A stretch of DNA of 64,000 nt, from IMG/VR virus record IMGVR_UViG_2901984674_000003; one strand, written 5' to 3'. Each line of letters opens with the position of its first letter. Position 1 is the stretch's first letter. This DNA is from a virus. Taxonomy: Duplodnaviria > Heunggongvirae > Uroviricota > Caudoviricetes. The notes below the pieces were generated by a model. The model was not told the DNA's origin. It did no database searches and saw only the letters and a program-made list of their open reading frames with translations. Of the stretch, positions 1 to 64,000 are shown one piece after another. The position numbers and the translations under genes are program-made.

Positions 1-127
1 CCAACACCTAAGATAACGTTGATCCCAGCTTTAACAATATTTTGTCCCCAGTTTCTTGTGTTTTCACCACCAGCGCCAAAGACAACGTTGTTAATGGTTA
101 ATAACTGTGTTAATAACCAAGCTTGCA
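1..127 (-). CDS. Partial (N-terminal ~42 aa) small hypothetical protein, possibly bacteriocin-like or a membrane peptide. It continues past the window edge.
   Basis: The reverse complement gives ATG at 127-125 preceded by a GAAGGTGA RBS. Translation is MQAWLLTQLLTINNVVFGAGGENTRNWGQNIVKAGINVILGVG, and the frame stays open to the window edge. Confidence 0.3.
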
Positions 128-337
128 TTTGTATCACCTTCTAAGAAAAGTATTAGTAAGGATACATTTATTATATATTAAAACGTGTGCGAAGTGTTGT
201 AAAATATAATTCTTTGTTTACGAAAAAAATCGCCAAAGACTAGTGTTTGAGCATAATCTCTGACGATTTTAGAATTTTAGTGACAAATGGGCGAGAAGCC
301 AGTGGTTTTAACCACTGGAGGAATAGCCCTCACTTGT

Positions 338-362
338 AAGCTCGTTAGAGCTTGCTTTTTTA
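338..362 (+). terminator. Rho-independent-type hairpin (AAGCTCgttaGAGCTT plus T-run); may also be the left-end subterminal hairpin of the IS carrying TnpB-1
   Basis: Inverted repeat followed by TTTTTT, seen directly; a second hairpin CCAGTGGttttaaCCACTGG lies just upstream at 299-318. Confidence 0.35.
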
Positions 363-428
363 CCCTTGCCTCCTTTTTAGTATATTTCACTAACTATTTA
401 TGGTATAATAATTAGTGAAGAAAGTGAG

Positions 429-1655
429 GTGAACCTAATGGAAATGCAAGTTACAATCAAGACTAAACTAAAGATTTCTAACTCTGAGATAGCTTTGAGT
501 TTTTCTAAAACAATGGAACAATACCGTCAAGCATGTAATTATGTATCTGAATACATTTTTAATCATGATTTTGATATGAAACAAAGTAGATTAAATAAAG
601 AACTATATACTAAGTTGCGCAATCTATTTAGTCTTAAATCGCAAATGGCTCAATCTGTAATTAGAACTGTTATTGCACGCTATAAGACCGTCAAAACTCA
701 AATGGCACGTAGACCTTATAAATATCAAGACCAAAATACTGGTGAGTGGTACCGTGAAGTACGTGATCTAAATTGGTTACATAAACCAATTTCTTTTAAT
801 CGCCCACAAGTTGACCTTCAACGTAATCGTGATTGGTCTTATTTAAGTAGTGGTCTATTATCTATTAACACCCTTGATGGTCGTGTTAAAGTTGAGCCTA
901 TTTGTCATGGATTCAATCAGTATCTTGATGGTACTTGGAAATTTGGTTTAGCTAAATTACTTAAATCTAGTGGCAAGTGGTATTTACATATTTCAGCCAC
1001 TAAAGAAGTCGCTGATTTTGATAAACAAACCGTAAAACACGTTGTCGGTATCGACCGTGGTTTACGCTTTTTAGCTACCAGCTATGATGAAAAAGGTAAA
1101 ACTGCCTTTTTTGACGGCCAAGCAATCATGCGTAAACGTGCTAAATATCAAAAACTTCGTGCCACTTTACAAGCTAAAGGAACTAAGTCAGCTAAAAGAC
1201 GTTTAAAAAAATTATCTGGACGAGAGAACCGTTGGATAAGTGATGTTAATCATTGCTTGTCTAAGACACTTGTCCAAAAATATGGTGCTAATACTTTGTT
1301 TGTCTTAGAAAACCTTAACGGTGTTTCTTTTGAACGTACTGACTTACCTAAAGCTTTGCGTAATCAAAATAAATCATGGGCTTTTTATCAATTAGAACAA
1401 TTTCTAACTTATAAAGCACACTTACACAATAGTGAAGTTGTTGAAGTTTCTGCTAAATATACATCTCAACGTTGTCCTAAATGCGGAGTTATCAAAAAAG
1501 ATAATCGCAATCATGAAAAACATGAATATCATTGTGATAACTGTAGTTATCGTTCTAACGATGACCGTATCGGTGCCATGAATATCCAATTACTTGGAAC
1601 TCAGTATATTAGCGGACAAGAACAACCTAAATTTGAACTAACAACTAATGCGTAA
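429..1655 (+). CDS. tnpB: TnpB (IS200/IS605 OrfB family RNA-guided endonuclease), copy 1
   Basis: 408-aa ORF with RuvC-I (VGIDRG), RuvC-II (VLENL), a CPKCG...CDNCS zinc finger and RuvC-III (NDDRIGAMNI). No adjacent tnpA. A TGgTATAAT extended -10 lies at about 402-410. Confidence 0.85.
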   Translation: MNLMEMQVTIKTKLKISNSEIALSFSKTMEQYRQACNYVSEYIFNHDFDMKQSRLNKELYTKLRNLFSLKSQMAQSVIRTVIARYKTVKTQMARRPYKYQDQNTGEWYREVRDLNWLHKPISFNRPQVDLQRNRDWSYLSSGLLSINTLDGRVKVEPICHGFNQYLDGTWKFGLAKLLKSSGKWYLHISATKEVADFDKQTVKHVVGIDRGLRFLATSYDEKGKTAFFDGQAIMRKRAKYQKLRATLQAKGTKSAKRRLKKLSGRENRWISDVNHCLSKTLVQKYGANTLFVLENLNGVSFERTDLPKALRNQNKSWAFYQLEQFLTYKAHLHNSEVVEVSAKYTSQRCPKCGVIKKDNRNHEKHEYHCDNCSYRSNDDRIGAMNIQLLGTQYISGQEQPKFELTTNA

Positions 1656-1915
1656 ACGTGTTAGTTAAGTGGGTGCTGTCAACCACCCAATGATGTAGCC
1701 ACGTATAGTGTGGGAGCAACGAAGTTGCGTTATTACCACTGACCGTAAGGTTGTGAGTTACAAGCCTCAGTCTTTAGACTGGGGCAGTTGACTGCCTATG
1801 CCGTAGTTGTTTTGAGGGTTATCGTCAACTACATCTTGGATCTTTGCCCCACCATCAACGTTGTGTTTAATGACAATTTGGCGGAAAGAGGCTGGGGAAA
1901 AAGTCTCAAGACTTA
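1656..1915 (+). ncRNA. Putative omega-RNA / right-end region of the TnpB-1 element
   Basis: A 260-nt ORF-free, hairpin-rich stretch directly 3' of tnpB. TnpB-family omega-RNAs are encoded at the ORF 3' end and right end. It is followed by a long hairpin plus T-run at about 1917-1975. Confidence 0.4.
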
Positions 1916-2016
1916 AAAACCGTTAGAAATCACGTTACTAAAAACGTTGATTCCTAGCGGTTTTTAATATAACTATTTTCTAAAATTTATCTGAAAATAT
2001 AGTTTTTTTCCAGCCT

Positions 2017-2047
2017 CACCTACTTTAGTAGGTGGTTACTGTTGACC
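2017..2047 (-). ncRNA. 31-nt fragment identical to the 5' stem-loop of the IscB omega-RNA scaffold (GTCAACAGTAACCACCTACTAAAGTAGGTG), in reverse orientation. It doubles as a terminator-like hairpin for the minus-strand gene upstream.
   Basis: The reverse complement of 2017-2047 matches the start of the scaffolds at 22094 and 42370. Confidence 0.5.
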
Positions 2048-2470
2048 AACAGTTTGTTCTGGTGGATTTTGGTTTTGAACTACAGTTTGTTCAGGGTTTC
2101 CACCGCTAACTGTTTCTTCAACTACTTTTGTTCCGCCACCGTTGACATTACGTCTGATAACAGTTTTCTCAGGGTTACCTTGGTTTTGAACTACCGTTTG
2201 TTCTACGGTTTGTTCTGGGTTGCCGCCAACTGTTTGTTGGATTGTCCTTTGTCCACCGTTAGCATTGCGTCTGATAACAGTTTGTTGTGGATTTCCACTA
2301 CCACTGACTGTTTGTTGAATCGTTCTTTGTCCGCCGTTGATATTGCGTCTAATTATAGTTTGTTCAGGGTTACCTTGTCCTTGAACTACGGTTTATTCTA
2401 CGGTTTGTTGTGGATTACCACCACCAACTGTTTGTTGAACTACCTTTGTTCCATCGTTATTAGCAGGGTT
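2040..2470. repeat. Tandem ~70-90-nt coding repeats (about 5 units) at the 3' end of the 1243-aa membrane protein gene; they extend past its stop codon
   Basis: A repeated ACAGTTTGTTC(A/T)GGGTT...ATT(A/G)CGTCT(G/A)ATAAC motif. On the minus strand it encodes ...TVIRRNxNGGQRTIQQTV(S/G)GNPEQTV... repeats. The spurious + ORF 2042..2509 is its antisense. Confidence 0.7.
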
Positions 2471-5400
2471 GTTTTGAACGATAGTCTTGCTACCATTTCC
2501 ACTACCTGATACAGGGCTTGCTTTTCTCATTTGTTGAACTTGTTGAGCTAACTTGTCAGCGTTGTTGAACTCTTTTGGAGCTTTAGTTTCAAAGCTTACC
2601 TTATTCTTCATAACATCACCTAAAGTAGAACCGTCTTTAGTTTCCATCGAGTCAATGCTACCCTTTCTGCGAATCATATTTCTACGTCCGTAATCAGCAG
2701 CGTAATCAGTTAAGCCATTTTCATCAATAGCTAAGGCATTTTCATCAAATACACTGTCTGGTAAGTTGCCACTATTTTGTGCTAAGTCGTCCATAGCAGC
2801 TTGAGGGTCAAAGCCAATTTCATCTGGAGTAATACCGTAGCGATCCATTTGTGCCTTAAGGTGCTTAAAGTCTTCGTTAAGAACTTTGACTTTCTTTTCG
2901 TCTGGGTTGTCAACGAACTCATTAAGCTGGTTAGTAGCTTGTTGTGCAAGTTTTTGTAAGCTTTCTCTAACAGCTTTTGGATTGTTCAACTTCTCAGCAC
3001 GCTTGATAGAACTGTTTGCGTAAGTCTTAGCTTTCTTAGCATGAACTGCCTTAGCACTATCTAAGCTTGCTTGTTGTCTGTCTAAGTCTTGGAGTTGATC
3101 TTTCAACTTAGCCTTATTAGCATCGCTTATATTAGGATCTGCTAAAGCATCGCTTATGATAGCTCTACTGTTGTCAATATCATCTTGTTTAGCATTGATA
3201 CGGTCAAGTTCTTTATTAAGGTCTTGACGATACTTAGTATCAGCCTTGCTTAAGCCTTCAACATTATCGTTGAACTTAATCTTACCAACAGTGTCATCAG
3301 CAACTTGTTGAAGATTTGCTTTTTGATTTTGATGTTCTTTCTTATCTTGTTGAGCTTTTTCAAGTTCTTGCATAAGTTTGCGTTTCTTAGCCATTGCTTT
3401 ATCAACGGTCTTAGCATCGCTGTTAGGGTTAGTAGCAATACTGTCTTGGAACGCAATAGCCTTTTTAATGTTGTTGATACGATCGTCATCTTTACCGATT
3501 TGTTCATCAGCTTCATCAATTTGCTTGTATGCGTCAGTTAAAGCCTTGCCGTTTTCTAGGTTAGATAGATCGTTAGGGTGAATCTTGTTTCTAATCTTGT
3601 TGTCAATTTGTTCACTAGCCTTATCATCAACACCTAACTTACCGTTTTTAGCATTGCGTGATAGCTGAGCTAGTTTTTGAGTTTGACGTTGAGCTAAGCC
3701 TAAACGCTTGATACGTTCTAAGTTATTTTCACCAGCTGTATGAGTGTCATCACCAGTTACACCGTCTGCGTAATTGCCCATCATATGTTGAGCTAACAAT
3801 GCAGCACGGCTTAACTTACCTTGCGCTCCACTGATACGATTACCAGTTAAATCATCAAGTTTTCTGCCAAATCTAGTTTTCTTCATGCCACCGCCTGAAG
3901 CCCAGTTTTCAGCAGCGTTAATCATGTTTCTATTTCTTAATGCGCTTTGTTCACGTTTTTGATTACGTAAATCACTACCTCTACCTACAAGGTTTCTAGC
4001 TCCACCATTAGCTTGATCTTCTAATGATTGACCTGTAGATGAAGCCCATGTCCAAGGTAACATAATAAAGCCTGTTAACTTATCTCTAAGCCCTGATACA
4101 TTCTTGATGTAAGCAACCCAAAATACGATTGCTAAAAAGGCTGTAAAGAATAGTCCAATTCCACCTGCCATTGAACCATTATCAGCAGAAGAACTCAAAC
4201 GACTAAAGATACCACTTAATGAACCTGTAAAGAATTTGATTAACATGTTAGGTACGACTGTAGCCATAATGATTGAGCCTACAAGACCTAAACCATAAAC
4301 GATAACAGCAACCGAGTATTCATAATCACCTTTGATAATAGCCAGCATCCAGGCTCTAAGTGGACGCATGTTCATGTCTAAGATACCCATTGCTAAAAAG
4401 GCTTCAACAGCGGCGATGAATACCAATACTGTAAACAATGGAATAGCGATTAAACCACAAACACTAAAGAATGGTACTCCAACCATGGAAACATCGTAGT
4501 AAACAGCTCTATCATCAGCGAATTTAGCGATGTCTTTAAATGCTCCTGTAGGTGGTGAAGTAATTGAGAATGTACCACCTTGATCGTTCCAGTGTGTGTT
4601 TAAAACATAAAACATGGAAGGAACACTTAAAGCTGTACCGTCTGCTTTATCATTACGTCCATATGCGGCTGAGATTTGTTCTCCTGAAGGTCCTTCTTTA
4701 TAGTAGTCTTCAATTTTAGAACCTTCGTTTTTGTAACCGTAGACGTAACGGTCAGTCCAAATTGATGCAAGTGATTTGACGTTCTTTTCATCGCCGTCAA
4801 TCTTACCTACGTAATCATCTTTGGCTTTACTCATTGGATTTTGTTTCAAGTAGTCATCATCTAACTTAATTCCAGTTGATGAATAAGGTGTATCAAAATC
4901 GTAAATCCATTTACCACCTTTAGAGTCAACTAAAGATGAAATAGAACCATAAGCACCGTCAGTTTTAGATTGATCTCCTTGTAAGTAACTAATATAACTA
5001 TAGCCATCAAATACTTTACTTGATAGATAATCAATCGCTAAGTTAGTGTTAGGGAACAATCCTTTAGACATATCGTTTGCATGAAAAATCGTTTGTGTTA
5101 GCGAATCCGATGCACTTTGACCTGTAACTGGGTTAAACCCTGAGTATGGATTGTACTTAGTCATAACAAAACCTTTAGTTTTACCATTGGTTTTAACATT
5201 AGCGACAGTTAAGTCAAAGTTATACTTTTCTGCCCATGTCTTAACGTCCATTAAATAGCTGGCAAAAGGTGTGTTTGATGCTGAATCTTTTGATGTGTAC
5301 TCAGTAATGTCTGACAGTAATTCAAACCCTGCCATCATTGCAATTGGAACCATTAACAAACCAATGATTCGACCTTTAACCTTAGAGTAATCGGCATTTT

Positions 5401-6124
5401 GCATACCACGTTTGGTAACTGCCCAACAGAATGTACCAATCAAGGTTGTAACTCCAAGCACCATAAAGGTATTTATAAACCATTGAACCGAATCACTCTT
5501 CAAACCTAAAGCCGCTGCCATATCAAGTGCGGTTTTATTTTTGGCTAACGTTCCACCAATTAGGTTAAATACATTCCATTTAGCAAAGAAGTTAATAATT
5601 AAGTACCAAGAGTTAATCATAATATCCATGACTGCTCCTAATACCGTTAAAATTAACCCTACAAAAAATCTGCCTACATACGATAAGAGTAAGGCAAAAC
5701 CATTACCTTGAGTCGAAATATAATTATAGTAGGATAAAGTAGCCATCAGCTCTGAAAAACGCTTGGCTTGTGCTTTGTCCTTAGAGTTATCAATTAGTTC
5801 TTGATAACCAAAAGTACCACTAGCCCCACCAGAACCTAAAATACCACTTTTATCCGTTTGTCCTAAAATGCCTTTCATCATTTTATCTGTAAAGCTTTGT
5901 TTACTTGTTGACGAACGGTTTTTTAATAGGAAGTATTGATAAACTGTAGCGATGTTATCACTATCATCAGCTTTGGTAGTTTGTGACAACATACCAAAGC
6001 TACCAAAGATTGTTAGGAGCAAAACACCTAAAACAACAAATTTACTTTTAAAAAACTTAAGTAAGCTTTGTTTTTTTAGAGAAGGCCTAACACTTTTTAC
6101 ATAATCCAAGAAAATCGCCTCCAT
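2393..6124 (-). CDS. Large polytopic membrane protein (1243 aa) with a long C-terminal coiled-coil, low-complexity tail and tandem repeats. A VirB6/TcpH/TrbL-like conjugation channel component is possible.
   Basis: N-terminal TM segment, at least 8 further predicted TM helices centrally, and a Q/K/D/A-rich coiled-coil C-terminal half. It sits in a block with an FtsK-like ATPase and a lytic enzyme elsewhere in the window. Confidence 0.6.
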   Translation of the reverse strand: MEAIFLDYVKSVRPSLKKQSLLKFFKSKFVVLGVLLLTIFGSFGMLSQTTKADDSDNIATVYQYFLLKNRSSTSKQSFTDKMMKGILGQTDKSGILGSGGASGTFGYQELIDNSKDKAQAKRFSELMATLSYYNYISTQGNGFALLLSYVGRFFVGLILTVLGAVMDIMINSWYLIINFFAKWNVFNLIGGTLAKNKTALDMAAALGLKSDSVQWFINTFMVLGVTTLIGTFCWAVTKRGMQNADYSKVKGRIIGLLMVPIAMMAGFELLSDITEYTSKDSASNTPFASYLMDVKTWAEKYNFDLTVANVKTNGKTKGFVMTKYNPYSGFNPVTGQSASDSLTQTIFHANDMSKGLFPNTNLAIDYLSSKVFDGYSYISYLQGDQSKTDGAYGSISSLVDSKGGKWIYDFDTPYSSTGIKLDDDYLKQNPMSKAKDDYVGKIDGDEKNVKSLASIWTDRYVYGYKNEGSKIEDYYKEGPSGEQISAAYGRNDKADGTALSVPSMFYVLNTHWNDQGGTFSITSPPTGAFKDIAKFADDRAVYYDVSMVGVPFFSVCGLIAIPLFTVLVFIAAVEAFLAMGILDMNMRPLRAWMLAIIKGDYEYSVAVIVYGLGLVGSIIMATVVPNMLIKFFTGSLSGIFSRLSSSADNGSMAGGIGLFFTAFLAIVFWVAYIKNVSGLRDKLTGFIMLPWTWASSTGQSLEDQANGGARNLVGRGSDLRNQKREQSALRNRNMINAAENWASGGGMKKTRFGRKLDDLTGNRISGAQGKLSRAALLAQHMMGNYADGVTGDDTHTAGENNLERIKRLGLAQRQTQKLAQLSRNAKNGKLGVDDKASEQIDNKIRNKIHPNDLSNLENGKALTDAYKQIDEADEQIGKDDDRINNIKKAIAFQDSIATNPNSDAKTVDKAMAKKRKLMQELEKAQQDKKEHQNQKANLQQVADDTVGKIKFNDNVEGLSKADTKYRQDLNKELDRINAKQDDIDNSRAIISDALADPNISDANKAKLKDQLQDLDRQQASLDSAKAVHAKKAKTYANSSIKRAEKLNNPKAVRESLQKLAQQATNQLNEFVDNPDEKKVKVLNEDFKHLKAQMDRYGITPDEIGFDPQAAMDDLAQNSGNLPDSVFDENALAIDENGLTDYAADYGRRNMIRRKGSIDSMETKDGSTLGDVMKNKVSFETKAPKEFNNADKLAQQVQQMRKASPVSGSGNGSKTIVQNNPANNDGTKVVQQTVGGGNPQQTVE

Positions 6125-6163
6125 TTTCGTTAATAAAGTAATATAAAATGCAACTCTTTAAGC

Positions 6164-9031
6164 TTATAATTTCTCAATAGGAATATAGCTTACTTCAACT
6201 GTTGGTCTATCACCAGTATTAGTTGTAAAACTGGCATTTTTAGCTTCAAGCTTAAACACTCCATCAATCGGTTGATTATGCCTTAATCTTTGTGCTAACA
6301 AACGTGTAACCTTAGTTTTAATCGAACCGTCAATATAACGTGTAATTGATCTTGCCCCTGAAGTTTTAGCTTCACTACCAACTAAGTCTTCGGCAATCAT
6401 TACTGAGATTGGATCATCATCGCCATACGGTGTATTAGCAAATGACATTTGGTTTTGCCACCAGGCATGACTCATCTTCTTAGGCAACATAATATCTATG
6501 TTGTATCTAGCGTGAGTCATGTTTTGTTTAAACCTCTCTAACTGCATTCTTGCAATCATCGCCATAGTCTTTCTAGCTAGTGGTAAGAATGGTACAAACA
6601 AGGAAAATCTTTCCAAGAACTCAGGCTTGATACCATTGTTCAACCCAGCGTCACCATTTTGCAAAGCTTTACGTACGGACGACTCTCGCCTCCACCATTC
6701 TTCTTCTAGTTGTGGATCTAATTCATTAGGGTTAGATTGACGGTTTAAATTCATAACTTGTGACAAGTCACTAAAGATGTCAGACCCTAAGTTAGATGTA
6801 GCGATAATAACGGTTGAGTTTAACGAACGTTGGTTGCCGTATTTATCTACAACAATACCTTCATCAATCATTCGCATATAGGTGTCCATAACCGTTTTAT
6901 GCGACTTTTCAATTTCGTCTAACAAGATAACTTGCCGTTTGTTTACCGTCATTTGATCTGCGATAAAACGTTGAGCTTTAATAGCACTTTCAGGAGTTGC
7001 ATAATCACCACCGTTAAGAGTTAAGATAGCATCTCTACGTCCATAAAAAGCTTGAGCCAAAGCTTTGGCTGTTTCACTTTTACCTACCCCAGTTGAACCT
7101 ACAAAGAAAGCTGTAAACAAAGGTCGTTTAAAATTACGCTCGGAATAAAAAGCGGTATTAACAACATCAGCTAGTTGGTATAAGGCTAATGGTTGACCTA
7201 AAACAGACTCGTTGACAACCTTAATGATATGTTCTGGAGGAACGTCTGTGTCAATCTCATAATCTTCAGCTAAGAAAGCTTGTCTTACAATTTCGTGTGT
7301 AATTTTATTACCTTTATTTTCATCTAAAACATGCAACCTTCTAGCAATCCCTACACAACTGTCCAAAATTGTTAAAGACTTGTCTGGGTTAACTTGGTTT
7401 TGAATAAAGGCATCAGCGTATTTTACAATTTCACGTAAAATATCATCTGAACATTCTGGAACAAAGTCTAACTTACCTTCCCATGAATCAACACGTCTAC
7501 GTAAGATCGTAACTGTTGTATCTAAATTAGGCGGAGTCATAATAACTTTGCCTAAACGTCTATCAAAAGCAGCGTCATTAACGATATAATCACGATATTC
7601 ATAGTCAGTTGTAGCTCCAATTAATGGAAACTTAGCTCTAGCAAGTCCTTCCTTTAAAGCGTTCATTGCAGCAGAAGATCCAGCTTTATTACTATCTGGC
7701 TTACCATAATTATACAACTTATGAATTTCATCTATGAACAAAACCATCTGAAATTTTTTATCAGGGTTTGCTTCAACGGTTGCTTTTTTGATTTCGTTTA
7801 AAGTTGGAAGTAGGTCTTTCATCTTAGAAATCATATCATTTTCACTTAGAGTACCTAGCTTTTCAACGTTTAACTCTACTACCACTACTGGCAGTGTTGT
7901 CAGTGAACGATTGTAGATCCATTGTTCAACCAAAGCTGTTTTACCAATACCTTGCTTACCTAAAAGCAAAGCAGAAGGTTTTTCTGGTCGATACATGGTT
8001 GAATCAAGCTTCATGATTTCTTCTTTATAACCTATTAAGGTATTCTTGCCTTTTTCCATCTTAGATAAAGAGTCGTTATAATCCTTTTGAATATCTGGAG
8101 GAATAACTAGGTTAATATCTCGTTCATCGTATGCACCAATCCTAAAACCATTAGCTAAAAAGACTTGTTCTAAGACTTCGTGCGTAATCTCCCAGCCATC
8201 ATCAGGGTTTTCTAAATGTCTGTTAGTACATAAACCTACGGCTGAGGCTAAAATATCAAGCGACTTACCAGGGTTAGCTTGATTGTAGATATAAGCGTTA
8301 GTGTAATCAATTAAATCACTTAACGTTTTATCTGATATTTCTGGTACAAATTTACCTGCATTTAACCAAGTGTTTAAGCTAGTCTTTAAGATCTTAAAAA
8401 CAATTGGTTTAGCTGGCTGTGTAATATAAATCTTAGCAAAACGTCTGTCAAACGCTCCATCAGGCTTGATGTTAATGCGATATTCATAGTCAGTTGTCGC
8501 AGCGATTACTGGGAATACACCTTCAGCTGTTTCTTCCTTAAAAGCGTTCATCGCACCGCTAGAACCAGCCTTTTCACCAACCCCTTTAGTAGCTTCACCA
8601 TAGTTGTTTAACTTGTGAATTTCATCTATAAATAAAGCCATTTGGAAGTTGATACTAGGGTTAGCTTCTTTAGTAGCGTCTTTAATTATTTGCATGTTAG
8701 TCAAAAGCTTACGCATTCTTGAAACCATAACATCAGATCCAAGTTCGCCTAAACGTTCAATGTCTAACTGTACTACTATTAATGGAATAGAAGTTTTAGC
8801 TCGTGTTTTAACCCAGTATCTAACTAAGGAAGTTTTACCTGAACCTTGCATACCTAACAACATTCCAGTTGGAGCTTTAGGGTTATACAAGACTGCATTT
8901 AAATCACTGATTTGTTTGTCGTAACCTAAGATTTCTTTATCGTTAGTTTTAATTTCTTCCAAAGAATAGTTATACTCTTTAGCAATATCTTCAGGTATAA
9001 CTAGTTTTAGATCATTTTTTAATCCTAACAT
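6164..9031 (-). CDS. Clp/Hsp100-like AAA+ ATPase with three nucleotide-binding modules (D1-D1-D2). It lacks the N-domain and the middle domain.
   Basis: Walker A GMQGSGKTSLV with LFIDEIHKL and ATTDYEYR...FDRRF (D1). The same is repeated with GKQGIGKTALV, LFIDEIHKL and GATTDYEYR...FDRRL. A third module has GSTGVGKSETAKALAQ...ILLDEIEKSH...IIATSNLG, the ClpA/B D2 signature. Confidence 0.7.
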   Translation of the reverse strand: MLGLKNDLKLVIPEDIAKEYNYSLEEIKTNDKEILGYDKQISDLNAVLYNPKAPTGMLLGMQGSGKTSLVRYWVKTRAKTSIPLIVVQLDIERLGELGSDVMVSRMRKLLTNMQIIKDATKEANPSINFQMALFIDEIHKLNNYGEATKGVGEKAGSSGAMNAFKEETAEGVFPVIAATTDYEYRINIKPDGAFDRRFAKIYITQPAKPIVFKILKTSLNTWLNAGKFVPEISDKTLSDLIDYTNAYIYNQANPGKSLDILASAVGLCTNRHLENPDDGWEITHEVLEQVFLANGFRIGAYDERDINLVIPPDIQKDYNDSLSKMEKGKNTLIGYKEEIMKLDSTMYRPEKPSALLLGKQGIGKTALVEQWIYNRSLTTLPVVVVELNVEKLGTLSENDMISKMKDLLPTLNEIKKATVEANPDKKFQMVLFIDEIHKLYNYGKPDSNKAGSSAAMNALKEGLARAKFPLIGATTDYEYRDYIVNDAAFDRRLGKVIMTPPNLDTTVTILRRRVDSWEGKLDFVPECSDDILREIVKYADAFIQNQVNPDKSLTILDSCVGIARRLHVLDENKGNKITHEIVRQAFLAEDYEIDTDVPPEHIIKVVNESVLGQPLALYQLADVVNTAFYSERNFKRPLFTAFFVGSTGVGKSETAKALAQAFYGRRDAILTLNGGDYATPESAIKAQRFIADQMTVNKRQVILLDEIEKSHKTVMDTYMRMIDEGIVVDKYGNQRSLNSTVIIATSNLGSDIFSDLSQVMNLNRQSNPNELDPQLEEEWWRRESSVRKALQNGDAGLNNGIKPEFLERFSLFVPFLPLARKTMAMIARMQLERFKQNMTHARYNIDIMLPKKMSHAWWQNQMSFANTPYGDDDPISVMIAEDLVGSEAKTSGARSITRYIDGSIKTKVTRLLAQRLRHNQPIDGVFKLEAKNASFTTNTGDRPTVEVSYIPIEKL

Positions 9032-9046
9032 TTAGCTAAAGCCCCC

Positions 9047-9283
9047 TTATAATACTGCATCATCGTTAGTTCCGTCATGATTGTTCTTGTAAACGCTAGT
9101 TTCGTAACTATCAGCCCTATCTAAATCAAGCCCTGTTAATTCTTCTGGATCATAAGGCTTGATCGTCTTGGCTTGAACTTCGTGATAAGTGTCAGCAACA
9201 TCTTTAATAATGCTTTCTAGCGATGTTTCTGGATATTGCTCACAGTATCTAGTTACTGCTAACAAAAGTTCTGTTCTTGTCAT
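9047..9283 (-). CDS. Small hypothetical acidic protein
   Basis: 78-aa ORF, tightly spaced with the flanking genes. Confidence 0.35.
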   Translation of the reverse strand: MTRTELLLAVTRYCEQYPETSLESIIKDVADTYHEVQAKTIKPYDPEELTGLDLDRADSYETSVYKNNHDGTNDDAVL

Positions 9284-9301
9284 AATATCAACCCTTTCTC
9301 G

Positions 9302-10429
9302 TTATTGTTGCGCCTTAGCATCATCAGCTGTACCACTAAACATTTGCATATTGTTAGCTTGCAAACGTTTGAAGTTAGTTTGTTCAACACCTAAAGCGTC
9401 CTTTTTAATTCTATAATTTGCCATTCTTTGATAATTCTTATCAGCGGTTGCAACATCTTCTTTTAAAGCTGAAATAGATTGTTCCATTTGTTGCTTACCT
9501 GATAGCGCTGTTTGATCTTCAGGGTTTTCAGCTAAACGCTTGTCATATTCTTTGAGCGTAGCTTGTGCCATCTTGATTTTCTTGTGAGCATCGTTTATTT
9601 GCTTACGGTACTTAGCAAGGTTTTGCTTTACAAACAAGTTGTCAACTAACTTACGCTCATTGTTACCCCAGTTGTAGTCTACTCGTTTAGATGAAGCTGG
9701 GTTTACACGAATGTAGTAAACTGGTGGTCTTGTGTCTTCATTAGTTTGACTTTGAGTGCTAGTCATACTTGAAGAGTCATCTCCAGCCAACTGTTGTGTA
9801 ATAGATTTGTCTAGGGTTTCGTCTGTAACATTGTCTGATTGAATGTCAGAACTTGAAATCAACTGTCCCTTATCGTAAATCATGATAACAAAAGCCTCAT
9901 TTGGAAATGGAACCTTACTTTTAACCGTTAAAACACCGTTACCGTCAGTTCCAAAGAACCCATATTTAACTGATAGGTTTTCAATATGATAAGACTTGCT
10001 AGTAACAATGTATAACTTATACTTTTTACCAAATGAAGATAATTGTTGGTGAGCTGTATCATCATATTTAATTTCAGCTGCTAAGTTCTTGTTATCCTTA
10101 GAAACAATAACATTACCAACTGTTAAATCACCTTTAGACTCACCTTGAAACAATGGCAAGCTTGTACCTTTTTTCATAGTGATACGTGATAGCATTACCT
10201 TATAATCATGGTTATTCTTAAAGATTGTTCCAAAACTTAAACCAACAATCAAAAAACCAATAAGTGTGATTAAAGGCATGATACGGTACATCTTTACGTC
10301 AGCAAAGGTATGTTCCTTTTCGTTTACCTTTTGGTTGACCTTATCGACCTTTTCAACATTTTTATCTTTCTTTTTCTTCTTTTCTTTTTTAGGCTTTTCT
10401 TTAGATTTTTTCTTTGACTTTAAAAACAA
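9302..10429 (-). CDS. Membrane-anchored protein with a Lys-rich N-terminus, one TM helix and a C-terminal coiled-coil
   Basis: 375-aa ORF containing the TM segment IMPLITLIGFLIVGLSF. It is operonic with the neighbouring membrane proteins. Confidence 0.5.
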   Translation of the reverse strand: MFLKSKKKSKEKPKKEKKKKKDKNVEKVDKVNQKVNEKEHTFADVKMYRIMPLITLIGFLIVGLSFGTIFKNNHDYKVMLSRITMKKGTSLPLFQGESKGDLTVGNVIVSKDNKNLAAEIKYDDTAHQQLSSFGKKYKLYIVTSKSYHIENLSVKYGFFGTDGNGVLTVKSKVPFPNEAFVIMIYDKGQLISSSDIQSDNVTDETLDKSITQQLAGDDSSSMTSTQSQTNEDTRPPVYYIRVNPASSKRVDYNWGNNERKLVDNLFVKQNLAKYRKQINDAHKKIKMAQATLKEYDKRLAENPEDQTALSGKQQMEQSISALKEDVATADKNYQRMANYRIKKDALGVEQTNFKRLQANNMQMFSGTADDAKAQQ

Positions 10430-11171
10430 GTTGCACCCCTCCTACTGTTAATAAATAAATGAAGGCTATTAAAACCACAAATGCGCAACTCTTATAGCCT
10501 TCAAACATTAAGTTCATATCAATCTTAGTCCCATGTGATTGATAGTAGATAAACATAGATGTTAATCTTTGGATATTAAAATTCTTAGCTGATAAAAAGC
10601 TTTGCCAGTGTTGGTATTGCTGATAAGTCCAACCTGCCCAAATAATGTATGGTAGTAGTGCAAAGTATAAGTACCAGTTGTTTTTATCAACGTATTTTCT
10701 ACTTATATAAACAGCAAACATAGTAGTAATTGCAATGATAATAAAAGTAAGAAAATAGCTGATGTTAACTAATTTAACTGCTCGACCAACAGCTTTAACT
10801 GTAAGTTTGTTTTTAGGTAAGAGAAACGATAAAACAATAAAGCCTAAGCCACTGGAAGTCATTAGTAGAGCTAAGTTACTAAAAACAAAATTCCATACGC
10901 TTTGTTTCTTTACGGTCTTATACAAAATAAATCCGCCTAAAACAATAAGTAAAACAATACCTATCAAAAATACCCAGTCAGCAACATACTTCAACTCAAA
11001 AATATTGTTAGACATTACTGGTAAGTATTTAGGTTGTGTAATCGTTGCAACAACTACCATCATCAAAGTTATAACCAGCGTTACCATCAATCCCCAAAAG
11101 GTGTTTCTAGCAATCTTTTTAACAAGGTTTAAACGTTCCTGCTTATCTTTTTTGGCTTTCACACAAATCAC
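10401..11171 (-). CDS. Polytopic integral membrane protein (about 6 TM helices)
   Basis: 256-aa hydrophobic ORF. Confidence 0.5.
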   Translation of the reverse strand: MICVKAKKDKQERLNLVKKIARNTFWGLMVTLVITLMMVVVATITQPKYLPVMSNNIFELKYVADWVFLIGIVLLIVLGGFILYKTVKKQSVWNFVFSNLALLMTSSGLGFIVLSFLLPKNKLTVKAVGRAVKLVNISYFLTFIIIAITTMFAVYISRKYVDKNNWYLYFALLPYIIWAGWTYQQYQHWQSFLSAKNFNIQRLTSMFIYYQSHGTKIDMNLMFEGYKSCAFVVLIAFIYLLTVGGVQLVFKVKEKI

Positions 11172-11175
11172 TTCC

Positions 11176-11919
11176 TTACTTATTGAATTGTTGCTTGCTT
11201 AAGTTAAAGTAATTAACAATGTCGCTAGGTGCTTGATTCCAGCTCCATTTTTGACTTAAATTACCGTGAGTATCAATTCTCCAACTATCGTCAGGCTCAA
11301 GGCAAGTAATCACGTTAATTTCAGGTTTATCAGTGTTGTTTTGAATATCTGTTTTGTATTCAGAAATTGTATGCTGAACGTCAATTGTATATTCATATAA
11401 ACCTTTATCATTGGCTAAATAGATCTTTTTACCGTCTAACCAATGGTTGTCTTGTGCGTGTCGATTAACTAAATAAGGAGAGTTAAGCCCTACGTTTTGT
11501 TGAAGTGGGCTAAACATCTTCTTACCGTCAGTATAATTGTGAGCTACAAGTAAGAAATTACCTTGACCTATGCCTGCTTGATCGGCATCTTTACCCTTAG
11601 CTTCTAGCTGTTGCGCACCTACTAACAAAGCCTGTTCATCATAAGGTTTATTGTATATAGGAAGTAAAATTCCTAAGTCTGGAATAGCTACTGTACCAAC
11701 CCTGTTTAAACCTTCTTGATCGTTTTTAACGACGTTTTGCTTAATGTCTTCGATGTGGTTATTTGTTATCTCAGAGTCTGATACAACTAAAGGCTTACGG
11801 CTGGAACTAGCTACTGCTTGAGTGCTGTTAAAAAGGTTTGCAGAATAGATGTAATAACCGCCAAAGAATATCAAAGAAACAACACCTACGGTTAGCATGA
11901 TGTCTGGAAGTTTTCGCAT
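11176..11919 (-). CDS. Sortase-family transpeptidase (class A-like)
   Basis: N-terminal TM, AIPDLGILLPIY, LLVAHNYT (catalytic His region), INVITC (TLxTC-like Cys motif) and a downstream WRID Arg. The order matches the SrtA fold. Confidence 0.6.
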   Translation of the reverse strand: MRKLPDIMLTVGVVSLIFFGGYYIYSANLFNSTQAVASSSRKPLVVSDSEITNNHIEDIKQNVVKNDQEGLNRVGTVAIPDLGILLPIYNKPYDEQALLVGAQQLEAKGKDADQAGIGQGNFLLVAHNYTDGKKMFSPLQQNVGLNSPYLVNRHAQDNHWLDGKKIYLANDKGLYEYTIDVQHTISEYKTDIQNNTDKPEINVITCLEPDDSWRIDTHGNLSQKWSWNQAPSDIVNYFNLSKQQFNK

Positions 11920-12176
11920 TAAGATCCCCCCATCCAGGTAGGTCTGTTTTCGTCTGTGACTGGTACAACCGTTGTTCCATTGTCAATTAACAATGGTATA
12001 TTGCCGTCCTTTGCCCACTTAATAACAGTAGCTTCAGTGTAACCAGTTAGCTTAACCACACTATCAACCGTTATATATTTCATGTCGTTAAAATCTCGAC
12101 GCAATTTCATAATGCGTTGCTGTCTACGCTCGTAACTTGCGTTAGCCAAATTATCTAAAGTTGACAATAAAATCAC
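11919..12176 (-). CDS. Small DNA-binding (HTH / excisionase-like) protein
   Basis: An 85-aa ORF containing ITVDSVVKLTGYTEATVIKWAKDGNIP, a helix-turn-helix-like segment. Confidence 0.4.
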   Translation of the reverse strand: MILLSTLDNLANASYERRQQRIMKLRRDFNDMKYITVDSVVKLTGYTEATVIKWAKDGNIPLLIDNGTTVVPVTDENRPTWMGGS

Positions 12177-12379
12177 CTACTTTCTGTATACTTATATAAT
12201 ACCTTAATTCGTGATTAAAGTACGCTAAAAGTCAATTCTTTGTTAACAAAAAGAATTGACTTCACGTTTGCTTTATTTGGTTCTTTATATCATTATAGCT
12301 TACGTTATTTATAGCTTTGCGACTACATTTATTAATTACTTAGTATCTTAGTGCCTTAAGCTACTTATATATTTTGGCA

Positions 12380-13963
12380 CTAACGGCGGTAACCGTATCT
12401 TCTTTTAGCCTGTCTTTGCTTATTGAGGTACTCTGGGATTAGCTTTTCTGTGTATTGTACTAAAAAGCTATAACTAACCTTATACTCGTCGTTGTAATGG
12501 TCTGAAATTTCTCTTAATTGATTAAATAGCCAACCTTTGTTCAAGGTTTCTAAGTCGTTTATTTCTAGGAACTTGCGTATTGCAAAATAAATAGGTGATT
12601 TTATCTTTGGAACTTGTCCTTCCATTAAGCTTAATTTGTGCTTAGCAACAAAGATTGCCACAATGCGTTTGATGTTCCACTTAAAGTTAACACTAGAATT
12701 AGCTAGTTTCCTGAGTTCCAAATATTCTTGATCTTCGGCTGTAATTTCTTCTAGTTTAACGTCTTTGTCTTCAACCTTATCTGTGTTTGGTTCTACTTCT
12801 TTTTCAAATACCATAAACCTATGACCACAGTTAGGACAAACACGATACTCAATGCCATCTTCTTTTTTGGTTAACCAGTTTTCAAAAACACCTTTGCAAA
12901 TTTTGCAACAACAACTTTCAACCTTGCCTTCGTCCTTACTTTTTTCTAACGACCAAAAATGCTCGGTTGTAGGTAAGCCATGCTTTAGGTAATTACCAAC
13001 GTGGTCTATAATAATTGACTGTTTGTTAGGGCGATATCTCATACCTCGCATGGATTGTTGAATAAACACTGTTAGCGACTCAGTTGGGCGCATGAGAATA
13101 ACCGTGTTACAGTCTGGAACATTGAATCCTTCTGACACTAAGTCAACGTTACACAAAATCTGATATTCCTTGTTCTTAAACCCAGTCATAATTCTTTCTC
13201 GTTCTTCGGCTGGAGTTTCGCTATCAACATGAATAGCACTAATGCCAGCGTCTTGGAACTCTTTGGCATATTTCTTGGAAAACTCCACGCTGTGAGCATA
13301 TAAGATAGCTTGTTGTCCCTTAGCTTTATCAAGGTAGGTATCAACTACTTTACCAAAAATGTCGGCTTGATCTAAGGCTGATGAAATTGATTTATTAGTG
13401 TATTCACCACGGTTTTTCTTAAGCTTCTTTCTATTTAAGACCGACAATGAGTAATACTTGAATGGAGCTAGATAATGATTTTCAATCAACCATTTAACAC
13501 TCTTGCCCTCAACCATGGTATCGTACACATCTTTAAAACCTTCACCACTAAGTCTGACTGGAGTTGCGGTAAAGCCTAATCTCAAGGCTTTATCATAGTA
13601 TTTATATATTTCCATGTAAGAGTTAGCCTTAGAGTGATGTGTTTCATCGGTTACAATCATGTAAGGATCTGGCAATTTACCTAACCTGTTCTTAAGCTTA
13701 ATCACGGAAGTAACCGTTACATAATCCATGTTAACATTAGATGCAATCAAGTCTGATCGTATTTGCTCTACCAATTCCTTACGATGAACCATAAAATAAA
13801 CGTATTTTTCTTCGTCAGTTAACGTTTTGATAATATCAGAAATAATCACTGATTTACCTGAACCAGCTGGAGAAACAACCATAACCGCCTTTTTACCATG
13901 TGCAAACTCATGCCAAACTTTATAGATTATTTCTTTTTGATAGCCATACAATTCATAAGCCAC
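12380..13963 (-). CDS. Superfamily-2 DNA/RNA helicase (DEAH/res-subunit-like) with a C-terminal Cys4 zinc ribbon
   Basis: Walker A VSPAGSGKSV, DExH box VTDETHH, motif VI-like QQSMRGMR, and C-terminal CCCKIC...CPNCG. Confidence 0.7.
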   Translation of the reverse strand: MAYELYGYQKEIIYKVWHEFAHGKKAVMVVSPAGSGKSVIISDIIKTLTDEEKYVYFMVHRKELVEQIRSDLIASNVNMDYVTVTSVIKLKNRLGKLPDPYMIVTDETHHSKANSYMEIYKYYDKALRLGFTATPVRLSGEGFKDVYDTMVEGKSVKWLIENHYLAPFKYYSLSVLNRKKLKKNRGEYTNKSISSALDQADIFGKVVDTYLDKAKGQQAILYAHSVEFSKKYAKEFQDAGISAIHVDSETPAEERERIMTGFKNKEYQILCNVDLVSEGFNVPDCNTVILMRPTESLTVFIQQSMRGMRYRPNKQSIIIDHVGNYLKHGLPTTEHFWSLEKSKDEGKVESCCCKICKGVFENWLTKKEDGIEYRVCPNCGHRFMVFEKEVEPNTDKVEDKDVKLEEITAEDQEYLELRKLANSSVNFKWNIKRIVAIFVAKHKLSLMEGQVPKIKSPIYFAIRKFLEINDLETLNKGWLFNQLREISDHYNDEYKVSYSFLVQYTEKLIPEYLNKQRQAKRRYGYRR

Positions 13964-14201
13964 ACAACCACGTCCTTTCTAACCGTATTTTTATATCTTA
14001 AGCCACTAAGTTACTAAGCCACTAATAAACTTGTATCAAAAATGTATAAAAAATTAAAATGTATTTTTCAGAGAAAATAAAAGATCGTTGGTACAACAAC
14101 CTTTTTGACCATCGTGTATTTTTCGTAGAAAATAAGCTACCAAGACATTTAGATCTAAAATATACCAAGCCATTAAGCTACTTATCCATTCAGCTATTAT
14201 T

Positions 14202-15449
14202 TTACCGTATGTTAACAGCGTATACGACTCTGTTGCCTTGTCTCCTGATTACACCCTTAGATAACAATATGCCGACAAGTTTGTCATAGAGTTGGTACAA
14301 CTCTTGGTCTGTTTGTCTGACTGGGTATTCAAACTTTTTGGCCAAGCGTGTAACAAAGCCTACTGCCACATTAGCAATATTGACGCTTTCGTGAGCTTTG
14401 GTCTTACCTTGACCTAGTATTCCGTACAAGACAAGGATTAAGCCGTAATCATCTGGATCTAAAGCGTACATCTCACTTGTTTCTTCATCGAACAATTTAT
14501 CAAACAATAGTCTAGCTCTACGTGTGACTTCTTTTCGCTTGTTAGCAAGTCCTGAAAAGTCTTTGCGTAGCGTTTGCTTTCGCTTGGAACTATCAATTTG
14601 ATTAGCCTTTTCTTCTAAATTGGCTTGATGTTTTTCTTCCCAGCTTGCTTGCTCGTCTAAGTAGTACTTGAACTTAGCTTTTAACTTTTTGATTTTAGCT
14701 TCTTTTTTAGCTTGTCCAAGCTTTGCCTTACGTTCTTCTTCGACTCGTCTTTTTTCTTCTTCTCGCTTGCGTTTTTCTCTTTCTTGACGTTCTTTTTCCT
14801 CACGTTCTTTTCTAAGTTTTTCTTCTTCTTCAAGTTTACGCTCGTACTCTTCTCGACTTTTACGTGAGTTTACGTCTTGAACTAGTTTTTCTAGTTTCTT
14901 GTAGTCACGGTTATATATAGGTAGATTTTGTTCTTCAAACGCTGCTAAAAACTTAAGATCTTTAGTCTTGAAATACTCTTCAACTTCATAATCAAAGGCA
15001 AACTCTTGGATAAACTCATACATAAGCTTAGGGAAAGTGTAGCCCCTAGCGTACCAATAAAGGATTTCGTCTAGCCCTCGATCTATCTTGTGCTGACCGT
15101 TGAGAATTTCTCTAACTACAGCGTTACTAATGCCTGCTTCTTGTTTGAGATGCTCGCTACCAAAACCTAAGACCTCACCAGTGATGTTAGACTGACAATA
15201 ATACAGGTACTTAACACCCTTGCCACAACTACATTTTAATGTTGAGTCTTGTGGGTGCGATGGATCGTAATTATAGTTAATTTGCATTTCTAAAAACTTC
15301 CAGTCACCACCACTTTGGCTAAACTCAGTTAAAACTTCTGAATTATACTTGTACTTACGGTATTCGTTTAGCGTTTTTCGCTGTTCTGGCGATAATAATG
15401 CTAAGTAGATTTGACGTTCTTTTGATGTTAGATGGATTGCTTTTTTCAC
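14202..15449 (-). CDS. Hypothetical protein with an N-terminal Cys cluster and a central Glu/Lys/Arg-rich coiled-coil
   Basis: 415-aa ORF with CSCGKG...YYCQ and an EEEKLRKEREEKERQEREKRKREEEKRR low-complexity helix. Confidence 0.5.
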   Translation of the reverse strand: MKKAIHLTSKERQIYLALLSPEQRKTLNEYRKYKYNSEVLTEFSQSGGDWKFLEMQINYNYDPSHPQDSTLKCSCGKGVKYLYYCQSNITGEVLGFGSEHLKQEAGISNAVVREILNGQHKIDRGLDEILYWYARGYTFPKLMYEFIQEFAFDYEVEEYFKTKDLKFLAAFEEQNLPIYNRDYKKLEKLVQDVNSRKSREEYERKLEEEEKLRKEREEKERQEREKRKREEEKRRVEEERKAKLGQAKKEAKIKKLKAKFKYYLDEQASWEEKHQANLEEKANQIDSSKRKQTLRKDFSGLANKRKEVTRRARLLFDKLFDEETSEMYALDPDDYGLILVLYGILGQGKTKAHESVNIANVAVGFVTRLAKKFEYPVRQTDQELYQLYDKLVGILLSKGVIRRQGNRVVYAVNIR

Positions 15450-15453
15450 GTTA

Positions 15454-15966
15454 TCACCCCTTTACCTCAAATACAACAGTATTACCATTATTAATCGTGT
15501 GAACATGAATATCATTGTAAGCTTCAAGCCACCACAATTCCGTTCCACCCATGATAGACCATATATTACTCAAATCTTCTTTTAAAACTTTGCCACGCTT
15601 ATGTTGCTTATAGGTTCTATTTACAATTTCCTCAAGTATTCCAAATTCGTACTGATTACTTCTGGCTTGCATACACGCTTCGTCAGCAGTTGTCATATCA
15701 ATAGCACAATCTAGTTCACAAGCTTCATATGGTTTAGTAGGCTTACCAAACTCAATACTTAAGTGCTTTGCATTACGTGGATATGTAGGATTAGATACTT
15801 CGACTTTGTAACCTAAGTATTCTAATATTTCAACAACTCGGTTTACATATTCGTTATCAACAGTTTTGTCCAAGTAAAACAAGCCAATCTCAGCATTTTC
15901 ATAGATTGCGTCATCAATCTCAGTTAATACAGTTAATGGAATATTGTCTGTATTGATGTTTTTCAT
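15454..15966 (-). CDS. Hypothetical protein
   Basis: 170-aa ORF about 4 nt downstream of the previous gene. Confidence 0.45.
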   Translation of the reverse strand: MKNINTDNIPLTVLTEIDDAIYENAEIGLFYLDKTVDNEYVNRVVEILEYLGYKVEVSNPTYPRNAKHLSIEFGKPTKPYEACELDCAIDMTTADEACMQARSNQYEFGILEEIVNRTYKQHKRGKVLKEDLSNIWSIMGGTELWWLEAYNDIHVHTINNGNTVVFEVKG

Positions 15967-16074
15967 TGTTAATTTCTCCCTTCATTCTAAGCTATAAAGC
16001 CATAAATGTACTGATTACTAAAACAACAAAGCCACCAGTAGCATTGACTACCAGTGGCAACGTAGAAGAAAACG

Positions 16075-16515
16075 TTAGAGTGGCTTGAATCCTTGGTTTA
16101 ATATATCCAAGACATTATCATCGTTGTTTTCTGCTTTAATTTTAGTAATTTTAGGCTTTGTTTTGTTGTTTGTGCTACTTGTATCTTTAGCTACAAATTC
16201 ACTAGTAGATTTATGTTCCTGTTCACTAGTATCTATATTGCTATATCCACTTGTATCTTTAGCAATCATATTATTGTTTAGATTAGCTTGTCTTTCAACA
16301 AAGTATTCATGTTGATTTAAGAACTCTTGATGTGCGTAAAAGCGTAAGGCTCTACGCACGATATTAGATGTGTTTTCGCCTCTGTTCTTTTCTTTAATCA
16401 ACAAAGCAACAATATCAGCGTCTTCGATTGGATCAATCAAAGTTACTAAACGCTTAGTCTTTTTGTTTTTCTTAGCTGGGCGACCAACTTTTCTTTTTTC
16501 AGGCACTCGCCTCAC
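16075..16515 (-). CDS. parR: ParR-like ribbon-helix-helix centromere-binding protein (type II partition)
   Basis: Basic N-terminus, then an RHH-like LVTLIDPIEDADIVALL...NIVRRALRFY segment. It lies immediately downstream of the actin-like ATPase gene. Confidence 0.45.
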   Translation of the reverse strand: MRRVPEKRKVGRPAKKNKKTKRLVTLIDPIEDADIVALLIKEKNRGENTSNIVRRALRFYAHQEFLNQHEYFVERQANLNNNMIAKDTSGYSNIDTSEQEHKSTSEFVAKDTSSTNNKTKPKITKIKAENNDDNVLDILNQGFKPL

Positions 16516-16613
16516 ACCCTTTCGTTACCTAAGACATAAAGATATTTGTTCACTTTAGCCTTAGTGTATTCGTGTATTCTAACATTAGTATCTTAGTAGC
16601 TTAAGACATTAGG

Positions 16614-17720
16614 CTACATATTGCTGTTGAGGTATTTGTCATACTTCAAAAAGCCGTTAACGTTAGCATATTCAGCGTTGTCAACAAACACTACTGCAGC
16701 TTGTTTAGCAAAAGCTTTTTCAAACATATCGTGATTTAAGATGTTAGATGTGCCACCAGTAACTAACAAAGTGTCAATTTCAGCGATGTTCTTAAACGCT
16801 CCATAAACCTTATCAATTACGTTTGAAGTATAATGGTCAATTTCGCCTAAAACTAACTCGGTAATATCAAAGATATTATTAGCTGATTGCTTATATACAA
16901 ACTTAGCGTTGTCAAAACCACGTTCCAAGCCATCTCTTACCATAGCTTCAATTTTATGCACATCTGGGCTGATGCCTAATTCAAGCTCGATTAAAGATTT
17001 AACTGAGTTGTATAAAGTGTCTGCTCCAGTTGGTAGTTGTAAACGTGCTTGACGGTCTAAGTTAGCGTTGATTATTTGGTCTAATAACAATGTTCCACCG
17101 CCAACATCAATGATGCCAACACGATTTAAAGCTACGTTGTTACTATTAGGTTTTAATTCATCGTTTAACACAACGTCATAGAATGTTCCAATTGGCTGTG
17201 GCACTACCAAGACTTGAACTACACGTACAATTACTTCTTTACCATCAACTGTAACTAAGTGTCTACGTGGCTTAAAGTCTTGTCCGTCTTTTTCTAAAAA
17301 GATGCTCTTAATTTCATCAACTGTTTCTTTATTATAATCGCCTGTAGGAACACCTGCGATAACTGATACAGCTGTTAGTTCACTTTCAATATAATCCTTA
17401 GCTAGAAATGCTAAAGCAAACTCATTTAACAAACGGTAGATGTTGCGTTGGTATCTACCTTCAAAGCCAAGTGAGTCTTGGATCTTATCTTGAGAGTAAT
17501 TTAAGATACCAGCTCCCCAGTAATACTTTTGTGTATCACCATTTAAAGATAAGTCGATTACACCGTCTGGTTTAGATGTTGAAAAGACTGATGCTACATC
17601 TCTTTGATTAATTAAAGATGATGGAAATACATAACTGTCTTTACTATTTTTAAGTTTACTTTGTTTATTGCCAATATCTAATGCGAAAAAGTTTGTTGGT
17701 TGATTTTTCTTTTGAGTCAT
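16614..17720 (-). CDS. parM: Actin-like plasmid segregation ATPase (ParM/StbA family)
   Basis: FALDIGN (phosphate-1), GIIDVGGGT (phosphate-2) and LLVTGGTS (adenosine motif). A 460-nt AT-rich region upstream (17721-18180) is the likely parC/promoter region. Confidence 0.65.
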   Translation of the reverse strand: MTQKKNQPTNFFALDIGNKQSKLKNSKDSYVFPSSLINQRDVASVFSTSKPDGVIDLSLNGDTQKYYWGAGILNYSQDKIQDSLGFEGRYQRNIYRLLNEFALAFLAKDYIESELTAVSVIAGVPTGDYNKETVDEIKSIFLEKDGQDFKPRRHLVTVDGKEVIVRVVQVLVVPQPIGTFYDVVLNDELKPNSNNVALNRVGIIDVGGGTLLLDQIINANLDRQARLQLPTGADTLYNSVKSLIELELGISPDVHKIEAMVRDGLERGFDNAKFVYKQSANNIFDITELVLGEIDHYTSNVIDKVYGAFKNIAEIDTLLVTGGTSNILNHDMFEKAFAKQAAVVFVDNAEYANVNGFLKYDKYLNSNM

Positions 17721-18195
17721 ATTTATGATACCTTCCTTTATTAAAAATCAAACACACTCTTCTATTACTTTTAGTCTTAAGATGTGTTTCAAATAATTTC
17801 ATACTGTAATACTAACATTTTTATATACATTTGTAAATAATAAAAGTTCACAAAAAATATCATAGTTAGGATAAACCATAATTTTAATGCAATTAAATTA
17901 CAATAAAATCTCGACAATAGCAAGAATATAGGCTTTTGATTTTATTTTAGAGTTAATCAAAATAGCTACTTTTTATAAACTTTTATATAGGAAGAGAATT
18001 TAAATTGCATAAAAAGTGTACAAAATTATTTTAAAAAAGTATATTAAAAGTATTGCAATGAGTCACAAATAGGTGTATTATTATAACCGTAGATAAGGAA
18101 ATGTGTTATCATATAATTGCAATTTAGATTACTTTATTTCAAACCTACATTAAAACTATTTTTGAAAACTTAATATAATTTTGGAGGACTTTATT

Positions 18196-19254
18196 ATGAA
18201 CGAAGATATTTTCTCAAGCTTAATGGTTAACACTGAAGAAGGAACTACTACAGGAGTACCTCTAAGACCACAAGGAATCGAAGTCTTAAACCTTCGCCAC
18301 AACGGTCAAACTGGAGCTTTAACAATCCAGTTTCCAACTTTGCAAAGTGGTGATCGTGGAGAAGTACTTGACGCAAAGTCATACTCACTTATTCCATTGT
18401 TTATCACTAAGATTGCTACAAGCAGCAATGGTATTTCTTCTAATCCTTCATTATCTGGAGTTGGTTACTACGACTTATACAGATATGAAGATACAATGAA
18501 GGGACGTGTAAGCAACAGCTTAGGTATCTTTACAAGCAAGGGCTTAAAAGATCACTTCGCTGAAGAAGGGGCTAAAGTTAAGCATCGTATCTTTGGACTA
18601 TTGATTAAAAAAGACGGTGGTTCAATTAATAAAAACGAAAGCCTAAAAGATCTAAGCACTAGAAACGATGGTTTAGTAGTAGCTTACATCGACTTACTTC
18701 CAAGTAAGTACTTCGCTTTAGCTCAACAATTAAACTGCGATTATTCTAAGGTTGCTAACTTAATTGCTGGTAAAGTTCTTACCGTTGAAGGTGTTACAAA
18801 GACTAACCTAGATGTTTACTACAACAAGACATCTAAGGGTGGGGTGTTCTTACCTAAGTTTAGTTTAGACAACTTACAAGCAACATCTAAACAACGCTTA
18901 GCAAGTAAATCCAAAGACTTAATCACAAATGTTTTAAGTCCTTATATTAACGAAATTAAAGAAAATGACGTATTCTTAAACAGCCTTGTTTCTCACAATT
19001 TTATTCAACCTAAAACTGTTGAAAAATTAGGAAACATCGGTATCGTCAATGATAAAACCTTGAAATCATTCTTAGGCGAACCTGAAGATTGGAATAAGAT
19101 TGTATCTGTTGTAAACGATCAACCAACACTTCAATCTGGAATATCAACTACAGTTGATCCTACACCTAAAACTGAAAGTAATGTAGACGATTATTCTAAG
19201 TTCTTGGATAGCACTACTTCAGATGATTTCTCAAACGATGACTTACCATTCTAG
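18196..19254 (+). CDS. Hypothetical protein (353 aa)
   Basis: ATG at 18196 with a GGAGG RBS at 18183-18187 (the ORF track begins at TTG 18181). No recognisable motifs. Confidence 0.5.
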   Translation: MNEDIFSSLMVNTEEGTTTGVPLRPQGIEVLNLRHNGQTGALTIQFPTLQSGDRGEVLDAKSYSLIPLFITKIATSSNGISSNPSLSGVGYYDLYRYEDTMKGRVSNSLGIFTSKGLKDHFAEEGAKVKHRIFGLLIKKDGGSINKNESLKDLSTRNDGLVVAYIDLLPSKYFALAQQLNCDYSKVANLIAGKVLTVEGVTKTNLDVYYNKTSKGGVFLPKFSLDNLQATSKQRLASKSKDLITNVLSPYINEIKENDVFLNSLVSHNFIQPKTVEKLGNIGIVNDKTLKSFLGEPEDWNKIVSVVNDQPTLQSGISTTVDPTPKTESNVDDYSKFLDSTTSDDFSNDDLPF

Positions 19255-19263
19255 CCATCTTAT

Positions 19264-19332
19264 AGCAGGCATGGTTGCTTTGTTAGGGTTCGATTCTCTA
19301 ACTGCTAATAGAGCTAAGCTAAAGCTTGGCTC
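19264..19332 (+). ncRNA. Degenerate tRNA-like minihelix plus hairpin unit (family 1, copy c)
   Basis: GCAGGcatggttgct...GGGTTCGATTCtc...CTGCT followed by a small hairpin; same architecture as the copies below. Confidence 0.35.
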
Positions 19333-19397
19333 AAGGTTGCAAACATTGTTTGCATCGCTCCTTTCGTTTTATATGTTACTTTACTTACTAACTGGGT

Positions 19398-19467
19398 GTG
19401 GCACGCATGGTTGCTATAATAACGGTTCGATTCCGTTAGTGCCAATAGGGTTGCCATAGACCCTATT
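19398..19467 (+). ncRNA. tRNA-like minihelix (acceptor stem plus T-arm, no D or anticodon arms) followed by a short hairpin (family 1, copy a)
   Basis: TGGCAC gcatggttgctataata ACGG-TTCGATT-CCGT ta GTGCCAA, then ATAGGGttgccatagaCCCTAT. Confidence 0.55.
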
Positions 19468-19495
19468 CTCCTTTATTTTATTGAATTAATTAAAT

Positions 19496-19572
19496 TGGTT
19501 GGCAGAATGGTTGCATCAAGGTTCAAGTCCTTGGCTGCCAATAGGGTTTGCCATAAACCCTTATAGATTGCG
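19496..19572 (+). ncRNA. tRNA-like minihelix plus hairpin (family 1, copy b)
   Basis: TGGCAG aatggttgcat CAAGG-TTCAAGT-CCTTGG CTGCCA, then AGGGTTTgccataAAACCCT. Confidence 0.5.
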
Positions 19573-19769
19573 AATATGATGTTAATGGAGGCGAAATACT
19601 TTTAATAAAAACATAGAACTATATAGAATAAAATAGAAATATAAGCTGTAATTAAATTATAAAAAGAATAAATGTAGGTAATTTAAGCATTGTACATGTG
19701 TTTTCTTATTGCTTATATGATTTACGTAAATATAAAAGTAAATAAAAAATGACAAATCTTTGAAAGGCG

Positions 19770-20933
19770 GTGAAAATGATGATTCGAGTTCAGAAGGTAA
19801 GACTTTATCCAAATCAAACGATGAAAAAGGTGCTTGATGATCTATGTGATTATCGTAGATACTGTTGGAATCAAGGCTTAGCTTTATGGAATGATATGTA
19901 TGATAGTTCTTTGATTTTAGATGATAAAAAGTTAAAACCTAGTGAACACAAGGTTCGTAATGAGTTAGTATCTAATAAAGAAGACTGGCAATATCAATTA
20001 TCAGCTCGTTGTTTGCAATTAGCGATTTCCGATTTAGGTAAAGCTTGGAGTAAGTTTTTTAATAAATCACAAGTTGACTGGGGTAAGCCAAAATTCAAAT
20101 CTAAAAAAGCTCCTAGACAAGGGTTTAAAACTGATAGAGCTAAGATTATCAATGGTAAGCTAAGGCTTGACAAACCACACGGAATCAAAACTTGGTATGA
20201 TATTAGTTTTAAAGGTGCTAAGAGTTTAGATGGTGATTTAAAAGTTATCTCAGTTTACCGTGAAAATGGCAAGTACTGGGCTAGTTTACCTTTTGAAGTT
20301 GAAATAGCCAAGAAAACTAAAACTGGTAAGAAAACAGCAGTTGATATTAATGTCGGTCATTTTAACTATACCGAAGGTAAAGTTAATACACTACCTAATC
20401 ATTTAAGAAAACTCTATAAACGTATCAAACATTACCAACGTCAGTTAGCTAAAAAACGTGTCGTTAATGGAAGAAAAGCTACTCAATCGCATAATTATGT
20501 TAAAACGAGAGCCAAGTTACAACGTGATTATCGTAAAGTAACTAATATCCAACATGATATTGTGCATAAATTTACAACTAAATTAGCAAGTGATTACGAT
20601 AAGATAGCCATTGAAAATTTAGCAGTGAAGAAAATGCAGATGACGCACGTTGCATCTAAAGGCTTACAAAGATCATTATTTGGCTATTTTAGACAAATAT
20701 TAGCTTATAAAGCCGATTGGTATGGTAAGAAAATAGTCTTAGCAAGTCAATTTTATCCAAGCACACAAAGATGTTCCAAATGTGGTTATATTAAGACTGG
20801 CGAAGATAAAATTGGTCTTGATGGAAACCAAAAACATAAGACTAAACATAATGAATATATTTGTTATGAATGTGGTTCGGTTATGGATAGAGATGAAAAT
20901 GCAGTAAAAAATCTTCTGGCTTTAATAGCTTAG
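19770..20933 (+). CDS. tnpB: TnpB (IS605 OrfB family), copy 2
   Basis: 387-aa ORF with RuvC-I VDINVGH, RuvC-II IAIENL, a CSKCG...CYECG zinc finger and RuvC-III DRDENAVKNL. A hairpin-rich 3' flank at 20934-21060 is the likely right end or omega-RNA. Confidence 0.85.
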   Translation: MKMMIRVQKVRLYPNQTMKKVLDDLCDYRRYCWNQGLALWNDMYDSSLILDDKKLKPSEHKVRNELVSNKEDWQYQLSARCLQLAISDLGKAWSKFFNKSQVDWGKPKFKSKKAPRQGFKTDRAKIINGKLRLDKPHGIKTWYDISFKGAKSLDGDLKVISVYRENGKYWASLPFEVEIAKKTKTGKKTAVDINVGHFNYTEGKVNTLPNHLRKLYKRIKHYQRQLAKKRVVNGRKATQSHNYVKTRAKLQRDYRKVTNIQHDIVHKFTTKLASDYDKIAIENLAVKKMQMTHVASKGLQRSLFGYFRQILAYKADWYGKKIVLASQFYPSTQRCSKCGYIKTGEDKIGLDGNQKHKTKHNEYICYECGSVMDRDENAVKNLLALIA

Positions 20934-21445
20934 AAATATTATGGGGTGGGCTTACACCCTCAAGCTATCAGAGTTAGTCAATGTCATTACCCTCTAGTTA
21001 GGATATGGGAATACTAATGTTGACGGTAGTAAATAAAATTTAGGAAGGGAAAAATGTATTCTTTCTAATAATATAGAAATAATAGATATTTTTCTATATT
21101 ATTCTAATTTTATATAGCAGTAAGAGATGCGAATATTAATAATTTTCTAGTTTTTTTGAATAAATTATATCAAATGATACTACTTAAAAATACACTTCAC
21201 TCAACCTAATGGAGTTAACCAGTCAACAAGCTTTTAGAATTAATTCTAAAAGCTCTTGTGGACAACTTTACAACTCATTTGGCAGTCGTGCTTTGTTTCA
21301 AAAATCATTTGTAAGCTTCTTAAATTAGAAATTTAAGTTTAGCTTAGCTGGAACTAATCCGATTCCATCTGTACCATCAGTAAAAGCATTCGGTACTACT
21401 TTTTTAATATTTGTAAGATTCTTTATATTTCATTCGACTTACAAG

Positions 21446-21493
21446 TTGGCACGCATGGTTGCTGTAATAACGGTTCAATTCCGTTAGTGCTAA
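21446..21493 (+). ncRNA. tRNA-like minihelix (family 1, copy d), fused directly to scaffold S1
   Basis: TTGGCAC gcatggttgctgtaata ACGG-TTCAATT-CCGT ta GTGCTAA, followed by 'ttg' and then GAGGACGCTTG... Confidence 0.55.
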
Positions 21494-21496
21494 TTG

Positions 21497-21636
21497 GAGG
21501 ACGCTTGTTCTTGACAGCTCGGTAAATATTTCTAGCCTCTACGGTGTAACGTTGGTTAATCTAACGGTAAAACATCGCAAGCATGGAAAGTTCCCAAGAA
21601 GCTTGTGTCACTATTAAATACAGTTAGAAAACAACG
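21497..21636 (+). ncRNA. Conserved ~140-nt RNA scaffold S1 (tracrRNA/omega-RNA-like), start GAGGACGCTTGTTCTTGACAGCTCGG and internal GTTCCCAAGAAGCTT box
   Basis: One of six paralogous copies (21497, 23281, 33711, 34380, 36074, 37098). Each lies between a tRNA-like element and a repeat array. Confidence 0.6.
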
Positions 21637-21861
21637 GTTATGAACCTAGGTTAAATGACATAGGTGTAAGACCAGCAGTGTAAAAGCTTAAAAGCTGTTG
21701 TTGTTTTGAACTTAGGTTGAATGATGTAGGTTGAAGACTATATAAAATCTAGCATAGAAACTCTTGCATTTTGAACCTAGTTAAAATGACGTAAGTATAA
21801 GACAGAATACTGTATAGAGAGTTATGTTCTGAACTTAGCTAAAACAAACATAAGATAAGAC
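21637..21861 (+). CRISPR. CRISPR-like array A1: 4 repeats (36, 36, 35 and 33 nt, increasingly degenerate distally) with 30, 30 and 25-nt spacers
   Basis: The repeats are GTTATGAACCTAGGTTAAATGACATAGGTGTAAGAC, GTTTTGAACTTAGGTTGAATGATGTAGGTTGAAGAC, TTTTGAACCTAGTTAAAATGACGTAAGTATAAGAC and CTGAACTTAGCTAAAACAAACATAAGATAAGAC. The spacers are unique. Confidence 0.7.
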
Positions 21862-21982
21862 ATATCACAGGTTTATCTCACAAGCATTTTGGAATAAAAG
21901 CTAGTTCGATTCTAGCTATGCTTATTACCATTACTAAGCTTCGTAATGGTAACACACTTGCACTAAAACTATTACTTATAGG

Positions 21983-22046
21983 TTGGTAGAGTGGTTGTAT
22001 CGAGGTTCGATTCCTTGGCTACCAATAGGGTTGTCATAGACCCTAA
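21983..22046 (+). ncRNA. tRNA-like minihelix plus hairpin (family 1, copy e)
   Basis: TTGGTAG agtggttgtat CGAGG-TTCGATT-CCTTGG CTACCAA, then TAGGGttgtcatagaCCCTA. Confidence 0.5.
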
Positions 22047-22074
22047 AACTATTTCCTCTTATTGTAGGCTGCAA

Positions 22075-22335
22075 TGCCTTATTATATAAACTCCGTCAAC
22101 AGTAACCACCTACTAAAGTAGGTAACTTGTAGTAATACAAGTTTTGTTGTCTAGACTAAGTTCTTAGAGAACTACGTTATTTCAGTGATCATACCTAGAA
22201 ATGGTACCCTAGTTTCTAGCTCTATGAAGGCTCTGTAAACAAGCATAAGGTTAATGTGCTAGTCAACCTTGTAATAAGCTGAAATAACATTGTCGAAGGG
22301 TAACCACATGTATTTATTAACTCTGATAAATACGT
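22075..22335 (+). ncRNA. Orphan IscB omega-RNA-like scaffold (copy B) with no adjacent iscB ORF
   Basis: About 70% identical over about 240 nt to the region immediately upstream of iscB at 42370-42633. Shared blocks include CGTCAACAG(T)AACCACC(T)ACTAAAGTAGGT..CTTGTAG.AATACAAGTT and CGAAGGGTA(A)CCAC. The 5' flank (guide position) differs. Confidence 0.6.
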
Positions 22336-22378
22336 GATAAGGTCATTAATACCTTATATACTCCTTAAAATATTTGGT

Positions 22379-22443
22379 TGGCACGCATGGTTGCTATAAT
22401 AGTGGTTCGATCCCACTTGTGCTAATAGGGTGTAATAGCCCTA
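22379..22443 (+). ncRNA. tRNA-like minihelix plus hairpin (family 1, copy f)
   Basis: TTGGCAC gcatggttgctataat AGTGG-TTCGATC-CCACT t GTGCTAA, then TAGGGtgtaataGCCCTA. Confidence 0.5.
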
Positions 22444-22483
22444 ATGGTTGTATATTACTCCTTTTTAAAAAGTTACTTATAGG

Positions 22484-22549
22484 CTGGCACACATGGTTGT
22501 CTTGCAACAGTTCGATTCTGTTGGTGCCAATTGTAGCATTAAGCTACAA
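22484..22549 (+). ncRNA. tRNA-like minihelix (family 1, copy g)
   Basis: CTGGCAC acatggttgtcttgc AACAG-TTCGATT-CTGTT g GTGCCAA. Confidence 0.45.
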
Positions 22550-22627
22550 ACTCAAAACTTTTTCTCTTTAGAGTAATAAAAAAATTACTCTAACTAACAT
22601 AACTCCTTGATTTAATATATGATTTGG

Positions 22628-22696
22628 TTGGCACGTACGGTTACTTTATGGTAGTTCGACTCTACCAGTGCTAATTGCCTTTGGTAAAACGAAGGC
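22628..22696 (+). ncRNA. tRNA-like minihelix plus hairpin (family 1, copy h)
   Basis: TTGGCAC gtacggttactttatg GTAG-TTCGACT-CTAC ca GTGCTAA, then GCCTTTggtaaaacGAAGGC. Confidence 0.5.
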
Positions 22697-22761
22697 TAAA
22701 ATAACCCTTCTTATGGGGCAACAAAAATATCTTTCCTTTATAAGGTTTTTCTCTCAAATAG

Positions 22762-22831
22762 GTTGGCACGTACGGTTGCTTCTATAGTGGTTCGACTCCG
22801 CTAGTGCCAATAGGTTAGGGTTAATCCTAAC
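22762..22831 (+). ncRNA. tRNA-like minihelix plus hairpin (family 1, copy i)
   Basis: TTGGCAC gtacggttgcttctat AGTGG-TTCGACT-CCGCT a GTGCCAA, then GGTTAGGgttaatCCTAACC. Confidence 0.5.
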
Positions 22832-22993
22832 CGCCTACCTTATGTTATTTTTGGTGCTGGACTTTGCCTCCTGTACAAGGCTATGAAAAAAGTCAAAACG
22901 AACTGTTAAACAAACTAAGGCTGTACACCTGACAAGAGTGGGTGTTTGCAAGACAGTTCCTTGTATTTCGTTAGTTGGCCTTTGGAAATACAG

Positions 22994-23059
22994 TTGGTAA
23001 CACGGTTGTGACGTCAAGGTTCGACTCCTTGTTTACCAATAGGGCTAAGATAAGCCCTA
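22994..23059 (+). ncRNA. tRNA-like minihelix plus hairpin (family 1, copy j)
   Basis: TTGGTAA cacggttgtgacgt CAAGG-TTCGACT-CCTTG t TTACCAA, then TAGGGCTaagataAGCCCTA. Confidence 0.5.
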
Positions 23060-23084
23060 AATAAATCATAACATTAATTCAAGG

Positions 23085-23156
23085 TTGGCACGCATGGTTG
23101 CTATAATAACGGTTCGATTCCGTTAGTGCCAATAGCCTTTGCCAACGCAAGGGCTA
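23085..23156 (+). ncRNA. tRNA-like minihelix plus hairpin (family 1, copy k)
   Basis: TTGGCAC gcatggttgctataata ACGG-TTCGATT-CCGT ta GTGCCAA, then TAGCCTTTGccaacGCAAGGGCTA. Confidence 0.5.
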
Positions 23157-23215
23157 ACCAACTAATCGGAATGTATATGTACAACACTTTTTCCTCCCTT
23201 AATAAAAAGTGTGTG

Positions 23216-23277
23216 TAGCGATGTAGCTTAACGGTAGAGCAAGGCATGGGATACAGGTTCGACTCCTGTCATCGCTA
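23216..23277 (+). ncRNA. tRNA-like element (family 2, copy l): acceptor stem, D-arm and T-arm present, but the anticodon arm is collapsed to 13 nt. Fused to scaffold S2.
   Basis: TAGCGAT g TAGCTTAACGGTAGAGC aaggcatgggata CAGG-TTCGACT-CCTG tc ATCGCTA, followed by 'ttg' and then AAGGACGCTTG. Confidence 0.55.
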
Positions 23278-23280
23278 TTG

Positions 23281-23441
23281 AAGGACGCTTGTTCTTGACA
23301 GCTTGGTAAACATCTCTAACCTCTGCATAATCGCAACTTGCATTAGTTAGTTAGCGATTATGTAAGTCTAAAGAGTTCCCAAGAAGCTTATGTCAAAGTT
23401 AAATATAGGTTTTGAGCCTAGTTGAAAGCATAAGCTAAGAC
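23281..23441 (+). ncRNA. Scaffold S2 plus a single degenerate repeat (GGTTTTGAGCCTAGTTGAAAGCATAAGCTAAGAC). The guide position runs into the RBS and start of ORF 23462.
   Basis: Paralogous to S1, S3, S5 and S6. The lone repeat ends at 23441 and is followed by TAAATGATTATATCAAGGAGGTGGTT, which is the 5'UTR and GTG start of the next gene. Confidence 0.5.
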
Positions 23442-23461
23442 TAAATGATTATATCAAGGAG

Positions 23462-24217
23462 GTGGTTAAAATCATTACTCGAGATTATGCAATCAAAAAA
23501 TTCAACGCAATTTTAAACAATGTTAATAACGGTGGCACTGACGTATATGAAGTAACCAGTGCCAATATTTTTAGCTTATCTAAGGCTTTAAAATACATCA
23601 ATCAAGTAGATCCTAACACGGTTTTGTGGCAGCATACACCAACGCATCACGTAGCTTGTGTGTACGTAAAACAAAACACAGGCTTTGCTTATAACCGAGA
23701 TTATTTAGACTTGATTGCTAACGGTATCGACAGTGAAGAAAAGTTTAGAGAAGCTTGGCGACAAAGGAATGGCAAAAATACGAGGGGGCATTTTCCTGCA
23801 ATTGAAAAGAGTGCTACTAAAAGCCAACGAGTTAAGCATGAATCTTACATTGTTGCTGACTTAAATTCAGAAAATCCTAACTCTAAGATTCCAGGTAGCC
23901 TAAGTCCTAATCACGTTGATAGAACACACTTAATTTCATCGCAGATTACAGGCATTGAAAGACACAAGGGTTTACTTATTGATTTTGACAGTTGGCTAAA
24001 CCGTACACCAATGAACACGTTTGAAACTTACATTTTACGTATGTCAAACAAGCAAGACATTATTTGGTTAGCGTTTGTTTGGAGAGAAAACGATGGTTTA
24101 CATTGGAAGTACACAATGCTAGATAACCAAGGTACGATTCTACGTGAACGAGAATGGATAGACGATCGTTGGACTTACATTTGGAAATACGACCCTTATC
24201 AAGAAAATATCGACTAG
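23462..24217 (+). CDS. Hypothetical protein, possibly a non-specific nuclease-like fold (weak)
   Basis: 251 aa with a GTG start after an AAGGAGG RBS. VDRTHLISSQ...LN loosely resembles the DRGH motif of EndA/NucA-type nucleases. Low-confidence assignment. Confidence 0.4.
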   Translation: MVKIITRDYAIKKFNAILNNVNNGGTDVYEVTSANIFSLSKALKYINQVDPNTVLWQHTPTHHVACVYVKQNTGFAYNRDYLDLIANGIDSEEKFREAWRQRNGKNTRGHFPAIEKSATKSQRVKHESYIVADLNSENPNSKIPGSLSPNHVDRTHLISSQITGIERHKGLLIDFDSWLNRTPMNTFETYILRMSNKQDIIWLAFVWRENDGLHWKYTMLDNQGTILREREWIDDRWTYIWKYDPYQENID

Positions 24218-24232
24218 AAAGAAGGTTTACAT

Positions 24233-24505
24233 ATGAGTTCAAATGAAATCAAAAAAATTGCTGATGAAACTACTAAATTACTCCAAGACGCAGGCTACGA
24301 AGAAACTTTAATGGTACTTAGAAAAGGCGAAAGAACTATGATGGAAGGTCAACTAAGTCCTGAAACAACTATTAGGGTTATCACATCTTTGTTTGAACCA
24401 TTACACGAAGAAGTAAAAATCTTAATCGCAAGTTTGTTACTTGATAATTTAGGCATTCATGACTTGTTTGATGAAGATGATGAAGAAGACGATGACGAAT
24501 ACTAG
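24233..24505 (+). CDS. Small protein with a poly-acidic C-terminus (DEDDEEDDDEY), possibly a DNA-mimic or immunity-like protein
   Basis: 90-aa ORF, 15 nt after the preceding gene. Confidence 0.4.
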   Translation: MSSNEIKKIADETTKLLQDAGYEETLMVLRKGERTMMEGQLSPETTIRVITSLFEPLHEEVKILIASLLLDNLGIHDLFDEDDEEDDDEY

Positions 24506-24520
24506 AAAGGAAGTTTTAAT

Positions 24521-25588
24521 ATGACTAAAACTAACATTGAAGGAACATTTACAAAAGTATCAGATACATTAATTGAAGATGAAAAATACAAGGACTTAAG
24601 CGGTCTATCAATCTTGTTATATTCACTTTATGCAAGACGTTTAACTTGCTCTATTAATAGCGCTAAAAATGGAAATAAAGATTTTGTTGATGAAAAAGGT
24701 AATCCATACATTATCTTCACTAATGAAGAAGCAGCTGAAAAAGTACGTACAACTAGCAGAACTGTATCTAAGTTACGTAAAGAGTTAGTTAACCATGGCT
24801 TAATCAGTGTAAAAAGACTTGGTTTAAAGCATTACAAAATCTATGTGCATGAACCACAAGCAAGCGTTCAAAAGAAGACTCAAAGTACTGATAAGAGTAG
24901 TAGTAACAACGATATTAACAACGTGAATGAAGACCTGGTTGAAATTATCGACCAGTACGTGAGTGAAGATAATTCATTTACAGGCATGAAAAATAATCCT
25001 ATAAGTGAGAAAGACTCTAAGAGAGATATATATAATAATACAAATGAAACATATGAATCAAATCCTAACTTACAAAAAATTAGCGTTCAACCTTCTCCTT
25101 CTTCTATCGACTCAAAGGTAGATTATAACGTTAATAAAACAGCTATGTTAGCTTTAAGAAGTAGAGTAGCTAACGTTTTAACTCCTGCTGTATGGGGTAG
25201 AGTTGAAGTTTTAGCTCAAGGTGATTATAAACAAGCTAAGTTTATTGTTAACACTATCTTTAAAGCTAAAAGCCAAGTAACTAATAAATTATTGTCTAGT
25301 TCAAACTGGTTATACAATCCTGCAAGTCAAGAAGCTACAAGATTTGAAACTAACAACTTGTTAATCAAGGGTTTAGAATCTGCATTAATTAGAATGACTG
25401 AAATTATTTACAAAGGTCAAGAAAAGGTTAGAAACACTGAAAGCTTTATGTATTCTTACATTCGTAACAACATCGCTAATAGCATTAAGACATACTTGTC
25501 TGACAACTTTGAATTAGCTCAAGATGAACTGATTGAAGTCAATAGCTTAACTAGTTTTGGAACTAAACCACAATACGCTGTGGCTTAG
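24521..25588 (+). CDS. repA: Plasmid replication initiator, RepA_N family
   Basis: The N-terminus LSILLYSLYARRL...DEKGNPYIIFTNEEAAEKV...SRTVSKLRKELVNHGLISVKR fits the RepA_N winged-helix consensus of Firmicutes plasmids. Confidence 0.55.
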   Translation: MTKTNIEGTFTKVSDTLIEDEKYKDLSGLSILLYSLYARRLTCSINSAKNGNKDFVDEKGNPYIIFTNEEAAEKVRTTSRTVSKLRKELVNHGLISVKRLGLKHYKIYVHEPQASVQKKTQSTDKSSSNNDINNVNEDLVEIIDQYVSEDNSFTGMKNNPISEKDSKRDIYNNTNETYESNPNLQKISVQPSPSSIDSKVDYNVNKTAMLALRSRVANVLTPAVWGRVEVLAQGDYKQAKFIVNTIFKAKSQVTNKLLSSSNWLYNPASQEATRFETNNLLIKGLESALIRMTEIIYKGQEKVRNTESFMYSYIRNNIANSIKTYLSDNFELAQDELIEVNSLTSFGTKPQYAVA

Positions 25589-25608
25589 GTTAGTGTTGCC
25601 AAAAAGAG

Positions 25609-25803
25609 GTGATTTATATGGGTTTAGAAAAAGCTATTAAACATGGAAAAGAACATAGAAAGTCTTATTATGGGGCAAAAGCTGTAGACCAAACTTGTCG
25701 CAATCACGGTTCTTGTCCTTGGTGCATGGGTAATCGACTATACCATAGACGCAAACTAGAACAAGCTGCTAGTGACAGCGTTAAAGATTATTTAGTAAAG
25801 TAG
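25609..25803 (+). CDS. Small Cys-rich (zinc-ribbon-like) protein
   Basis: 64 aa containing CRNHGSCPWC. Confidence 0.35.
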   Translation: MIYMGLEKAIKHGKEHRKSYYGAKAVDQTCRNHGSCPWCMGNRLYHRRKLEQAASDSVKDYLVK

Positions 25804-25811
25804 GTGAGATT

Positions 25812-26363
25812 ATGGAAATTAAGACTCAAACTACTATGGCTGTAGCTAACTTTGCCATTGAATTAGCAATCAAACAAAAGCAAGATCTAAGCTATCTCAA
25901 GCTTTGTGAAGTCTTATTTTTCTTGCAAGGCTATTACCTGGACAAATACCAACAACCACTAATAGATTGTGTGTTCAAAAGTAATGTTCACGGTGTAATT
26001 AACAAAGAAATTATTAGTGAGTTTAAATTCTACGGTCCAGGTAATATCAAAAGCCCTAAAATCAACCTTGATTTTTCGAGTTTTTCTTTATTGCACGGTG
26101 GCGAAATTAAGAGTTATCAAGAAGAAGTAGATTTACCTAAAATTCAACTAGAAGAGTTACAGAAAGTTACTCAGACCTTAATTTCTAAGCCAAGTTGGCA
26201 GTTAGGCAAAGTTATCATCAGCCATGGAACTCACAAAGATCCTCTTGTTAACGAACTTAGCGAAATATTGGGACATAGAACATACGAATATGCAGAATAC
26301 ACTAATTTTGAAATCGAAGAATGCTTTGTTGATAACAAAAAGTGGTTGCTCTCAGTCATTTAA
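25812..26363 (+). CDS. Hypothetical protein
   Basis: 183-aa ORF. Confidence 0.45.
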   Translation: MEIKTQTTMAVANFAIELAIKQKQDLSYLKLCEVLFFLQGYYLDKYQQPLIDCVFKSNVHGVINKEIISEFKFYGPGNIKSPKINLDFSSFSLLHGGEIKSYQEEVDLPKIQLEELQKVTQTLISKPSWQLGKVIISHGTHKDPLVNELSEILGHRTYEYAEYTNFEIEECFVDNKKWLLSVI

Positions 26364-26384
26364 GAAAGATCTAACTGAAGGGAG

Positions 26385-26753
26385 ATGGTAAAAATTGCAA
26401 CATATAAAGAAGTAATTAATTATTTGAACTATTTAGACATGGGTGCAAAAAAAATTAATGAGATTGATGATTTCGAAAATGGGACTAAACCAATAGGAGA
26501 ATTATTACTGAATTATAGTCAATCTATAGATTTTGGAAATGGTAATACTTATATAAGTGTTATAGAAGAAGGACTATATAACATGACATATGGGAAAAGA
26601 GCTGAAAATGTAGAAGAGGGGTTTTCTAAGTTCAATGTAGGGGTTGAACGTTATAGAAAATACCTTGCTAAATCATGGTGGCAGTTTGGTGGAGGAATAG
26701 GGAAACAAAAACCAATATCAGAAGTACCCATGGTAACTAAGATTATTTTTTAA
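26385..26753 (+). CDS. Hypothetical protein
   Basis: 122-aa ORF. Confidence 0.4.
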   Translation: MVKIATYKEVINYLNYLDMGAKKINEIDDFENGTKPIGELLLNYSQSIDFGNGNTYISVIEEGLYNMTYGKRAENVEEGFSKFNVGVERYRKYLAKSWWQFGGGIGKQKPISEVPMVTKIIF

Positions 26754-26774
26754 AAAAGGAAAGGGAGTGCTATA

Positions 26775-27257
26775 ATGCACAATTTAAGTTTGAAATCGAT
26801 GCCTAATGCTGCTCTGGATTTTGAATCTGGTAATGGTGATATTAAGCAAAGAAAACTAGCTATTATTCAGGCAAAAAAACGTAGTTTGTACTTAAAAAAG
26901 ATATTAATAGGTTTTTTTGAAACAATTCATATAAAAGTTAAATCAATCAAAGTTAACGGAAGTTTATGCCAATATACATTTGTAATTCCACATTTAGGGG
27001 GATTAATTGATTTTAAAAAGTTAAATATAGTTATTTCAGACAATTTTCCTAAAAGTACAGTTCGTATATGGATGAAAAACGGAAAATTAATTATAGAATT
27101 AAGCAATATGATTAATATTCCTGTATTATTTAAAGATTTAGTTTTAATGAATGAAGAGTATGACGTAGTGAATACGGTGATAGGGCAAGATGGTTCGGAA
27201 ATAGTCGTAAGATTATCCAATTTGTTAGACCTGTTACTACAAATACACAAAATTTAA
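26775..27257 (+). CDS. Hypothetical protein whose 3' ~70 nt overlaps the iscB remnant in another frame (deletion/fusion junction)
   Basis: 160-aa ORF. Its last ~25 codons are encoded by DNA homologous to iscB codons 42-66, read out of frame. Confidence 0.4.
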   Translation: MHNLSLKSMPNAALDFESGNGDIKQRKLAIIQAKKRSLYLKKILIGFFETIHIKVKSIKVNGSLCQYTFVIPHLGGLIDFKKLNIVISDNFPKSTVRIWMKNGKLIIELSNMINIPVLFKDLVLMNEEYDVVNTVIGQDGSEIVVRLSNLLDLLLQIHKI

Positions 27258-28432
27258 CTTTAGGAGTAGATGCTGGTTTTCACTTAGGATTATCTGTTGT
27301 TGGAAACCAACGTGAATATTATGCGTCAGAAAGCTTAAGAAAGTCAGAAAAAGATCGAATTACTAGTCGAAGAGAATTAAGACGTACTCGAAGAGGACAT
27401 TTAAGATACCGTCAAGCTAGATTTGATAATCGTAGACGTAAAGACGGCTGGTTAGCTCCTAGTATTCAACACAGATTAGATTTTACAATTAAAGAAATCA
27501 AACGTTTATATACGTTTTTACCCATTACTAATTTAGTCGTTGAAGTTACACCATTTGATAATCAAAAACTAGCTAATCCAAATATTAAAGCCTGGCAGTA
27601 TCAAAAAGGTAAGATGTATGGTTTTAAGACGATTAAGGATTATCTACTAGCTAGAGATAACTATCGTGATGCTTTAGATGGTAAACAATACCCAGCTAGT
27701 CAGTTAAGAGTCCATCACTTAGTTCAAAGAAAAGATGGTGGTTCTAATCAGCCAGATAACTTAGTTTTATTGTCAGATATTAACCACAATCAAGCTAATC
27801 ACAATAATGGTGTCTTAGCTAAATTAAGACAAAATCGGCAAAAGACGATTGATTATCGTGGAGCTTATTTTATGAGCATTTTAGCAACAAGATTAAGCAA
27901 TTATTTTGATGAATATACGACAACTCAAGGTTATCTAACCGCTAACCTAAGACAAAAGTATAAGATTGAAAAATCTCACTTAAATGACGCTTTTGTGATT
28001 GCTGGTGGAACTGATACAACCCTTAGAACAAACAATGTTTATTCGAGACAAAAGTTAAGGAATAATAATCGTATATTACAGTTGTTTTATGACGCTAAGT
28101 ATATTGATTGTCGCGATGGTAAACAAAAAGCTGGTAAAGAGTTAAGTTCAGGGAGAACTAGACGATCCCAAGAGCTTAATTATGACAATTTAAGACAATT
28201 TAGAAAAGAAAAAGTTAAAAAGGGTCGTGTTTCGATTAGAAGAGGTCATTATCAATTAAGACCACATGATGTTGTGTTAAATACCAGAACTAACAGGATT
28301 GAAAGAGTCAAAGGAGTTAATAGTAGAGGAAAGGGCATTGTTTTCCAAAGCGGTAAATATGGCACAGTTAAAAATGTAATTAGCTTATATCATGTAAATG
28401 GAATGTTGGAAAAGAAAATGGAAAATATTTAG
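27190..28432 (+). pseudogene. iscB: 5'-truncated IscB paralogue. It lacks the N-terminal PLMP domain, has no start codon and has no upstream omega-RNA.
   Basis: About 85% nucleotide identity to iscB 42740-43992 from the ARWFGNSRK codons onward. It retains RuvC-I (GVDAGFHLGLSVVG), the HNH-like segment (VHHLVQRKDGGSNQPDNLVLLSDINHN) and RuvC-III (HLNDAFVIAGG). The ORF track only calls the part from the internal Met (27614). Confidence 0.7.
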
Positions 28433-28526
28433 TTTGTTTAGGCAAACTAGAGCTTATATTCCACGACTAAAATCGTAGGTTTTACGTCCGTTTGTAATAA
28501 AAATTAATCAAAAGGAGTGGTGATTA

Positions 28527-29345
28527 ATGGACAAAAAGAAGTATATTAAACGCTTAAAGAAAGATAAAAAACAAGAGCAAAAGCAAGCTGTTCCTAAAAT
28601 TCCAACCGCTGATAAGCACCATTCACCGTTTGGTTTTATCCTAAGTGGTTACAAGGAAGTCAAGCAAAATGCTAATCAAGCTAGAATAGCTACAGCTGCA
28701 CTCTTACTACAAACAAAGCCTGAAAAAAGCTCTAGTCGCTTTGTTTTACAAGATTACGTCAACACTAAATTAGACGTATTTGCAATCGTGTCTGACATTA
28801 AAATCGACCCTGAGGATCCATGGAATAGTCAACTGTTAGTTGAACAATCTTATTTTAGTGAATACAAGTATACTCAGGGCGCAACTAGAGTTGATATGTT
28901 CAGGAAACTAGCCACTCATTTATGGATTAGGTTTTCTGATATTACTAACTTTGAAAATAGCGATGATCAAACTATTTATATCTCAGTTGGCGATACAATT
29001 CATTTCACAGCGATGGTTGGCACTTATCGTGGCCGAATTGAACATGGATTCTACGCTACTAAGTTTGGTTTAAAAGACATTACGATTGAACAAGTAGGTA
29101 TGCCTTACGTTAAAGATGACGATCCACAAGAGAACATACTCATCTGTAGCAACTATCAACGTAAGGGTGATTGGGTAGCTAAACTAAAAGTTAACCCTAG
29201 AAATTTAGAAGTTAAAAAGAGCCGATACTTAAGCTATTACGAACGCTTTAAATACTTTGAAAACGGCTTGGAGGGAGTGAAGAAATATGGGTTGGTACCA
29301 AATCGACGTGGTAGACGGAAAAGTGCATGGGAACATTATAGTTAA
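28527..29345 (+). CDS. Hypothetical protein
   Basis: 272-aa ORF, followed by two hairpin terminators (29450-29480 and 29483-29527, the latter with a T-run). Confidence 0.5.
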   Translation: MDKKKYIKRLKKDKKQEQKQAVPKIPTADKHHSPFGFILSGYKEVKQNANQARIATAALLLQTKPEKSSSRFVLQDYVNTKLDVFAIVSDIKIDPEDPWNSQLLVEQSYFSEYKYTQGATRVDMFRKLATHLWIRFSDITNFENSDDQTIYISVGDTIHFTAMVGTYRGRIEHGFYATKFGLKDITIEQVGMPYVKDDDPQENILICSNYQRKGDWVAKLKVNPRNLEVKKSRYLSYYERFKYFENGLEGVKKYGLVPNRRGRRKSAWEHYS

Positions 29346-29482
29346 TGCTAATTCCATCGAAGAAGCTGAAGCAAAAGTTGCTAAAATGCAAAAAGAAAAG
29401 TAGGAAGAAGGACTAAATATAAGTTTGTGAGATGCTTGGTTATAAATAAAAAAAGTTCCTAGAAAATAGGCTAGGAACAAGA

Positions 29483-29527
29483 CTATATACTGATAAACCT
29501 GCACTTTCAGTATATAGTCTTTTTTTA
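29483..29527 (+). terminator. Rho-independent terminator
   Basis: AGACTATATACTG...CAGTATATAGTCT stem followed by TTTTTTT. Confidence 0.6.
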
Positions 29528-29751
29528 ATTAATCAAGTTTTTCTGGTTTTGATAATACAAGTAATATACAATATGTGTATGTTATGAAGTAGGACTAGCT
29601 ACCCTATGGATTAACTTAGTGAATTGTTGTAAGGCTGAACACCCCCTATTAGTAAATGCTTTAAATTATAATTGGAAGGAAGAAGAGTAATGGATTGCAA
29701 AGGAGAAATAAAAAAAACGAGGCTATCAAAAAAATATAAAATTGAAAGACG

Positions 29752-32700
29752 GTGACACAATTGCTAACAAAACCAGAAGATAAAAAAGTAAATGATGCAA
29801 TTAATAAATTAAACTCGCAAGAGTACGTAGGAGTTTTAAATAATTTAGCATCATCTGTAATGAGGCAGACAATCTCTGCACCAAATGAAGCAACAGTTGC
29901 CTCTATATTTGAAAGAGAGTTGTACTATTTTGTTAAAAAAGAATTTGATATTACATTAAATATAGAAAAAGAAGTGACTTCCCAAGACCTTGCTATCCAT
30001 AATTTCAAAGGAAGAATTGATGCTATTACGACAAATTTAGTTATCGAGTATAAAAAGCCAGAGAAGTTACGCAAAGACAAAGATATAAGAAAAGCTCAAA
30101 CGCAGTTATCAGACTACTTAAAACAATTGCGGAAAAATAACGAAAACTATTTTGGAATTATTACTGACGGAAGTTTTTATGTCAGTGTCTACTTTATAAA
30201 AGGCAGTTTAAAGTATGATGCGATACGTCAAATTGACGGAGCTTTTTTCATTACTTTGATAAAATCAATTTTAGGCACTAATAAGAAGCAATTAGTTTCT
30301 CGGAATATTATTGACGATTTTTCTCTTGAGGGTCACTCAGTTAGTGAACTTAGTAATCTTCAAAAAGAGTTGTTTAGATGCTTAAATAATGAAATGAAAT
30401 CTGAAAAGGTACTAATGCTATTTGACGAATGGATGGACATCTTTCACTTAAGTTTTAATGATGATGGGAAAAGTAATACGATTATGGAGCGTAGGGATTC
30501 TCTTTCTAAGGTTTTAGGTGTCCCTATCGAAAATAACGAACAAGAGTACCAAGGACTTTTTGCGTTGCAAACGGCATATGCCATTTTGGTTAAATGCTTT
30601 GCCTTAAAAATTATTCCTAAAATTGGTTTCAACAGTGATATAGTTTATTTTTCTGATTTATTGGAACAATCACCTAATAATATAAAAAAACTATTTTCTC
30701 AAGTTGAAGATGGCTACACTTTTAATGCGAGCAATATAATCAATCTTATTGAAGGTGATTTCTTTTCTTGGTATCTTGATGATTCTATTTGGTCAGAATC
30801 AATTGCACAATCAATTAAATCAATCCTTGTTAAGATAAACTCTTATTCAGACGCATCTTTATCATATCAGTTTGAAACACTAGATTTATTCAAAGAACTT
30901 TATATGAATGTAATGCCCCAACCTGTACGAAAAGCTTTTGGGGAGGTCTTTACTCCAGATTGGTTGGCTGATAATGTTGTTACAACCTGTTTAGAAATGA
31001 TTGATAATGAACAATGGACTTTTCTTGACCCAACATCAGGTTCAGGCACTTTTGTTTTTAAGGCAATTGAAAAAATTGTGGAAAGATTACTTCTTGATGG
31101 AAGAAGTAATAAGTATATTTTAGAACAAATACTCTCTCGAGTACACGGTATAGATTTATCACCGTTATCTGTTCTAACAGCTAGAGTTAGCTTTTTATTA
31201 GCAATTAGACCATTTATTGATGATAATAATATGGAAATCGAGATTCCAATATATCTAGGTGACTCTGCCCGTCTACCCTTAATAACTAAATTTAACGATA
31301 AGTCTTTTGTCTCATATAGTATTGCCACACGTCAGGGAGACATTAATTTAACATTACCATTGAGCTTTGTTGAATCTCCTGATTTTGTTAGAACTGTAAG
31401 ACAATGGCAAATGTTAGTAAAAGCAGAACACGTTGATTTACTTTCTAACGCAATAAAAAAGCAATTTGCTTGCGATGAAGATATTAATCATTTTGAAAAG
31501 GAAATACTATCATTCAGTAATCAATTAGTTTCGCTTCATAAAAAAATTGGGACGGAATATGGATTAAAGTTATTACAAACTTTATTTTACCAGCACGGAT
31601 AAAGAATATTGATATTATTGCTGGTAATCCGCCATGGGTTAAATGGGAAAATCTTCCCTCAATGTATGCAAATAAGATTAAGAATGTTGCTGGTGAAAGA
31701 GAACTATTTTCTAAAAAGAATAAGGGCCTAGGTGGGGGAATTAACTTAAATCTTGCAGCCCTTATATCGAATGTAACCGCAGATAATTGGTTAAGTAATG
31801 AAGGGGTTCAAGCGTTCTTGATGCCAGATACTTTCTTAAATTCCGATTCATATGAAGGTTGGAGAAATTTCCCAAGTACAAAAGAAAATAGTATGTTTTT
31901 AGCTAGAATAGATGATTGGTCAAATTCAGGTTCTCCATTTAAGCCAGTACAAGAGAAGTTTTTAACGTATTTTATAGTTAAAAATCCGTATAGTTCAACT
32001 TTAGTTAAGTATAATAAAAAATTTCCTAAAGGAATGAATATTCTTGATATCAATTCAAATAAATCATGGAGAGATGTAAAGAAATACTTCTCAAAAGAAA
32101 AAGGTTTATTGGTGCAATTATCCGATTCTAGCAATAGGTTTAGTAGAATATATAATGCTACATTGGATGATGTTGAAAAGCTGAAATTATTGTATGGCCA
32201 AAATGATTATAAGCCACGCCAAGGGGTTGAATTAACACCTAGAGAAGTTTACGTTTTTGAAAAAGATGATGATGGAACTTATCGAAACCTTGATATAAAA
32301 GGTACAAAAATTAAACCCAATCATTTTGAAAAACTCAAATTTGAAAAAAATATTATAAGACCATTGCTTCAAAGTAAACAAATAGGCGCATTTTCCATAA
32401 AAAATAGAGATAACATTCAATATGGTTTCTATCCATACGACGAAAAAGCAGATATAATTCCGATGGAAGCTTTGGCTGATAAATATCCTGCGATGTTAAA
32501 TTATCTCCTTGAACAAAAAGAGTTTATTGATAAGCAATCTGAAAGAAGTAAAACTATGTCCAGAGGTAGTGAATTTTATGCTCTCTCCAAAGTCGGAAGT
32601 TATACATCTTTTAAATATGCAGTTGCATTTCGGGATAATACTAAGATGGTGGCATCGTTTATAGACAACTCAAAAGATGGAATGATACCTGTAAAACATG

Positions 32701-33005
32701 CACCTTTTATTAGTGTCGATAAAAATGGTATACCCTTAACTAAAGATGAAGCAAAATATTTAACTGGGGTTATGAATATGCCAATAGTAAATACGTATTT
32801 TAAGACGACTTATTCTGATCGTTCATTTAGTATTAATTTTGATATGATGATACCAAAATATAAAAAGAATAAATTTCAAAAAGAAATTGTTAAATTAGTT
32901 ACATTTGCTTTGAATAGCAATAATGAGAACGAAAAAAAAGAGATTTCTAAACAAATTGAAGTTTTATATTTTGACATGTTAGATGAAATGGGAAAAGGAA
33001 GGTAA
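29752..33005 (+). pseudogene. Type IIG (MmeI-like) restriction-modification enzyme split into two ORFs (29752..31602 and 31542..33005) by a -1 frameshift at an A7 tract (31540-31546)
   Basis: ORF1 carries a PD-ExK-like motif (RIDAI...VIEYK) and SAM-binding motif I (FLDPTSGSGTFV). ORF2's frame opens at 31542 and encodes IIAGNPPW (motif IV) upstream of its first ATG (31662). Inserting one A in the A7 run fuses the frames into ...HKKNWDGIWIKVITNFILPARIKNIDIIAGNPPW.... Confidence 0.6.
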
Positions 33006-33029
33006 GTTTTTTATACCATTTGAAAAAAT

Positions 33030-33066
33030 ACCGAGAACTACGAAAATTAGTTCTCGGTATTTTTGT
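33030..33066 (+). terminator. Rho-independent terminator after the R-M gene
   Basis: ATACCGAGAACTAcgaaaatTAGTTCTCGGTAT followed by TTTTT. Confidence 0.65.
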
Positions 33067-33494
33067 ATGCTCTTTGTGTAAACTGGTATATAGTTCCCAT
33101 AAAAAAAGCTAATCATGATTTTAAATAATCATAACTAGCTTATACACCACAATAGTCTTAAACATTCACGCTTGAGGGCAAGCAGGTCGCAACTGTTTGT
33201 CCTCTTTTCATATACAATAATACATGGCATGGATCCAAAAGTAAAGAAAAACAAAAGAAGATATACAAGCTATTATAGACTTTGCTAACAAACAACTAAA
33301 AAAACGATACTAGAATGTTATTAACACATTGCAGTAGTTTATGTTAAAATAGAACTAGCAAAAAACAGTTAAGGCTCCTTAATGTTTGTTTTGCTGTTGA
33401 AAAAGAAAGTCACATCTAGGGTTACCTAAGCTTGTGGCTTTTTTTATTTTTTAACTTTTTTGAATTTTATTTTAAAAAAGTATACAAAAACATT

Positions 33495-33523
33495 TGACTT
33501 AGAGTGTGAGATAGTGTATCATA
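33495..33523 (+). promoter_or_regulatory. Sigma-70-type promoter driving the tRNA-like/scaffold/array locus
   Basis: TTGACT, a 17-nt spacer, then TATCAT, about 135 nt upstream of tRNA-like element m. Confidence 0.45.
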
Positions 33524-33657
33524 ATAAACGTAAGGCAAAGGGTTAAGCCTACAGGGACATCAGTAAACTACATGTAAGCCTCTATCGTTCCTGTAAGCAT
33601 TAGCACAAGCCTTATAATCTTAACTTTATCTTTATTCATTTATGTACATTTTATGTG

Positions 33658-33707
33658 TAGCGATGCCAAACGGTAGATCAATGCAGGTGCAATTCCTGCC
33701 ATCGCTA
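33658..33707 (+). ncRNA. tRNA-like minihelix (family 2, copy m; acceptor plus T-arm), fused to scaffold S3
   Basis: TAGCGATG ccaaacggtagatcaat GCAGG-TGCAATT-CCTGC CATCGCTA, followed by 'ttg' and then GAGGACGCTTG. Confidence 0.5.
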
Positions 33708-33710
33708 TTG

Positions 33711-33852
33711 GAGGACGCTTGTTCTCGACAGCTTGGTTAATATCTTTGACCTCTGTATAATCGCAAATTGCATTAGTTTGTTTACGATTATGCAAGTCTG
33801 AAGAGTTCCCAAGAAGCTTATGCCACAATTAAATACAGGTTAGAAAATAACG
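33711..33852 (+). ncRNA. Scaffold S3 (tracrRNA/omega-RNA-like)
   Basis: GAGGACGCTTGTTCTCGACAGCTTGG...GAGTTCCCAAGAAGCTTATG...AAATACAGGTTAGAAAATAACG. Confidence 0.6.
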
Positions 33853-34284
33853 GTTCTGAACCTAGGCTAAATGACATAGGTTGAAGACTTACGGTAGAAT
33901 GTATCTTCAATTTTTCTAGTTCTGAACCTAGGCTAAATGACATAGGTTGAAGACGCTACTACTCATTGTGAACTTAAACTGGTTGTTCTGAACCTAGGCT
34001 AAATGACATAGGTTGAAGACAGTACTAGCGGCTCATCTGCATATATACTAGTTCTGAACCTAGTTGAATTGACATAGGTGTAAGACCATTGAAGTTCGTA
34101 TGGTGGATATCATCTAGTTCTGAACCTAAGTTAAATAACATAGGTGTAAGACATAGGTTTAATGATTGCTCCAATGGTTGAAGTTCTGAGCCTAAGTTAA
34201 ATGGCATAGGTGTAAGACTCACGTTTATGTGAGTGATTATAATTCACAGTTCTGAGCCTAAGTTAAATGACATAGGTGCAAGAC
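33853..34284 (+). CRISPR. CRISPR-like array A3: 7 direct repeats of 36 nt separated by six unique 30-nt spacers, at an exact 66-nt period
   Basis: Repeats start at 33853, 33919, 33985, 34051, 34117, 34183 and 34249. Consensus is GTTCTGAACCTAGGCTAAATGACATAGGTTGAAGAC, with 1-5 nt drift in distal units. The repeat contains the palindrome AACCTAGGTT and a potential CCTAGG/CATAGG hairpin. Spacers are non-repetitive and differ in GC content from one another. Confidence 0.85.
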
Positions 34285-34314
34285 TGAAATCATGGGCTTA
34301 ATTAAAGTCAAAAC

Positions 34315-34376
34315 AACGATGTAGCTCAATGGTAGAGCAAAGCGAGGCGACGTAGGTTCGATTCCTACCATCGTTA
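34315..34376 (+). ncRNA. tRNA-like element (family 2, copy n; D-arm and T-arm present, anticodon arm reduced to 13 nt), fused to scaffold S4
   Basis: AACGATG TAGCTCAATGGTAGAGC aaagcgaggcgac GTAGG-TTCGATT-CCTAC CATCGTT a, followed by 'ttg' and then GAGGGTGCTTG. Confidence 0.55.
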
Positions 34377-34379
34377 TTG

Positions 34380-34505
34380 GAGGGTGCTTGCTCTTCACAG
34401 TTTGGTTAACATCTTCGCAAACAAAGTTGCTGATTGCATTTCTTTGTTGAAGAGTTCCCAAAAAGCGCTGATAGCACAAATAAAGACGTCCATTGTGGAA
34501 GACTA
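34380..34505 (+). ncRNA. Divergent scaffold S4 plus one degenerate repeat (...CCATTGTGGAAGAC), immediately upstream of tnpB-3
   Basis: GAGGGTGCTTGCTCTTCACAGTTTGG...GAGTTCCCAAAAAGCGCTG is paralogous to the other scaffolds at about 75% identity. Confidence 0.45.
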
Positions 34506-34544
34506 ATGTAGTGTAGTCAGCTGAAAGACTATACATAAATTACG

Positions 34545-36026
34545 TTGGTGTTTAAAAAGGAGTTGGAAAAAATGGAAGAAAAAGTTTTAGAAAGTCGTAG
34601 AATTAGAATTTATCCTACTAAGGATCAACAAGCATATTTAACGTTTAATATGTTTGCTAATATCAAGATGTGGAACGCATTACTAGCTGAAGTTTATAAG
34701 CCAGTTAGTGAGTTAGATGAAGTTCAAGCTTTACCTAGAAACAAACAAAGTAAAGAAGTTTATAAACGCATTGAAAGAATGTCATGGGAAGAGCAACGTG
34801 ATTTGTTCAAAGGTTTACGTGGACTTTCGACTAAGGCTATTTACGATGCTGATGAAACTGTGTTTGAAAGTGGTTGGACTTTAAAAGACGCTGATACTAG
34901 CATGTATAGTTACACTTTACGTACTTTAAAAACAGCGATGAGCAACCATTTGAAAAACCCTAGACACTTTGGTATTCCTAGGTTTAAGACAACAATGGAC
35001 GTTGAAAATCAAGGTAGTTATACCTCAGGCGCTCATGTTTGTGAAATCAGTGAAGACGGCAAGTACCTTAGAGTAGGTAAATTGAAAAGATTTAAGTTAG
35101 GCTTAATTGAGATGGCTAATCACTATCCTAGTGACGGACGTTTGTATAAAGTAACAATTAAGCATGAATCCAGCGATACTTGGTATGTATCATTTGTGTT
35201 TGAACAAGCTGAGCATACAGTAAAACGTCCTAGAACTGGTTTAGCAGCTGGTATTGACTTAAACGTAACAGGTAACAGTCATATTGTTTTACAAGATGGT
35301 ACTAGATACCAATTGCCATATGACAAAATCAGAAAATTAGAACAAAAGATTGAAAAAGAAAACGTAAAACGTAGTCGCAAGTATGAACAATGGAAAAAAG
35401 AGGTTGCAATCATTGAAGAAGACAATAAAAAATCCTTAATTCCAAAGCATGTTCCTACTTTAGCCGAACGTAGCAATTACCAAAAGAACAAAAAGAAGAT
35501 TGCTAAGTTACATTTACGCATTAAAAACTTGAAAAAAGACTATATTAAAAAAACATGTTCAAAGCTTGCTAATGAATATGATGTAATCGTTATGGAAGAC
35601 CTAGCTGTTTCAGATATGGAAAAGAATAAATACCGTGCTAGAGCAATCACTAGATCAAACTTCCGTGAAATTAGAGATACGCTTACTTATATGATGGACT
35701 GGGCTGATAAAAAGATTGTGTTTATTGATCGTTGGTCACCAACTTCAAAGCGTTGCCATACTTGTGGTTACATTAAGCACAACCTTAAATTAAGCGACCG
35801 TAAGTGGACTTGCCCTATCTGTAATTCTCACCATGATCAAGACATAAACGCAGCTAAAAACATCTTAGATGAAGGCTTAGACTTGCTAGACAAAATGAAT
35901 GATTCTTGCAAGAAATGTGGGCATGAGCGTACGGTTATTACAACAGACGAAAAGTGGACATGTACAAAGTGTGGAGCTAAAAATAAAACCACACCTAAAG
36001 AAGAAAATAGTAGCGATGTAGCCTAA
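34545..36026 (+). CDS. TnpB/Cas12-like RNA-guided nuclease (493 aa) flanked on both sides by scaffold plus CRISPR-like array modules. Candidate type V-U-like effector.
   Basis: The TnpB-type N-terminus (RIRIYPTKDQQAYL...), RuvC-I (AAGIDLNVTG), RuvC-II (VIVMEDLAV), zinc finger CHTCG...CPICN and RuvC-III (HDQDINAAKNI), plus an extra C-terminal CKKCG...CTKCG finger. Its stop codon lies inside tRNA-like element o. Confidence 0.85.
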   Translation: MVFKKELEKMEEKVLESRRIRIYPTKDQQAYLTFNMFANIKMWNALLAEVYKPVSELDEVQALPRNKQSKEVYKRIERMSWEEQRDLFKGLRGLSTKAIYDADETVFESGWTLKDADTSMYSYTLRTLKTAMSNHLKNPRHFGIPRFKTTMDVENQGSYTSGAHVCEISEDGKYLRVGKLKRFKLGLIEMANHYPSDGRLYKVTIKHESSDTWYVSFVFEQAEHTVKRPRTGLAAGIDLNVTGNSHIVLQDGTRYQLPYDKIRKLEQKIEKENVKRSRKYEQWKKEVAIIEEDNKKSLIPKHVPTLAERSNYQKNKKKIAKLHLRIKNLKKDYIKKTCSKLANEYDVIVMEDLAVSDMEKNKYRARAITRSNFREIRDTLTYMMDWADKKIVFIDRWSPTSKRCHTCGYIKHNLKLSDRKWTCPICNSHHDQDINAAKNILDEGLDLLDKMNDSCKKCGHERTVITTDEKWTCTKCGAKNKTTPKEENSSDVA

Positions 36027-36070
36027 CGGTAAGGCAAGGTAACAGATGCAGGTTCGACTCCTACCATCGT
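36009..36070 (+). ncRNA. tRNA-like element (family 2, copy o) overlapping the last 6 codons and stop of tnpB-3; fused to scaffold S5
   Basis: TAGCGATG TAGCCTAACGGTAAGGC aaggtaacagat GCAGG-TTCGACT-CCTAC CATCGTTA, followed by 'tag' and then GAGGACGCTTG. Confidence 0.55.
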
Positions 36071-36073
36071 TAT

Positions 36074-36215
36074 AGGAGGACGCTTGTTCTCGACAGCTTG
36101 GTAAATATCTTTAACCTCTACAGTATCAGTTAGTTAATCTAGCAGAAAGATATTGCAAGTAAGAAGAGTTCCCAAGAAACTTATGTCGAAATTAAATATA
36201 GGTTAGAAAACAACG
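36074..36215 (+). ncRNA. Scaffold S5, in the position expected for the tnpB-3 omega-RNA/tracr
   Basis: GAGGACGCTTGTTCTCGACAGCTTGGTAAATATCT...GAGTTCCCAAGAAACTTATG...AAATATAGGTTAGAAAACAACG. It is 3'-adjacent to tnpB-3, as omega-RNAs are for TnpB. Confidence 0.6.
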
Positions 36216-36450
36216 GTTCTGAACCTAGGTTAAATGACATAGGTGTAAGACATACTCGTGGTGTCTAATTATAAGACGTTCGTTCTGAACCTAGGTTAAA
36301 TGACATGGGTGCAAGACCGTGCCTTCGATTCCTTCGCTTGGGAGATCGTTCTGAACCTAGGTTAAATGACATAGGTGTAAGACGTCTCAGGAGGAAAAAA
36401 TCAAAAATATGAGTTCTGAACCTAGTTAGAATGACACATAGGCGCAAGAC
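36216..36450 (+). CRISPR. CRISPR-like array A5: 4 repeats (36, 36, 36 and 37 nt) with three 30-nt spacers
   Basis: Repeats at 36216, 36282, 36348 and 36414 match GTTCTGAACCTAGGTTAAATGACATAGGTGTAAGAC, and the last is degenerate. Spacer 2 is GC-rich (CGTGCCTTCGATTCCTTCGCTTGGGAGATC) and spacer 3 resembles a gene start (CAGGAGGAAAAAATCAAAAATATGAG). Confidence 0.8.
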
Positions 36451-36479
36451 ATATAGAGGAGCCGATCAAAAAAATATTC

Positions 36480-37094
36480 AACGTTCAAATAACGCTTCAA
36501 GCATAACCGATTGCATAAGGGCTTTAATCAAGTCTTATCGGACATCTGCCTGTAATTCGTAGTAGGTATAGTCTGAGTGATAGCTTAGACAAGCCGAGAG
36601 ATGATTGGTAACAATTATCAAACCTAGTAAAAGCTAGGACGTTTGGTAGGTGTGTGGAAATGTGTGACGTTAGTGCTTTGCTAACCGTTGGCACTGGATA
36701 AAATAGACGCTCACGGTGTGAGAATAACCCATTGGCAGCTTAGTGTGGTAGCTAAGTGATGTGATGGGAATAACCAAAGACAGTGTTTGCCTTGACGTTT
36801 AGGAAACTAAGCTATAACAACGGAAACAAGAACGAGTAGGGTAATGGCATCGAGATTACAGTAATTTCGCTACTGGACTTGAAATCCACATGCGACGATT
36901 AAGACAAATAAAATAATTCTGAATGATTGCCTGAAAGTTGGTACTTATCATAGTAGCCACGTTATATAAAGCAAAAGGAAGTAGCAAGGTAGCTCCTTGT
37001 TGCTCAGACCTTTTGAAACGTTCGCATAATAAGCGGTAGCACATTGTAAGCAGAGTGAAAGCTCGTGCTTGAAGTGTTGTTTGAGCGTTAAATA
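36480..37094 (+). other. About 600-nt ORF-free, relatively GC/purine-rich region between array A5 and scaffold S6. Candidate structured ncRNA or decayed gene.
   Basis: There is no ORF of 60 aa or more on the + strand, and composition differs markedly from the AT-rich intergenic DNA nearby. It occupies the slot where the other units carry a tRNA-like element. Confidence 0.3.
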
Positions 37095-37097
37095 TTG

Positions 37098-37222
37098 GAG
37101 GACGCTTGTTCTCGACAGCTTGGTAAAAATCTCTAGCCTCTACGGTGTTAGCTAGTTAATCTAGCAATAAAGCATTGCAAGCATGGAGAGTTCCCAGGAA
37201 GCTTATGTCAAAATTAAATATA
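37098..37222 (+). ncRNA. Scaffold S6
   Basis: GAGGACGCTTGTTCTCGACAGCTTGGTAAAAATCTCTAGCCTCTACGG...GAGTTCCCAGGAAGCTTATG. It is closest to S1. Confidence 0.55.
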
Positions 37223-37380
37223 GGTTCTAAACCTAGTTGAATTGACGTAGGTGTAAGACCTTAGATTTTTAGGAGTTGTTGTTCTGAACCTAATTGAATT
37301 AGCATAGGTATAAGACGAGGCTGTCTATTTGCTAATTAAATAATAAGTTTTGAACTTAGTTAAATGGCACAAGCAAAGAC
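37223..37380 (+). CRISPR. CRISPR-like array A6: 3 repeats (37, 36 and 34 nt) with 21- and 30-nt spacers
   Basis: GGTTCTAAACCTAGTTGAATTGACGTAGGTGTAAGAC, GTTCTGAACCTAATTGAATTAGCATAGGTATAAGAC and GTTTTGAACTTAGTTAAATGGCACAAGCAAAGAC. Confidence 0.65.
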
Positions 37381-37645
37381 AGGTCATATATTCGTTAATT
37401 TAAATATAATATCAAAATTCCAATCCATAGCTAAATCCAGCTGTGGATCAAGCTTTTTTATTGACAATTGAATGAAAAATAGTAATAATGTAATTGCAGG
37501 TAGAAATACACTGACTACTTTATGCAATGTCGACATGCACGAGGCACCTAGTTGATAGGTGTTTTTTATTTGTTTTTATAAACCTGCCACAATAATAATA
37601 ACCAAACTAAAAGCCACATCTACTTTAGGTGTGGCTCAAATTCTT

Positions 37646-37906
37646 TTATAATAGTTCTTTTAAAATTTCGTATTTTTTCTTTTCTTCATCGCTTAGTTGA
37701 ACTCTTTTTACTAGCTCATCTAGGACTTCGTAATTAAACTTCAATCCCCAGATTTGTTTCAAGAATTTAATTTCTCTTAGAGTGCTAGTGCTGACTTTAG
37801 TGTTTATCAGCTTTTGTTTTTCCTTGGACTTAGCGATTTTTTCATCAATATTACTTTTGTTTGATTGGTAGTTTTTACCAATCTTTGATTCTAGGATTCC
37901 AGCCAT
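37646..37906 (-). CDS. Small protein downstream of parA, possibly the cognate centromere-binding partner
   Basis: 86-aa ORF whose start overlaps the parA stop; function inferred from position only. Confidence 0.35.
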   Translation of the reverse strand: MAGILESKIGKNYQSNKSNIDEKIAKSKEKQKLINTKVSTSTLREIKFLKQIWGLKFNYEVLDELVKRVQLSDEEKKKYEILKELL

Positions 37907-37908
37907 AG

Positions 37909-38826
37909 TTAGTCTTCCCCTTCTTCATAAAATAAAATTTTGCTAATCAATTCGTTGGCCACAACTTCATACTCATCTAAGACGTACTTGTCGAAACGAT
38001 CTGATGTACCTACCCCTTGAATAGGGAATCGTTTCATACGTGACATATTAGGTAAGACGTGCTTAAAGACGACTTCATCGCTAAACAGTTCAATTGCACG
38101 TTTAAGCACGAGCTTGTCTACCGTGTTTCTAGGATCGTTTAGAGTAGCGAGTACACCAACGACTTCAACAGGTAGGTCGTACTTTTGTTTCAAGTCTACT
38201 AAAGCTGAGATATAAAGGTTAGCCCCAGCCAGTGAGTCATCTTGAGTTTGTAAGCTGATTAAAACGTAGTCGGTCATAACCACAGCGTTAGATCTAATTT
38301 CCTTGTTGGAAGGTGGAGTATCTAACACAATGAAATCATACTTTGGTTTAATGTCTGCAAACAGTGGTTCTAAGACGTGATCAAAGCTAAAATCATCTTT
38401 AGCCCCAGAGTTTAAGTAAACGTATCTAGCAAAGTCTTCAAACGAGTCGTCAGAAGGTACAATATCAAGGTTGTCAATGATGTTGATAATAGTATCTTCG
38501 ATGTTTTTTTCAAGGATAGCGTCAAGTAGGGTTTTGTTAAAACTAAAATCTTTTTCAAGCCCTTGTTCTTGTGCTTGACGCATACCAGTATTAATAAGCA
38601 TTTTAGTTGCGTTAGCTTGAGGGTCAAGGTCAACAACTAGCACTTTAAAACCTTTTTTAGCTAACAGGTAAGCCAAGATAACGGAACTAGCGGTTTTACC
38701 AACACCGCCTTTTTGGTTACCGATCGTGAGGCTAAAGGCTTGTTTACGAGCTTTGATTAAAGCTGATAACTTCTTGTCATTTTTGTTCATTTTAATTACC
38801 TCAAAATTATTTTCTCTACAATACAT
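37909..38826 (-). CDS. parA: ParA/Soj-family partition ATPase
   Basis: Deviant Walker A KGGVGKT in IGNQKGGVGKTASSVILAYLLA...VLVVDLDPQANAT. Confidence 0.8.
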   Translation of the reverse strand: MYCRENNFEVIKMNKNDKKLSALIKARKQAFSLTIGNQKGGVGKTASSVILAYLLAKKGFKVLVVDLDPQANATKMLINTGMRQAQEQGLEKDFSFNKTLLDAILEKNIEDTIINIIDNLDIVPSDDSFEDFARYVYLNSGAKDDFSFDHVLEPLFADIKPKYDFIVLDTPPSNKEIRSNAVVMTDYVLISLQTQDDSLAGANLYISALVDLKQKYDLPVEVVGVLATLNDPRNTVDKLVLKRAIELFSDEVVFKHVLPNMSRMKRFPIQGVGTSDRFDKYVLDEYEVVANELISKILFYEEGED

Positions 38827-39059
38827 TTTAGCAACTTATGGCATAAGATACAATGGAAAAATGCTACTTTTTATATACATATCTAAATGAATTAAGCTAC
38901 AAAAACATTTGGAGCTAAGTTACTCCAAACATTAAGCACTTGATTTAGCATACTTTTTGTAAACTATTTTTAACGAAATTTTCCAACCCTTAAGCTCCTC
39001 TTCATGATAGAATTGTATTATAGATTTCTTCAAGAACGAAGGTGGTGTAACTGTTATCA

Positions 39060-39311
39060 CGAGAAAAGCTAATCAAAGATGTAAGCAAAGATACTGGGCT
39101 TGATCCTGATGTTGTTGCAACAATCCTACAGTCTTACGACAAACATATCCAAGAGGGTGTACTAAACGGCGAGATTGTGTATCTAGGAATGCTGGGCAAA
39201 CTTCGGTTAAAAAAGCTTGCAAGTGGCTCTAAGGTAAGGATTAGTGCGAGTCCTTATTTTAGAAAAGAAATACAAAATGCAACTCTTAGTCAACGTAAGG
39301 GGGAAGAATAG
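39060..39311 (+). pseudogene. HU/IHF-like DNA-binding protein remnant with no in-frame start
   Basis: The frame encodes LIKDVSKDTGLDPDVVATILQSYDKHIQEGVLNGEIVYLGMLGKLRLKK...SPYFRKEIQ, which follows the HU fold order. A stop lies 12 nt upstream, and continuity with the upstream RBS-proximal frame would need a shift at the A4 run at 39064-39067. Confidence 0.3.
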
Positions 39312-39316
39312 ATGCA

Positions 39317-40276
39317 ATGAACAATTTACTTTTTGATGAACGTCCCTTAGTGATTTTACCATCGTTAGCCGTAGCTTTAGGCGACTTAGATGAAGCTGCG
39401 ATCTTACAGCAAATTCACTATTGGACGCAAAAGAATATGAATGTTGTTGACGGTTATAGCTGGGTTTATAACAGCATGGACGAATGGCAAAAACAGTTTC
39501 CATGGTTGTCAAAACGAAGCTTGGATAGAAAGTTCAAAAAACTCAAAGAAAAAAACTTGCTTGTAATCGAGAACCATAACAAAAAGAAGTTTGATAAGAC
39601 TAACTGGTATCGAATAAACTACGAAGAATTAAGTAAACTAAGTAGTTCTATGGCAGTTAGTAGTGTTAATCCAGCTGCTGAAGCTAAACCTGAAGTCCAA
39701 GCTGAAGCAAAAGCTGAAACTAAAGATAATCAAGTTAAAACTTCGGCCAAAACTAAAACTGAAACTAAAGCTAAAGCTGAGCCAAACGCTAATACAAAAG
39801 ATAAGTACAACTTTGATTACGCTAAGTTTATTGATTGGTTCAACGAAGTCACAGGTAAAAAATTCCGTGATACCGAAGATAAACGCAAGTTAATCAGAGC
39901 TAGGTTAAGCGAAGGCTTTAGCGAAGATGACTTTTATTTAATCACTAGGTTCAAGGCAGACGAATGGAAGGATAACGATAAGATGAAGCGCTATTTGAAG
40001 CCTGATACCTTGTTTATACCTAAGCATTTTGACAACTATTTGCAAGACGCTAAAGAATGGGAAGAAAAGCAAGCTAAGAAGCAAGCTAGAAAAAAGGTTA
40101 AGCCAAAGCCTAAGAAAAACGATGAACCAGATATTAGTGAAAACGATCGAAGTATTTTGGCTTACGTTGAAGAAAACCCAGATGTACTAAAAACTGACGA
40201 AGTAATAAGAAAGGAAGTCGAGCGTATTGAAAGAGCTAGAGCTAAGAGTCGCAGCAGTACTATTAAATCGGCCTGA
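39317..40276 (+). CDS. Replication initiator / replisome organiser (DnaD-like C-terminal domain) with a KAEAK-type repeat linker
   Basis: N-terminal winged-helix-like LVILPSLAVALGDLDEAAILQQIHYW, a central AEAKPEVQAEAKAETK repeat region, and a C-terminal YDFDYAKFIDWFNEVTGKKF...LKPDTLF domain typical of phage/plasmid DnaD-like initiators. It sits upstream of dnaB. Confidence 0.55.
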   Translation: MNNLLFDERPLVILPSLAVALGDLDEAAILQQIHYWTQKNMNVVDGYSWVYNSMDEWQKQFPWLSKRSLDRKFKKLKEKNLLVIENHNKKKFDKTNWYRINYEELSKLSSSMAVSSVNPAAEAKPEVQAEAKAETKDNQVKTSAKTKTETKAKAEPNANTKDKYNFDYAKFIDWFNEVTGKKFRDTEDKRKLIRARLSEGFSEDDFYLITRFKADEWKDNDKMKRYLKPDTLFIPKHFDNYLQDAKEWEEKQAKKQARKKVKPKPKKNDEPDISENDRSILAYVEENPDVLKTDEVIRKEVERIERARAKSRSSTIKSA

Positions 40277-41459
40277 ATTATTAGAAGCAAACTACGTTGA
40301 CCCTAAGTGGTTTGAAAGCTTTAACGTCAGGTGTGTAATAGACGCTTTATGTACGCTAGACCCAAACGAACGCTCATTGATTAATGTTTTCAATGAAGTT
40401 CAAAGCAAAAGCACAATTAAATATTCTGACTTGATTAAACTACAAGGAATGTCTATTACTAGCGCTAATCTAAGCAGTGATCTTAAGTCTATACATAAAG
40501 CTTATGCTGAACGAAACTTAGAACTTGGTATGCAAGCCTATCAAAACTCAAAAACTAAACAAGAGTTAGACAATTTATCAAACGCAATTACAGAGCTAAC
40601 TAGAGTTGATGAAGAAGAAGATAATGGTGAGTTAGACGAGGCGATTGAAGAATTGAAAGTTCGCCTAACTACTAATCAACCAGTTGGTGTTAAGAGTTAT
40701 CCTAAGCTAGATGAACTTTTAGCTGGAGGATTGTATGGATCTATGCTTTTTACAATCGGTGCTAGGCCAAGTGTTGGTAAGACAGCTTATGCAGTGAACC
40801 TTGCCTACCAAATCCTAGAGCGAGATCCAGAAGTCCAAGTTGACTTTTTTACCCTAGAAATGAACAAACGTGAGATGCTCAATCGTTTCATTTCACGTCA
40901 AGCTAAAGTATCAAGCATGAGATTGAAAAACCCTTCAAATGAACTAACCTTAGCAATCACTAGACTTATAAGCGATGGCATTAACTGGGTTAGAAACCAC
41001 AAACTAAGAATTTACGACCGTATCTTAAACCTCAGCGGAATTGTTAATGTAATTAGGAAAAACGCTGCTAAGTCTAAGCCTAATAAATATGTAGCCATCG
41101 TTGATTATATCGGTTTAGTTAAGGTTAACAGTCGCCAAGATCGCTGGATTCAAGTAGGTCAAATTACACGAGAACTTAAGATCTTGGCTAACGAGTATAA
41201 CATACCGATTGTAGCTTTGGCTCAATTAAATCGTGGGGTCGAAAGTAGACAGGTCAAAGAACCAATGCTATCTGACCTTAGAGAATCAGGCTCAATTGAA
41301 CAGGATAGTAACGTAGTTGCCTTCTTGTATCGACCTGACGAAGATGATAGGTCAGTAGTTAAATTATCCATTAAAAAGAACCGTGAAGGTCAACTTGGAG
41401 ATATTAGTTATTACTTTGAAGGACAATACATGTTGTTTAAAGAAGTAGATACTGAATAA
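40227..41459 (+). CDS. dnaB: DnaB-family replicative helicase
   Basis: Walker A GARPSVGKTAYAVNLA, FTLEMN, IVDYIGLV, ALAQLNRGVESRQ and SDLRESGSIEQDSNVVAFLYR. Confidence 0.75.
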   Translation: MKELELRVAAVLLNRPELLEANYVDPKWFESFNVRCVIDALCTLDPNERSLINVFNEVQSKSTIKYSDLIKLQGMSITSANLSSDLKSIHKAYAERNLELGMQAYQNSKTKQELDNLSNAITELTRVDEEEDNGELDEAIEELKVRLTTNQPVGVKSYPKLDELLAGGLYGSMLFTIGARPSVGKTAYAVNLAYQILERDPEVQVDFFTLEMNKREMLNRFISRQAKVSSMRLKNPSNELTLAITRLISDGINWVRNHKLRIYDRILNLSGIVNVIRKNAAKSKPNKYVAIVDYIGLVKVNSRQDRWIQVGQITRELKILANEYNIPIVALAQLNRGVESRQVKEPMLSDLRESGSIEQDSNVVAFLYRPDEDDRSVVKLSIKKNREGQLGDISYYFEGQYMLFKEVDTE

Positions 41460-41474
41460 GAAAGAGGGACGTAA

Positions 41475-42107
41475 ATGAGTATTTTTGATATTGATGACAT
41501 TACAAAAAATTCAGACGTGGCTAGAAGTCGTTTTATTGTTGAAACATTGGCTAATAAAATCACTGATCAAGCTAAACTAGCTGCTGAGTTAGGTTTATAC
41601 GAAATCGAGATCAACTATCACAAACTTTGGTTTAGCATTGATGATTACAGCTTAGGCAAACAAAGAATAGACTTGTATGAACTAGACTTAGATTCTTTTG
41701 TCGAACCATTGTATGACGAAGTTATTTCAAGAGGTTTTACTATGAGCTTTACACAAAGTTCGTTTGTAGGTGGCAAGCAAACTTTTGTTGTCAGCTGGAA
41801 AGAGCCTAAAGAACTAGTTAGGGTTGGTGTTTTTGTTCCAGCTTTGAAAATCAAGGAAACGGCTGATAAAAACAAAGATAGACAAGAGCTGGTTAATGAG
41901 TTGAACCAAGAGTTCATCAACTTTGCCTTAGTCGATCAAGGTGAAATTGCGGTAACCTTACACTTTGACTTTTTTGAAGGTGCAACTGATGAGAGTAGTG
42001 TGGTTAGACACCCACTCTACCGTTACATCAAAAAATATGAAGATAACCTAGACATTAGCGTTGAAGATAATGAATTGGTTGAAGTTAGGTACACAGATGA
42101 TGACTAG
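41475..42107 (+). CDS. Hypothetical acidic protein
   Basis: 210-aa ORF. Confidence 0.45.
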   Translation: MSIFDIDDITKNSDVARSRFIVETLANKITDQAKLAAELGLYEIEINYHKLWFSIDDYSLGKQRIDLYELDLDSFVEPLYDEVISRGFTMSFTQSSFVGGKQTFVVSWKEPKELVRVGVFVPALKIKETADKNKDRQELVNELNQEFINFALVDQGEIAVTLHFDFFEGATDESSVVRHPLYRYIKKYEDNLDISVEDNELVEVRYTDDD

Positions 42108-42116
42108 AAGAAAGAA

Positions 42117-42332
42117 GTGTTAGACATGAAAGATAGAACAGGCGATGTGTTGATTGCATTTTTACTTGTAATATTATTTTTCGCTTTCATTGCAGTTGAA
42201 TGGGACTATATAGGCAAAATTATTTTTGCTTTACTCTTCGGCTCATCTTTTCTTTTGCCTAGTATGTGGATCGTTATCTTTGTTGCGACAATTACTTTCA
42301 TTTTTCTGCAAAAGGTTGCTGTAAATGAATAA
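42117..42332 (+). CDS. Small membrane protein (2 TM)
   Basis: 71-aa hydrophobic ORF. Confidence 0.4.
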   Translation: MLDMKDRTGDVLIAFLLVILFFAFIAVEWDYIGKIIFALLFGSSFLLPSMWIVIFVATITFIFLQKVAVNE

Positions 42333-42349
42333 GGTAACGTACAAAGATT

Positions 42350-42633
42350 TGCTAGAGCGTTATGGTACGCGTCAACAGAACCACCGACTAAAGTAGGTGG
42401 CTTGTAGAAATACAAGTTGGTTGATTAGCCTAAGTTTTAAGTAACTACGTTAGGGTTGAATAGATAGGTACTTTGGAATACCACCCTAGTTCCAAACACT
42501 ACGGTTGATTATTAAACAGAGTTGAGTTCAGACTCAGTGTAATTAACATTAAACCAACCTATAACATTGGCGAAGGGTACACACGTACCAACTCTATGTT
42601 AGGTGCGAATTACGATTGAAAGGAGCTGGCATA
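42350..42633 (+). ncRNA. IscB omega-RNA (copy A): a guide-position flank plus about 250-nt scaffold immediately upstream of iscB
   Basis: The scaffold begins CGTCAACAGAACCACCGACTAAAGTAGGTGG. It is homologous to the orphan copy at 22094 and to the fragment at 2017-2047. IscB omega-RNAs are encoded 5' of the ORF. Confidence 0.6.
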
Positions 42634-43992
42634 ATGTCAGAAATTAAAAAAGTTGATTATATTTATGTAGTAGACTCCAACGGTACACCACTCATGCCAA
42701 CTTCAAGATTAGGCATGGTTCGCCGTTGGTTAAAAACAGGTCAAGCAAGATGGTTCGGAAATAGTCGTAAGACTATCCAATTTGTTAGACCTGTTACTAC
42801 AAATATTCAAAAATTAACACTAGGAGTAGATGCTGGCTTTCACTTAGGTTTATCCGTTGTAGGTAATCAACGTGAATATTATGCAGCTGAAAGCTTAAGA
42901 AAGTCAGAAAAAGATCGAATTACTAGCCGAAGAGAGTTAAGAAGAACTAGAAGGAATCGTTTAAGATACCGTAAGGCTAGATTTGATAATCGCAGACGCA
43001 AAGACGGTTGGTTAGCTCCTAGTATTCAACATAGATTAGATTTTACAATTAAAGAAATCAAACGCTTATATACGTTTTTGCCAATTACTAACTTAGTGGT
43101 TGAAGTTACACCGTTTGACAACCAAAAACTACTAAATCCAAGCATTAAAAGCTGGCAGTATCAAAAAGGCAAGATGTATGGCTTTAAGACCATTAAAGAT
43201 TACTTACTAGCTAGAGATAATTATCGTGATGCTTTAGATGGCAAACAATATCCAGCTAGTAAATTAAGAGTCCATCACTTAGTACAAAGAAAAGATGGTG
43301 GATCTAATCAGCCAGATAATTTGGTTTTACTGTCAGATGTTAATCATAATCAAGCTAATCACAATAACGGTGTCTTGGCTAAATTAAGACAAAATCGCCA
43401 AAAAAGCATCGATTATCGTGGAGCTTATTTTATGAGTATTTTAGCAACAAGATTAAGTGATTATTTTGATGAATATACAACAACTCAAGGTTATCTAACG
43501 GCTAATTTAAGACAAAAGTATCGAATTGGAAAATCGCACTTAAATGATGCGTTTATTATTGCTGGTGGAACTGATGTAACACTTAGAACAAGCAACGTTT
43601 ACTCAAGGCAAAAACTAAGAAACAACAATCGAAGTTTACAGAAGTTCTATGATGCTAAATATATTGATCGTCGTGATGGTAAACAAAAAACTGGTAAAGA
43701 GTTAAGTTCAGGTAGAACTAGACGTTCAAGAGAGCTTAATTACACCAATTTAAGACAATTTAGAAAAGAAAAAGTTAAAAAAGGTCGTGTTTCGATTAGA
43801 AGAAATCACTACCAATTAAGACCACATGATGTTGTGTTAAATACCAAAACTAACAGAATTGAAAGAGTTAAAAGTGTTAATAGTAGAGGAAAAAACGTTA
43901 TTCTTCAAACTGGTAAATCTAGCACAGTTAAAAACATTGTTAGCTTATATCATGTAAATGGAATGTTAGAAACGAAAGTGGAAAATATTTAG
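42634..43992 (+). CDS. iscB: IscB-family RNA-guided nuclease (RuvC-HNH; Cas9-ancestor type), 453 aa
   Basis: ATG 42634 after an AAAGGAG RBS (the track uses TTG 42616). The ORF has an N-terminal PLMP-like segment (VVDSNGTPLMPTSRLGMVRRWLKTGQARW), RuvC-I (GVDAGFHLGLSVVG), an Arg-rich bridge helix (RRELRRTRRNRLRYR), RuvC-II (VVEVTPFDN), an HNH-like insert (RVHHLVQRKDGGSNQPDNLVLLSDVNHNQANH, with the Cys ligands absent) and RuvC-III (SHLNDAFIIAGG). Confidence 0.8.
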   Translation: MSEIKKVDYIYVVDSNGTPLMPTSRLGMVRRWLKTGQARWFGNSRKTIQFVRPVTTNIQKLTLGVDAGFHLGLSVVGNQREYYAAESLRKSEKDRITSRRELRRTRRNRLRYRKARFDNRRRKDGWLAPSIQHRLDFTIKEIKRLYTFLPITNLVVEVTPFDNQKLLNPSIKSWQYQKGKMYGFKTIKDYLLARDNYRDALDGKQYPASKLRVHHLVQRKDGGSNQPDNLVLLSDVNHNQANHNNGVLAKLRQNRQKSIDYRGAYFMSILATRLSDYFDEYTTTQGYLTANLRQKYRIGKSHLNDAFIIAGGTDVTLRTSNVYSRQKLRNNNRSLQKFYDAKYIDRRDGKQKTGKELSSGRTRRSRELNYTNLRQFRKEKVKKGRVSIRRNHYQLRPHDVVLNTKTNRIERVKSVNSRGKNVILQTGKSSTVKNIVSLYHVNGMLETKVENI

Positions 43993-44096
43993 TTTATTTA
44001 GGTAAACTAGGACTTATATCACACGACTAAAGTCGTAGGTTTTACGTCCATTTGTAATAAACAAGCTGGTCTAATGCAGGTTGAAAGGAAGGTCAA

Positions 44097-44414
44097 GTGA
44101 TGACAAGTATTACTTATGGAGGGAGTAAGTATATCTATGTTGGCACAAGACATAGGTTAACCAAAAAAATAGAATACTATGTCGATCCTGAACCAAGAGT
44201 GGACGATAGTATGGACGTAACTAACTGGCGATACGAAATACTAACTGTTATAAGATACCGATGGTTAGTACGAAAACTATCTCAATATGCAAAAGTTCAA
44301 TATCATATAGGCTTGTATTTTATCTCTTCTGTACATAAACTGTCTGAAAAGCAGTTATTAGAAAAAGCCAAATGGGCTGGCACGAGCGTTGGTTATTGCA
44401 TTAGAGTTTTGTAG
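44097..44414 (+). CDS. Hypothetical small protein, paralogue 1 of a tandem pair
   Basis: YGGSKYIYVGTRHRLTKKIEYYVDPEPRV...WRYEILTV aligns with YRGKQWSYVGTRHMLLKKVECYVNTKPGV...WQFDILIV of the next ORF. Confidence 0.45.
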   Translation: MMTSITYGGSKYIYVGTRHRLTKKIEYYVDPEPRVDDSMDVTNWRYEILTVIRYRWLVRKLSQYAKVQYHIGLYFISSVHKLSEKQLLEKAKWAGTSVGYCIRVL

Positions 44415-44446
44415 ATAAGAATGATAAGCAACTTGGTAGAAAGGAG

Positions 44447-44821
44447 ATGTTTTTACAATATATGAAAACGAAAAAGAACAAAGATATAGTCTACAGAGGT
44501 AAGCAATGGTCATATGTTGGTACAAGGCACATGTTGCTGAAAAAGGTTGAATGCTACGTCAATACAAAACCTGGAGTAAGACAGGATCGTGATGGTACAA
44601 GTTGGCAATTCGATATTCTAATTGTTGAAAAAGATAGATGGTTCTTGCATTTGATATTTGAAAATATGGGAACTCATTACTTTAATCTCAATTACATATC
44701 AACACCACAACAATCTCAACCAATTTCTAAAAATAAGATAGTTAGGGTTGCTAAGATATGGTTTGACAATGCGGAAAAGTACGGAAAAAGATCTAATACC
44801 AATTGGAACGATTTAATTTAG
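44447..44821 (+). CDS. Hypothetical small protein, paralogue 2
   Basis: See the previous entry. Confidence 0.45.
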   Translation: MFLQYMKTKKNKDIVYRGKQWSYVGTRHMLLKKVECYVNTKPGVRQDRDGTSWQFDILIVEKDRWFLHLIFENMGTHYFNLNYISTPQQSQPISKNKIVRVAKIWFDNAEKYGKRSNTNWNDLI

Positions 44822-44836
44822 AAAGGATTTGGTTAA

Positions 44837-46195
44837 ATGTTACATATGATAGGTTTAGGATTATTAGTTGTTTTAGTAGTTGGAATAGTTATTGTTTTAC
44901 TTAATTCGTACAAGAAAGTGGCTCCAAACGAAGTCTTGTTAGTAACAGGTGCGTTGCTAACAGGCCCTTATGTCCAAGAAAACAAAGACACAAATACTAG
45001 AATTAAAGTTGTTAAGGGCGGTGGAACTTTTGTTATTCCAATCGTCCAACAAGGATTTGTACAAAGTTTAGATACATTTAATGTTGATGTCGATGTAAGG
45101 AACGTGATGACGAAAGGCATGGTTAAGGTTAACGCTTCTGCCAATGCTGTATTAAGAGTTGGTTCTACACCAGACATGATTGCTACAGCGTCCGAAAAGA
45201 TTTTAGGTTTAGATGAAGAAGAACGTGAGAACCAAATGAAACAAGTAGTTTATGGCGGAGTTCGTGAAGTACTTTCAGGCTTAACTCCACAAGAAGCTAA
45301 CGATAGAGCTAAGTTTAGAGAAGAAGTTGTGGCAGGCATTGAAGAAACATTCTCGAACATGGGGCTAGAAATTACAGCTTTCCAGATCAAAGATATTAAC
45401 GATGACGAAGGTTATTTTGAATCGTTATCTGCTCAAGAAGTGGCTGATAAAAAGTCTAAAGCACGTCAAGCTCAAGCTGTAGCTGATAAGGAAGCAACTT
45501 TGGTCGAAGCCCAAAACGCACAAGAAGCACAAAAGGCTAAGTTAGAAGCTGATAAATTAATTGCTCAAAATCAACGTGATACAGATTTGGCTAAGGCTGA
45601 ATATACGGCTGAAGTTAAGAAACAACAAGCTGTAGCTGACAATGCTTATAAAATTGCTGAAGTAGAACAACAACAATACGTTAACGAAAAGTTGGTTAAA
45701 ACTAACGAAACTCAATATCAAGCTACGATTATCACTAAACAAAAGGCAGACGCTCAAGCTTTGGTTATCGACAGTAAAGCAAAAGCAGAACAAATCCAAA
45801 TTGAAACTGAAGCTCAAGCTAATCAAACTAAGGTATTAGCTGAAGCTAATTCTGAAAAGATTACTAAAGAAGGTAAAGCTCAAGCTGACGCTCAAAAAGC
45901 TTTGGCAGAAGCTTTGGAAAAGAACGGACAATACGCATTGCAAAAGGCTATTATTGACGCTTTACCACAGATTGCTGATAGCTTTGCTCAATCAGTTGCT
46001 AACATTGATAGTCTAACTGTATTTGACGGTGCTGACGGTGTTGGTCGTCAAAGTGTAGCTGGGTTAAGTGAAACTCTAAGTTTTGTTAAGCAAGCAACAG
46101 GTATTGACTTAGCTGATTACATGCAAAAACAAGCAGTTGGAACAAGAACTATCGAAGGTCAAGTTCCAGTTACAGAAGAGCCAAGTCAAGAGTAA
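44837..46195 (+). CDS. Flotillin-like SPFH/band-7 family protein
   Basis: N-terminal TM, an SPFH core, then a long Ala/Gln/Lys/Glu heptad coiled-coil (AQEAQKAKLEADKLIAQNQRD...). Confidence 0.7.
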   Translation: MLHMIGLGLLVVLVVGIVIVLLNSYKKVAPNEVLLVTGALLTGPYVQENKDTNTRIKVVKGGGTFVIPIVQQGFVQSLDTFNVDVDVRNVMTKGMVKVNASANAVLRVGSTPDMIATASEKILGLDEEERENQMKQVVYGGVREVLSGLTPQEANDRAKFREEVVAGIEETFSNMGLEITAFQIKDINDDEGYFESLSAQEVADKKSKARQAQAVADKEATLVEAQNAQEAQKAKLEADKLIAQNQRDTDLAKAEYTAEVKKQQAVADNAYKIAEVEQQQYVNEKLVKTNETQYQATIITKQKADAQALVIDSKAKAEQIQIETEAQANQTKVLAEANSEKITKEGKAQADAQKALAEALEKNGQYALQKAIIDALPQIADSFAQSVANIDSLTVFDGADGVGRQSVAGLSETLSFVKQATGIDLADYMQKQAVGTRTIEGQVPVTEEPSQE

Positions 46196-46211
46196 GAAAG
46201 CAGGTGAACTT

Positions 46212-46355
46212 ATGCCAGATCAAGATCCAAAAGCGTTGTTTAAACAAAGCTTACAAGAGTTAAAAGAAGCAGTTGCTGAGCTTAAGCAATCTTGGAAAGA
46301 GTTAAATCAAAGGCTTGATGAACTACATCAAGAAATTTTAGGAAGGTGGTGGTAG
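46212..46355 (+). CDS. Small coiled-coil protein (47 aa). The track ORF 46137..46355 begins at an in-gene TTG.
   Basis: ATG at 46212 after an AGGTGA RBS; overlaps the end of the flotillin gene. Confidence 0.3.
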   Translation: MPDQDPKALFKQSLQELKEAVAELKQSWKELNQRLDELHQEILGRWW

Positions 46356-46358
46356 GAT

Positions 46359-46829
46359 ATGCCCAACAGTATAGCAAACCTAGCAATTAGCGCACATAGC
46401 TTAGTTTACATCTTGACCTACGTATCTTGTGGGTTGTTGGTACTAGCGATAGCGTTATTGCTTTTTCAAAAGTTCGATAGACGTAAAGCTAGACCGATTG
46501 TTAAGTACACAGTCAAACCTATGAAGGTACTCACTGTTACTATTATGGTTTTAGCAGGATTAGCAACTGGTTTTTATTTAGGAGTAAGTTCAGCGTTTGC
46601 CTCAGCTTACAGTAAGCCAGTTGTGTATACAGTTCAAGGAGTTAATAAAGATAACATTGTTGTAAAGAGTGATACAGGCAAGGTTAAAAAGGTTGATTAT
46701 GACGCTGCAAGAAACCTAAGCAAAAAGCAAGGTTTCAAGAAAGGTCAAAAGATTGATTTAGGTTCTAAAGAGCTAGTCAAAAGCACTCCAAAGGACGTTA
46801 GGAAATTGCTTGATAAATACCCTATATAA
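46359..46829 (+). CDS. Membrane protein (2 TM), possibly flotillin-associated
   Basis: 156-aa ORF with hydrophobic segments at 10-40 and 55-80. Confidence 0.45.
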   Translation: MPNSIANLAISAHSLVYILTYVSCGLLVLAIALLLFQKFDRRKARPIVKYTVKPMKVLTVTIMVLAGLATGFYLGVSSAFASAYSKPVVYTVQGVNKDNIVVKSDTGKVKKVDYDAARNLSKKQGFKKGQKIDLGSKELVKSTPKDVRKLLDKYPI

Positions 46830-46841
46830 ATAGGTAGAAAA

Positions 46842-47279
46842 ATGGAAAAACCAGATTATTATTACATGACAACCGAGCGTTGGTTCAACAAAATCATGGA
46901 AGAAAATAACTATCAAAAATCCAAAGCAGTTGAAGTCCATTTGAGAATAGCTAAGCATTATGCCACGATTGTAAATTCGTTGGTTAAGAACTTAAAAGAT
47001 CAATCTGAGTCAACACAAGCTAAACTGTATATCTTTATTAATCAAAACAATGACAAACGCATTAAGAAAATGTGGGACGCAGTAGACACAGCTAAGCTAG
47101 AAAAGATGCAAGGCTGGAAGTTTGTAGAAGATGGTGAAACTTTCATCTATTATCTACAAGTTAAATACAAGGGAAATCTAAGAGAAGTGAGCGATGAAGA
47201 AAACATGCAAATTAACCTGATAACATGGTACGATCAAGCTTATCGCAAACAAGTTAATGAAGGTATTTTATTAGCTTAA
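46842..47279 (+). CDS. Hypothetical protein
   Basis: 145-aa ORF. Confidence 0.45.
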   Translation: MEKPDYYYMTTERWFNKIMEENNYQKSKAVEVHLRIAKHYATIVNSLVKNLKDQSESTQAKLYIFINQNNDKRIKKMWDAVDTAKLEKMQGWKFVEDGETFIYYLQVKYKGNLREVSDEENMQINLITWYDQAYRKQVNEGILLA

Positions 47280-47333
47280 ATAATCGTATTTTAGATTTCT
47301 TGCACAACAATAATTAAGAAAGTAGGAATAAAC

Positions 47334-47573
47334 ATGATTTTACTTAAAAGAGATATTAACGATGGAGAATACTTACTAACAGCAGAAGAAGGAGCAAGCC
47401 TAGGTTCTAACTTTGTTGATCCAGAAGCTCCTAAGACAGAACAAGGTATTCAAATGGTACAACACATTGAAGCACACAATATTCGAGCAGTGGCATTTAC
47501 TTTATCTAAGAAAGGTGTAGTACCGCTTTATACCAACAGACAACTTCAAGTGCCAGCTGAAAACTTAGAGTAA
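47334..47573 (+). CDS. Hypothetical protein
   Basis: 79-aa ORF. Confidence 0.4.
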   Translation: MILLKRDINDGEYLLTAEEGASLGSNFVDPEAPKTEQGIQMVQHIEAHNIRAVAFTLSKKGVVPLYTNRQLQVPAENLE

Positions 47574-47758
47574 GCTGGGTTGTTTATGAGTAATAAGAAG
47601 ATTTATTTCATCAAGGAGCTTTGTCATATCATTGCTTACCTAACGATTTTATTAATCATATTTCTAAGGTTGTTTGGAGCAATTGACGTAAGCTGGGACA
47701 AGATCCTTATTACAACAGTTATTATCTATATTTTGCAATAATTCAATGGAGGAATTTT

Positions 47759-48598
47759 ATGAAGAATATTTACAAAGGTTTATTAATGTCTAGTGCGATG
47801 GTAGGTGCTGCTATTTCAGTAAGTTCTAAGGCTAATGCCGACCAAGTTACGGTCAAAAGTGGAGATACTTTGTCACAAATCGCAAATAAAGCTGGAACAA
47901 CGGTTGAGAGCCTAAAGATTAACAATAACTTACAAGATGTAAATAAGATTTATACAGGGCAAGAAATTAAGGTTGATAACAACGCTCAATCTAGCGTTAA
48001 GACTTATACGGTTAAGGCTGGGGACTCACTATGGAAGATTGCTCAAGCTAATGGTTTAAGCGTTGATGAACTAAAGTCAGTCAATCATTTAACTGGTAAC
48101 TTAATTTTAGTAGGACAGGTCTTGAATTTAGAAAAAGGTCAAAGCCAAGACAACACGCAAGCACAAACTCAAGCACCAAGCGATGCACAAGACAACACGC
48201 AAGCACAAGCAAGTCAAACACAAGCTCAAACTCCATATCAGCAAGTGCAACAAACACAAACTCAAATTCAAAATCGACAAAACTTGTACAACTGGCAAGC
48301 TAAGCAAAGTGCAAACAACGTGCAATCAAATGTGCAAGCTAGTGCTAACAGTGGTTACACATCTAATGTATCAGGCTCAGACCAAGCTGCTAAAGCATGG
48401 ATTGCTCAACGTGAATCCAGCAATAACTACAACGCAAGAAACGGTCAATACATTGGTAAATACCAACTTTCATCTTCATATTTAAATGGAGATTACTCAC
48501 CAGCTAATCAAGAACGTGTAGCCGACCAATACGTAACTAGTCGTTATGGCTCTTGGACTGGCGCACAACAATTCTGGCAAAGCCATGGTTGGTACTAA
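47759..48598 (+). CDS. Secreted peptidoglycan-binding protein: signal peptide, 2x LysM, a Q/T/A-rich linker and a C-terminal Apf-like / lytic-transglycosylase-like domain
   Basis: LysM motifs (VKSGDTLSQIANKAG..., VKAGDSLWKIAQANG...). The C-terminus AWIAQRESSNNYNARNGQYIGKYQL...WQSHGWY is typical of Lactobacillus Apf/SLT-like domains. Confidence 0.65.
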   Translation: MKNIYKGLLMSSAMVGAAISVSSKANADQVTVKSGDTLSQIANKAGTTVESLKINNNLQDVNKIYTGQEIKVDNNAQSSVKTYTVKAGDSLWKIAQANGLSVDELKSVNHLTGNLILVGQVLNLEKGQSQDNTQAQTQAPSDAQDNTQAQASQTQAQTPYQQVQQTQTQIQNRQNLYNWQAKQSANNVQSNVQASANSGYTSNVSGSDQAAKAWIAQRESSNNYNARNGQYIGKYQLSSSYLNGDYSPANQERVADQYVTSRYGSWTGAQQFWQSHGWY

Positions 48599-48608
48599 TA
48601 AGAAGTAG

Positions 48609-49091
48609 GTGGTTTTATTGAAGTCAAAGTCATACTTTCAAACAATAGCTATCACAATTACTGGCATTTTAACCATTGCCATTATTGTAGGGGCTATTTT
48701 AGGGATTACACATAGGAATAATAAAAGTTCGTATCAAACAGTTGATACACCGATTAATTTAAGCATAAGTCAACTAAACAAGCATCAAGGTGAGGCTTAT
48801 CTAGTGTTAAGACGAACAGGTTGCAAGCATTGTGAACAAATGGAATCAACAATTGTGCCTAAGGTTAAACAACTAAGAAAACAAGGTAAGACAGTGTATG
48901 TTTTAGATTTAGCTAAAATGGATAAAAAACAATTATCATATATCGCTAAAAGTTTCCCTGTTTTACTAGTCGATCAAAACCGTATCAAAACACCAACTGT
49001 AGCTAAGATTAAGTCTTTAGGCAATCGTTGGTTAGTAGTTAAGTTCGATAACACTAACTCTAGGGCAAACATAAGCGAGGTGCTGAAATAA
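48609..49091 (+). CDS. Membrane-anchored thioredoxin-like protein (CxxC)
   Basis: N-terminal TM, and TGCKHCEQM inside a thioredoxin-fold-like context. Confidence 0.5.
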   Translation: MVLLKSKSYFQTIAITITGILTIAIIVGAILGITHRNNKSSYQTVDTPINLSISQLNKHQGEAYLVLRRTGCKHCEQMESTIVPKVKQLRKQGKTVYVLDLAKMDKKQLSYIAKSFPVLLVDQNRIKTPTVAKIKSLGNRWLVVKFDNTNSRANISEVLK

Positions 49092-49838
49092 ATGAATAGT
49101 ATCAACGTACCATGGATTTATTTATTGCCTTGGATAATGTTTGCTTTAATGTTAATCGCAAATATTAATTTAATGGTTTACACAAGCCCTAGTAGTGATG
49201 AAGCAGTAAACCTAGACGGTGGGCTTAAAGGACTTTTTCAAAAGGTTTTTACTAAAAAATCAAATAAAGTTAAGATCATTGCTGTTTATATAGCCATCAC
49301 ACTGGTTGAATTTATCCTTGTCTTTGGCTTGTGGTACTTCCTTAAATACAGTTTTCTTCATAAGATATTTGATTTTATAAACAAGGCAATTAACGCTGCA
49401 TTGAATGCTTTACCATTAACGGCTTTACTATCGTACGTAATGGTTCCGTTAATTATTTTATATATAATCTACATTACGCTAGGCATTAGAGCTTACCGTA
49501 AAAAGAAAGCTAGCTTTGAGGCTTGGAAAAAGAAACAAACAAAGCTTAAAGAAAAGCGAGCTAAGGAGCAATTACCAATGCCTAGTTTAACCATTAATGA
49601 TGTAAGTTCATTTTTGGCTTTCAAGCGAACTAAAGATTTAGTTGGAGCTAGGTATAAAGATGAAACATGGTTCCAATTATTTAATGAAGAACAATTGGCT
49701 AGGGTTAAAAAAGCTAGGCCTGACTTGCTTATCACAGTTGACAGATACCCTAGTATCTTGATGATAAACAAGGATAAGGCTGATGTTGTTTCACCAAGTC
49801 AAGCTATCAAAATCGTTAAGGGCGGTGGTGTAAAGTGA
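49092..49838 (+). CDS. Integral membrane protein
   Basis: 248-aa ORF with about 4 TM helices. Confidence 0.5.
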   Translation: MNSINVPWIYLLPWIMFALMLIANINLMVYTSPSSDEAVNLDGGLKGLFQKVFTKKSNKVKIIAVYIAITLVEFILVFGLWYFLKYSFLHKIFDFINKAINAALNALPLTALLSYVMVPLIILYIIYITLGIRAYRKKKASFEAWKKKQTKLKEKRAKEQLPMPSLTINDVSSFLAFKRTKDLVGARYKDETWFQLFNEEQLARVKKARPDLLITVDRYPSILMINKDKADVVSPSQAIKIVKGGGVK

Positions 49839-52669
49839 ATTTTGAATCAATTATTTGGTTTATCTTACATTATGTTTTGCCTTATGGTATCGCCTTTGCT
49901 GTGTTGTTTTGGTTGATTGAATTTAGCTTTAGAGCATGGATTAAAGCCAACATTGATATTGCTTGGGATAAGGTTATCACTGGCGCAATTATAGTTGGGT
50001 GCTTTGCTGGTCTTTGGGCTTTTTGGCATTGGACTTTACACCCTATACTATTGAAGCAACCAATTTGGGTTATGCTTGCAGCTAGGTTTCATACCTTTTG
50101 GGAATTATTCTTACAATCACCGTTTATGCAATCCATTCATCAAAAGTATGAACTAGTTTCGCACTGGATTAGCACTAAGATTGGTGATTATCGTTGGTAC
50201 TACTGGCAAGCGTTTGTTGTTACCTTCTTTTTTGGAGCGATTATCGACAGCATTGCCTTAGTTTGGAGAGTATCTTTCCCACGAACAGCTAACGTAGTTG
50301 TTCCAGCTTATCTAACATTCCCTAGAGTATTCTTATACCTAGTCGGTAGACAAACACCGATGGCAGACTTTATTCTAGCTGGTAAACTTAGAGCTAAAAT
50401 CAAAGAAAACCTAAACGACAGTTACGAAGCTGCGGTACAAGGTTATCAAGACAATGGACAACCGTTTAAAGATGGAGCAGGGGGAACTGCTGCTACACAA
50501 ACTAAAAAAGCTACGGCGGTAGCGATGAGAAGAACTAAGATTAAGATTAAAACTACCGCTAATGGAGTCAGAGAAGCACAAATCTTAATCAGACAGTCAA
50601 GAGAAACTGAAACCGACCGCTCAATTGAAAATGCCCTTAAAGGCTTAGGCGATCGTATTTCTGGCAACTCAATCTTCTTTCCATCAGACCCTACATACAA
50701 CTCTAAGTTAAAGGGTTATACCTTTAACTCTTCAGTTAGTTATGAAGCTGATGAACAACTAGGTGCATGGAAGGATATTTTTACTAATCCATTTAACCCT
50801 GACAATAGCACTAGTCAAGGTGGTAAAGGTTACTTAGTTTCATACTTTGAAAAAATTGGTTCGATCCTTAATTACATCGGTCATTTAACACCTTACGCTA
50901 TTTACAGACGTTTTATCAAATTGTCTGAATATAGATATGCGATTGATGAAAGTGCAGAAGTAGCTAACTTCAAGGTTCAACAAAATCTTGACCTAAGCGT
51001 AATTCCACCTGCTATTGATCCTAAAACTAAAAATGATGCAAAAACCCAACGTACAATTGCCATGCGTAAAGCCAAAGCTCGTATTCCAGATGTAACTATG
51101 GCTTTGAACGCTGTTAAGATCAACGGTCAATTCAAGAAGGTTGAAGTCGGCGGTAACAACGCTATTTACGAATATGTACTACCGCAAGACCCTAACTTGC
51201 CTGATAACTTTGATCGTATTCAAAAACAAATTGCTAACTACCTACGTATTAAAGCAACACCAATCGTTACTTTATCAGCAGGTATCTTAAAGCTTTCTAT
51301 TGATAATGGTGTAAACGTGCCAGCTTCATTTAGCGATATGATCCTAGCTCGCAAAAAGGGTGTATCAAACCTTATTTCAGGTATGTTAGGTGTTGATGAA
51401 TTAGGTAATCCTATCTACTTTGAACTAGGTGATAGCAACCCTCACGCTATCTTATTTGGTAAGACTGGTACAGGTAAGACAGTTACAATCATGACTATTG
51501 TTTATTCGGTTATGTCAGCTGTTGACCCTAGCCAAGTTAAGATGGTATTTATTGACGGTAAAGGTAACTCCTTTGAATTTATGCGCAACGATAAAGGACA
51601 CCCTAATCCATACGTTTATGCTCAACCTGCTGATGCGTCAGGGGATATTGAATATGCCAGAGCTTTAATCAAGCACCTTGAAAACGAAGTTAGAAGAAGA
51701 ATTGCTATCTTTAAAGAAAACTCAGTGCAAAAGTTGGCCGAATTTAATAAGAAATTCCCAGACCAAAAGATGCCTGAACTTTTAGTAATCGTTGACGAAT
51801 TTTCTGCAATCATGGATAAAGACAACGATCTAAAACCAACTGAAGTAAGCAAACTAGGAACAGCCGATAGGTTTGAATACTTAGCTAAGATGGCTCGTTC
51901 TACAGGTATACGTTTGTTATTCGCTAACCAAACAGCTCGTAAAGATAAGATTAGAGGTAACATTACCGCTAACATCACAGGTCGTGTATCGTTAGGACTT
52001 AGTGAAGCTATTGAATCTGACATTGCTTTGCCAGACACTGGTATCAAGGCTCACTTTATCTCACAACCTGGTGAGTTTTACTCTATCATGAACGGTGTTG
52101 CTAACTTTGAACACGGTAACTCACCATATCTTTCAGAAGATACCATGAACGCTTTGAACGACAGCTTAACCAAGAAGTTTGGTAGAAACGATTATGTAAT
52201 CAGTCGTGAAGAAGTTTTAGCAGAAATGGAAACTACGGTTTCTGACGGCGATGGTACCAACACTGACTATATAGATACAGAAGACGTTGCTATCCCAGAC
52301 CCTAAACCAACACCAGATTGGACTTTGGATAAGCTCAAAGCTTTAGATAAAAAGTACTGGTTCTACCTATACAATCACCGTGAAGAACTGATTGAAAATA
52401 ACACGAATAAAAAGGCACCTGAACTTCCTAAGCTTGACGACGAAAATAAAGATGGAGATCAAGGCAAGGCTGTTGGAAAATCAATTTTCCGTAAAAACCG
52501 TGAATCAAATTCACCTTACAATTCTTTCAAGAAGGAACTTGAAGAGTGGTATAAAGCTCAAAAAGACGCTGAAACCGTTGATTCTCATAGGTCTACTGGA
52601 AGTATTGTCGCAAGTTCAAGCGATAAGGTTAAAGATGTGACTGAAGGTAACGACAAGGGTCAACTCTAG
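49835..52669 (+). CDS. FtsK/SpoIIIE-family DNA-translocase-like ATPase with N-terminal TM helices; candidate conjugative coupling protein (TcpA-like)
   Basis: GTG start overlapping the previous stop. Walker A ILFGKTGTGKTVTIMT, Walker B LLVIVDEFSA and FANQTARK. Confidence 0.7.
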   Translation: MNFESIIWFILHYVLPYGIAFAVLFWLIEFSFRAWIKANIDIAWDKVITGAIIVGCFAGLWAFWHWTLHPILLKQPIWVMLAARFHTFWELFLQSPFMQSIHQKYELVSHWISTKIGDYRWYYWQAFVVTFFFGAIIDSIALVWRVSFPRTANVVVPAYLTFPRVFLYLVGRQTPMADFILAGKLRAKIKENLNDSYEAAVQGYQDNGQPFKDGAGGTAATQTKKATAVAMRRTKIKIKTTANGVREAQILIRQSRETETDRSIENALKGLGDRISGNSIFFPSDPTYNSKLKGYTFNSSVSYEADEQLGAWKDIFTNPFNPDNSTSQGGKGYLVSYFEKIGSILNYIGHLTPYAIYRRFIKLSEYRYAIDESAEVANFKVQQNLDLSVIPPAIDPKTKNDAKTQRTIAMRKAKARIPDVTMALNAVKINGQFKKVEVGGNNAIYEYVLPQDPNLPDNFDRIQKQIANYLRIKATPIVTLSAGILKLSIDNGVNVPASFSDMILARKKGVSNLISGMLGVDELGNPIYFELGDSNPHAILFGKTGTGKTVTIMTIVYSVMSAVDPSQVKMVFIDGKGNSFEFMRNDKGHPNPYVYAQPADASGDIEYARALIKHLENEVRRRIAIFKENSVQKLAEFNKKFPDQKMPELLVIVDEFSAIMDKDNDLKPTEVSKLGTADRFEYLAKMARSTGIRLLFANQTARKDKIRGNITANITGRVSLGLSEAIESDIALPDTGIKAHFISQPGEFYSIMNGVANFEHGNSPYLSEDTMNALNDSLTKKFGRNDYVISREEVLAEMETTVSDGDGTNTDYIDTEDVAIPDPKPTPDWTLDKLKALDKKYWFYLYNHREELIENNTNKKAPELPKLDDENKDGDQGKAVGKSIFRKNRESNSPYNSFKKELEEWYKAQKDAETVDSHRSTGSIVASSSDKVKDVTEGNDKGQL

Positions 52670-52721
52670 GTGTCAAATAGTCTTAATAAAAAAGTAAACA
52701 AAAATATTTGCTTTTATTTTG

Positions 52722-52760
52722 AAAGCCTTACAATCGTTGAATTGTAGGGCTTTTTCGATG
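52722..52760 (+). terminator. Rho-independent terminator
   Basis: GCCTTACAATcgttgaATTGTAGGGC followed by TTTTT. Confidence 0.6.
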
Positions 52761-52917
52761 CAACAAAAAATAAAGAAAACGTTTGAATAGGCTAATAATA
52801 ATTAATTTTTATTTGCTTTAGGCTTATTTTTTATTTACACTAATTGAGTAAAGAAAGAAATGCAATATGTGTTTCTTGCAAAAAATAAAATTAAGAGTTA
52901 AGGACAGGTAAAGATAT

Positions 52918-53634
52918 ATGACAAAACCAAATAAAGAAATTATTAAACTGTTTGAACGAGTAACAACCAAAGACCCTAGAATAACTGTAAAATATTTCAG
53001 TTCAATCTTTGGTTTTTTCAACTACTATTCAACCTCAGCTATGGGGACATTTTTAAGGCTTGCTAAAGACCCTGATGACGAAAGAACTTATGACGCTTTA
53101 GTTGACGCTTTGAAAATCCTTGATGAGTCCTTGATTGACTACAGCAATCTAACCATGCAAGATGTGGTTGACGCTTACGCTGAATACAACTTGTACAAGA
53201 AGAATATTTCTAGGTCACAATTATCTGTATTAGCAAACTTAAGTGACGGTAGTTTATCCAAGATTTTAAACAACAGTAATCCTAATGCTAAGCCTAACGC
53301 TTATGCAATTGATGTGTACGAAATGCTACGCTTAGACTTAATTCCTTCCTATAAGTTGGATTATAACTTTACCAATACACTTCAAAACTACCGTCAAATT
53401 CGCAACCTTATTTTCCGTGTTAGATTAGGCGATGGGTCTAACGCTTTATCTAACGCTGAACTAGCGAATAAATTGAACTTCGATGTAGATTTGTTTAATA
53501 ACCCTGAAAAGATTTGTAAGGACGCTCGTATCTACAATGAAATAGCTAATACGCTCTATAGATTGTTACCTAACTATTCGTTTGACTTCTCTAAGCGTAA
53601 AGACCAAGACACAACTTACATGGGGTTGATTTAA
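52918..53634 (+). CDS. Hypothetical protein with a possible HTH segment
   Basis: 238-aa ORF containing ISRSQLSVLANLSDGSLSKILNN. Confidence 0.45.
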   Translation: MTKPNKEIIKLFERVTTKDPRITVKYFSSIFGFFNYYSTSAMGTFLRLAKDPDDERTYDALVDALKILDESLIDYSNLTMQDVVDAYAEYNLYKKNISRSQLSVLANLSDGSLSKILNNSNPNAKPNAYAIDVYEMLRLDLIPSYKLDYNFTNTLQNYRQIRNLIFRVRLGDGSNALSNAELANKLNFDVDLFNNPEKICKDARIYNEIANTLYRLLPNYSFDFSKRKDQDTTYMGLI

Positions 53635-53635
53635 C

Positions 53636-54415
53636 ATGACTTTAATACAAAAACAATTTGAAGAATTACGTGAATTAGACCCTAGAATTAACGAAAAAAT
53701 GATTATTAAAAGCATTAATGTCGTAGACAGAAACAAGCAAAGTGTTATCAATTATTTAAACGGTACGATAGAGCCTTCGCCTGAGTTCTTAAGAGCTTGG
53801 AATAACATAATTTACCCAGGCTATAAAAAGAAGGTTGATAGCTACCCTAAAATAGGCGAACTTTACGCTTCAATTGACGATATATTAAAAGAAAAGGGTA
53901 GCCTTTATCAAAAGATTTTAAAACAAGCTCGTACATTTGATGTTGTGCTAGAGTTGGCGATGGAATTGCACGAAAAGGCTGATTACTACGATATGTACGA
54001 TATACTCAAGGGTAATCGTATCATGGGAAATATCTTAATTTACGCTAAATCTAAGTATATTTATAACGAGTTCCTAAAGCGTGATAAGATGATTAGCGAC
54101 ACCAATTTCTTAAAGATAATTGGCATGACAAACGACGCTAGTAAAGAGTTTCGTGACAACAATTACATTAGCGTAGATAAAGCTACACCTAACTTTGATG
54201 AATGCGTCGTCTTGGCTAGTAAAATAAACCATGTCAAACCAATTAGTGAAGATGAACTAAAAGAGTTTATACAAGGCATTGACAAAGATGTGCTTAAACA
54301 ATATGCCTCTAGTGTATTTAGACGTAAGGACTACTTTGACGTGTCGTTGAACAAAACGTTGCTAAAGAAGTATTACATGTTCTACTACGCTTATACGATT
54401 AGACAGAGTGCTTAG
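53636..54415 (+). CDS. Hypothetical protein
   Basis: 259-aa ORF, 2 nt after the previous gene. Confidence 0.45.
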   Translation: MTLIQKQFEELRELDPRINEKMIIKSINVVDRNKQSVINYLNGTIEPSPEFLRAWNNIIYPGYKKKVDSYPKIGELYASIDDILKEKGSLYQKILKQARTFDVVLELAMELHEKADYYDMYDILKGNRIMGNILIYAKSKYIYNEFLKRDKMISDTNFLKIIGMTNDASKEFRDNNYISVDKATPNFDECVVLASKINHVKPISEDELKEFIQGIDKDVLKQYASSVFRRKDYFDVSLNKTLLKKYYMFYYAYTIRQSA

Positions 54416-54552
54416 TCTATGATAGCATTAAAACAATGCTAGACATAAGGGCTAGTCGGTCGGCAGGCGACGGAAAAATCCTGTGATGATGACAAGAGTT
54501 AGGATTTATCCTAGCTCTTTTTTTATGCAAAAAGTTAAGTTAATAAAAATAG

Positions 54553-55566
54553 TTGAGTTATTTGCTGAAATTAGGGTATGCTAAGGGGTGTGGATCAAGG
54601 CTGGTTAACACTCAAGTACAACAATATAAGCAAAAACTTGATGAATATCAAAAAACACTTAATTCAGATCAGATAAATCCTGACTTAATTAGGCAAGAAT
54701 TAATACTTGGTAATGAAACAGACGCTAATATTAGCTATAAAGCATTGCGTAATGATATCAAAATAGGTTATGACAACAATAAAGATATGGCCGCTATGAA
54801 AGATTCAAAAACAAGTGTAACGGTAGACACTGATAATACAGGCAATCTAACTGGTAATATCATAGAAGTAACGTATTCTAATTTAAGTAAAAGCACTTAT
54901 AAAGGTAGGAAAATATCTAAAATTGTCGCAACATATAGTGATGCTATTAGAGGTAAACAAGCACCGTGGAACGTGCGATTACGTATAATGTCTAATCCTT
55001 TTGAAGGATTTTGGTATTGGCAAACTTTTGAGGTAAAAGTTGATTATAAATATTACGATGAGAACAACAATTTAATTAATTTTGACAATGATGATAGTGC
55101 TTGGATAACTGCTGGATCGCTAAATGCTGGTGGGATGAGACGAGAAGAAGTGACTCTAAACAGTAAAGGTAAAGTATATAGTTTTAGTGGATCTTCAGTT
55201 ACAATCCATGATGGAAATACACTATACTCAAACAAAGCAACCGATTTACCTAGTTATGGACACTCTTGGGAAGAACCAGATCATGATCCACAACCATATC
55301 CATGGGGAACTGAAGACTGGGATAAAGGTTTAGATGATCCACATGCTTATTTTGGAGCTGGAATTTTCAAAATAAATGGTTCTAATCTTAATACTACATA
55401 TCGCACAACTAGAGCTAATAATCTACCTGAAAATTATCCTGTTTGGGGGACATGGGCAACCATATCAACAACTATCCCTAAGTCAAACAGTGGTATCGTA
55501 CCACCGACAGTTCACTATCATCATACGAACGTTGCTTTGCTGTTGCACCAACTAAAAAAGTGCTAA
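54553..55566 (+). pseudogene. 5'-truncated fragment of an adhesin gene (antigen I/II-like V-region paralogue) ending in the conserved ...HYHHTNVAL junction motif
   Basis: It has no plausible ATG or RBS (the track starts at TTG). It is paralogous to residues about 400-625 of the 57764 adhesin (YKGRKISKIV..., ...GAGIFKINGSNL..., ...TVHYHHTNVAL). Confidence 0.5.
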
Positions 55567-55589
55567 AGCACACTTTTTTAAAAACTAGG

Positions 55590-56525
55590 TTAATTCTCTA
55601 GTTCTTTAAGATGTTTTAGCACTTTGTTATTATCCTTGTTTTCAAGCTCTTGTATGATATGCAGATAGGTTTTTTGTGTAGTTAGGGTGCTTGCATGACC
55701 CAGCCTCTTAGACACGCTTAAAATTGACACTCCGCTAAACAGCAATAGGGACGCATGAGTATGCCTTAGTCCATGAATTGTAATAGGGGAGATACCAGCT
55801 CGTTTGCATAGCGTGTTTAAACGACTGTTGATTGTTGAGTTAAATATCTTTTGGTTGTCTTTAACGAAGATTGGAGCGTTTGGATCAAGTCCTTTTAACA
55901 GTCTTTTAAAGTTTTTCAACAGGCTTGGATCAACGATAACTTTGCGGTTGGAACTTTCGTTTTTAGTAGGTTGAAAGCCACCACCAAACTTGTAGTTCCA
56001 AGATTTGTTGACAACTATTTGCTTACCTTTAAAATCAAAGTCGTTTGGAGTTAAAGCCAAAGCTTCAGCAAACCTTAACCCAGTCTTGCTAATTAGATAA
56101 ACAAACCAGTCCCAGTTAACTTGGTCTTTGGGTAAGTCCAACTGTTGCATTAAAGCTTTAAGCTCAAACAAGTCCAAAAACTTTTTCTTTTTATCGACCT
56201 TAGGCTTACCTTTAATGATAGCTTTTCTCGTAGGGTCTTGTTTGATTAAACCATCTTCATAGGCATCGACAAAAGCTGCTTTTAAGTGATGATGAAAGTC
56301 CATTGTAGTTTCTCTAACATGATCTTTAGCATATTCGTTCAACAACAGTTGGTATCTCTTTCTATTCAACTCATTCATATGAAGGTTAGGGCATAGTCGT
56401 TTAAGATGCTGGTATGCAAGTTCATACTTAAGGTAAGTAGAGTGTCGTACCGCACCTTTCTTATACAATTCAATCCATTCCTTGTAATATTTATGTACTA
56501 ATTTTTTACTTACTCTTTGTGTCAT
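55590..56525 (-). CDS. int: Tyrosine site-specific recombinase (phage integrase family)
   Basis: C-terminal catalytic region RFAEALAL...HGLRHTHASLL...LGHASTLTTQKTYLH (R, HxxR and Y). Confidence 0.85.
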   Translation of the reverse strand: MTQRVSKKLVHKYYKEWIELYKKGAVRHSTYLKYELAYQHLKRLCPNLHMNELNRKRYQLLLNEYAKDHVRETTMDFHHHLKAAFVDAYEDGLIKQDPTRKAIIKGKPKVDKKKKFLDLFELKALMQQLDLPKDQVNWDWFVYLISKTGLRFAEALALTPNDFDFKGKQIVVNKSWNYKFGGGFQPTKNESSNRKVIVDPSLLKNFKRLLKGLDPNAPIFVKDNQKIFNSTINSRLNTLCKRAGISPITIHGLRHTHASLLLFSGVSILSVSKRLGHASTLTTQKTYLHIIQELENKDNNKVLKHLKELEN

Positions 56526-56679
56526 TTTTTTATTCCTTTCTATAATTATAATTTATGTTTTAACATAGATTTAACTTATCATTTAAGCCGAAAATCAAGG
56601 CTAATTTCAAGTATTATTTTACCAAAAGTGACTCGTAATAAAATTCAAAATACGATTATATCAAGGTTTACTCAAGCTA

Positions 56680-57598
56680 TTAATGTTGCAAAGCAACGTT
56701 CGTATGATGATAGTTGAGTGTTGGTGGGGTTGGTGGAGTACTTTTAATAGGTAATGGAATACCACCTAGATTCTGATGATAGAAGCCCATAAAACCTGAA
56801 CCATCAGGAGCATCGTTTCCCCAAGCTGGGTCAGCGGCACTGAATACATATGAAACAGTGCTTGAGTTAGGTACTAAGAACCATGATTGATACTGCGTAT
56901 TCTTGCCCTCAGAGAAGTCATCAACGTTATTTGTGTTAATAGATCCAAGATAACCATTTCCACTATAATCTTTATTTTCAGAACCACGTAATGCGCTAAC
57001 AGCATTATAAACTGCAACTGATTGGTGAGCATCAACGTCACCTACACCAATTAGACTAGTTATATTAATTGGTGTATTAGTACCATGTTCTAAGAATGTA
57101 AGTCCATATCTAACAGCACCAATTCCAGCTACGTCAGAACCGATATACTTCTCTCCAACCATAATCATTGGAGGTAGACCATATCTTCCACTGTAATCTA
57201 GTCCTAATCCTTGTACAGTAACTTTAAGATCAATGCTTTTGCCTGATTTAGTATCGGTAAAGGCATTATTATATTTCCAAGTTGTTCCTTGTGCCAGTTT
57301 ATATATATCACCAAAAGCCTTAGATGAAATATAACCCTTTAATCCTGGATCTACCTTAGGATTAGATAGAATTGAGTTTAATTCACTTTGGCTAAAACTT
57401 TGTAAAGTTCCTTTATCAAAAGTCATATTACTTCCAGCGCTAACATAAGAAACATTAGGTAGATTTTGTCCTAAGAAATCTAAAACTTGTTTAACAGACC
57501 AGCCTGTTTTAGCTGCAGCCGCTTCTAAGAATTGTTGGTTATCCTTTTCCCACTTAGCATAAGAATCTTTGTATTGTTGTACTTGAACGTAAATCGCT
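56680..57598 (-). pseudogene. 5'-truncated adhesin fragment on the opposite strand (a paralogue of the N-terminal and V-region of the 57764 adhesin), ending ...LNYHHTNVALQH
   Basis: The frame is open from the stop at about 57598-57600. The first Met is at 57426, and no start or RBS is present. ...VQQYKDSYAKWEKDNQQF... parallels ...VQQYKKDLDNYNQKL... in the intact gene. Confidence 0.5.
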
Positions 57599-57763
57599 TT
57601 CTAAAACTAGCTAAAATCATTAATCCAAAGACTAAAAATAACGATATTTCAAGCTAAAATTTAAAATATTTTCGTAAACAAAGAATTATATTTTGCAACA
57701 CTTCGATAAACCTTTAATGTATCATGTAAATATAACCATTAACTATTATAAGGAGGAATTTAG

Positions 57764-60700
57764 ATGGTTTCAAAAAACAATATGATGCTGTTGGAAAACA
57801 AGCAGAACCGTAAGAATATGCGTTACGGTATTCGCAAGTTTTCTTCTGGTACCGCTAGTGTATTGTTAGGCTTTACTGTTGCTGGAACAGTGATGATGAT
57901 GGCTAATCATAAAGAAGCAAGTGCTGATACTGTAGGCACCCAAAGTAATACAAATAGCATTTCTTCAACAACGCAAAATGCTTCAGTACCAATTCAATCT
58001 CCAAAGAGCCAAGACGTACAAAATGCTGTTAACAACGCTGTAAATCAAGGGGTACAAGTTACTCAAAACAACAGCCAAACAATTGTTGCTCATAATACAA
58101 CAGAAGTACAACAAGCTCAACAACAAGTTAGCCAAGCTAACCAACAACAAGCTGATAGAATTAACGGTGTAGCTCAACAACAAAAGCAACTAAACGATCA
58201 GTATGCTAAAGATAAGGCTGAATATGATACTTGGCAAGCTAATACTAAAGATGCTACAACAGTAAACAAGCAAAATTCAGACAAATTGCAAGCTGCAGTT
58301 CAAGCTGCAAAAGCTGCTGGAGTTCAAGTTACTCAAAATCAAACACAAACTTTAACAGCTACAAACTCTACTTATAATAGCGTTAAACAAGACGTTAATA
58401 ATAAGTACAACCAACAAGTTTCTAGTTTGAATAGCATTACAGATGCACAAAAAGACCTTAATAACAGGTATAATAGTGCAAAAGCTGATGCACAAAATCT
58501 TAACTCAGATAGTAACGCAACTCGTAATTCACTTGATTCAGCTATAAGGAATGCCCAATCAACTAATGGGGTAAAACTTATAGATGATGGTACACGCAAT
58601 GTTACTGTTGATGTAAATAATTACGCTGCTAAAAAAGCTGAAATTGAGCGTGATAACAAGCAACAAGCAGATAGTATTAATTCTCAAGTACAACAATACA
58701 AAAAGGATTTAGACAACTATAATCAAAAACTCAATCAAGCTGGTAAAAATGTAGTCGATTCACGCTCATTAATTCAAAAATTAACAATTGAGAGTGAACC
58801 TAATGCTAAGTTAACTATCACTAATGCAAATAACATTAATGTTAATCCAATTGAAAATCTAAAGTTTAATTTACTTGATAATATGGGTAATGGATACGGT
58901 ATCGGTATAAAAGATAGCAGTAAAGTAGCAAGTTTCGATGCAACTTTTACTAATTTAAGTAGATTATCTTATAAAGGCAAAAAGATTAGCAAAGTCATCA
59001 TGCACTTTTCTGGTACTGGTGAAAATTGGGGAATGAACTTAGCAAATAACTTATACTATGGTTTTCATTCTTGGAACGGAGCTAAAAATATTAGATTTGA
59101 ATGGTTCTATGAAGATGGAACTAAAGTGAATTTCGAGAATGGTACGGCATATTTAACTGTTGCTTCATTAAATACCTATCTTCAAAGGAATCAATGGGGG
59201 CATGAACGCACTACCGTTATTTCGGGTGGAAAGGCATTAGCCTTATATGGATCATCTGTATCACTTCATAATGGCAATGAATTGTATTCGTCTAAAGCTA
59301 ATAGTATTGATACAAGCGGCAGAGCCAGAGCAACAGATGGTGCAGATTCTAAACCAGACCAAAAATTAATTGATAACTTTTTCCCTAACCAAAAAGATAT
59401 TACTAATACCAATATTCCTTATAAGTGGGATACCGCCAATTCTCCAGATCGTTATTATGGAGCTGGATTAATAGCTTTAAATGGTAGTGATTTAACGATT
59501 AAAGTTGACGTTAAAAATGATGATAGACCTAATGGTACAGAACCTTGGAACGCTCAATGGGCTAACTTTGGAACAATCATTCCAGAGACTCCTAATATTA
59601 ACAGACCAGAGCTAACAGTTCACTATCATCATACGAACGTTGCTTTGCAACCACCAACTCCGCTTAAAGCTAACTTTACGGAGTACCAAATTAAGGCAAC
59701 AGGGACTGGCGATGAGATTAATACTCCACCACAACCAACACACTTATCTACTTCCTATACCAACTACAACATTGTCTATCAAGCAACTTCTGATAAGAAT
59801 TGGAAGGAAGGTAGCCAAACTGTAAATGGTAAGTTGGAAATTAACGATGATGTAGCTCATGCCAAGGTTGATATGACGGTTCCAAGTCCATCAACTGTAG
59901 ACGGTAAATTGACTCATGTTTCATTAACTGATAACTATAGTAGATTTGCTAAGTTTGTAACTGTAACAGGAGCTAACGTTTATGAAAACGAACGTAATGC
60001 GACAGCTGATTACAATATCACTAACGCAAATAACGTTGTTACAGCTACACGTAAAAACCCAGCTACAGTCAATGGTGGTACTGTATCGTTGGTAGTTGAC
60101 TTTAAGGTTAACCCTGATGTACCTTCAGGAACTAAGTTGGTTAACTCAGGTTCAGGTACAATCAATACTCAAACTGTACCAACACCTGATGCACAAATCG
60201 TAACCTTTACTCAAAAGCCAACTAAGCATTGGATTGAAGGTAGTCAAGTAGTTGATGGCAAGACTTATATCAACGATGATATTGTCACAACTAAGGTTGA
60301 TATGGACTTACCTGATCCTAAGCAATTAGCTAAGACTTTATCTTACGTTTCAGTTACTGATGATTATCGTGACTTTAAAGACAAAGCTGTTTTACAGTCT
60401 TACAAAGTTCTTGAAAATGGTACTGATGTAACATCTCAATATACGGTTACAAACAACGCTGGTTTACTCCAAGCTGTACGTAAGAATGCAGCTACTACTC
60501 CAGCTGGTAAGGTTTCCTTGATTGCTACGTTTGCTGTTAACCATGATGTTAAGTCTGGCACAACCTTCACAAACCGTGGTTCTGGTCGTATCAACAACCA
60601 TACAGTTGATACAAACACTCCACAAATTGTTACATTTAAGCAAGATACAAGCAAACACTGGGTTGAAGGTAGCCAAGTAGTTGATGACAAGACATATATC

Positions 60701-63700
60701 AACGAAGACATGGTACACGGTCAAGTAACCATGACTCTACCTAATAGAGATAGTTTAGCTAAAGCTTTAACAGACGTTACTTTAGTTGATGATTACAGTG
60801 ATTATGCAAACAAAGTATCTTACGTAAATGCACAAGTATTTGAAAACGGTACTGACGTAACAAGTCAATACACTATTACAAATGCTGGTAACAAGATTAC
60901 AGCTACACGTAAGAACCCAGGTGATACTCCTTCTGGTAGTGTTCGCTTAGTTGCTAACTTTAAGTTAAATAACAACTTGCCTTCTGGTACTAAGTTAATT
61001 AACCGTGGTTCTGGTCGTATCAACAACAATACGGTTAATACAAATGAAGCTAAGATCCTAACTTATGTTCAATCTACGGATAAACACTGGGTTGAAGGCT
61101 CACAAACAGTTGATGGTAAGACTTACATTGCTAATGATGTAGTTCACGGTCAAGTAAGTATGACTTTACCTGATCCTAAAACTTTAGCTACACCATTGAA
61201 GAATATAACTGTTGTTGATGACTACCGTAACTTCATGAATAAGGTTGATTATCAATCAGCACAAGTTCTGGAAAATGGTGAAGATGTAACAAGTCAATAC
61301 ACTATTACTAATGCTAACGGTCAAGTTACTGCAACACGTAAGAATGCCAGTGCAGCTCCAGCAGGTAAAGTTCAATTAAACGTAAACTGGCGCATTCATA
61401 ATGATGTTGCAAGTGGTACAACTTTAGTAAATGCAGGTTCTGGACGCATTAACGATCATACCGTACCAACTCCTAACCGTAACATTGTTACTTATAAGCA
61501 AGATGGGTTAAAGGATTGGATTAACGCTCAAGGTCAAATCGTTAACGGTAAGACTTATATTGATAATGATACAGTTCACGCTAAGTTAGTTATGACTTTA
61601 CCTGATCCAAAAGCTTTAGCTACACCATTAACTAAAGTTCAATTGGACGACAATTATTCTAAGTTCGCAGGCTTAGTTGATTATGTAAGTTCACAAGTGC
61701 TTGAAAACGGTACTGATGTAACAAGTCAATATACTATTACTAACGCTAACGGTCATGTAATTGCAACTCGTAAAGATGCAAGTAAGACTCCAGGCGGAAA
61801 CGTTGAGTTTAGAGTAAACTTCAAGATTCATACTGATGTGCCTTCTGGTACAACTCTAATGAACTCTGGTGAAGTAACGTTGAACTCTGAAACAGTTCCA
61901 ACACCAACTCCAAACATTGTTACTTACAAGCCTGATACAGATAAGCATTGGGTAGAAGGTAGCCAAGTGGTTGACGGTAAGACATACATTGCTAATGATG
62001 TTGTTAACGGTCAAGTAACCATGACATTACCTGAACCAAGCAAGTTAGCTGAAAAACTAAAACGTGTAGTTGTTACTGACGATTTCTCCAAGTTCGCTGA
62101 CAAGGTAGATTACAAGTCTGCTAAAGTACTTGAAAATGGTACTGATGTAACAGCTCAATACGATATTAAGGTAGCTAACGGCAAAGTTATCGCAACTCGT
62201 AAGGACGCTTCTACAACACCTGCTGGTAAGGTTGTCTTACAAGCATTCTGGAAAGTTCATAACGACATTGAAAGTAACACTCAACTTGTTAACTCAGGTT
62301 CAGGTCAAATCAATGATGAAGTTGTTCCAACTCCTGATCGTACAATTGTTACTTACAAACAAGATACTGAAAAGCACTGGAGAGATGATGGCGGACAAAT
62401 CGTTGATGGCAAGATTGCAATCAATGATGACATTGTTACAGCTAGAGTTGATATGACTTTACCTAAGGGAGAAAACTTAGCTAAACCATTAGATAAGATT
62501 CAATTGGTTGATGATTTCTCCAAGTTTGCTGACAAGGTTACACTACAAGCCGTACATGTTTACGAAAACGGTAAAGATGTTACAGACCAATATGATATTC
62601 ATGTTGAAAATGGTAGAGTTGTAGCTACACGCAAGGACGCAAGCAAGGTTTACGACCATACAGGTGCTGCTAACGCTACAATGAAGGCTACTTTAAAGGC
62701 TAATGAAGCTCTAAACGTTAACGACTTAGTACACACAGCTAGTGCTAACGTTAACGATAGTAAAGTATCAACTGTAAACAGACTTGCATTTAACCGTTTG
62801 TTTGCTAAATCATTCATTACAAGCAACATTGCTGTAACAAGTGATAACAATATCAAGAGCCAAATTGATATGGCTGTTCCAACAAACGTAGATGCTAAGA
62901 CACCTATGACTGTAACAAGCGATTACTCTAATTTTGCTAAATACGTAAATGTTAAGGACGCTACAGTCTACGAAAATGGTAAGAATGTAACAGCTGACTA
63001 CACTATCAAAGATGATAAAGCAGGTCATGTAACTGCTATTAAGAAAGACGGTAGTGAATCTGACGGTGGCCAAGTATCGTTAGTTGTTGATTACGAAGTA
63101 AACCACGATATTCCAAATGGTACAATCCTTGAAAACCACGGTTCTGGTACATTGAACGGACAAGATGTACCAACAAATACACCAAGTATCACAACTTACA
63201 ACCAAGATACAAGCAAACACTGGGTTGAAGGCGATCAAAACGTTGATGGTAAGATCTACGTTAACGGTTCAACAGCTCATGCACAAGTAAGCATGACTCT
63301 ACCTGATCAATCCAAGTTAATCAATAAGCTTTCAAACGTAAGCATTGACGATGATTACTCCAAGTTTGCTAAATTAGTAGATTACAAGTCTGCTAAAGTG
63401 CTTGAGAACGGTAAAGATGTAACGTCTGAATACACAATCAAGAACGCTAACGGTCATGTTACAGCTGTACGTAAAGATGCAAGCAAGACCCCAGCAGGTA
63501 ACGTTCAACTTCTAGTTGACTTTGAAATTCACAAAGATGTTAAGTCTGGTACAGAGCTTGTCAATGGTGGTTCTGGTACACTTAATAAGAACACTGTACC
63601 AACAAATACACCTTCAATCTGGACTTACACTCCTGATGGTGAAAAGCACTGGGTATTAGATGGTAACGTTACAGATAGCAAGATTTACTTCTCTGGCGAC

Positions 63701-64000
63701 AAAGCAGTTGCTCAAGTTTCTGTTGATTTACCTGATACAAGCAAACTTGCCACTCCATTAAGCAAGTTAGTCTTAGTTGATAACTACTCTGATTTTGCTG
63801 ATAAAGTTAAGTTAGATAGTGCTAAGGTGCTTGAAAATGGAAAGGACGTAACGTCTGAATACGACTTGACTAATAAAGATGGTAAGGTAATTGCTACTCG
63901 TAAAGATGCAACTAAAACACCTTCTGGTAAGGCTGTTTTAGTAACAACATTTACTATCAACAATGGTATTGAAAATGCGACAGCATTACACAACAAGGGT
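57764..64000 (+). CDS. Large cell-surface adhesin (partial, more than 2078 aa, running off the window) with a YSIRK-type signal peptide, an Ala/Gln-rich coiled region, a lectin-like domain, the HYHHTNVAL-PPTP junction and at least 14 tandem ~133-aa Ig-like repeats
   Basis: ATG 57764 after an AGGAGG RBS. Signal RYGIRKFSSGTASVLLG. Repeat unit ...TYKQDTSKHWVEGSQVVDGKTYI.NDDVVHGQVTMTLPD...LA.PL..V.VTDDYS.FA.KVDY.SAKVLENGTDVTSQYTITNANG.VTATRKDAS.TPAG.V.L...F.IH.DV.SGT.L.N.GSG.IN...VPTP. No stop before position 64000 on manual translation. It is absent from the ORF track because it has no stop in the window. Confidence 0.8.
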   Translation, partial: MVSKNNMMLLENKQNRKNMRYGIRKFSSGTASVLLGFTVAGTVMMMANHKEASADTVGTQSNTNSISSTTQNASVPIQSPKSQDVQNAVNNAVNQGVQVTQNNSQTIVAHNTTEVQQAQQQVSQANQQQADRINGVAQQQKQLNDQYAKDKAEYDTWQANTKDATTVNKQNSDKLQAAVQAAKAAGVQVTQNQTQTLTATNSTYNSVKQDVNNKYNQQVSSLNSITDAQKDLNNRYNSAKADAQNLNSDSNATRNSLDSAIRNAQSTNGVKLIDDGTRNVTVDVNNYAAKKAEIERDNKQQADSINSQVQQYKKDLDNYNQKLNQAGKNVVDSRSLIQKLTIESEPNAKLTITNANNINVNPIENLKFNLLDNMGNGYGIGIKDSSKVASFDATFTNLSRLSYKGKKISKVIMHFSGTGENWGMNLANNLYYGFHSWNGAKNIRFEWFYEDGTKVNFENGTAYLTVASLNTYLQRNQWGHERTTVISGGKALALYGSSVSLHNGNELYSSKANSIDTSGRARATDGADSKPDQKLIDNFFPNQKDITNTNIPYKWDTANSPDRYYGAGLIALNGSDLTIKVDVKNDDRPNGTEPWNAQWANFGTIIPETPNINRPELTVHYHHTNVALQPPTPLKANFTEYQIKATGTGDEINTPPQPTHLSTSYTNYNIVYQATSDKNWKEGSQTVNGKLEINDDVAHAKVDMTVPSPSTVDGKLTHVSLTDNYSRFAKFVTVTGANVYENERNATADYNITNANNVVTATRKNPATVNGGTVSLVVDFKVNPDVPSGTKLVNSGSGTINTQTVPTPDAQIVTFTQKPTKHWIEGSQVVDGKTYINDDIVTTKVDMDLPDPKQLAKTLSYVSVTDDYRDFKDKAVLQSYKVLENGTDVTSQYTVTNNAGLLQAVRKNAATTPAGKVSLIATFAVNHDVKSGTTFTNRGSGRINNHTVDTNTPQIVTFKQDTSKHWVEGSQVVDDKTYINEDMVHGQVTMTLPNRDSLAKALTDVTLVDDYSDYANKVSYVNAQVFENGTDVTSQYTITNAGNKITATRKNPGDTPSGSVRLVANFKLNNNLPSGTKLINRGSGRINNNTVNTNEAKILTYVQSTDKHWVEGSQTVDGKTYIANDVVHGQVSMTLPDPKTLATPLKNITVVDDYRNFMNKVDYQSAQVLENGEDVTSQYTITNANGQVTATRKNASAAPAGKVQLNVNWRIHNDVASGTTLVNAGSGRINDHTVPTPNRNIVTYKQDGLKDWINAQGQIVNGKTYIDNDTVHAKLVMTLPDPKALATPLTKVQLDDNYSKFAGLVDYVSSQVLENGTDVTSQYTITNANGHVIATRKDASKTPGGNVEFRVNFKIHTDVPSGTTLMNSGEVTLNSETVPTPTPNIVTYKPDTDKHWVEGSQVVDGKTYIANDVVNGQVTMTLPEPSKLAEKLKRVVVTDDFSKFADKVDYKSAKVLENGTDVTAQYDIKVANGKVIATRKDASTTPAGKVVLQAFWKVHNDIESNTQLVNSGSGQINDEVVPTPDRTIVTYKQDTEKHWRDDGGQIVDGKIAINDDIVTARVDMTLPKGENLAKPLDKIQLVDDFSKFADKVTLQAVHVYENGKDVTDQYDIHVENGRVVATRKDASKVYDHTGAANATMKATLKANEALNVNDLVHTASANVNDSKVSTVNRLAFNRLFAKSFITSNIAVTSDNNIKSQIDMAVPTNVDAKTPMTVTSDYSNFAKYVNVKDATVYENGKNVTADYTIKDDKAGHVTAIKKDGSESDGGQVSLVVDYEVNHDIPNGTILENHGSGTLNGQDVPTNTPSITTYNQDTSKHWVEGDQNVDGKIYVNGSTAHAQVSMTLPDQSKLINKLSNVSIDDDYSKFAKLVDYKSAKVLENGKDVTSEYTIKNANGHVTAVRKDASKTPAGNVQLLVDFEIHKDVKSGTELVNGGSGTLNKNTVPTNTPSIWTYTPDGEKHWVLDGNVTDSKIYFSGDKAVAQVSVDLPDTSKLATPLSKLVLVDNYSDFADKVKLDSAKVLENGKDVTSEYDLTNKDGKVIATRKDATKTPSGKAVLVTTFTINNGIENATALHNKG

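Follow-up and report, generated by a model that had tools for sequence, protein, structure and literature searches.

In the long non-coding transcripts MALAT1 and NEAT1, a reduced tRNA-like fold (mascRNA and MEN-beta; Rfam mascRNA-menRNA) is cut by RNase P and RNase Z, and this cutting sets the ends of the neighbouring RNAs and releases a small CCA-tailed RNA. tRNA folds also lie between cargo RNAs in mitochondrial tRNA punctuation and in engineered polycistronic tRNA–guide RNA arrays, where RNase P and RNase Z release the cargo. Acceptor/T-arm minihelices are RNase P substrates, and RNAs of Bacillus are stabilised by 5′-terminal stem-loops. In the CCA-less tRNA genes of Firmicutes, U74, A75 and then a stem-loop come after the discriminator, and RNase Z cleaves 3′ of the discriminator (PMC1874595); U is the first base of the fragment downstream of the cut in a lactic acid bacterium (PMC8549757). 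ROOL has been reported near tRNA islands (PMC12286853), an arrangement that relatives of the locus described here also show.

RESULTS

Mini tRNA-like units on a linear megaplasmid

The window analysed here is a 64,000-nt stretch of DNA (IMGVR_UViG_2901984674_000003), and the carrier of the elements is a linear megaplasmid of Ligilactobacillus salivarius. The + strand of the window holds, at 19263–23156, 12 mini tRNA-like units (U1–U12), all co-directional. Each unit is 42–47 bases long and lacks, of the parts of a tRNA, only the anticodon arm. It comprises an acceptor stem (6 bp), a mini D-arm (3 bp, YGGU loop), a linker of only 5–7 nt, a T-arm (6 bp, UUCGAYU loop), an unpaired A and an invariant U. 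The main helix is 6 + 6 = 12 bp plus the unpaired A, CCA is not encoded, and a hairpin starts 0–3 nt past the A. The initial annotation had counted eleven units; all eleven lie on the + strand where it placed them, and its limits, 19264 and 23156, match the start of U1 and the end of the hairpin after U11, but the count is 12. Its anatomy also changes. What it took for a 15–17-nt bulge contains a covarying 3-bp stem with the YGGU loop, the mini D-arm, which RNAalifold predicted independently; the T stem has 6 bp, not 5; and the first ‘pair’ of its 7-bp acceptor fails to form in 12 of 41 distinct copies, with the 3′ A conserved.

U1 (19263–19308, acceptor UAGCAG/CUGCUA plus A) begins 9 nt past the stop codon of an ORF at 18181–19254 and is followed by a hairpin at 19311–19332 (RNAfold). 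U2 (19399–19445; hairpin 19446–19465) and U3 (19500–19541; hairpin 19543–19561), the latter of a short-linker type with a UUCAAGU loop, precede a TnpB element (19576–21444). U4 (21447–21493) lies 2 nt before a tracrRNA-like scaffold (21496–21626, GGAGGACGCUUGUUCUUGACAGCU...), after which four degenerate 36-nt repeats extend to about 21865. U12 (21882–21924) is divergent, with the acceptor AAGCAU/AUGCUU; it was recognised by its orthologues and by 39.3 bits with model R2, and a 10-bp hairpin follows at 21925–21952. U5 (21984–22025; hairpin 22026–22045) and U6 (22379–22425; hairpin 22427–22442) flank a HEARO at 22094–22355, and the single-sequence fold of U6 alone gives acceptor, mini D-arm, T-arm and hairpin. 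The remaining units are U7 (22485–22530; hairpin 22531–22549), U8 (22629–22674; hairpin 22677–22696), U9 (22764–22810; hairpin 22813–22832), U10 (22995–23039; hairpin 23040–23059) and U11 (23086–23132; hairpin 23133–23156); U1–U11 all match the covariance model. Seven or eight units stand in a row with only a hairpin and 40–95 nt of AT-rich spacer between them, and their acceptor and T-stem sequences fall into a limited repertoire of distinct types. Promoter-like hexamers occur inside only 3–4 of the 12 units.

The pattern GGTTRYN{4,10}GTTCRAYYC, counted against shuffled sequence, has 10 matches in the window, all on the + strand and all within 19273–23120, where shuffling predicts 0.01; chance is therefore excluded as the origin of the units. 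Small ORFs on the minus strand, after AAAGGAG motifs, were considered as an alternative identity and rejected because stops interrupt the frames and start codons are missing in most units.

The fold is under selection as RNA

A covariance model seeded with eight of the units recovered the three that had been withheld, at E 4e-7 to 5e-9, and found 46 more copies in related DNA. Over 58 distinct copies, pairing holds in 98.0% of cells (79.5% after shuffling), the covariation score is 0.61 (0.23 after shuffling, at most 0.16 with slid partners) and 12 of the 15 base pairs show two-sided changes, so that the earlier claim of a structure kept by compensatory change holds. The three covarying helices are accompanied by conserved single-stranded tRNA signatures: YGGU in 53 of the 58, the T-loop UUC in every copy, the discriminator A in 56, the U right after it in all 58, and a U at −1, before the first paired base, in 42. 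The acceptor sequence is itself conserved at some positions (a G-C pair in 57/58, an A-U pair in 55/58), which hints at sequence-specific recognition or at homogenisation among copies.

Wobble use on the + strand is strongly biased (60 G-U cells versus 3 A-C cells), indicating that + is the folding strand, and all 78 of 78 copies point the same way as the flanking genes and RNAs. Both results speak against the ‘structured DNA’ that the initial annotation had entertained. A role at the DNA level, whether in partition, as an origin, in single-strand initiation, as attachment sites of an integrase or as IS200/605-type targets, would suit a cluster that lies between parM (16614–17720, minus strand) and a RepA operon (repA, 24521–25588), has the SSB-like acidic tail DDLPF at the end of its upstream ORF, houses a TnpB element and a HEARO (with a further TnpB gene in the cluster of L. 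salivarius ZSA5) and has promoter-like hexamers in a few units. We nevertheless consider it very improbable: the pairing is intramolecular and strand-specific in its use of G-U, tRNA tertiary-contact motifs are meaningless in duplex DNA, the hexamers are confined to those 3–4 units, and the same elements stand beside CRISPR-like arrays far from replication genes. Nor do the insertions mark the units as landing pads for IS200/605 elements, since TnpB and HEARO sit in spacers, ∼14 and ∼48 nt past a hairpin, at differing distances and sequences and with no common register.

Hairpins and guide scaffolds follow the units in a fixed register

A hairpin with ΔG ≤ −5 kcal/mol starts 0–3 nt past the unpaired A in 46 of 47 distinct flanks. 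Its mean ΔG is −9.5, whereas shuffles average −3.6 and control windows placed 45 nt beyond it average −2.5, and in orthologues the 10-bp hairpin of U12 shows double changes (A-U to G-C and U-A to C-G). A GC hairpin after each unit, as first described, is thus the rule; the exception is U4, which has the ∼130-nt tracrRNA-like scaffold in place of a simple hairpin. This scaffold opens with a 6-bp hairpin in the register of the hairpins of the other units.

Larger armless tRNA-like elements, which we call D-type, occupy the same kind of position. The first (23217–23277, +) has a 7-bp acceptor, a full D-arm and a T-arm, with ∼6 nt in place of the anticodon arm (Rfam tRNA, 50 bits, 17 model positions replaced by 6 nt), and stands 2 nt before a tracr-like scaffold with one repeat (23280–23446, +) that folds as a natural single-guide-like RNA. 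A degenerate D-type element (33659–33707, +) lies ∼125 nt past a promoter-like site (33494–33525, TTGACT-17-TATCAT) and 2 nt before a tracr-like scaffold with a 7-repeat array. Another (34315–34376, +) is separated by 30 nt, one spacer length, from the last repeat before it and is followed after 2 nt by a scaffold, and a fourth (36012–36072, +) overlaps the end of a gene for a 493-aa TnpB/Cas12f-like protein, with a full cloverleaf at the syntenic place in relatives. Every scaffold in the window but one has a tRNA-like discriminator 2–3 nt before GGAGGACGC; the exception, at 37097, directly follows ROOL with no tRNA-like element in front. Altogether we observed ∼25 junctions, many of them orthologous and hence fewer independent cases, at which exactly 2–3 nt separate a mini unit or a D-type element from the tracrRNA-like scaffold downstream, which in turn feeds CRISPR-like arrays. 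Both types are found at this position and are in that sense interchangeable.

The units are neither tRNAs nor tmRNA domains

ARAGORN finds no tRNA in the window, and with the Rfam tRNA model (RF00005) the 12 mini units yield no match even at E ≤ 10, in agreement with the initial annotation. The units nevertheless have tRNA hallmarks (a 12-bp acceptor/T-arm stack, a 7-nt T-loop UUCRAYY and GG in the D-loop mimic), and they are not fragments of the 3′ half of one tRNA, as each contains both acceptor strands, the D-loop mimic and the T-arm. No Rfam family covers a unit at gathering score, including two families that L. salivarius plasmids are known to carry, salivarius-1, which matches elsewhere on a related plasmid, off the units, and Transposase-1; the only Rfam echo is a weak match (8.2 bits) to the tmRNA T-arm. 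The tRNA-like domain of tmRNA was rejected as an identity: ARAGORN reports no tmRNA in the window, the halves of a unit are joined by 5–7 nt with neither a tag reading frame nor pseudoknots, and a pair of the G3-U70 type is present in only 9 of 41 copies (third pair in 7 + 6 numbering). What the units do have is the mark of processing elements of the mascRNA type, a sense-strand tRNA-like fold that abuts other functional RNAs.

Relatives and the origin of the units

Mini units were seen in one lineage of L. salivarius linear plasmids only, and looser anticodon-armless relatives in more distant ROOL/tRNA islands. Relatives whose nuclease is 50–70% identical carry real tRNAs, odd cloverleafs and armless tRNA-like elements with a hairpin beside ROOL, scaffold and repeats, and a cloverleaf in relatives (L161/L159) is syntenic with an armless element in the window. 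The elements thus form a reduction series from full cloverleafs. Such a series might also be a decaying phage or plasmid tRNA island, shaped by tandem duplication and gene conversion and without present function; the presence of real tRNAs and odd cloverleafs in the corresponding positions of relatives, the exchange of T-arms between orthologous units (a mosaic of the kind that recombining repeats typically produce) and the narrow distribution would fit. However, decay breaks stems and gene conversion alone makes no compensated pairs, whereas here pairing stands at 98% with double changes at 12 of 15 pairs, the T-loop, GG, discriminator A and next U are near-invariant in the 58 distinct copies, G-U is tolerated while A-C is avoided, and the hairpin keeps its register in 46 of 47 flanks. 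We regard a functionless relic as improbable.

The main rival to a role in processing is that the processed mini-tRNAs are themselves the product, serving either as decoys or sponges that titrate proteins directed at the acceptor end or elbow, or as acceptors of an amino acid used outside translation. The titrated proteins could be factors that bind or modify tRNA, or toxins or defence enzymes whose cleavage or modification falls on the acceptor stem or the 3′ CCA end. The tandem runs resemble tRNA gene arrays, and relatives differ by the gain and loss of whole modules. Every copy is under selection for its structure; conservation extends to the discriminator A and to several acceptor pairs, and the limited repertoire of acceptor and T-stem sequences looks as if there were several ‘isoacceptors’. 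Moreover, a large tRNA-repair-type protein (kinase-phosphatase-RNA ligase) is encoded both in the lineage and in its relatives, and an antitoxin with a Panacea domain lies nearby, which together make a tRNA-directed conflict plausible for these elements. Decoys for acceptor-end enzymes are possible, but those for anticodon nucleases, as once suggested, are barred, as there is no anticodon loop to cleave. A partner protein was not found, and no aminoacylation identity element is conserved, the third-pair G-U being confined to the 9 of 41 copies. Since such a product would also leave unexplained the 2–3-nt register to scaffolds and the substitution of D-type for mini elements, we think this reading rather unlikely.

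DISCUSSION

Of the four roles put forward in the initial annotation, RNA-processing punctuation is the one backed by context, as the units keep a fixed register to the features they adjoin: a stop codon, tracr-like scaffolds and the ends of arrays. Judging from sequence and its comparison, we give a probability of about 0.5 to the reading that the units derive from tRNAs and serve as RNase P/RNase Z cutting signals, punctuating polycistronic non-coding operons, with the hairpin capping the released downstream RNA. Ancestral tRNAs would have lost their anticodon arm and retained the features by which host tRNA end-processing recognises its substrates: the acceptor/T-arm stack, the canonical T-loop, the GG-containing D-loop mimic, which could form the tRNA elbow, usually a U at −1, and the discriminator A followed by U with no encoded CCA. 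The units would lie within long + strand transcription units made up mostly of non-coding RNAs. The predicted cuts are by RNase P where each unit begins and by RNase Z past the discriminator A, and the determinants of these sites (U at −1, A73, U74, CCA not encoded) are present in the sequence. Both cuts would split the precursor into separate small RNAs, including CRISPR guide scaffolds. Where a tracrRNA-like scaffold follows, the unit would fix its 5′ end, and the ∼125-nt leader after the promoter-like site at 33494–33525 would have to come off before the tRNA-like element and scaffold. Elsewhere the hairpin, 0–3 nt past the putative RNase Z site, would become the 5′-terminal structure of the downstream fragment and may block 5′-to-3′ exonucleolytic decay (RNase J1 in Firmicutes); it may also stop the tRNA-like fold from pairing with its flanks.

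Several observations do not sit easily with cutting signals. The run of seven or eight tandem units exceeds the need of pure punctuation, the conservation of acceptor sequence goes beyond pairing, and the scaffold at 37097 has no tRNA-like element. The mini D-arm loop has only 4 nt, which makes an elbow contact uncertain, and RNase Z might be impeded, not aided, by a hairpin so near its cleavage site.

On a broader and more tentative view, to which we give somewhat less than even odds, these plasmids and their phage-like relatives may have turned a tRNA island into a general RNA-maturation system. Armless elements would bring in RNase P and RNase Z of the host, so that tracrRNA-like scaffolds, crRNA arrays, omega-RNAs, ROOL and a set of hairpin-capped small RNAs with CUCCUUU (anti-Shine-Dalgarno-like) motifs are released with defined ends. 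If true, this would be a natural counterpart of engineered tRNA–guide RNA arrays and a route of guide RNA maturation independent of Cas and RNase III. Our literature searches found no natural bacterial tRNA–guide fusion, only engineered ones. The cargo of the engineered arrays is a CRISPR guide scaffold, as it would be for U4 and the D-type elements, but these arrays, like mitochondrial punctuation, use full decoding-competent tRNAs, whereas the units lack the anticodon arm.

The tRNA-like domain of tmRNA, which is processed by RNase P, shares with the units the acceptor stem, T-arm, D-loop analogue and absence of an anticodon arm; the G3-U70 alanine identity pair, the pseudoknots and the tag reading frame between the halves belong to tmRNA alone. 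YrlA, a bacterial Y RNA-like RNA, shows that a T-arm and D-arm mimic of tRNA in a bacterial or phage non-coding RNA can be recognised by tRNA enzymes, but in YrlA the mimic belongs as a single domain to a larger RNA, a ligand of the Ro60 orthologue Rsr (PMC4201824). Neither an Rsr gene nor a Y RNA stem was seen at our locus. The likely ancestors of the units are canonical CCA-less tRNA genes, those of Firmicutes and of phage tRNA islands beside ROOL or GOLLD, with which they share the T-loop, the discriminator followed by U-A and the stem-loop after the gene (PMC1874595); compared with canonical tRNAs, the units have no anticodon arm, a 3-bp D stem, a helix of 6 + 6 instead of 7 + 5 and no decoding. 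In mode of working, with cleavage of the units taken as predicted, the closest analogue is mascRNA/MEN-beta, which differs in being eukaryotic, unrelated in sequence and single-copy rather than arrayed, in keeping a short anticodon stem, and in its stabiliser, an upstream triple helix where the units have a downstream hairpin.

The tRNA-like units fold into three helices on the + strand

All eleven units described in the initial annotation were found, each on the + strand, and we observed a twelfth, more divergent one at 21882-21924 (+). These mini units (U1-U12, 19263-23156) are tRNA-like elements of 42-47 nt. The signature GGTTRY-(4-10 nt)-GTTCRAYYC gave 10 matches, all on the + strand (19273-23120), where 0.01 were expected. 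A covariance model, which had been proposed as a check, was built from a seed of eight units and recovered the three left-out units as well as 46 copies in relatives; on 18 unrelated viral loci and 7 loci of other genomes it returned nothing convincing. In all, 78 copies were collected, 58 of which are distinct; they come from the window, from three related plasmid or viral sequences and from four metagenome contigs.

Each unit consists of a 6-bp acceptor stem, a 3-bp stem with a YGGU loop and a 6-bp T stem with a 7-nt T loop (UUCGAYU). Pairing amounted to 98.0% in the 58 distinct copies compared to 79.5% in shuffles, and the compensatory changes claimed from the sequence alone were borne out, as both sides were altered in 12 of 15 pairs. 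The covariation score was 0.61 versus 0.23 after shuffling and ≤0.16 when the partners were slid. The same three helices were obtained independently with RNAalifold and from the single-sequence fold of U6. The outermost pair of the 7-bp acceptor stem in the initial annotation did not hold: it is unpaired in 12 of 41 copies, although its 3' A is kept. Because this pair is often open while the A after the unit helix is conserved (56 of 58 copies), we read the A as a putative discriminator base behind a stack of 6 + 6 = 12 bp, equal in length to the 7 + 5 stack of a tRNA. This A is followed by U in 58/58 copies, U also precedes the helix in 42/58, and an encoded CCA is absent. Only a minority of the copies carry the alanine identity element (G3-U70), which was therefore rejected as a family feature.

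On the + strand, the stems contain 60 G-U pairs versus 3 A-C mismatches. Thus, it is the + strand that folds, which fits an RNA transcribed in the same direction as every flanking gene. The covariation and the strand asymmetry agree poorly with the idea that the mini units are relics, which we consider improbable, and also with a role at the DNA level, which appears very improbable indeed. Promoter-like sequences inside the units (TTGGCA-18-TATTAT on the - strand and TGCTATAAT on the + strand) occur in 3-4 of the 12 units and were dismissed as a family feature.

A hairpin follows the discriminator position

A hairpin with ΔG ≤ -5 kcal/mol begins 0-3 nt past the discriminator in 46 of 47 distinct downstream flanks (mean ΔG -9.5, compared to -3.6 in shuffles and -2.5 in windows 45 nt further downstream). 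Its sequence differs widely from unit to unit, and orthologous hairpins differ by double changes (e.g. ACCAUUAC/GUAAUGGU versus GCCGCUAC/GUAGUGGC). Promoters or terminators belonging to each unit were rejected, as we saw only scattered weak consensus matches and a U-rich tail at one hairpin (U2); the hairpins are therefore not ordinary terminators.

The spacers between units are highly conserved among aligned relatives, and no significant structure was detected in the 181-nt U9-U10 spacer (z = -0.57). In the cluster (19255-19576 and 21444-23460), the + strand bears 12 anti-Shine-Dalgarno-like CU-rich motifs (counted as CTCCT, TTCCTC or CCTCC; typically CUCCUUU) and the - strand a single one. 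These motifs usually sit 17-41 nt upstream of the next unit, and the same motif precedes an anticodon-armless tRNA-like element in L161, a metagenome relative. The sequence AAAGGAG opposite the spacers had suggested small ORFs on the minus strand; these were discarded because of stops inside the frames and missing start codons, and the CU-rich motif is not the ribosome-binding site of conserved minus-strand ORFs.

tRNA-like elements precede CRISPR-like scaffolds in a fixed register

The window carries a plasmid-borne miniature type V-like CRISPR system (33494-37320, also 21496-21870 and 23280-23446) with a TnpB/Cas12f-like gene (34545-36026, 493 aa), 36-nt repeats (GTTCTGAACCTAGGTTAAATGACATAGGTGTAAGAC), 30-nt spacers and six copies of a ~130-nt tracr-like scaffold, whose 3' end is complementary to the repeat (anti-repeat). 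All scaffolds except one, located after the ROOL RNA, have a tRNA-like element in front. This element is either a mini unit (U4 in the window, with its scaffold at 21496-21626, and several in relatives) or a larger D-type element (such as 23217-23277), in which the acceptor, D-arm and T-arm are normal and ~6 nt replace the anticodon arm. The distance from the discriminator to the scaffold is 2 nt, rarely 3, and the scaffold opens with the motif GGAGGACGC; its own first hairpin (6 bp) lies at the same register as the hairpins of other units. We observed this register at ~25 junctions, many of which are orthologous, so that the independent cases are fewer. At the other boundaries, U1 starts 9 nt past the stop codon of the upstream ORF, and one D-type element lies exactly 30 nt (one spacer length) beyond the last repeat of an array, at four loci that are all orthologous and were counted as one case.

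A promoter-like sequence (TTGACT-17 nt-TATCAT, 33494-33525) and a ~125-nt leader are followed, on one strand throughout, by a tRNA-like element, scaffold, array, tRNA-like element, the nuclease gene, tRNA-like element, scaffold, array, ROOL, scaffold and array. ROOL (36483-37083) is embedded in the CRISPR-like operon; it starts ~32 nt past the last repeat of one array and ends 13 nt before the next scaffold. In the metagenome relatives L159 and L161, ROOL is preceded at a distance of 30 nt by a real tRNA-Arg(UCU) and followed by a scaffold. At 23280-23446, the fold of the scaffold with its single repeat is like that of a natural single guide; the ribosome-binding site and start of ORF 23462 make up its 'spacer'. 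This resembles a TnpB omega-RNA reading its flank, and the system therefore looks like a TnpB-to-Cas12 intermediate. Searches of phage and plasmid collections found no targets of the CRISPR-like spacers.

The unit family is narrow and evolves by recombination

The window region is 95% identical to the linear 166.6-kb plasmid of Ligilactobacillus salivarius ZSA5 (NZ_CP123973.1) and ~90% identical to two IMG/VR contigs (180 and 93 kb). Gene products of the window include ParM, RepA, DnaB-like helicases, an FtsK/SpoIIIE ATPase, sortase, adhesins, three TnpB-like proteins and one IscB. ARAGORN found no tRNA in the whole window, and an Rfam scan matched ROOL, HEARO (twice), Transposase-1 (once) and three short 'tRNA' stretches (61-62 nt). 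The SocA/Panacea-domain antitoxin gene directly downstream of repA (25812-26363) and the two small ORFs behind it (26385-26753 and 26775-27257) may form a toxin-antitoxin addiction module. The ZSA5 plasmid carries four copies of the Rfam salivarius-1 RNA (at 27582-28082 and 41721-41775), which is absent from the window and unrelated to the mini units. The plasmid lineage and phage-like relatives also encode an RNA ligase of 711-801 aa (41946-44351 in ZSA5; 17165-19474, 17343-19667 and 6505-8640 in L159, L161 and L165). In the three metagenome relatives the ligase is a fusion of a kinase (AAA_33), a metallophosphatase and a T4 Rnl1-like ligase, a combination typically seen in the repair of tRNAs attacked by anticodon nucleases.

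The complete ZSA5 plasmid has 13 mini units in one cluster at the same place as in the window, bounded by the RepA operon and by the orthologue of ORF 18181-19254. This ORF (357 aa), between the parM gene and the cluster in the window and conserved at that position in ZSA5, has no Pfam, PHROG or PDB match; its last residues (...DDFSNDDLPF) are similar to the acidic tip in which bacterial SSB proteins end. We scanned viral contigs with three DNA patterns, 185,579 species genomes with one and JGI metagenomes with one. True matches came from a single lineage only; the remaining ones were singletons, negative where scored with the covariance model, a scoring that left out the loosest-pattern stretches (80 of 116 listed). 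Near and distant searches of a phage collection gave no match to the mini units, and they belong to no Rfam family. The family is narrow and comprises a single lineage of L. salivarius linear plasmids along with looser relatives.

Relative to two related sequences (L001 and L004), the TnpB element (19576-21444) and an orphan HEARO (22094-22355) are insertions. Units had been suggested as landing pads for IS200/605 elements; this was not upheld, since both insertions lie in spacers at unrelated positions. The HEARO is an IscB omega-RNA without an IscB gene, flanked by the near-duplicate CCTTAT(TA)TATA(A)ACTCC, and the ZSA5 cluster contains one more TnpB gene. It seems that the non-coding cluster tolerates insertions or is a preferred site for them.

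T-arms are exchanged between orthologous units, and modules of unit, hairpin and spacer are gained or lost whole; thus, the array evolves by recombination among copies. When 22355-23460 was compared with four relatives (L001, L004, L005 and L153), acceptor stems and flanks were identical while T-stems were wholly different. The swapped T-stems are fully compensated (e.g. U8 UGGUAG/CUACCA versus CAGUGG/CCACUG) and stem from a limited common repertoire; this points to gene conversion among units.

Distant relatives of the nuclease (50-70% identity) lie in tRNA islands of 20-124-kb phage-like contigs. ROOL and real tRNAs (Arg-UCU, Ser-GCU) occur in these islands together with cloverleafs that have odd anticodons and with tRNA-likes that lack the anticodon arm and have a hairpin behind them; one of the latter precedes a scaffold, repeats and the nuclease gene. 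Right behind the nuclease gene, L161 and L159 have a full cloverleaf, whereas the element at this place in the window lacks the 13 nt of the anticodon arm. Judged from these sequences, the forms make up a reduction series from cloverleaf to D-type to mini unit.

The units are candidate signals for tRNA end-processing enzymes

Most likely, the units would act as cutting signals for host tRNA end-processing enzymes. Bacterial RNase P takes acceptor/T-arm minihelices and reads the T-loop/D-loop elbow, and a primary study of RNase Z reportedly found U to be preferred after the cleavage site. Cleavage at the units would set free the cargo between them and place the hairpin 1-3 nt from the new 5'-monophosphate end, so that the downstream fragment would start with U and the hairpin, or with UUGGAGGAC. 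In Bacillus 5' stabilisers, a stem-loop near the 5' end blocks RNase J1. Firmicute CCA-less precursors are cut by RNase Z immediately 3' of the discriminator, which in native CCA-less genes of B. subtilis is followed by U74 A75 and a stem-loop (PMC1874595), and in a lactic acid bacterium U was found at the start of the downstream fragment (PMC8549757). The units agree with these determinants. Units U6-U11 fit the cutting-signal reading poorly, as they form a tandem series that leaves little room in between; either the hairpin-capped spacers are themselves products, or it is the mini-tRNAs as such that matter.

It is also conceivable, if rather doubtful, that the mini units are stand-alone tRNA mimics or decoys. 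The tRNA-repair-type ligase encoded by the lineage and its relatives would suit such a role, but no partner is known and the fixed scaffold junction would be left unexplained. Returning to processing, we file the units as a putative tRNA-derived, anticodon-armless processing element: the unit structure is solid, the context striking and the lineage narrow, and the mechanism is a proposal.

Comparison with known systems

In the literature we found no account of the mini units or of natural tRNA-like/tracrRNA junctions; the tRNA-guide fusions described there are engineered. If RNase P and RNase Z process the units, they would be, according to this search, the first natural bacterial tRNA-like punctuation of non-coding operons, and a natural precedent of the tRNA-guide RNA arrays of genome editing. 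The long-noted, unexplained link between giant ROOL/GOLLD RNAs and tRNA islands would gain a concrete, testable role. As the family is narrow, its general importance hinges on the mechanism being confirmed. The units show how small a tRNA can become while under selection (42-47 nt, with a D stem of 3 bp and without the anticodon arm), and multiplexed RNA expression in lactic acid bacteria could make use of them as compact processing tags. In function they come closest to the mascRNA-type elements of MALAT1/NEAT1, to mitochondrial tRNA punctuation and to engineered tRNA-guide arrays, and in form to the tmRNA domain that resembles a tRNA; they belong to none of these.

Follow-up and report, generated by a model that had tools for sequence, protein, structure and literature searches.

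Organization of the U1 unit

U1 is a compact unit made up of a tRNA-like element without an anticodon arm, a 143-nt scaffold, and an array of four 36-nt repeats and three spacers (Table 1). It lies in a window of 64,000 nt, the term used here for the whole stretch of DNA that was analyzed. A preliminary description of this DNA had reported a scaffold and a four-repeat array fused to a tRNA-like element, and all of these parts were found in the window, far beyond chance. The unit extends past 21861 through 20 conserved nucleotides to a second tRNA-like element. Elements of this kind bracket U1 on both sides, and a long string of them lies around it; the upstream cluster is now parted from U1 by 1.9 kb of IS DNA. 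No convincing promoter was found directly upstream of the unit.

The plasmid, from Ligilactobacillus salivarius, carries one effector gene, encoding TnpB-3, and six scaffold units (U1 to U6); U1 lies 12.7 kb from the gene. Four plasmids were compared: the window plasmid, ZSA5, V2529 (UViG_2529292852), and V2791 (UViG_2791355382). ZSA5, V2529, and V2791 have six, nine, and seven scaffolds, respectively, with one TnpB-3 gene each. The two distal units are found at orthologous places in these three relatives, and the distance from the U1 orthologue to the TnpB-3 gene is about 9-12.7 kb in the four plasmids. The segment comprising the U1 tRNA-like element and scaffold is 98.3% identical to that of V2529, whereas the flanks are 77-93% identical. 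The U1 array of V2529 holds an IS right-end remnant. Among the pattern matches in IMG/VR, five of ten were without a scaffold.

Table 1. Coordinates of U1 and its parts, the sister units, the effector gene, and the neighboring IS sequences in the window
Feature	Position	Strand	Remarks
TnpB-2 IS	19684-21121	+	Outside the system; gene 19770-20933; a later insertion
IS right-end remnant	21135-21417	-	Outside the system; last ~31 codons and 3' flank of a 448-aa TnpB
U1 core	21447-21881	+	tRNA-like element, scaffold, four repeats, three spacers
U1 mini tRNA-like element	21447-21493	+	Structural parse; covariation over 20 elements
U1 scaffold (omegaRNA/tracrRNA-like)	21494-21636	+	nhmmer, RNAalifold
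Repeat R1	21637-21672	+	35/36 to consensus
Spacer S1	21673-21702	+	30 nt; protospacer search empty
Repeat R2	21703-21738	+	29/36 to consensus
Spacer S2	21739-21767	+	29 nt; protospacer search empty
Repeat R3	21768-21803	+	29/36 to consensus; common to the U1 of V2529
Spacer S3	21804-21825	+	22 nt (short); also in V2529, with one mismatch
Terminal repeat R4	21826-21861	+	Degenerate, 23/36; 3' AAGAC kept; conserved in 4/4 plasmids
Trailing guide-like sequence	21862-21881	+	20 nt; conserved in four plasmids; ends exactly at the start of the next tRNA-like element
Downstream mini tRNA-like element	21882-21924	+	Structural parse; MFE fold is acceptor stem plus T arm
U2	23217-23445	+	Second distal unit; family-2 tRNA-like element, scaffold, one degenerate repeat
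U3	33658-34314	+	tRNA-like element, scaffold, seven repeats, six spacers; two spacers match L. salivarius plasmids
U4	34315-34502	+	tRNA-like element and shortened scaffold; no array; TnpB-3 follows directly
TnpB-3	34563-36026	+	Only cognate effector gene; 487 aa from ATG; ORF opens at TTG 34545
U5	36012-36482	+	tRNA-like element overlapping the TnpB-3 stop codon, scaffold, four repeats
ROOL RNA	36483-37083		Ends 10 nt before U6
U6	37093-37346	+	Scaffold fused 10 nt after ROOL RNA; two repeats at the search threshold

Structure of the tRNA-like elements

The U1 element combines a 6-bp acceptor stem (TGGCAC/GTGCTA) with a 5-bp T arm (AACGG/CCGTT) closed by a TTCAATT T-loop, with only 15 nt between stem and arm. 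It has a D-like stub and a discriminator (A21493), and it lacks a full D arm, an anticodon arm, and CCA. Neither ARAGORN nor Rfam calls a tRNA at this position, and no Rfam family covers either the scaffold or the mini tRNA-like elements. In the family-2 elements, 6 nt replace the 17-nt anticodon arm of the Rfam tRNA.

Covariation over 20 tRNA-like elements supports this architecture: 93.8% of cells are paired (63.6% in shuffles), and the covariation score of 0.875 (compared to 0.24) was reached by none of 500 shuffles. Single-sequence folding of the U1 element prefers an alternative inner fold. Real tRNAs occur in relatives at the positions of the tRNA-like elements. The scaffold is joined directly to a tRNA-like element in U1 to U5, and the first base of the U1 scaffold is the base directly after the discriminator. 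The U1 element is proposed to be a processing handle for RNase P and RNase Z that would set the 5' end of the scaffold, and a predicted RNase P site in the downstream element would define the 3' terminus of the U1 transcript. That these enzymes would cut tRNA-like elements is expected from general knowledge of minihelix substrates.

The scaffold and its anti-repeats

Against a profile of the six window copies, the U1 scaffold scores E=2e-38 (nhmmer), and the U1 repeats fit the family consensus, which bears out the earlier view that U1 and the TnpB-3 locus share one scaffold and repeat family. The six scaffolds score from 1e-24 to 1e-39, and none occurs elsewhere in the window. RNAalifold assigned 28 pairs to an alignment of 12 scaffolds, with compensatory changes in 13 of them, including the helix between anti-repeat and repeat. 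The pairing of scaffold CTTATGTCA with TGACATAGG of the repeat, and that of scaffold AGGTTAGAA with TTCTGAACCT at the repeat's 5' end, are both supported by covariation, which indicates that each scaffold is the leader of its own array and carries two anti-repeats.

In U1, anti-repeat 1 is CTTGTGTCA (21602-21610) and anti-repeat 2 is AGTTAGAA (21622-21629). The unit keeps 27 of the 28 scaffold pairs, and repeats R1, R2, and R3 each pair at 9/9 positions with its own anti-repeat 1, R2 through wobbles. The anti-repeat 2 helix is weakened, because this anti-repeat is one G short and the 5' end of R1 reads TTAT rather than TTCT. For RNA structure at this locus, comparative analysis was informative and single-sequence folding was not; folded singly, the scaffold (z = -0.9) and the scaffold with R1 (z = -0.1) were no better than shuffles.

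Repeats, spacers, and targets

All repeats in the window lie on the plus strand and belong to one family with the 36-nt consensus GTTCTGAACCTAGGTTAAATGACATAGGTGTAAGAC. The U1 repeats differ from it at 1, 7, 7, and 13 positions (R1 to R4) and are the most heterogeneous and degenerate of all units; shuffled windows gave 0.15 repeat matches even at up to 13 mismatches. The decay along the array noted in the preliminary description holds, with slightly different figures (35, 29, 29, and 23 of 36, instead of 36/36, about 30/36, and about 22/33). The AAGAC at the repeat 3' end is invariant in all four repeats. About 27 of 36 repeat positions align with the L. salivarius type II-A repeat GTTTCAGAAGGATGTTAAATCAATTAGGTTAAGACC, and none of 5000 shuffles scored as well.

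The arrays differ between plasmids. U1 spacers in the window and in ZSA5 are wholly different although the IS insertions are common to both, and U3 has five additional leader-proximal spacers in the window compared to ZSA5.

Spacers of the sister arrays match L. salivarius plasmids at 28-30 of 30 positions. Nine protospacers were collected (eight in L. salivarius plasmids, none from the window's U1), and TTT stands at -4..-2 or -5..-3 in eight of them, a 5' TTTN motif with a background of 7%. In the U1 allele of ZSA5 and V2791, one spacer is matched at 31 of 32 positions, beside TTTT, in many L. salivarius plasmids. Two other spacers match kin elements: one from contig L016 corresponds to sequence in the U3 region of the window itself, and one from L005 to the ROOL of a relative. 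The three U1 spacers of the window and the 20-nt trailing sequence had no match in phage and plasmid collections, the window, or the fetched loci, and neither the U1 region nor any of 18 spacers was matched in the phage collection. A candidate 3' motif (GT at +6/+7, in three of four protospacers) failed with more protospacers and was dropped. A 16/20 match between the U4 "guide" and an adhesin gene was judged to be chance, since its mismatches lie at the PAM-proximal end and TTTN is missing. The CRISPR-like arrays with plasmid protospacers and 5' TTTN, the scaffold anti-repeats, and the bracketing tRNA-like elements had not been noticed in the preliminary description.

TnpB-3 and its homologues

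TnpB-3 contains the Pfam domains OrfB_IS605 and Cas12f1-like_TNB and an additional C-terminal zinc ribbon. Its RuvC D/E/D triad is intact in alignment to the catalytic motifs of ISDra2 TnpB. LaTranC matches the protein less well (E=6e-16, over residues 311-450 only) than ISDra2 TnpB does (E=8e-28), which places TnpB-3 outside the LaTranC clade; matches to Cas12f-type PDB entries (E=1e-5 to 1e-4) cover the C-terminal zinc ribbon only. The TnpB-3 clade is narrow, at about 25 clusters, and scans of species-representative genomes with the single protein and with a nine-sequence alignment returned generic TnpBs only (21-35% identity). No tnpA lies next to TnpB-3, and the gene does not show transposon mobility, being single copy and syntenic in the four plasmids.

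The scaffold co-occurs with TnpB-3 homologues in contigs L005, L007, L009, L011, and L016, and the homologues beside a scaffold in independent contigs are 47-95% identical to TnpB-3. In L005, L007, and L011 the scaffold lies upstream of the homologue gene. In L009, which has the most distant homologue, it follows the stop codon at a distance of 37 nt; the usual place of an omegaRNA is directly 3' of its gene. The U5 scaffold begins 46 nt past the TnpB-3 stop, behind its tRNA-like element. Arrays adjoin the homologues in all five contigs and in V2529 and V2791, and all window scaffolds except U4 run into repeats or arrays rather than a single boundary guide. The locus has three features of a type V system: a single RuvC effector, a linked array with unique spacers, and plasmid protospacers with a 5' motif. 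The 166.6-kb ZSA5 plasmid has no cas1, cas2, or cas4 annotation. Adaptation genes do not define type V, as they are missing in V-F, V-M, and most V-U systems.

Insertion sequences upstream of U1

TnpB-2, the gene nearest to U1, had been described as an unrelated IS605-type protein with its own RNA. This is correct: its omegaRNA is Rfam Transposase-1 (RF03014) at 20965-21023 (74.7 bits), the sole RF03014 match in the window, with none within 21447-21881 even at E up to 1. TnpB-2 is 28% identical to TnpB-3. Matches to other copies of its element, which occur in unrelated contexts including pMP1046B, stop at about 21121. The adjoining remnant at 21135-21417 is 93% identical to an intact copy of the IS that encodes a 448-aa TnpB, and the similarity of this protein to TnpB-3 is not significant (E=0.09).

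Both the TnpB-2 IS and the 21135-21417 segment are missing from V2529 and V2791, where the interval corresponding to 19576-21444 is only ~167 bp of tRNA-like spacer sequence with no nuclease gene. By this comparison, the TnpB-2 IS and the remnant are later insertions into a ~55-nt spacer between two tRNA-like elements, and U1 never adjoined its own nuclease gene.

A probable satellite guide-RNA module

U1 is best interpreted, with a probability of about two in three, as a satellite module supplying guide RNAs to a TnpB-derived miniature type V-like CRISPR system on a linear L. salivarius megaplasmid, most likely serving TnpB-3 from 12.7 kb. The assignment to a miniature type V-like CRISPR system without cas1 and cas2 follows from the covarying anti-repeats and the spacers that match plasmids beside 5' TTTN. 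The system is apparently used in plasmid competition. Of the two options in the preliminary description, use in trans with TnpB-3 is well supported and fits all the comparative evidence, whereas origin as the remnant of a lost nuclease locus conflicts with V2529 and V2791.

Because the two anti-repeats pair with the repeat, the scaffold with the first repeat and spacer would fold like a natural single-guide RNA or omegaRNA, and later repeat-spacer units may pair with the scaffold in trans, as crRNA with tracrRNA. The fused scaffold and repeat 1, together with the compact U6 and ZSA5-U1 variants, suggest that both single omegaRNA-like and split tracrRNA/crRNA guides are made. Host RNase P and RNase Z would cut the tRNA-like elements around U1 and between all other units, so that every guide module would leave a long precursor with its ends fixed. 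TnpB-3, encoded 12.7 kb away, would load the U1 RNAs and, as its intact RuvC triad suggests, probably cleave spacer-matching DNA next to 5' TTTN, a motif and protospacers observed for the sister arrays. The spacer matches point to exclusion of rival, often related, plasmids as the likely role, and U1 itself appears to be presently active.

An unlikely, though not negligible, alternative is that U1 is a decaying relic, a duplicated scaffold-array no longer expressed or loaded and kept by linkage only. Its highly degenerate repeats and 22-nt spacer are consistent with decay, as are the lack of protospacers for all three spacers, the weakened anti-repeat 2, the IS insertions upstream with no promoter-like site seen directly upstream, and the IS remnant that interrupts the V2529 U1 array. 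Yet a relic would not be expected to keep 27 of 28 scaffold pairs, full anti-repeat pairing of R1 to R3 through wobble-compatible changes, and an invariant AAGAC in every repeat; nor does decay fit the conservation of the tRNA-like element and scaffold above that of the flanks, the presence of U1 in all four plasmids, the turnover of spacers after IS insertion, or the ZSA5/V2791 U1 spacer that matches plasmids beside TTTT. That U1 is instead what remains after loss of an adjacent TnpB-3-like gene from 20934-21440 is highly improbable. The segment does hold a TnpB scar, the gene fragment at 21135-21417, but the scar is not TnpB-3-like: what is left is an IS right end, lying on the opposite strand, whose TnpB shows no significant similarity to TnpB-3. 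V2529 and V2791 carry only ~167 bp in place of 19576-21444, with no nuclease gene, and each of the four plasmids has exactly one TnpB-3 gene.

Use of U1 RNAs by the neighboring TnpB-2, for which only proximity speaks (U1 lies ~0.5 kb downstream on the same strand), is hardly credible for a protein with its own omegaRNA, 28% identity to TnpB-3, element copies elsewhere in unrelated contexts, and no gene adjoining the U1 orthologues of V2529 and V2791. It is also improbable that host type II-A Cas9, rather than TnpB-3, is the protein for which the arrays act as decoys or mini-arrays. L. salivarius II-A arrays have the identical geometry, with repeats of 36 nt and spacers of 30 nt, and the repeat of the present arrays resembles the II-A repeat beyond all shuffles. 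However, the repeat is complementary to anti-repeats of the co-encoded scaffold, and the two covary across lineages with different repeats; the protospacers have a type V-like 5' T-rich motif and lack a consistent 3' motif; and the part of the repeat that would pair with a II-A tracrRNA differs at many positions.

Beyond the satellite module, a wider proposal may be put forward tentatively, as a possibility with the balance against it: a natural tRNA-punctuated polycistronic guide operon, in which tRNA-like elements and ROOL act as processing or assembly modules, with guides for two nucleases (the TnpB-3 scaffold-arrays and an orphan IscB HEARO RNA), 6 to 9 dispersed cassettes per effector gene, and arrays refilled by the host II-A Cas1-Cas2-Csn2. 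Refilling by host machinery is proposed because the 36-nt repeats mimic the host II-A repeat.

Comparison with known systems

The closest parallels are the TnpB-to-Cas12 intermediates termed TranC (Jin et al., Cell 2025, summarized in PMC13565253) and the candidate V-U* type V variants (Altae-Tran et al., PNAS 2023, PMC10691335). These share with the present system a RuvC effector that is small and TnpB-like, linked to a short CRISPR array without cas1 and cas2, and a guide that looks as if an omegaRNA had been divided into tracr-like scaffold and repeat-spacer units; the scaffold of the L009 homologue, at the omegaRNA position 3' of the gene, adds to the likeness. By sequence, TnpB-3 falls outside the LaTranC clade. 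Three features set the present system apart from TranC and V-U*: six to nine copies of the scaffold for every effector gene, with each copy leading its own array; units dispersed up to 12.7 kb from the gene; and fusion of each unit to a tRNA-like element or ROOL RNA. If the interpretation is correct, the locus represents a living TnpB-to-Cas12 transition in which the omegaRNA scaffold is still joined to the first array repeat and copies of the scaffold-array cassette have spread around one effector gene. ROOL RNA gains a conserved physical link to a guide-RNA locus.

Cas12f (type V-F) systems are similar in their miniature effector (400-550 aa) with a Cas12f1-like TNB domain, tracrRNA anti-repeat, 5' T-rich PAM, and lack of an adaptation module beside the arrays, whereas here the scaffold runs directly into the first repeat instead of being encoded as a separate tracrRNA. 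Plasmid-targeting systems borne on mobile elements likewise lack an adaptation module and have spacers against plasmids of the same species, including kin elements. Unlike those systems, which are DinG-dependent or use a nuclease-dead binder, the present one has a TnpB-like effector with an intact RuvC triad, and it has its own scaffolds and effector rather than a borrowed host system. The known ways in which plasmids compete with one another would be joined by a TnpB-like system predicted to have nuclease activity. A preprint on a phage "Cas12 hacker" concerns a different system, and the literature searched held nothing connecting L. salivarius with TnpB arrays.

Murine gammaherpesvirus 68 produces tRNA-like/pre-miRNA fusions that are cut by RNase Z. 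Engineered polycistronic tRNA-gRNA arrays are reported to include the PTG design of Xie et al. in 2015. Another engineered case is the tRNA-flanked icrRNA in Haloferax (PMC4326828), and in the literature searched tRNA-guide fusions were found engineered only. The present units resemble tRNA-gRNA designs in placing guides between tRNA or tRNA-like structures, from which exact-end guide release by host RNase P and RNase Z would follow. In contrast to those engineered or eukaryotic-viral designs, the units are natural, bacterial, and plasmid-borne, have lost the anticodon arm, and have a predicted mode of processing. If RNase P and RNase Z do cut the tRNA-like elements, the tRNA-gRNA multiplexing design of engineers already existed in nature, and the minimal acceptor-plus-T-arm handles, the 487-aa nuclease, and the simple TTTN motif may serve as tools.

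Structure of the U1 unit and its guide RNA

The scaffold unit U1 (21447-21881) is real as a tRNA-like element joined to a scaffold and a four-repeat array, as the preliminary description had it: its scaffold scores E=2e-38 against a profile built from all six copies in the window, and only 0.15 such repeat matches are expected per shuffled window at the loosest threshold. While its elements stand, its 3′ end had been placed slightly short, as a 20-nt sequence and a second tRNA-like element continue the unit. The first tRNA-like element carries neither CCA nor anticodon arm. The four 36-nt repeats (R1-R4, from the leader-proximal end) depart from the family consensus at 1, 7, 7, and 13 positions and are separated by spacers of 30, 29, and 22 nt (S1-S3). 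The end of R2 and start of S2 (21734-21752) match, at 18/19 nt in reverse complement, spacer 1 of the U1 orthologue on the Ligilactobacillus salivarius plasmid ZSA5 (L001 5664-5682), possibly by chance.

Features of the window and module order in loci with homologues of the effector TnpB-3
Feature	Coordinates	Description
Mini tRNA-like element of U1	21447-21493	acceptor stem, 5-bp T arm, TTCAATT loop, discriminator A
U1 scaffold	21494-21636	143 nt; starts at base right after tRNA-like element
Trailing sequence 3′ of U1 repeats	21862-21881	20 nt; kept in four plasmids (window, ZSA5, V2529, V2791)
Second mini tRNA-like element	21882-21924	abuts trailing 20-nt sequence
TnpB-3	34563-36026	487 aa; OrfB_IS605 and Cas12f1-like TNB domains
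ROOL RNA	36483-37083	Rfam
HEARO/IscB omegaRNAs (two)	22095-22307; 42371-42584	Rfam
Transposase-1 RNA	20965-21023	Rfam
L005 and L007 (64-70% identity to TnpB-3)		ROOL, scaffold, 36/30 array, gene
L011 (~50% identity)		tRNA-like element, scaffold, array, gene; IscB gene nearby
L009 (47% identity)		gene, scaffold 37 nt past stop codon, array with different repeat

Across twelve scaffolds RNAalifold predicts 28 pairs, 13 of them with compensatory changes, and U1 keeps 27 of the 28. The scaffold segment GCTTATG(TCA) forms a helix with (TGA)CATAGGT of the repeat, and a second complementarity joins AGGTTAGAA at the scaffold 3′ end to TTCTGAACCT at the repeat 5′ end; both sides of the latter co-change in L005 and L011 (AGGTA/TACCT and ATAGG...TTAG/CTAA-CCTAT, sequences compared by eye). 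Given these two complementarities, the scaffold with the first repeat and spacer is predicted to resemble a natural single guide, and later repeats would pair in trans with a scaffold. The loop between anti-repeat 2, a scaffold segment pairing with the repeat, and repeat 1 is lost in U6 and in ZSA5 U1, giving a more sgRNA-like hairpin. R1-R3 of U1 each pair at 9/9 positions with their own anti-repeat CTTGTGTCA through wobble-compatible changes, and AAGAC is invariant at the 3′ end of all four repeats.

The scaffold family and its effector

Six scaffold units occur in the window: U1 at 21.5 kb, U2 at 23.3 kb, U3-U5 around TnpB-3, and U6 directly after ROOL. TnpB-3 retains all three RuvC catalytic motifs in alignment to ISDra2 TnpB, and its clade is narrow (~25 protein clusters before identity falls to generic TnpB levels). 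The scaffold was found in every retrieved context of clade members; because scaffold and protein co-vary across unrelated contigs, the scaffold family, and hence U1, is tied to TnpB-3, which bears out the earlier assignment of U1 to the scaffold family of that locus. The scaffold of L009 occupies the classical omegaRNA position.

The L009 homologue (440 aa; region 2787-7760) is the most distant clade member and lies in a prophage-like context, directly preceded by a 1066-aa SIR2-domain gene; its array repeat GTTAAGTCCACGCATGTGGGGAAGATTC is unlike the window repeat, and its scaffold carries a matching anti-repeat. An additional TnpB-family gene, TnpB-1 (429-1655, 408 aa), aligns with TnpB-3 over just 99 residues, at ~26% identity. 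U4 (34315-34523) is a shortened scaffold that lacks helix D, anti-repeat pairing, and an array, and it ends in GGAAGAC just 5′ of the TnpB-3 ribosome-binding site. In the 20-nt "guide" of U4, 16 of the 20 positions agree with an adhesin gene (62991-63010), probably by chance, as mismatches are PAM-proximal and TTTN is missing. The TnpB-3 stop codon (36024-36026) falls within a family-2 tRNA-like element (36012-36072). If RNase P cut at this element, the TnpB-3 mRNA would be truncated, and the overlap may serve autoregulation in a way akin to the maturation of omegaRNA from tnpB mRNA by TnpB itself.

Genomic neighborhood and probable use in trans

In long collinear stretches the window shares 95-99% identity with the 166.6-kb linear plasmid of L. 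salivarius ZSA5 (NZ_CP123973.1), and it encodes RepA_N, a ParM/Alp7A-like protein, ParA, a DnaB-like helicase, and an FtsK-like ATPase. On the ZSA5 plasmid, TnpB occurs in many copies and IscB in two. TnpB-2 (19770-20933), upstream of U1, was rightly judged unrelated to it: this protein is 28% identical to TnpB-3, has its own Transposase-1 RNA, and belongs to an element with further copies elsewhere, e.g., on pMP1046B.

Two explanations of the isolated unit had been offered, use in trans with TnpB-3 or loss of a cognate nuclease gene. The interval 20934-21440 does hold a gene remnant: 21135-21417, on the minus strand, is 93% identical to the end of a TnpB-family gene (the last ~31 codons and ~190 nt of 3′ flank). 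The source gene encodes 448 aa with no significant similarity to TnpB-3, which argues against a scar of a TnpB-3-like gene. The equivalent of 19576-21444 in the related plasmids V2529 (UViG_2529292852_000001) and V2791 (UViG_2791355382_000001), whose TnpB-3 is 95-99% identical, is ~167 bp of tRNA-like spacer sequence leading from the tRNA-like cluster directly into U1, so both insertion sequences are later arrivals in the window/ZSA5 lineage, and the comparison contradicts an orphaning of U1 by gene loss. Use in trans is instead supported at the sequence level, chiefly by a conserved arrangement: each of the four plasmids has a single TnpB-3 gene and 6-9 scaffolds, with the counterparts of U1 and U2 placed ~9-12.7 kb away from that gene. 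The U1 tRNA-like element and scaffold are 98.3% identical between the window and V2529, and the flanks 77-93%. Copies or remnants of a 418-aa TnpB insertion sequence also lie in or beside sister-plasmid arrays (L001 ~6190-7724; L002 ~6600-8130), one of them inside the V2529 U1 array (1292-1540 in the reverse complement of L033+L026).

The main rival, a less likely one, is that U1 is a decaying relic of the same TnpB-3 system. Several features point that way: searches of phage and plasmid collections and of the window found no target for S1-S3 or the trailing 20-mer, the repeats diverge more than those of any other unit, S3 is short, and the pairing of anti-repeat 2 is weaker. Insertion sequences have also placed 1.9 kb of DNA upstream of U1, whose immediate upstream flank shows no clear promoter.

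tRNA-like elements, HEARO, and ROOL

The stretch 19263-23132 contains fourteen mini tRNA-like elements. U2, U4, and U5 are each preceded by a family-2 element, which has a D arm and ~6 nt in place of the anticodon arm. Rfam gives three weak tRNA matches in the window, and ARAGORN none. Acceptor and T stems covary strongly, a signal that is partly circular in a set chosen for pairing, although the variety of pair types is not. The parts retained are only those that RNase P and RNase Z recognize, as in minihelix substrates. In L005, L007, and L011 the corresponding positions are occupied by genuine tRNAs, one starting 9 nt past the effector stop codon, and every guide module is bracketed by tRNA-like elements. 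From these features we infer that the elements would punctuate a long precursor, setting the ends of scaffolds and terminal guides. For natural tRNA-guide fusions a literature search found no precedent, only engineered ones.

About 12 mini elements without a scaffold (19263-19541, 21984-23132) are each followed by a short hairpin, e.g., TAGGGTTGCCATAGACCCTA. An orphan HEARO (IscB omegaRNA; 22095-22307) sits between two mini elements, 20 kb from an IscB gene with its own HEARO (42371-43992). ZSA5 and V2529 lack this module here; V2791 has it at another place, and pLMP1046 carries it as well. It resembles a second, putatively trans-acting guide module in the same string. ROOL leads into a TnpB-3 scaffold and array within ~10-20 nt in the window (36483-37093), L005 (4743-5330), L007 (5072-5660), and L016 (4914-5530), an adjacency that persists in lineages with effectors just 64-70% identical to TnpB-3.

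Spacers and predicted targets

Spacers are unique and turn over between plasmids. The U1 units of the window and ZSA5 have flanks, scaffold, and terminal repeat in common and none of three spacers; at U3, five leader-proximal spacers of the window are missing from ZSA5 and the distal spacer is common to both. Searches with ~60 spacers, including arrays from L016 and two IMG/VR contigs, gave no phage matches. The nine protospacers analyzed comprise seven from further L. salivarius plasmids (pMP1046B, pMP118, 27-kb MOBV plasmids, and 248-275-kb megaplasmids), one from the window plasmid's own family, and one, a weaker match (28/30), from Lactiplantibacillus plasmids. TTT at -4..-2 or -5..-3 in eight of the nine (background 7%) gives a 5′ TTTN motif like those of TnpB and Cas12. 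In two arrays, spacers of independent origin derive from one site in a small, repeated plasmid ORF, with a 1-nt offset. The window plasmid is itself a predicted target, as a spacer of the sister plasmid L016 (2014-2043) matches the U3 tRNA-like region (33655-33684) at 27/30 beside TTTTAT; in L016 itself the equivalent site has no such T-rich flank. One spacer of L005 agrees at 29/30 with the ROOL gene of its relatives. The annotation of the entire ZSA5 plasmid includes no cas1, cas2, or cas4.

Spacer turnover, plasmid protospacers, the TTTN motif, and the lack of annotated adaptation genes together mark TnpB-3 and its arrays as a putative miniature type V-like CRISPR system, derived from TnpB and devoid of an adaptation module. 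It appears to be aimed at rival, often kin, plasmids, a known role of plasmid type IV and V-M systems (PMC11656645). The 36-nt repeat (e.g., 36216-36251) matches the L. salivarius type II-A repeat GTTTCAGAAGGATGTTAAATCAATTAGGTTAAGACC at ~27/36 positions (shuffles scoring as well, 0/5000), and both kinds of array have 36/30 geometry. This likeness makes it conceivable that host adaptation proteins supply the spacers of the window arrays; it could reflect mimicry to borrow those proteins or a captured host array.

Comparison with known systems

In its single copy per plasmid at a syntenic position, with no tnpA beside it, the system is unlike a mobile IS605 TnpB. Its predicted way of working resembles that of the TnpB-to-Cas12 intermediates TranC and V-U* candidates (PMC10691335) and of Cas12f with a tracrRNA, while TnpB-3 is by sequence not a member of the LaTranC clade. 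It differs from these in that the scaffold runs directly into each array, one effector gene is accompanied by several scaffold-array cassettes at scattered positions, the cassettes are fused to tRNA-like elements or ROOL RNA, and the repeat resembles the host type II-A repeat, with the same geometry.

Follow-up and report, generated by a model that had tools for sequence, protein, structure and literature searches.

A stand-alone IscB omega-RNA on a Ligilactobacillus salivarius megaplasmid-type replicon, read as the truncated near end of an insertion sequence from a second IscB lineage

The window analyzed here, a stretch of 64,000 nucleotides, carries at 22095 (+ strand) a complete IscB omega-RNA gene that is not followed by iscB. 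Judged by its sequence, this orphan is the 5′ 264 nt of an IscB insertion sequence (ISC group, IS200/IS605), of which only the omega-RNA gene is present, and it belongs to a lineage, herein called type B, other than that of the intact IscB encoded in the same window (type A). Taken as a whole, the likely explanation is an immobile, truncated type-B near end, whose probable partner would be a type-B IscB acting in trans and whose target would be its own empty site, or which would be inert in a cell without type-B IscB. It is probably not a guide RNA for the window's own intact IscB.

The RNA family HEARO (Rfam RF02033) corresponds to the omega-RNA of IscB (Meers et al. preprint; review PMC13565253). 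The window contains two full-length HEARO matches above the gathering score of 83 bits, namely 22095–22307 (129.3 bits, model positions 1–211) and 42371–42584 (132.6 bits). Both regions that a sequence-only reading of this DNA had taken for omega-RNAs, including the one upstream of iscB, are thus recognized as such. That reading had also stated that no iscB follows the first copy, and tblastn finds no IscB-like coding sequence 3′ of 22095; the sole matches in the window lie at 42634–43989 and 27182–28429. The orphan resembles HEARO RNAs in that sequence and secondary structure match over the full length and in that it is bounded 5′ by the GTCA terminus of the transposon (Kapitonov et al. 2016, PMC4810608), which in the terms of Meers et al. 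is the right end as defined by TnpA. The homology of all copies begins with GTCAACAG and the sequences upstream are unrelated, in agreement with a guide taken from flanking DNA. It differs in that the HNH/IscB ORF from which the family takes its name is missing 3′ of it, whereas its relatives of 92–96% identity have iscB 24–25 nt downstream.

These relatives define the lineage. Type A denotes the lineage of the resident IscB and its omega-RNA, and type B that of the omega-RNAs closest to the orphan. The iscB-linked type-B copies, in which the omega-RNA lies directly upstream of iscB, come from pLMP1046 (L003), the ZLp4b plasmid (L004), the ZSA5 plasmid (L111), and the metagenome contigs L081, L093, and L103; the pattern scan of genome contigs gave many chance matches, which were filtered by nhmmer. 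Type-B IscB, with WP_148305473 and WP_284650703 as reference sequences, consists of 433–434 aa and is 35% identical to the resident type-A protein. It contains the four zinc-binding cysteines of the HNH domain, which type A does not (CQACKK...CSKCH versus DALDGK...SDVNH), although the catalytic HH..N of type A is kept. Between the two omega-RNAs of the window, identity is about 73% (151/206 aligned positions), or 77% in a MAFFT alignment that includes the flanks. The sequence-only reading had described a paralogue at about 70% identity, but with its 92–96% identity to type-B omega-RNAs, the orphan did not arise by duplication and divergence of the resident copy. The two RNA types differ by ~27%, stem lengths included, and strains or plasmids that carry both have one separate omega-RNA per type. 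Type-B elements end in a hairpin of the form CCCCTNACTAAAGTARGGR, followed later by ...CGCCRAATTRTCA. Beyond this far end, six type-B elements or relics read TTGAA, TTGAA, TTAAA, TTAAT, TTAAT, and TTAAA, summarized as TTRAW, and the corresponding type-A flank is ATAAA at 4/4 sites. According to Meers et al. (preprint), IscB cleaves the donor joint of the element that encodes it, which makes these flanks probable target-adjacent motifs. The site of the orphan is flanked by TTAAA, which fits the type-B pattern; a type-B element would therefore insert at this site.

The orphan region can be divided into five parts, all on the + strand. The guide-position flank, TGCCTTATTATATAAACTCC (22075–22094), is native sequence of the surrounding tRNA-like array, continuous with relatives that do not carry the orphan; it is unpaired in the minimum free energy fold, and its own copy is the only match in the window at ≤3 mismatches. 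As previously noted, it differs from the flank of the resident omega-RNA: homology starts with (C)GTCAACAG in both, and the preceding 18–20 nt are dissimilar. The type-B scaffold follows at 22095–22307 (HEARO 1–211), and next to it a 3′ extension typical of type-B omega-RNAs at 22308–22358, with two hairpins at about 22305–22336 and 22337–22357 that are both present in the fold. All type-B copies are conserved up to ACCTTAT(A) and then continue with AAAAAGATGAAAGGAG...ATG; the extension of the orphan stops where the ribosome-binding site of iscB would start. Its type-B homology ends at 22358, followed by TACTCC and then by native sequence. The right junction of the inserted block is formed by TATATACTCC (22355–22364), which, read from the sequence, is an imperfect direct repeat of TATAAACTCC (22085–22094). 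The last part is the TTAAA flank (22365–22369), the putative type-B target-adjacent motif. No far end of type B, neither hairpin nor terminus, is found at or near 22358–22400. The element does lie where it had been placed earlier, at 22094 to 22327 or 22335, but its conservation extends to 22358, and the inserted block ends at 22364.

The whole block of 270–271 nt (22094/5–22364) is a presence/absence polymorphism. It is missing from the syntenic array in two relatives, ZSA5 and L121, which read ...TATATAAACTC|TTAAAATATTGG... at this position. Their empty alleles count as one event because these two are each other's closest relatives, and parsimony favors neither an insertion in the window nor a deletion in the relatives.

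By sequence comparison, the DNA of the window is of the L. salivarius megaplasmid type. The best relative is plasmid unnamed2 of ZSA5 (NZ_CP123973.1, 166.6 kb), with 96–99.8% identity over the compared parts. The second, L121, is the 180-kb IMG/VR contig IMGVR_UViG_2529292852_000001, which was found by a guide-pattern scan of viral contigs as the one real homologue of the locus, the other matches being mostly due to chance. The gene products of the window include RepA_N, ParA, an Alp7A/ParM-like protein, DnaB, FtsK, a sortase, and an integrase. Three TnpB genes are located at 429–1655, 19770–20933, and 34545–36026, and no Y1 transposase is found among the ORFs tested. A search of a phage collection with 19000–25000 gave no match. 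IMG/VR enters L121, which is closely related to the replicon, as a virus, and the record for ZSA5 has a linear topology flag. Several features hint at a phage-plasmid–like replicon: these two entries, a Phg_2220_C domain, DnaB, RusA (in ZSA5), a ROOL RNA, and tRNA-like units. At the far side of the window, tandem repeats of 429 nt (143 codons) extend over about 59800–64000 (+), and no ORF longer than 91 aa is listed between ~57.5 and 64 kb. The repeats are consistent with a gene for a large repeat (surface) protein that would extend past the window end, which would explain the missing listed ORFs.

The array that hosts the orphan consists of ~10 tRNA-like mini-units, for example GTTGGCACGCATGGTTGCTATAATAACGGTTCGATTCCGTTAGTGCCAAT, at 19288–23300 (+), is densest at 21440–23300, and sits just upstream of the RepA_N gene. 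The orphan omega-RNA has the same orientation as the RNA genes around it. An Rfam tRNA match at 23217–23277 illustrates the architecture of a unit: acceptor, D, and T arms are present, and the 17-nt anticodon arm is reduced to 6 nt. ARAGORN makes no tRNA calls, and the units are visible only by Rfam and repeat searches. Each inspected unit is followed 3′ by a small hairpin. Further units flank the third TnpB gene (34315–34376 and 36012–36072), just 5′ of a full-length ROOL RNA at 36483–37083 (+; Rfam, 241 bits), which hence lies 3′ of both that gene and a tRNA-like unit. An Rfam "Transposase-1" RNA at 20965–21023 (+; 74.7 bits) starts 32 nt past the stop of the TnpB gene 19770–20933, a position that suggests part of a TnpB guide RNA or a right end. 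Insertions of the IS200/IS605 type are concentrated in the array, which is a hotspot for them: a TnpB element lies upstream, the orphan within, and in ZSA5 another TnpB element at ~22468.

How such a remnant might work can be outlined from its parts. Lacking the other transposon end, it could not be excised or moved by the TnpA transposase. If transcription of the array passes through the orphan, the RNA would fold normally and present 16–20 nt of native upstream sequence as guide. A type-B IscB acting in trans would be the natural partner. As target, only the empty form of the orphan's own site can be predicted, ...TTATTATATAAACTCC followed by TTAAA, and cleavage there would favor conversion or loss of plasmid copies without the insert. 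Without a type-B IscB, the orphan would be inert and, evidently, a young remnant. A cognate partner may be found outside the window: the ZSA5 plasmid encodes a type-B iscB with its own omega-RNA at 32.3–33.9 kb, roughly 36 kb beyond the segment that is syntenic with the window, and type-B IscB is common in L. salivarius replicons and also occurs in chromosomal contexts (metagenome contigs). Precedents for use in trans exist. Hirano 2022 (PMC9581776), citing Altae-Tran 2021, reports standalone omega-RNAs that function with IscB, in line with the earlier statement that omega-RNAs can act in trans, and PATE-like mini-elements with omega-RNAs depend on nucleases provided in trans (Meers et al. preprint). 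A literature search on cross-compatibility between IscB proteins and omega-RNAs returned nothing useful. Some features count against function of the orphan. The leader contributed by the preceding tRNA-like unit would be about 49–67 nt long as opposed to a guide of 16–20 nt, and the two known empty alleles (ZSA5 and L121) differ from the orphan guide by 1-nt indels and are, thus, imperfect targets.

A strong rival explanation is that the orphan is an inert relic, a young truncated transposon piece that yields no stable RNA or meets no compatible IscB and has no effect. We give this reading a chance slightly short of even. It is favored by the loss of iscB and of the far end and by the promoter scan, which detects no sigma-70–like site on the + strand immediately upstream. 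Other IscB debris in the window (27182–28501 and 1866–2046) suggests plain decay, and about 5/37 HEARO matches in species-representative genomes are likewise without iscB, as ordinary decay predicts. The structure of the RNA itself speaks to both sides. The Rfam consensus structure was transferred by script to the orphan and six other type-B copies; type-A pair counts from this mapping, which is not structure-aware there, were disregarded. Of 65 scorable model pairs, 59 are canonical in the orphan, compared with 56–60 in the iscB-linked type-B copies, and each of its noncanonical pairs is also noncanonical in iscB-linked copies, so that none is broken in the orphan alone. The disruption of conserved stems, which the sequence-only reading had named as an observation that would speak against it, is hence not seen. 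The HEARO score of the orphan (129.3 bits) exceeds those of all five scored iscB-linked type-B copies (115.9–123.7 bits). Folding of the orphan RNA together with its flank gives a z-score of −4.0, and the guide region stays unpaired. RNAalifold on the MAFFT alignment recovers only part of the HEARO structure, with compensatory changes in 18/33 of the RNAalifold pairs. Structural equality with iscB-linked copies argues against a dead relic, as do the co-orientation with the RNA-gene array and the abundance of type-B IscB in L. salivarius replicons. However, just three differences are private to the orphan among the type-B copies, none of them pair-breaking, and its intactness may, therefore, stem from youth and is no evidence of selection. 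From the sequence, it is evidently a young copy.

A further possibility, put forward by the sequence-only reading, is that the resident type-A IscB takes up the orphan RNA and is thereby directed to a second target. The resident element is complete. Its omega-RNA (42371–42633, +; guide-position flank 42351–42370) lies directly upstream of a 452-aa iscB (42634–43992, +), for which Pfam reports RRXRR alone and which matches IscB entries of the PDB. Aligned to the solved IscB structures, it keeps the RuvC residues D, E, and H..D and the HNH residues HH..N. The far end with the hairpin ACGACTAAAGTCGT (43993–44061, +) closes with ...TTTGTA and is followed by ATAAA; homology with three other type-A sites stops here, and all four read TTTGTAATAAA. 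Among the matches listed, a 41-kb draft contig also encodes the resident IscB, and L121 has a full type-A element with omega-RNA ~3.5 kb downstream of the array site. The resident had been called the single intact IscB of the window, and one intact copy is indeed what is found, but a second type-A element, truncated at its 5′ side, is present at 27182–28501 (+), as identified by tblastn, blastn, translation, and a far-end match. Its iscB (27182–28432) covers codons 37–452 in a frame of 417 codons that is 90% identical to the resident and free of internal stops, without start codon or omega-RNA, and the far end follows at 28433–28501. Loading of the resident protein would be helped by its intact catalytic residues, by the fit of both RNAs to one covariance model at similar scores, by the junction sequences ACTACGTTA, ACCCTAGTT, and ATAACATTGKCGAAGGGTA common to both, by the precedent for trans use mentioned above, and by a flank that is only one position apart (TTAAA matches ATAAA at 4/5 positions). 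Yet the cognate protein lineage of the orphan is only 35% identical to the resident, the RNA types diverge in sequence and stem lengths, the site of the orphan follows the type-B pattern and not the ATAAA of all four type-A sites, and each type retains its own omega-RNA where the two coexist. We regard reprogramming of the resident IscB as unlikely.

The truncated type-B near end still has to be reconciled with its odd right junction. The left edge of the inserted block is an exact transposon terminus and the right neighbor is TTAAA, but the right junction is not a transposon end: the omega-RNA end overlaps TATATACTCC by TATA/TTATA, and the block is bracketed by TATAAACTCC and TATATACTCC. The IS200/IS605-type ISC family makes no target duplications (Kapitonov et al. 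2016, PMC4810608). The sequence fits a recombination or template switch in which the microhomology CCTTAT(T)ATA joined a filled to an empty allele and which could have occurred, for example, during repair of an empty site cut by IscB. Such a filled-by-empty exchange predicts the observed junction except for two missing A's. Alternatively, the ancestor of the relatives could have lost the block through a deletion from one repeat to the other. A more specific model would see in the junction the scar of RNA-guided homing that went only part of the way: a plasmid from which the element had been excised would be cut by IscB at the donor joint and repaired from a filled copy, with synthesis switching back to the empty allele after ~264 nt. 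This model is based on the omega-RNA end being joined, via the microhomology TTATA, to an imperfect repeat of the protospacer's final 10 nt, beyond which TTAAA lies. We hold it to be improbable. If true, the orphan would be an allele reduced to its guide RNA yet still directed at empty sites, and the activity of IscB itself would generate standalone omega-RNAs.

A mobile, protein-less mini-transposon of the PATE type, moved by TnpA in trans with its own guide RNA aboard, would account for the presence/absence polymorphism, the exact near-end boundary, and the TTAAA flank, and PATEs with omega-RNAs have been described (Meers et al. 2023 preprint), but it is very improbable here, as the orphan has neither far-end hairpin nor far terminus, is flanked by a 5–10-nt direct repeat of a kind that the family does not make, and is accompanied by no Y1 transposase among the ORFs tested. 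The orphan shares with PATEs that it is a protein-less derivative of the IS200/IS605 family that retains a guide RNA. However, PATEs have both subterminal hairpin ends and the orphan only the near one, and it should, hence, not be mobilizable. A PATE-like element does exist at another site in ZSA5 (locus L002, 3001 to about 3326), where omega-RNA and far-end hairpin are kept and iscB is precisely deleted. This iscB-less type-B element (region 2930–3440) has a 70-nt unit on either side, in diverged copies. The downstream copy contains a promoter-like site called by the scan (TTGCTA-17-TATAAT) and, by eye, a tiny hairpin RNA with a T-run that the scan did not call; at the position equivalent to the insertion, it reads ...ACAGAAGG|TTGAA, another TTRAW site. 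Inspection by eye also suggested a promoter 5′ of the ZSA5 orphan, for which the scan made no call. The two orphans were also considered as sister copies of one propagating iscB-less lineage. This was rejected: the window orphan is 95.7% identical to the iscB-linked metagenome copy L081 and 94.7% to L002, the two iscB-less copies share no exclusive substitutions, and their breakpoints differ.

A third trace of IscB elements lies near the start of the window. On the − strand, 2018–2046 is identical over 29 nt to 22095–22123 of the orphan, with 0 chance matches expected, and 2017–2046 is identical (30/30) to the type-B near terminus of pLMP1046 and ZLp4b. It had been described as a 31-nt, reverse-oriented piece of the scaffold directly after the gene of a 1243-aa membrane protein. 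A minus-strand copy of 29–30 nt is present, but it lies 347 nt past the stop of the listed ORF. The frame of this protein (2036–6124, −) is interrupted by one in-frame stop (2393–2395) and continues for 118 codons of the same QQTV/GNPEQTV repeats; thus extended, it ends at a TAA within the terminus of the IscB element (GGT CAA CAG TAA). Exact matches and the sequence itself delineate a composite relic at 1866–2046 (−) of 176 nt plus flank: the near terminus with the first hairpin (30 nt, 2046–2017), an inner repeat of 130 nt (2017–1888) with the terminal inverted repeats GAGGCTGGAAAAAAA...TTTTTCCCCAGCCTC, the terminal 17 nt of the type-B far end, TTTCCGCCAAATTGTCA (1887–1871), and the flank TTAAA (1870–1866). 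By these matches, it is the relic of a third insertion, of type B, with both termini but one hairpin only, and the earlier suggestion of such a remnant agrees with this. The other suggestion, reuse of the hairpin as a terminator, does not hold. Past the hairpin, the strand of the 1243-aa gene shows the A-run GGCTGGAAAAAAA in place of a U-run, so that the hairpin is not a canonical terminator; the terminator scan flags it on the + strand only, with the weak tail TTACTGTTGA. The fragment is, moreover, the near terminus of a relic whose far terminus is also kept. The inner repeat of ~130 nt has terminal inverted repeats of 15 nt and an internal two-way terminator-like hairpin and occurs alone at L112 2501–2633 and in at least 20 other L. 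salivarius plasmids. Its features resemble those of an independent small element, mobile or repeated, that is here lodged between the termini of the type-B relic.

Standalone omega-RNAs and omega-RNA–bearing mini-elements are already in the literature, and the orphan belongs to this described kind of leftover; the practical value of the finding is, hence, modest. Like the standalone IscB omega-RNAs of OMEGA systems (Altae-Tran 2021, as cited by Hirano 2022, PMC9581776), the orphan combines a full scaffold with its own sequence at the 5′ guide position, no adjacent iscB, and a cognate lineage elsewhere in related replicons. Unlike those, it is known from sequence alone, and its origin is traceable to a 3′-truncated insertion with a noncanonical right junction. 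It is, hence, a clearly traceable natural case of an omega-RNA that lost its nuclease gene and may show how guide-only copies arise. Two IscB/omega-RNA lineages with differing flank motifs coexist on L. salivarius megaplasmids, which calls for telling IscB lineages apart before a coresident IscB is taken as the partner of an omega-RNA. If active with a type-B IscB, the orphan would cut insert-free related plasmids near the replication gene and would, thus, constitute a simple guide-only selfish allele.
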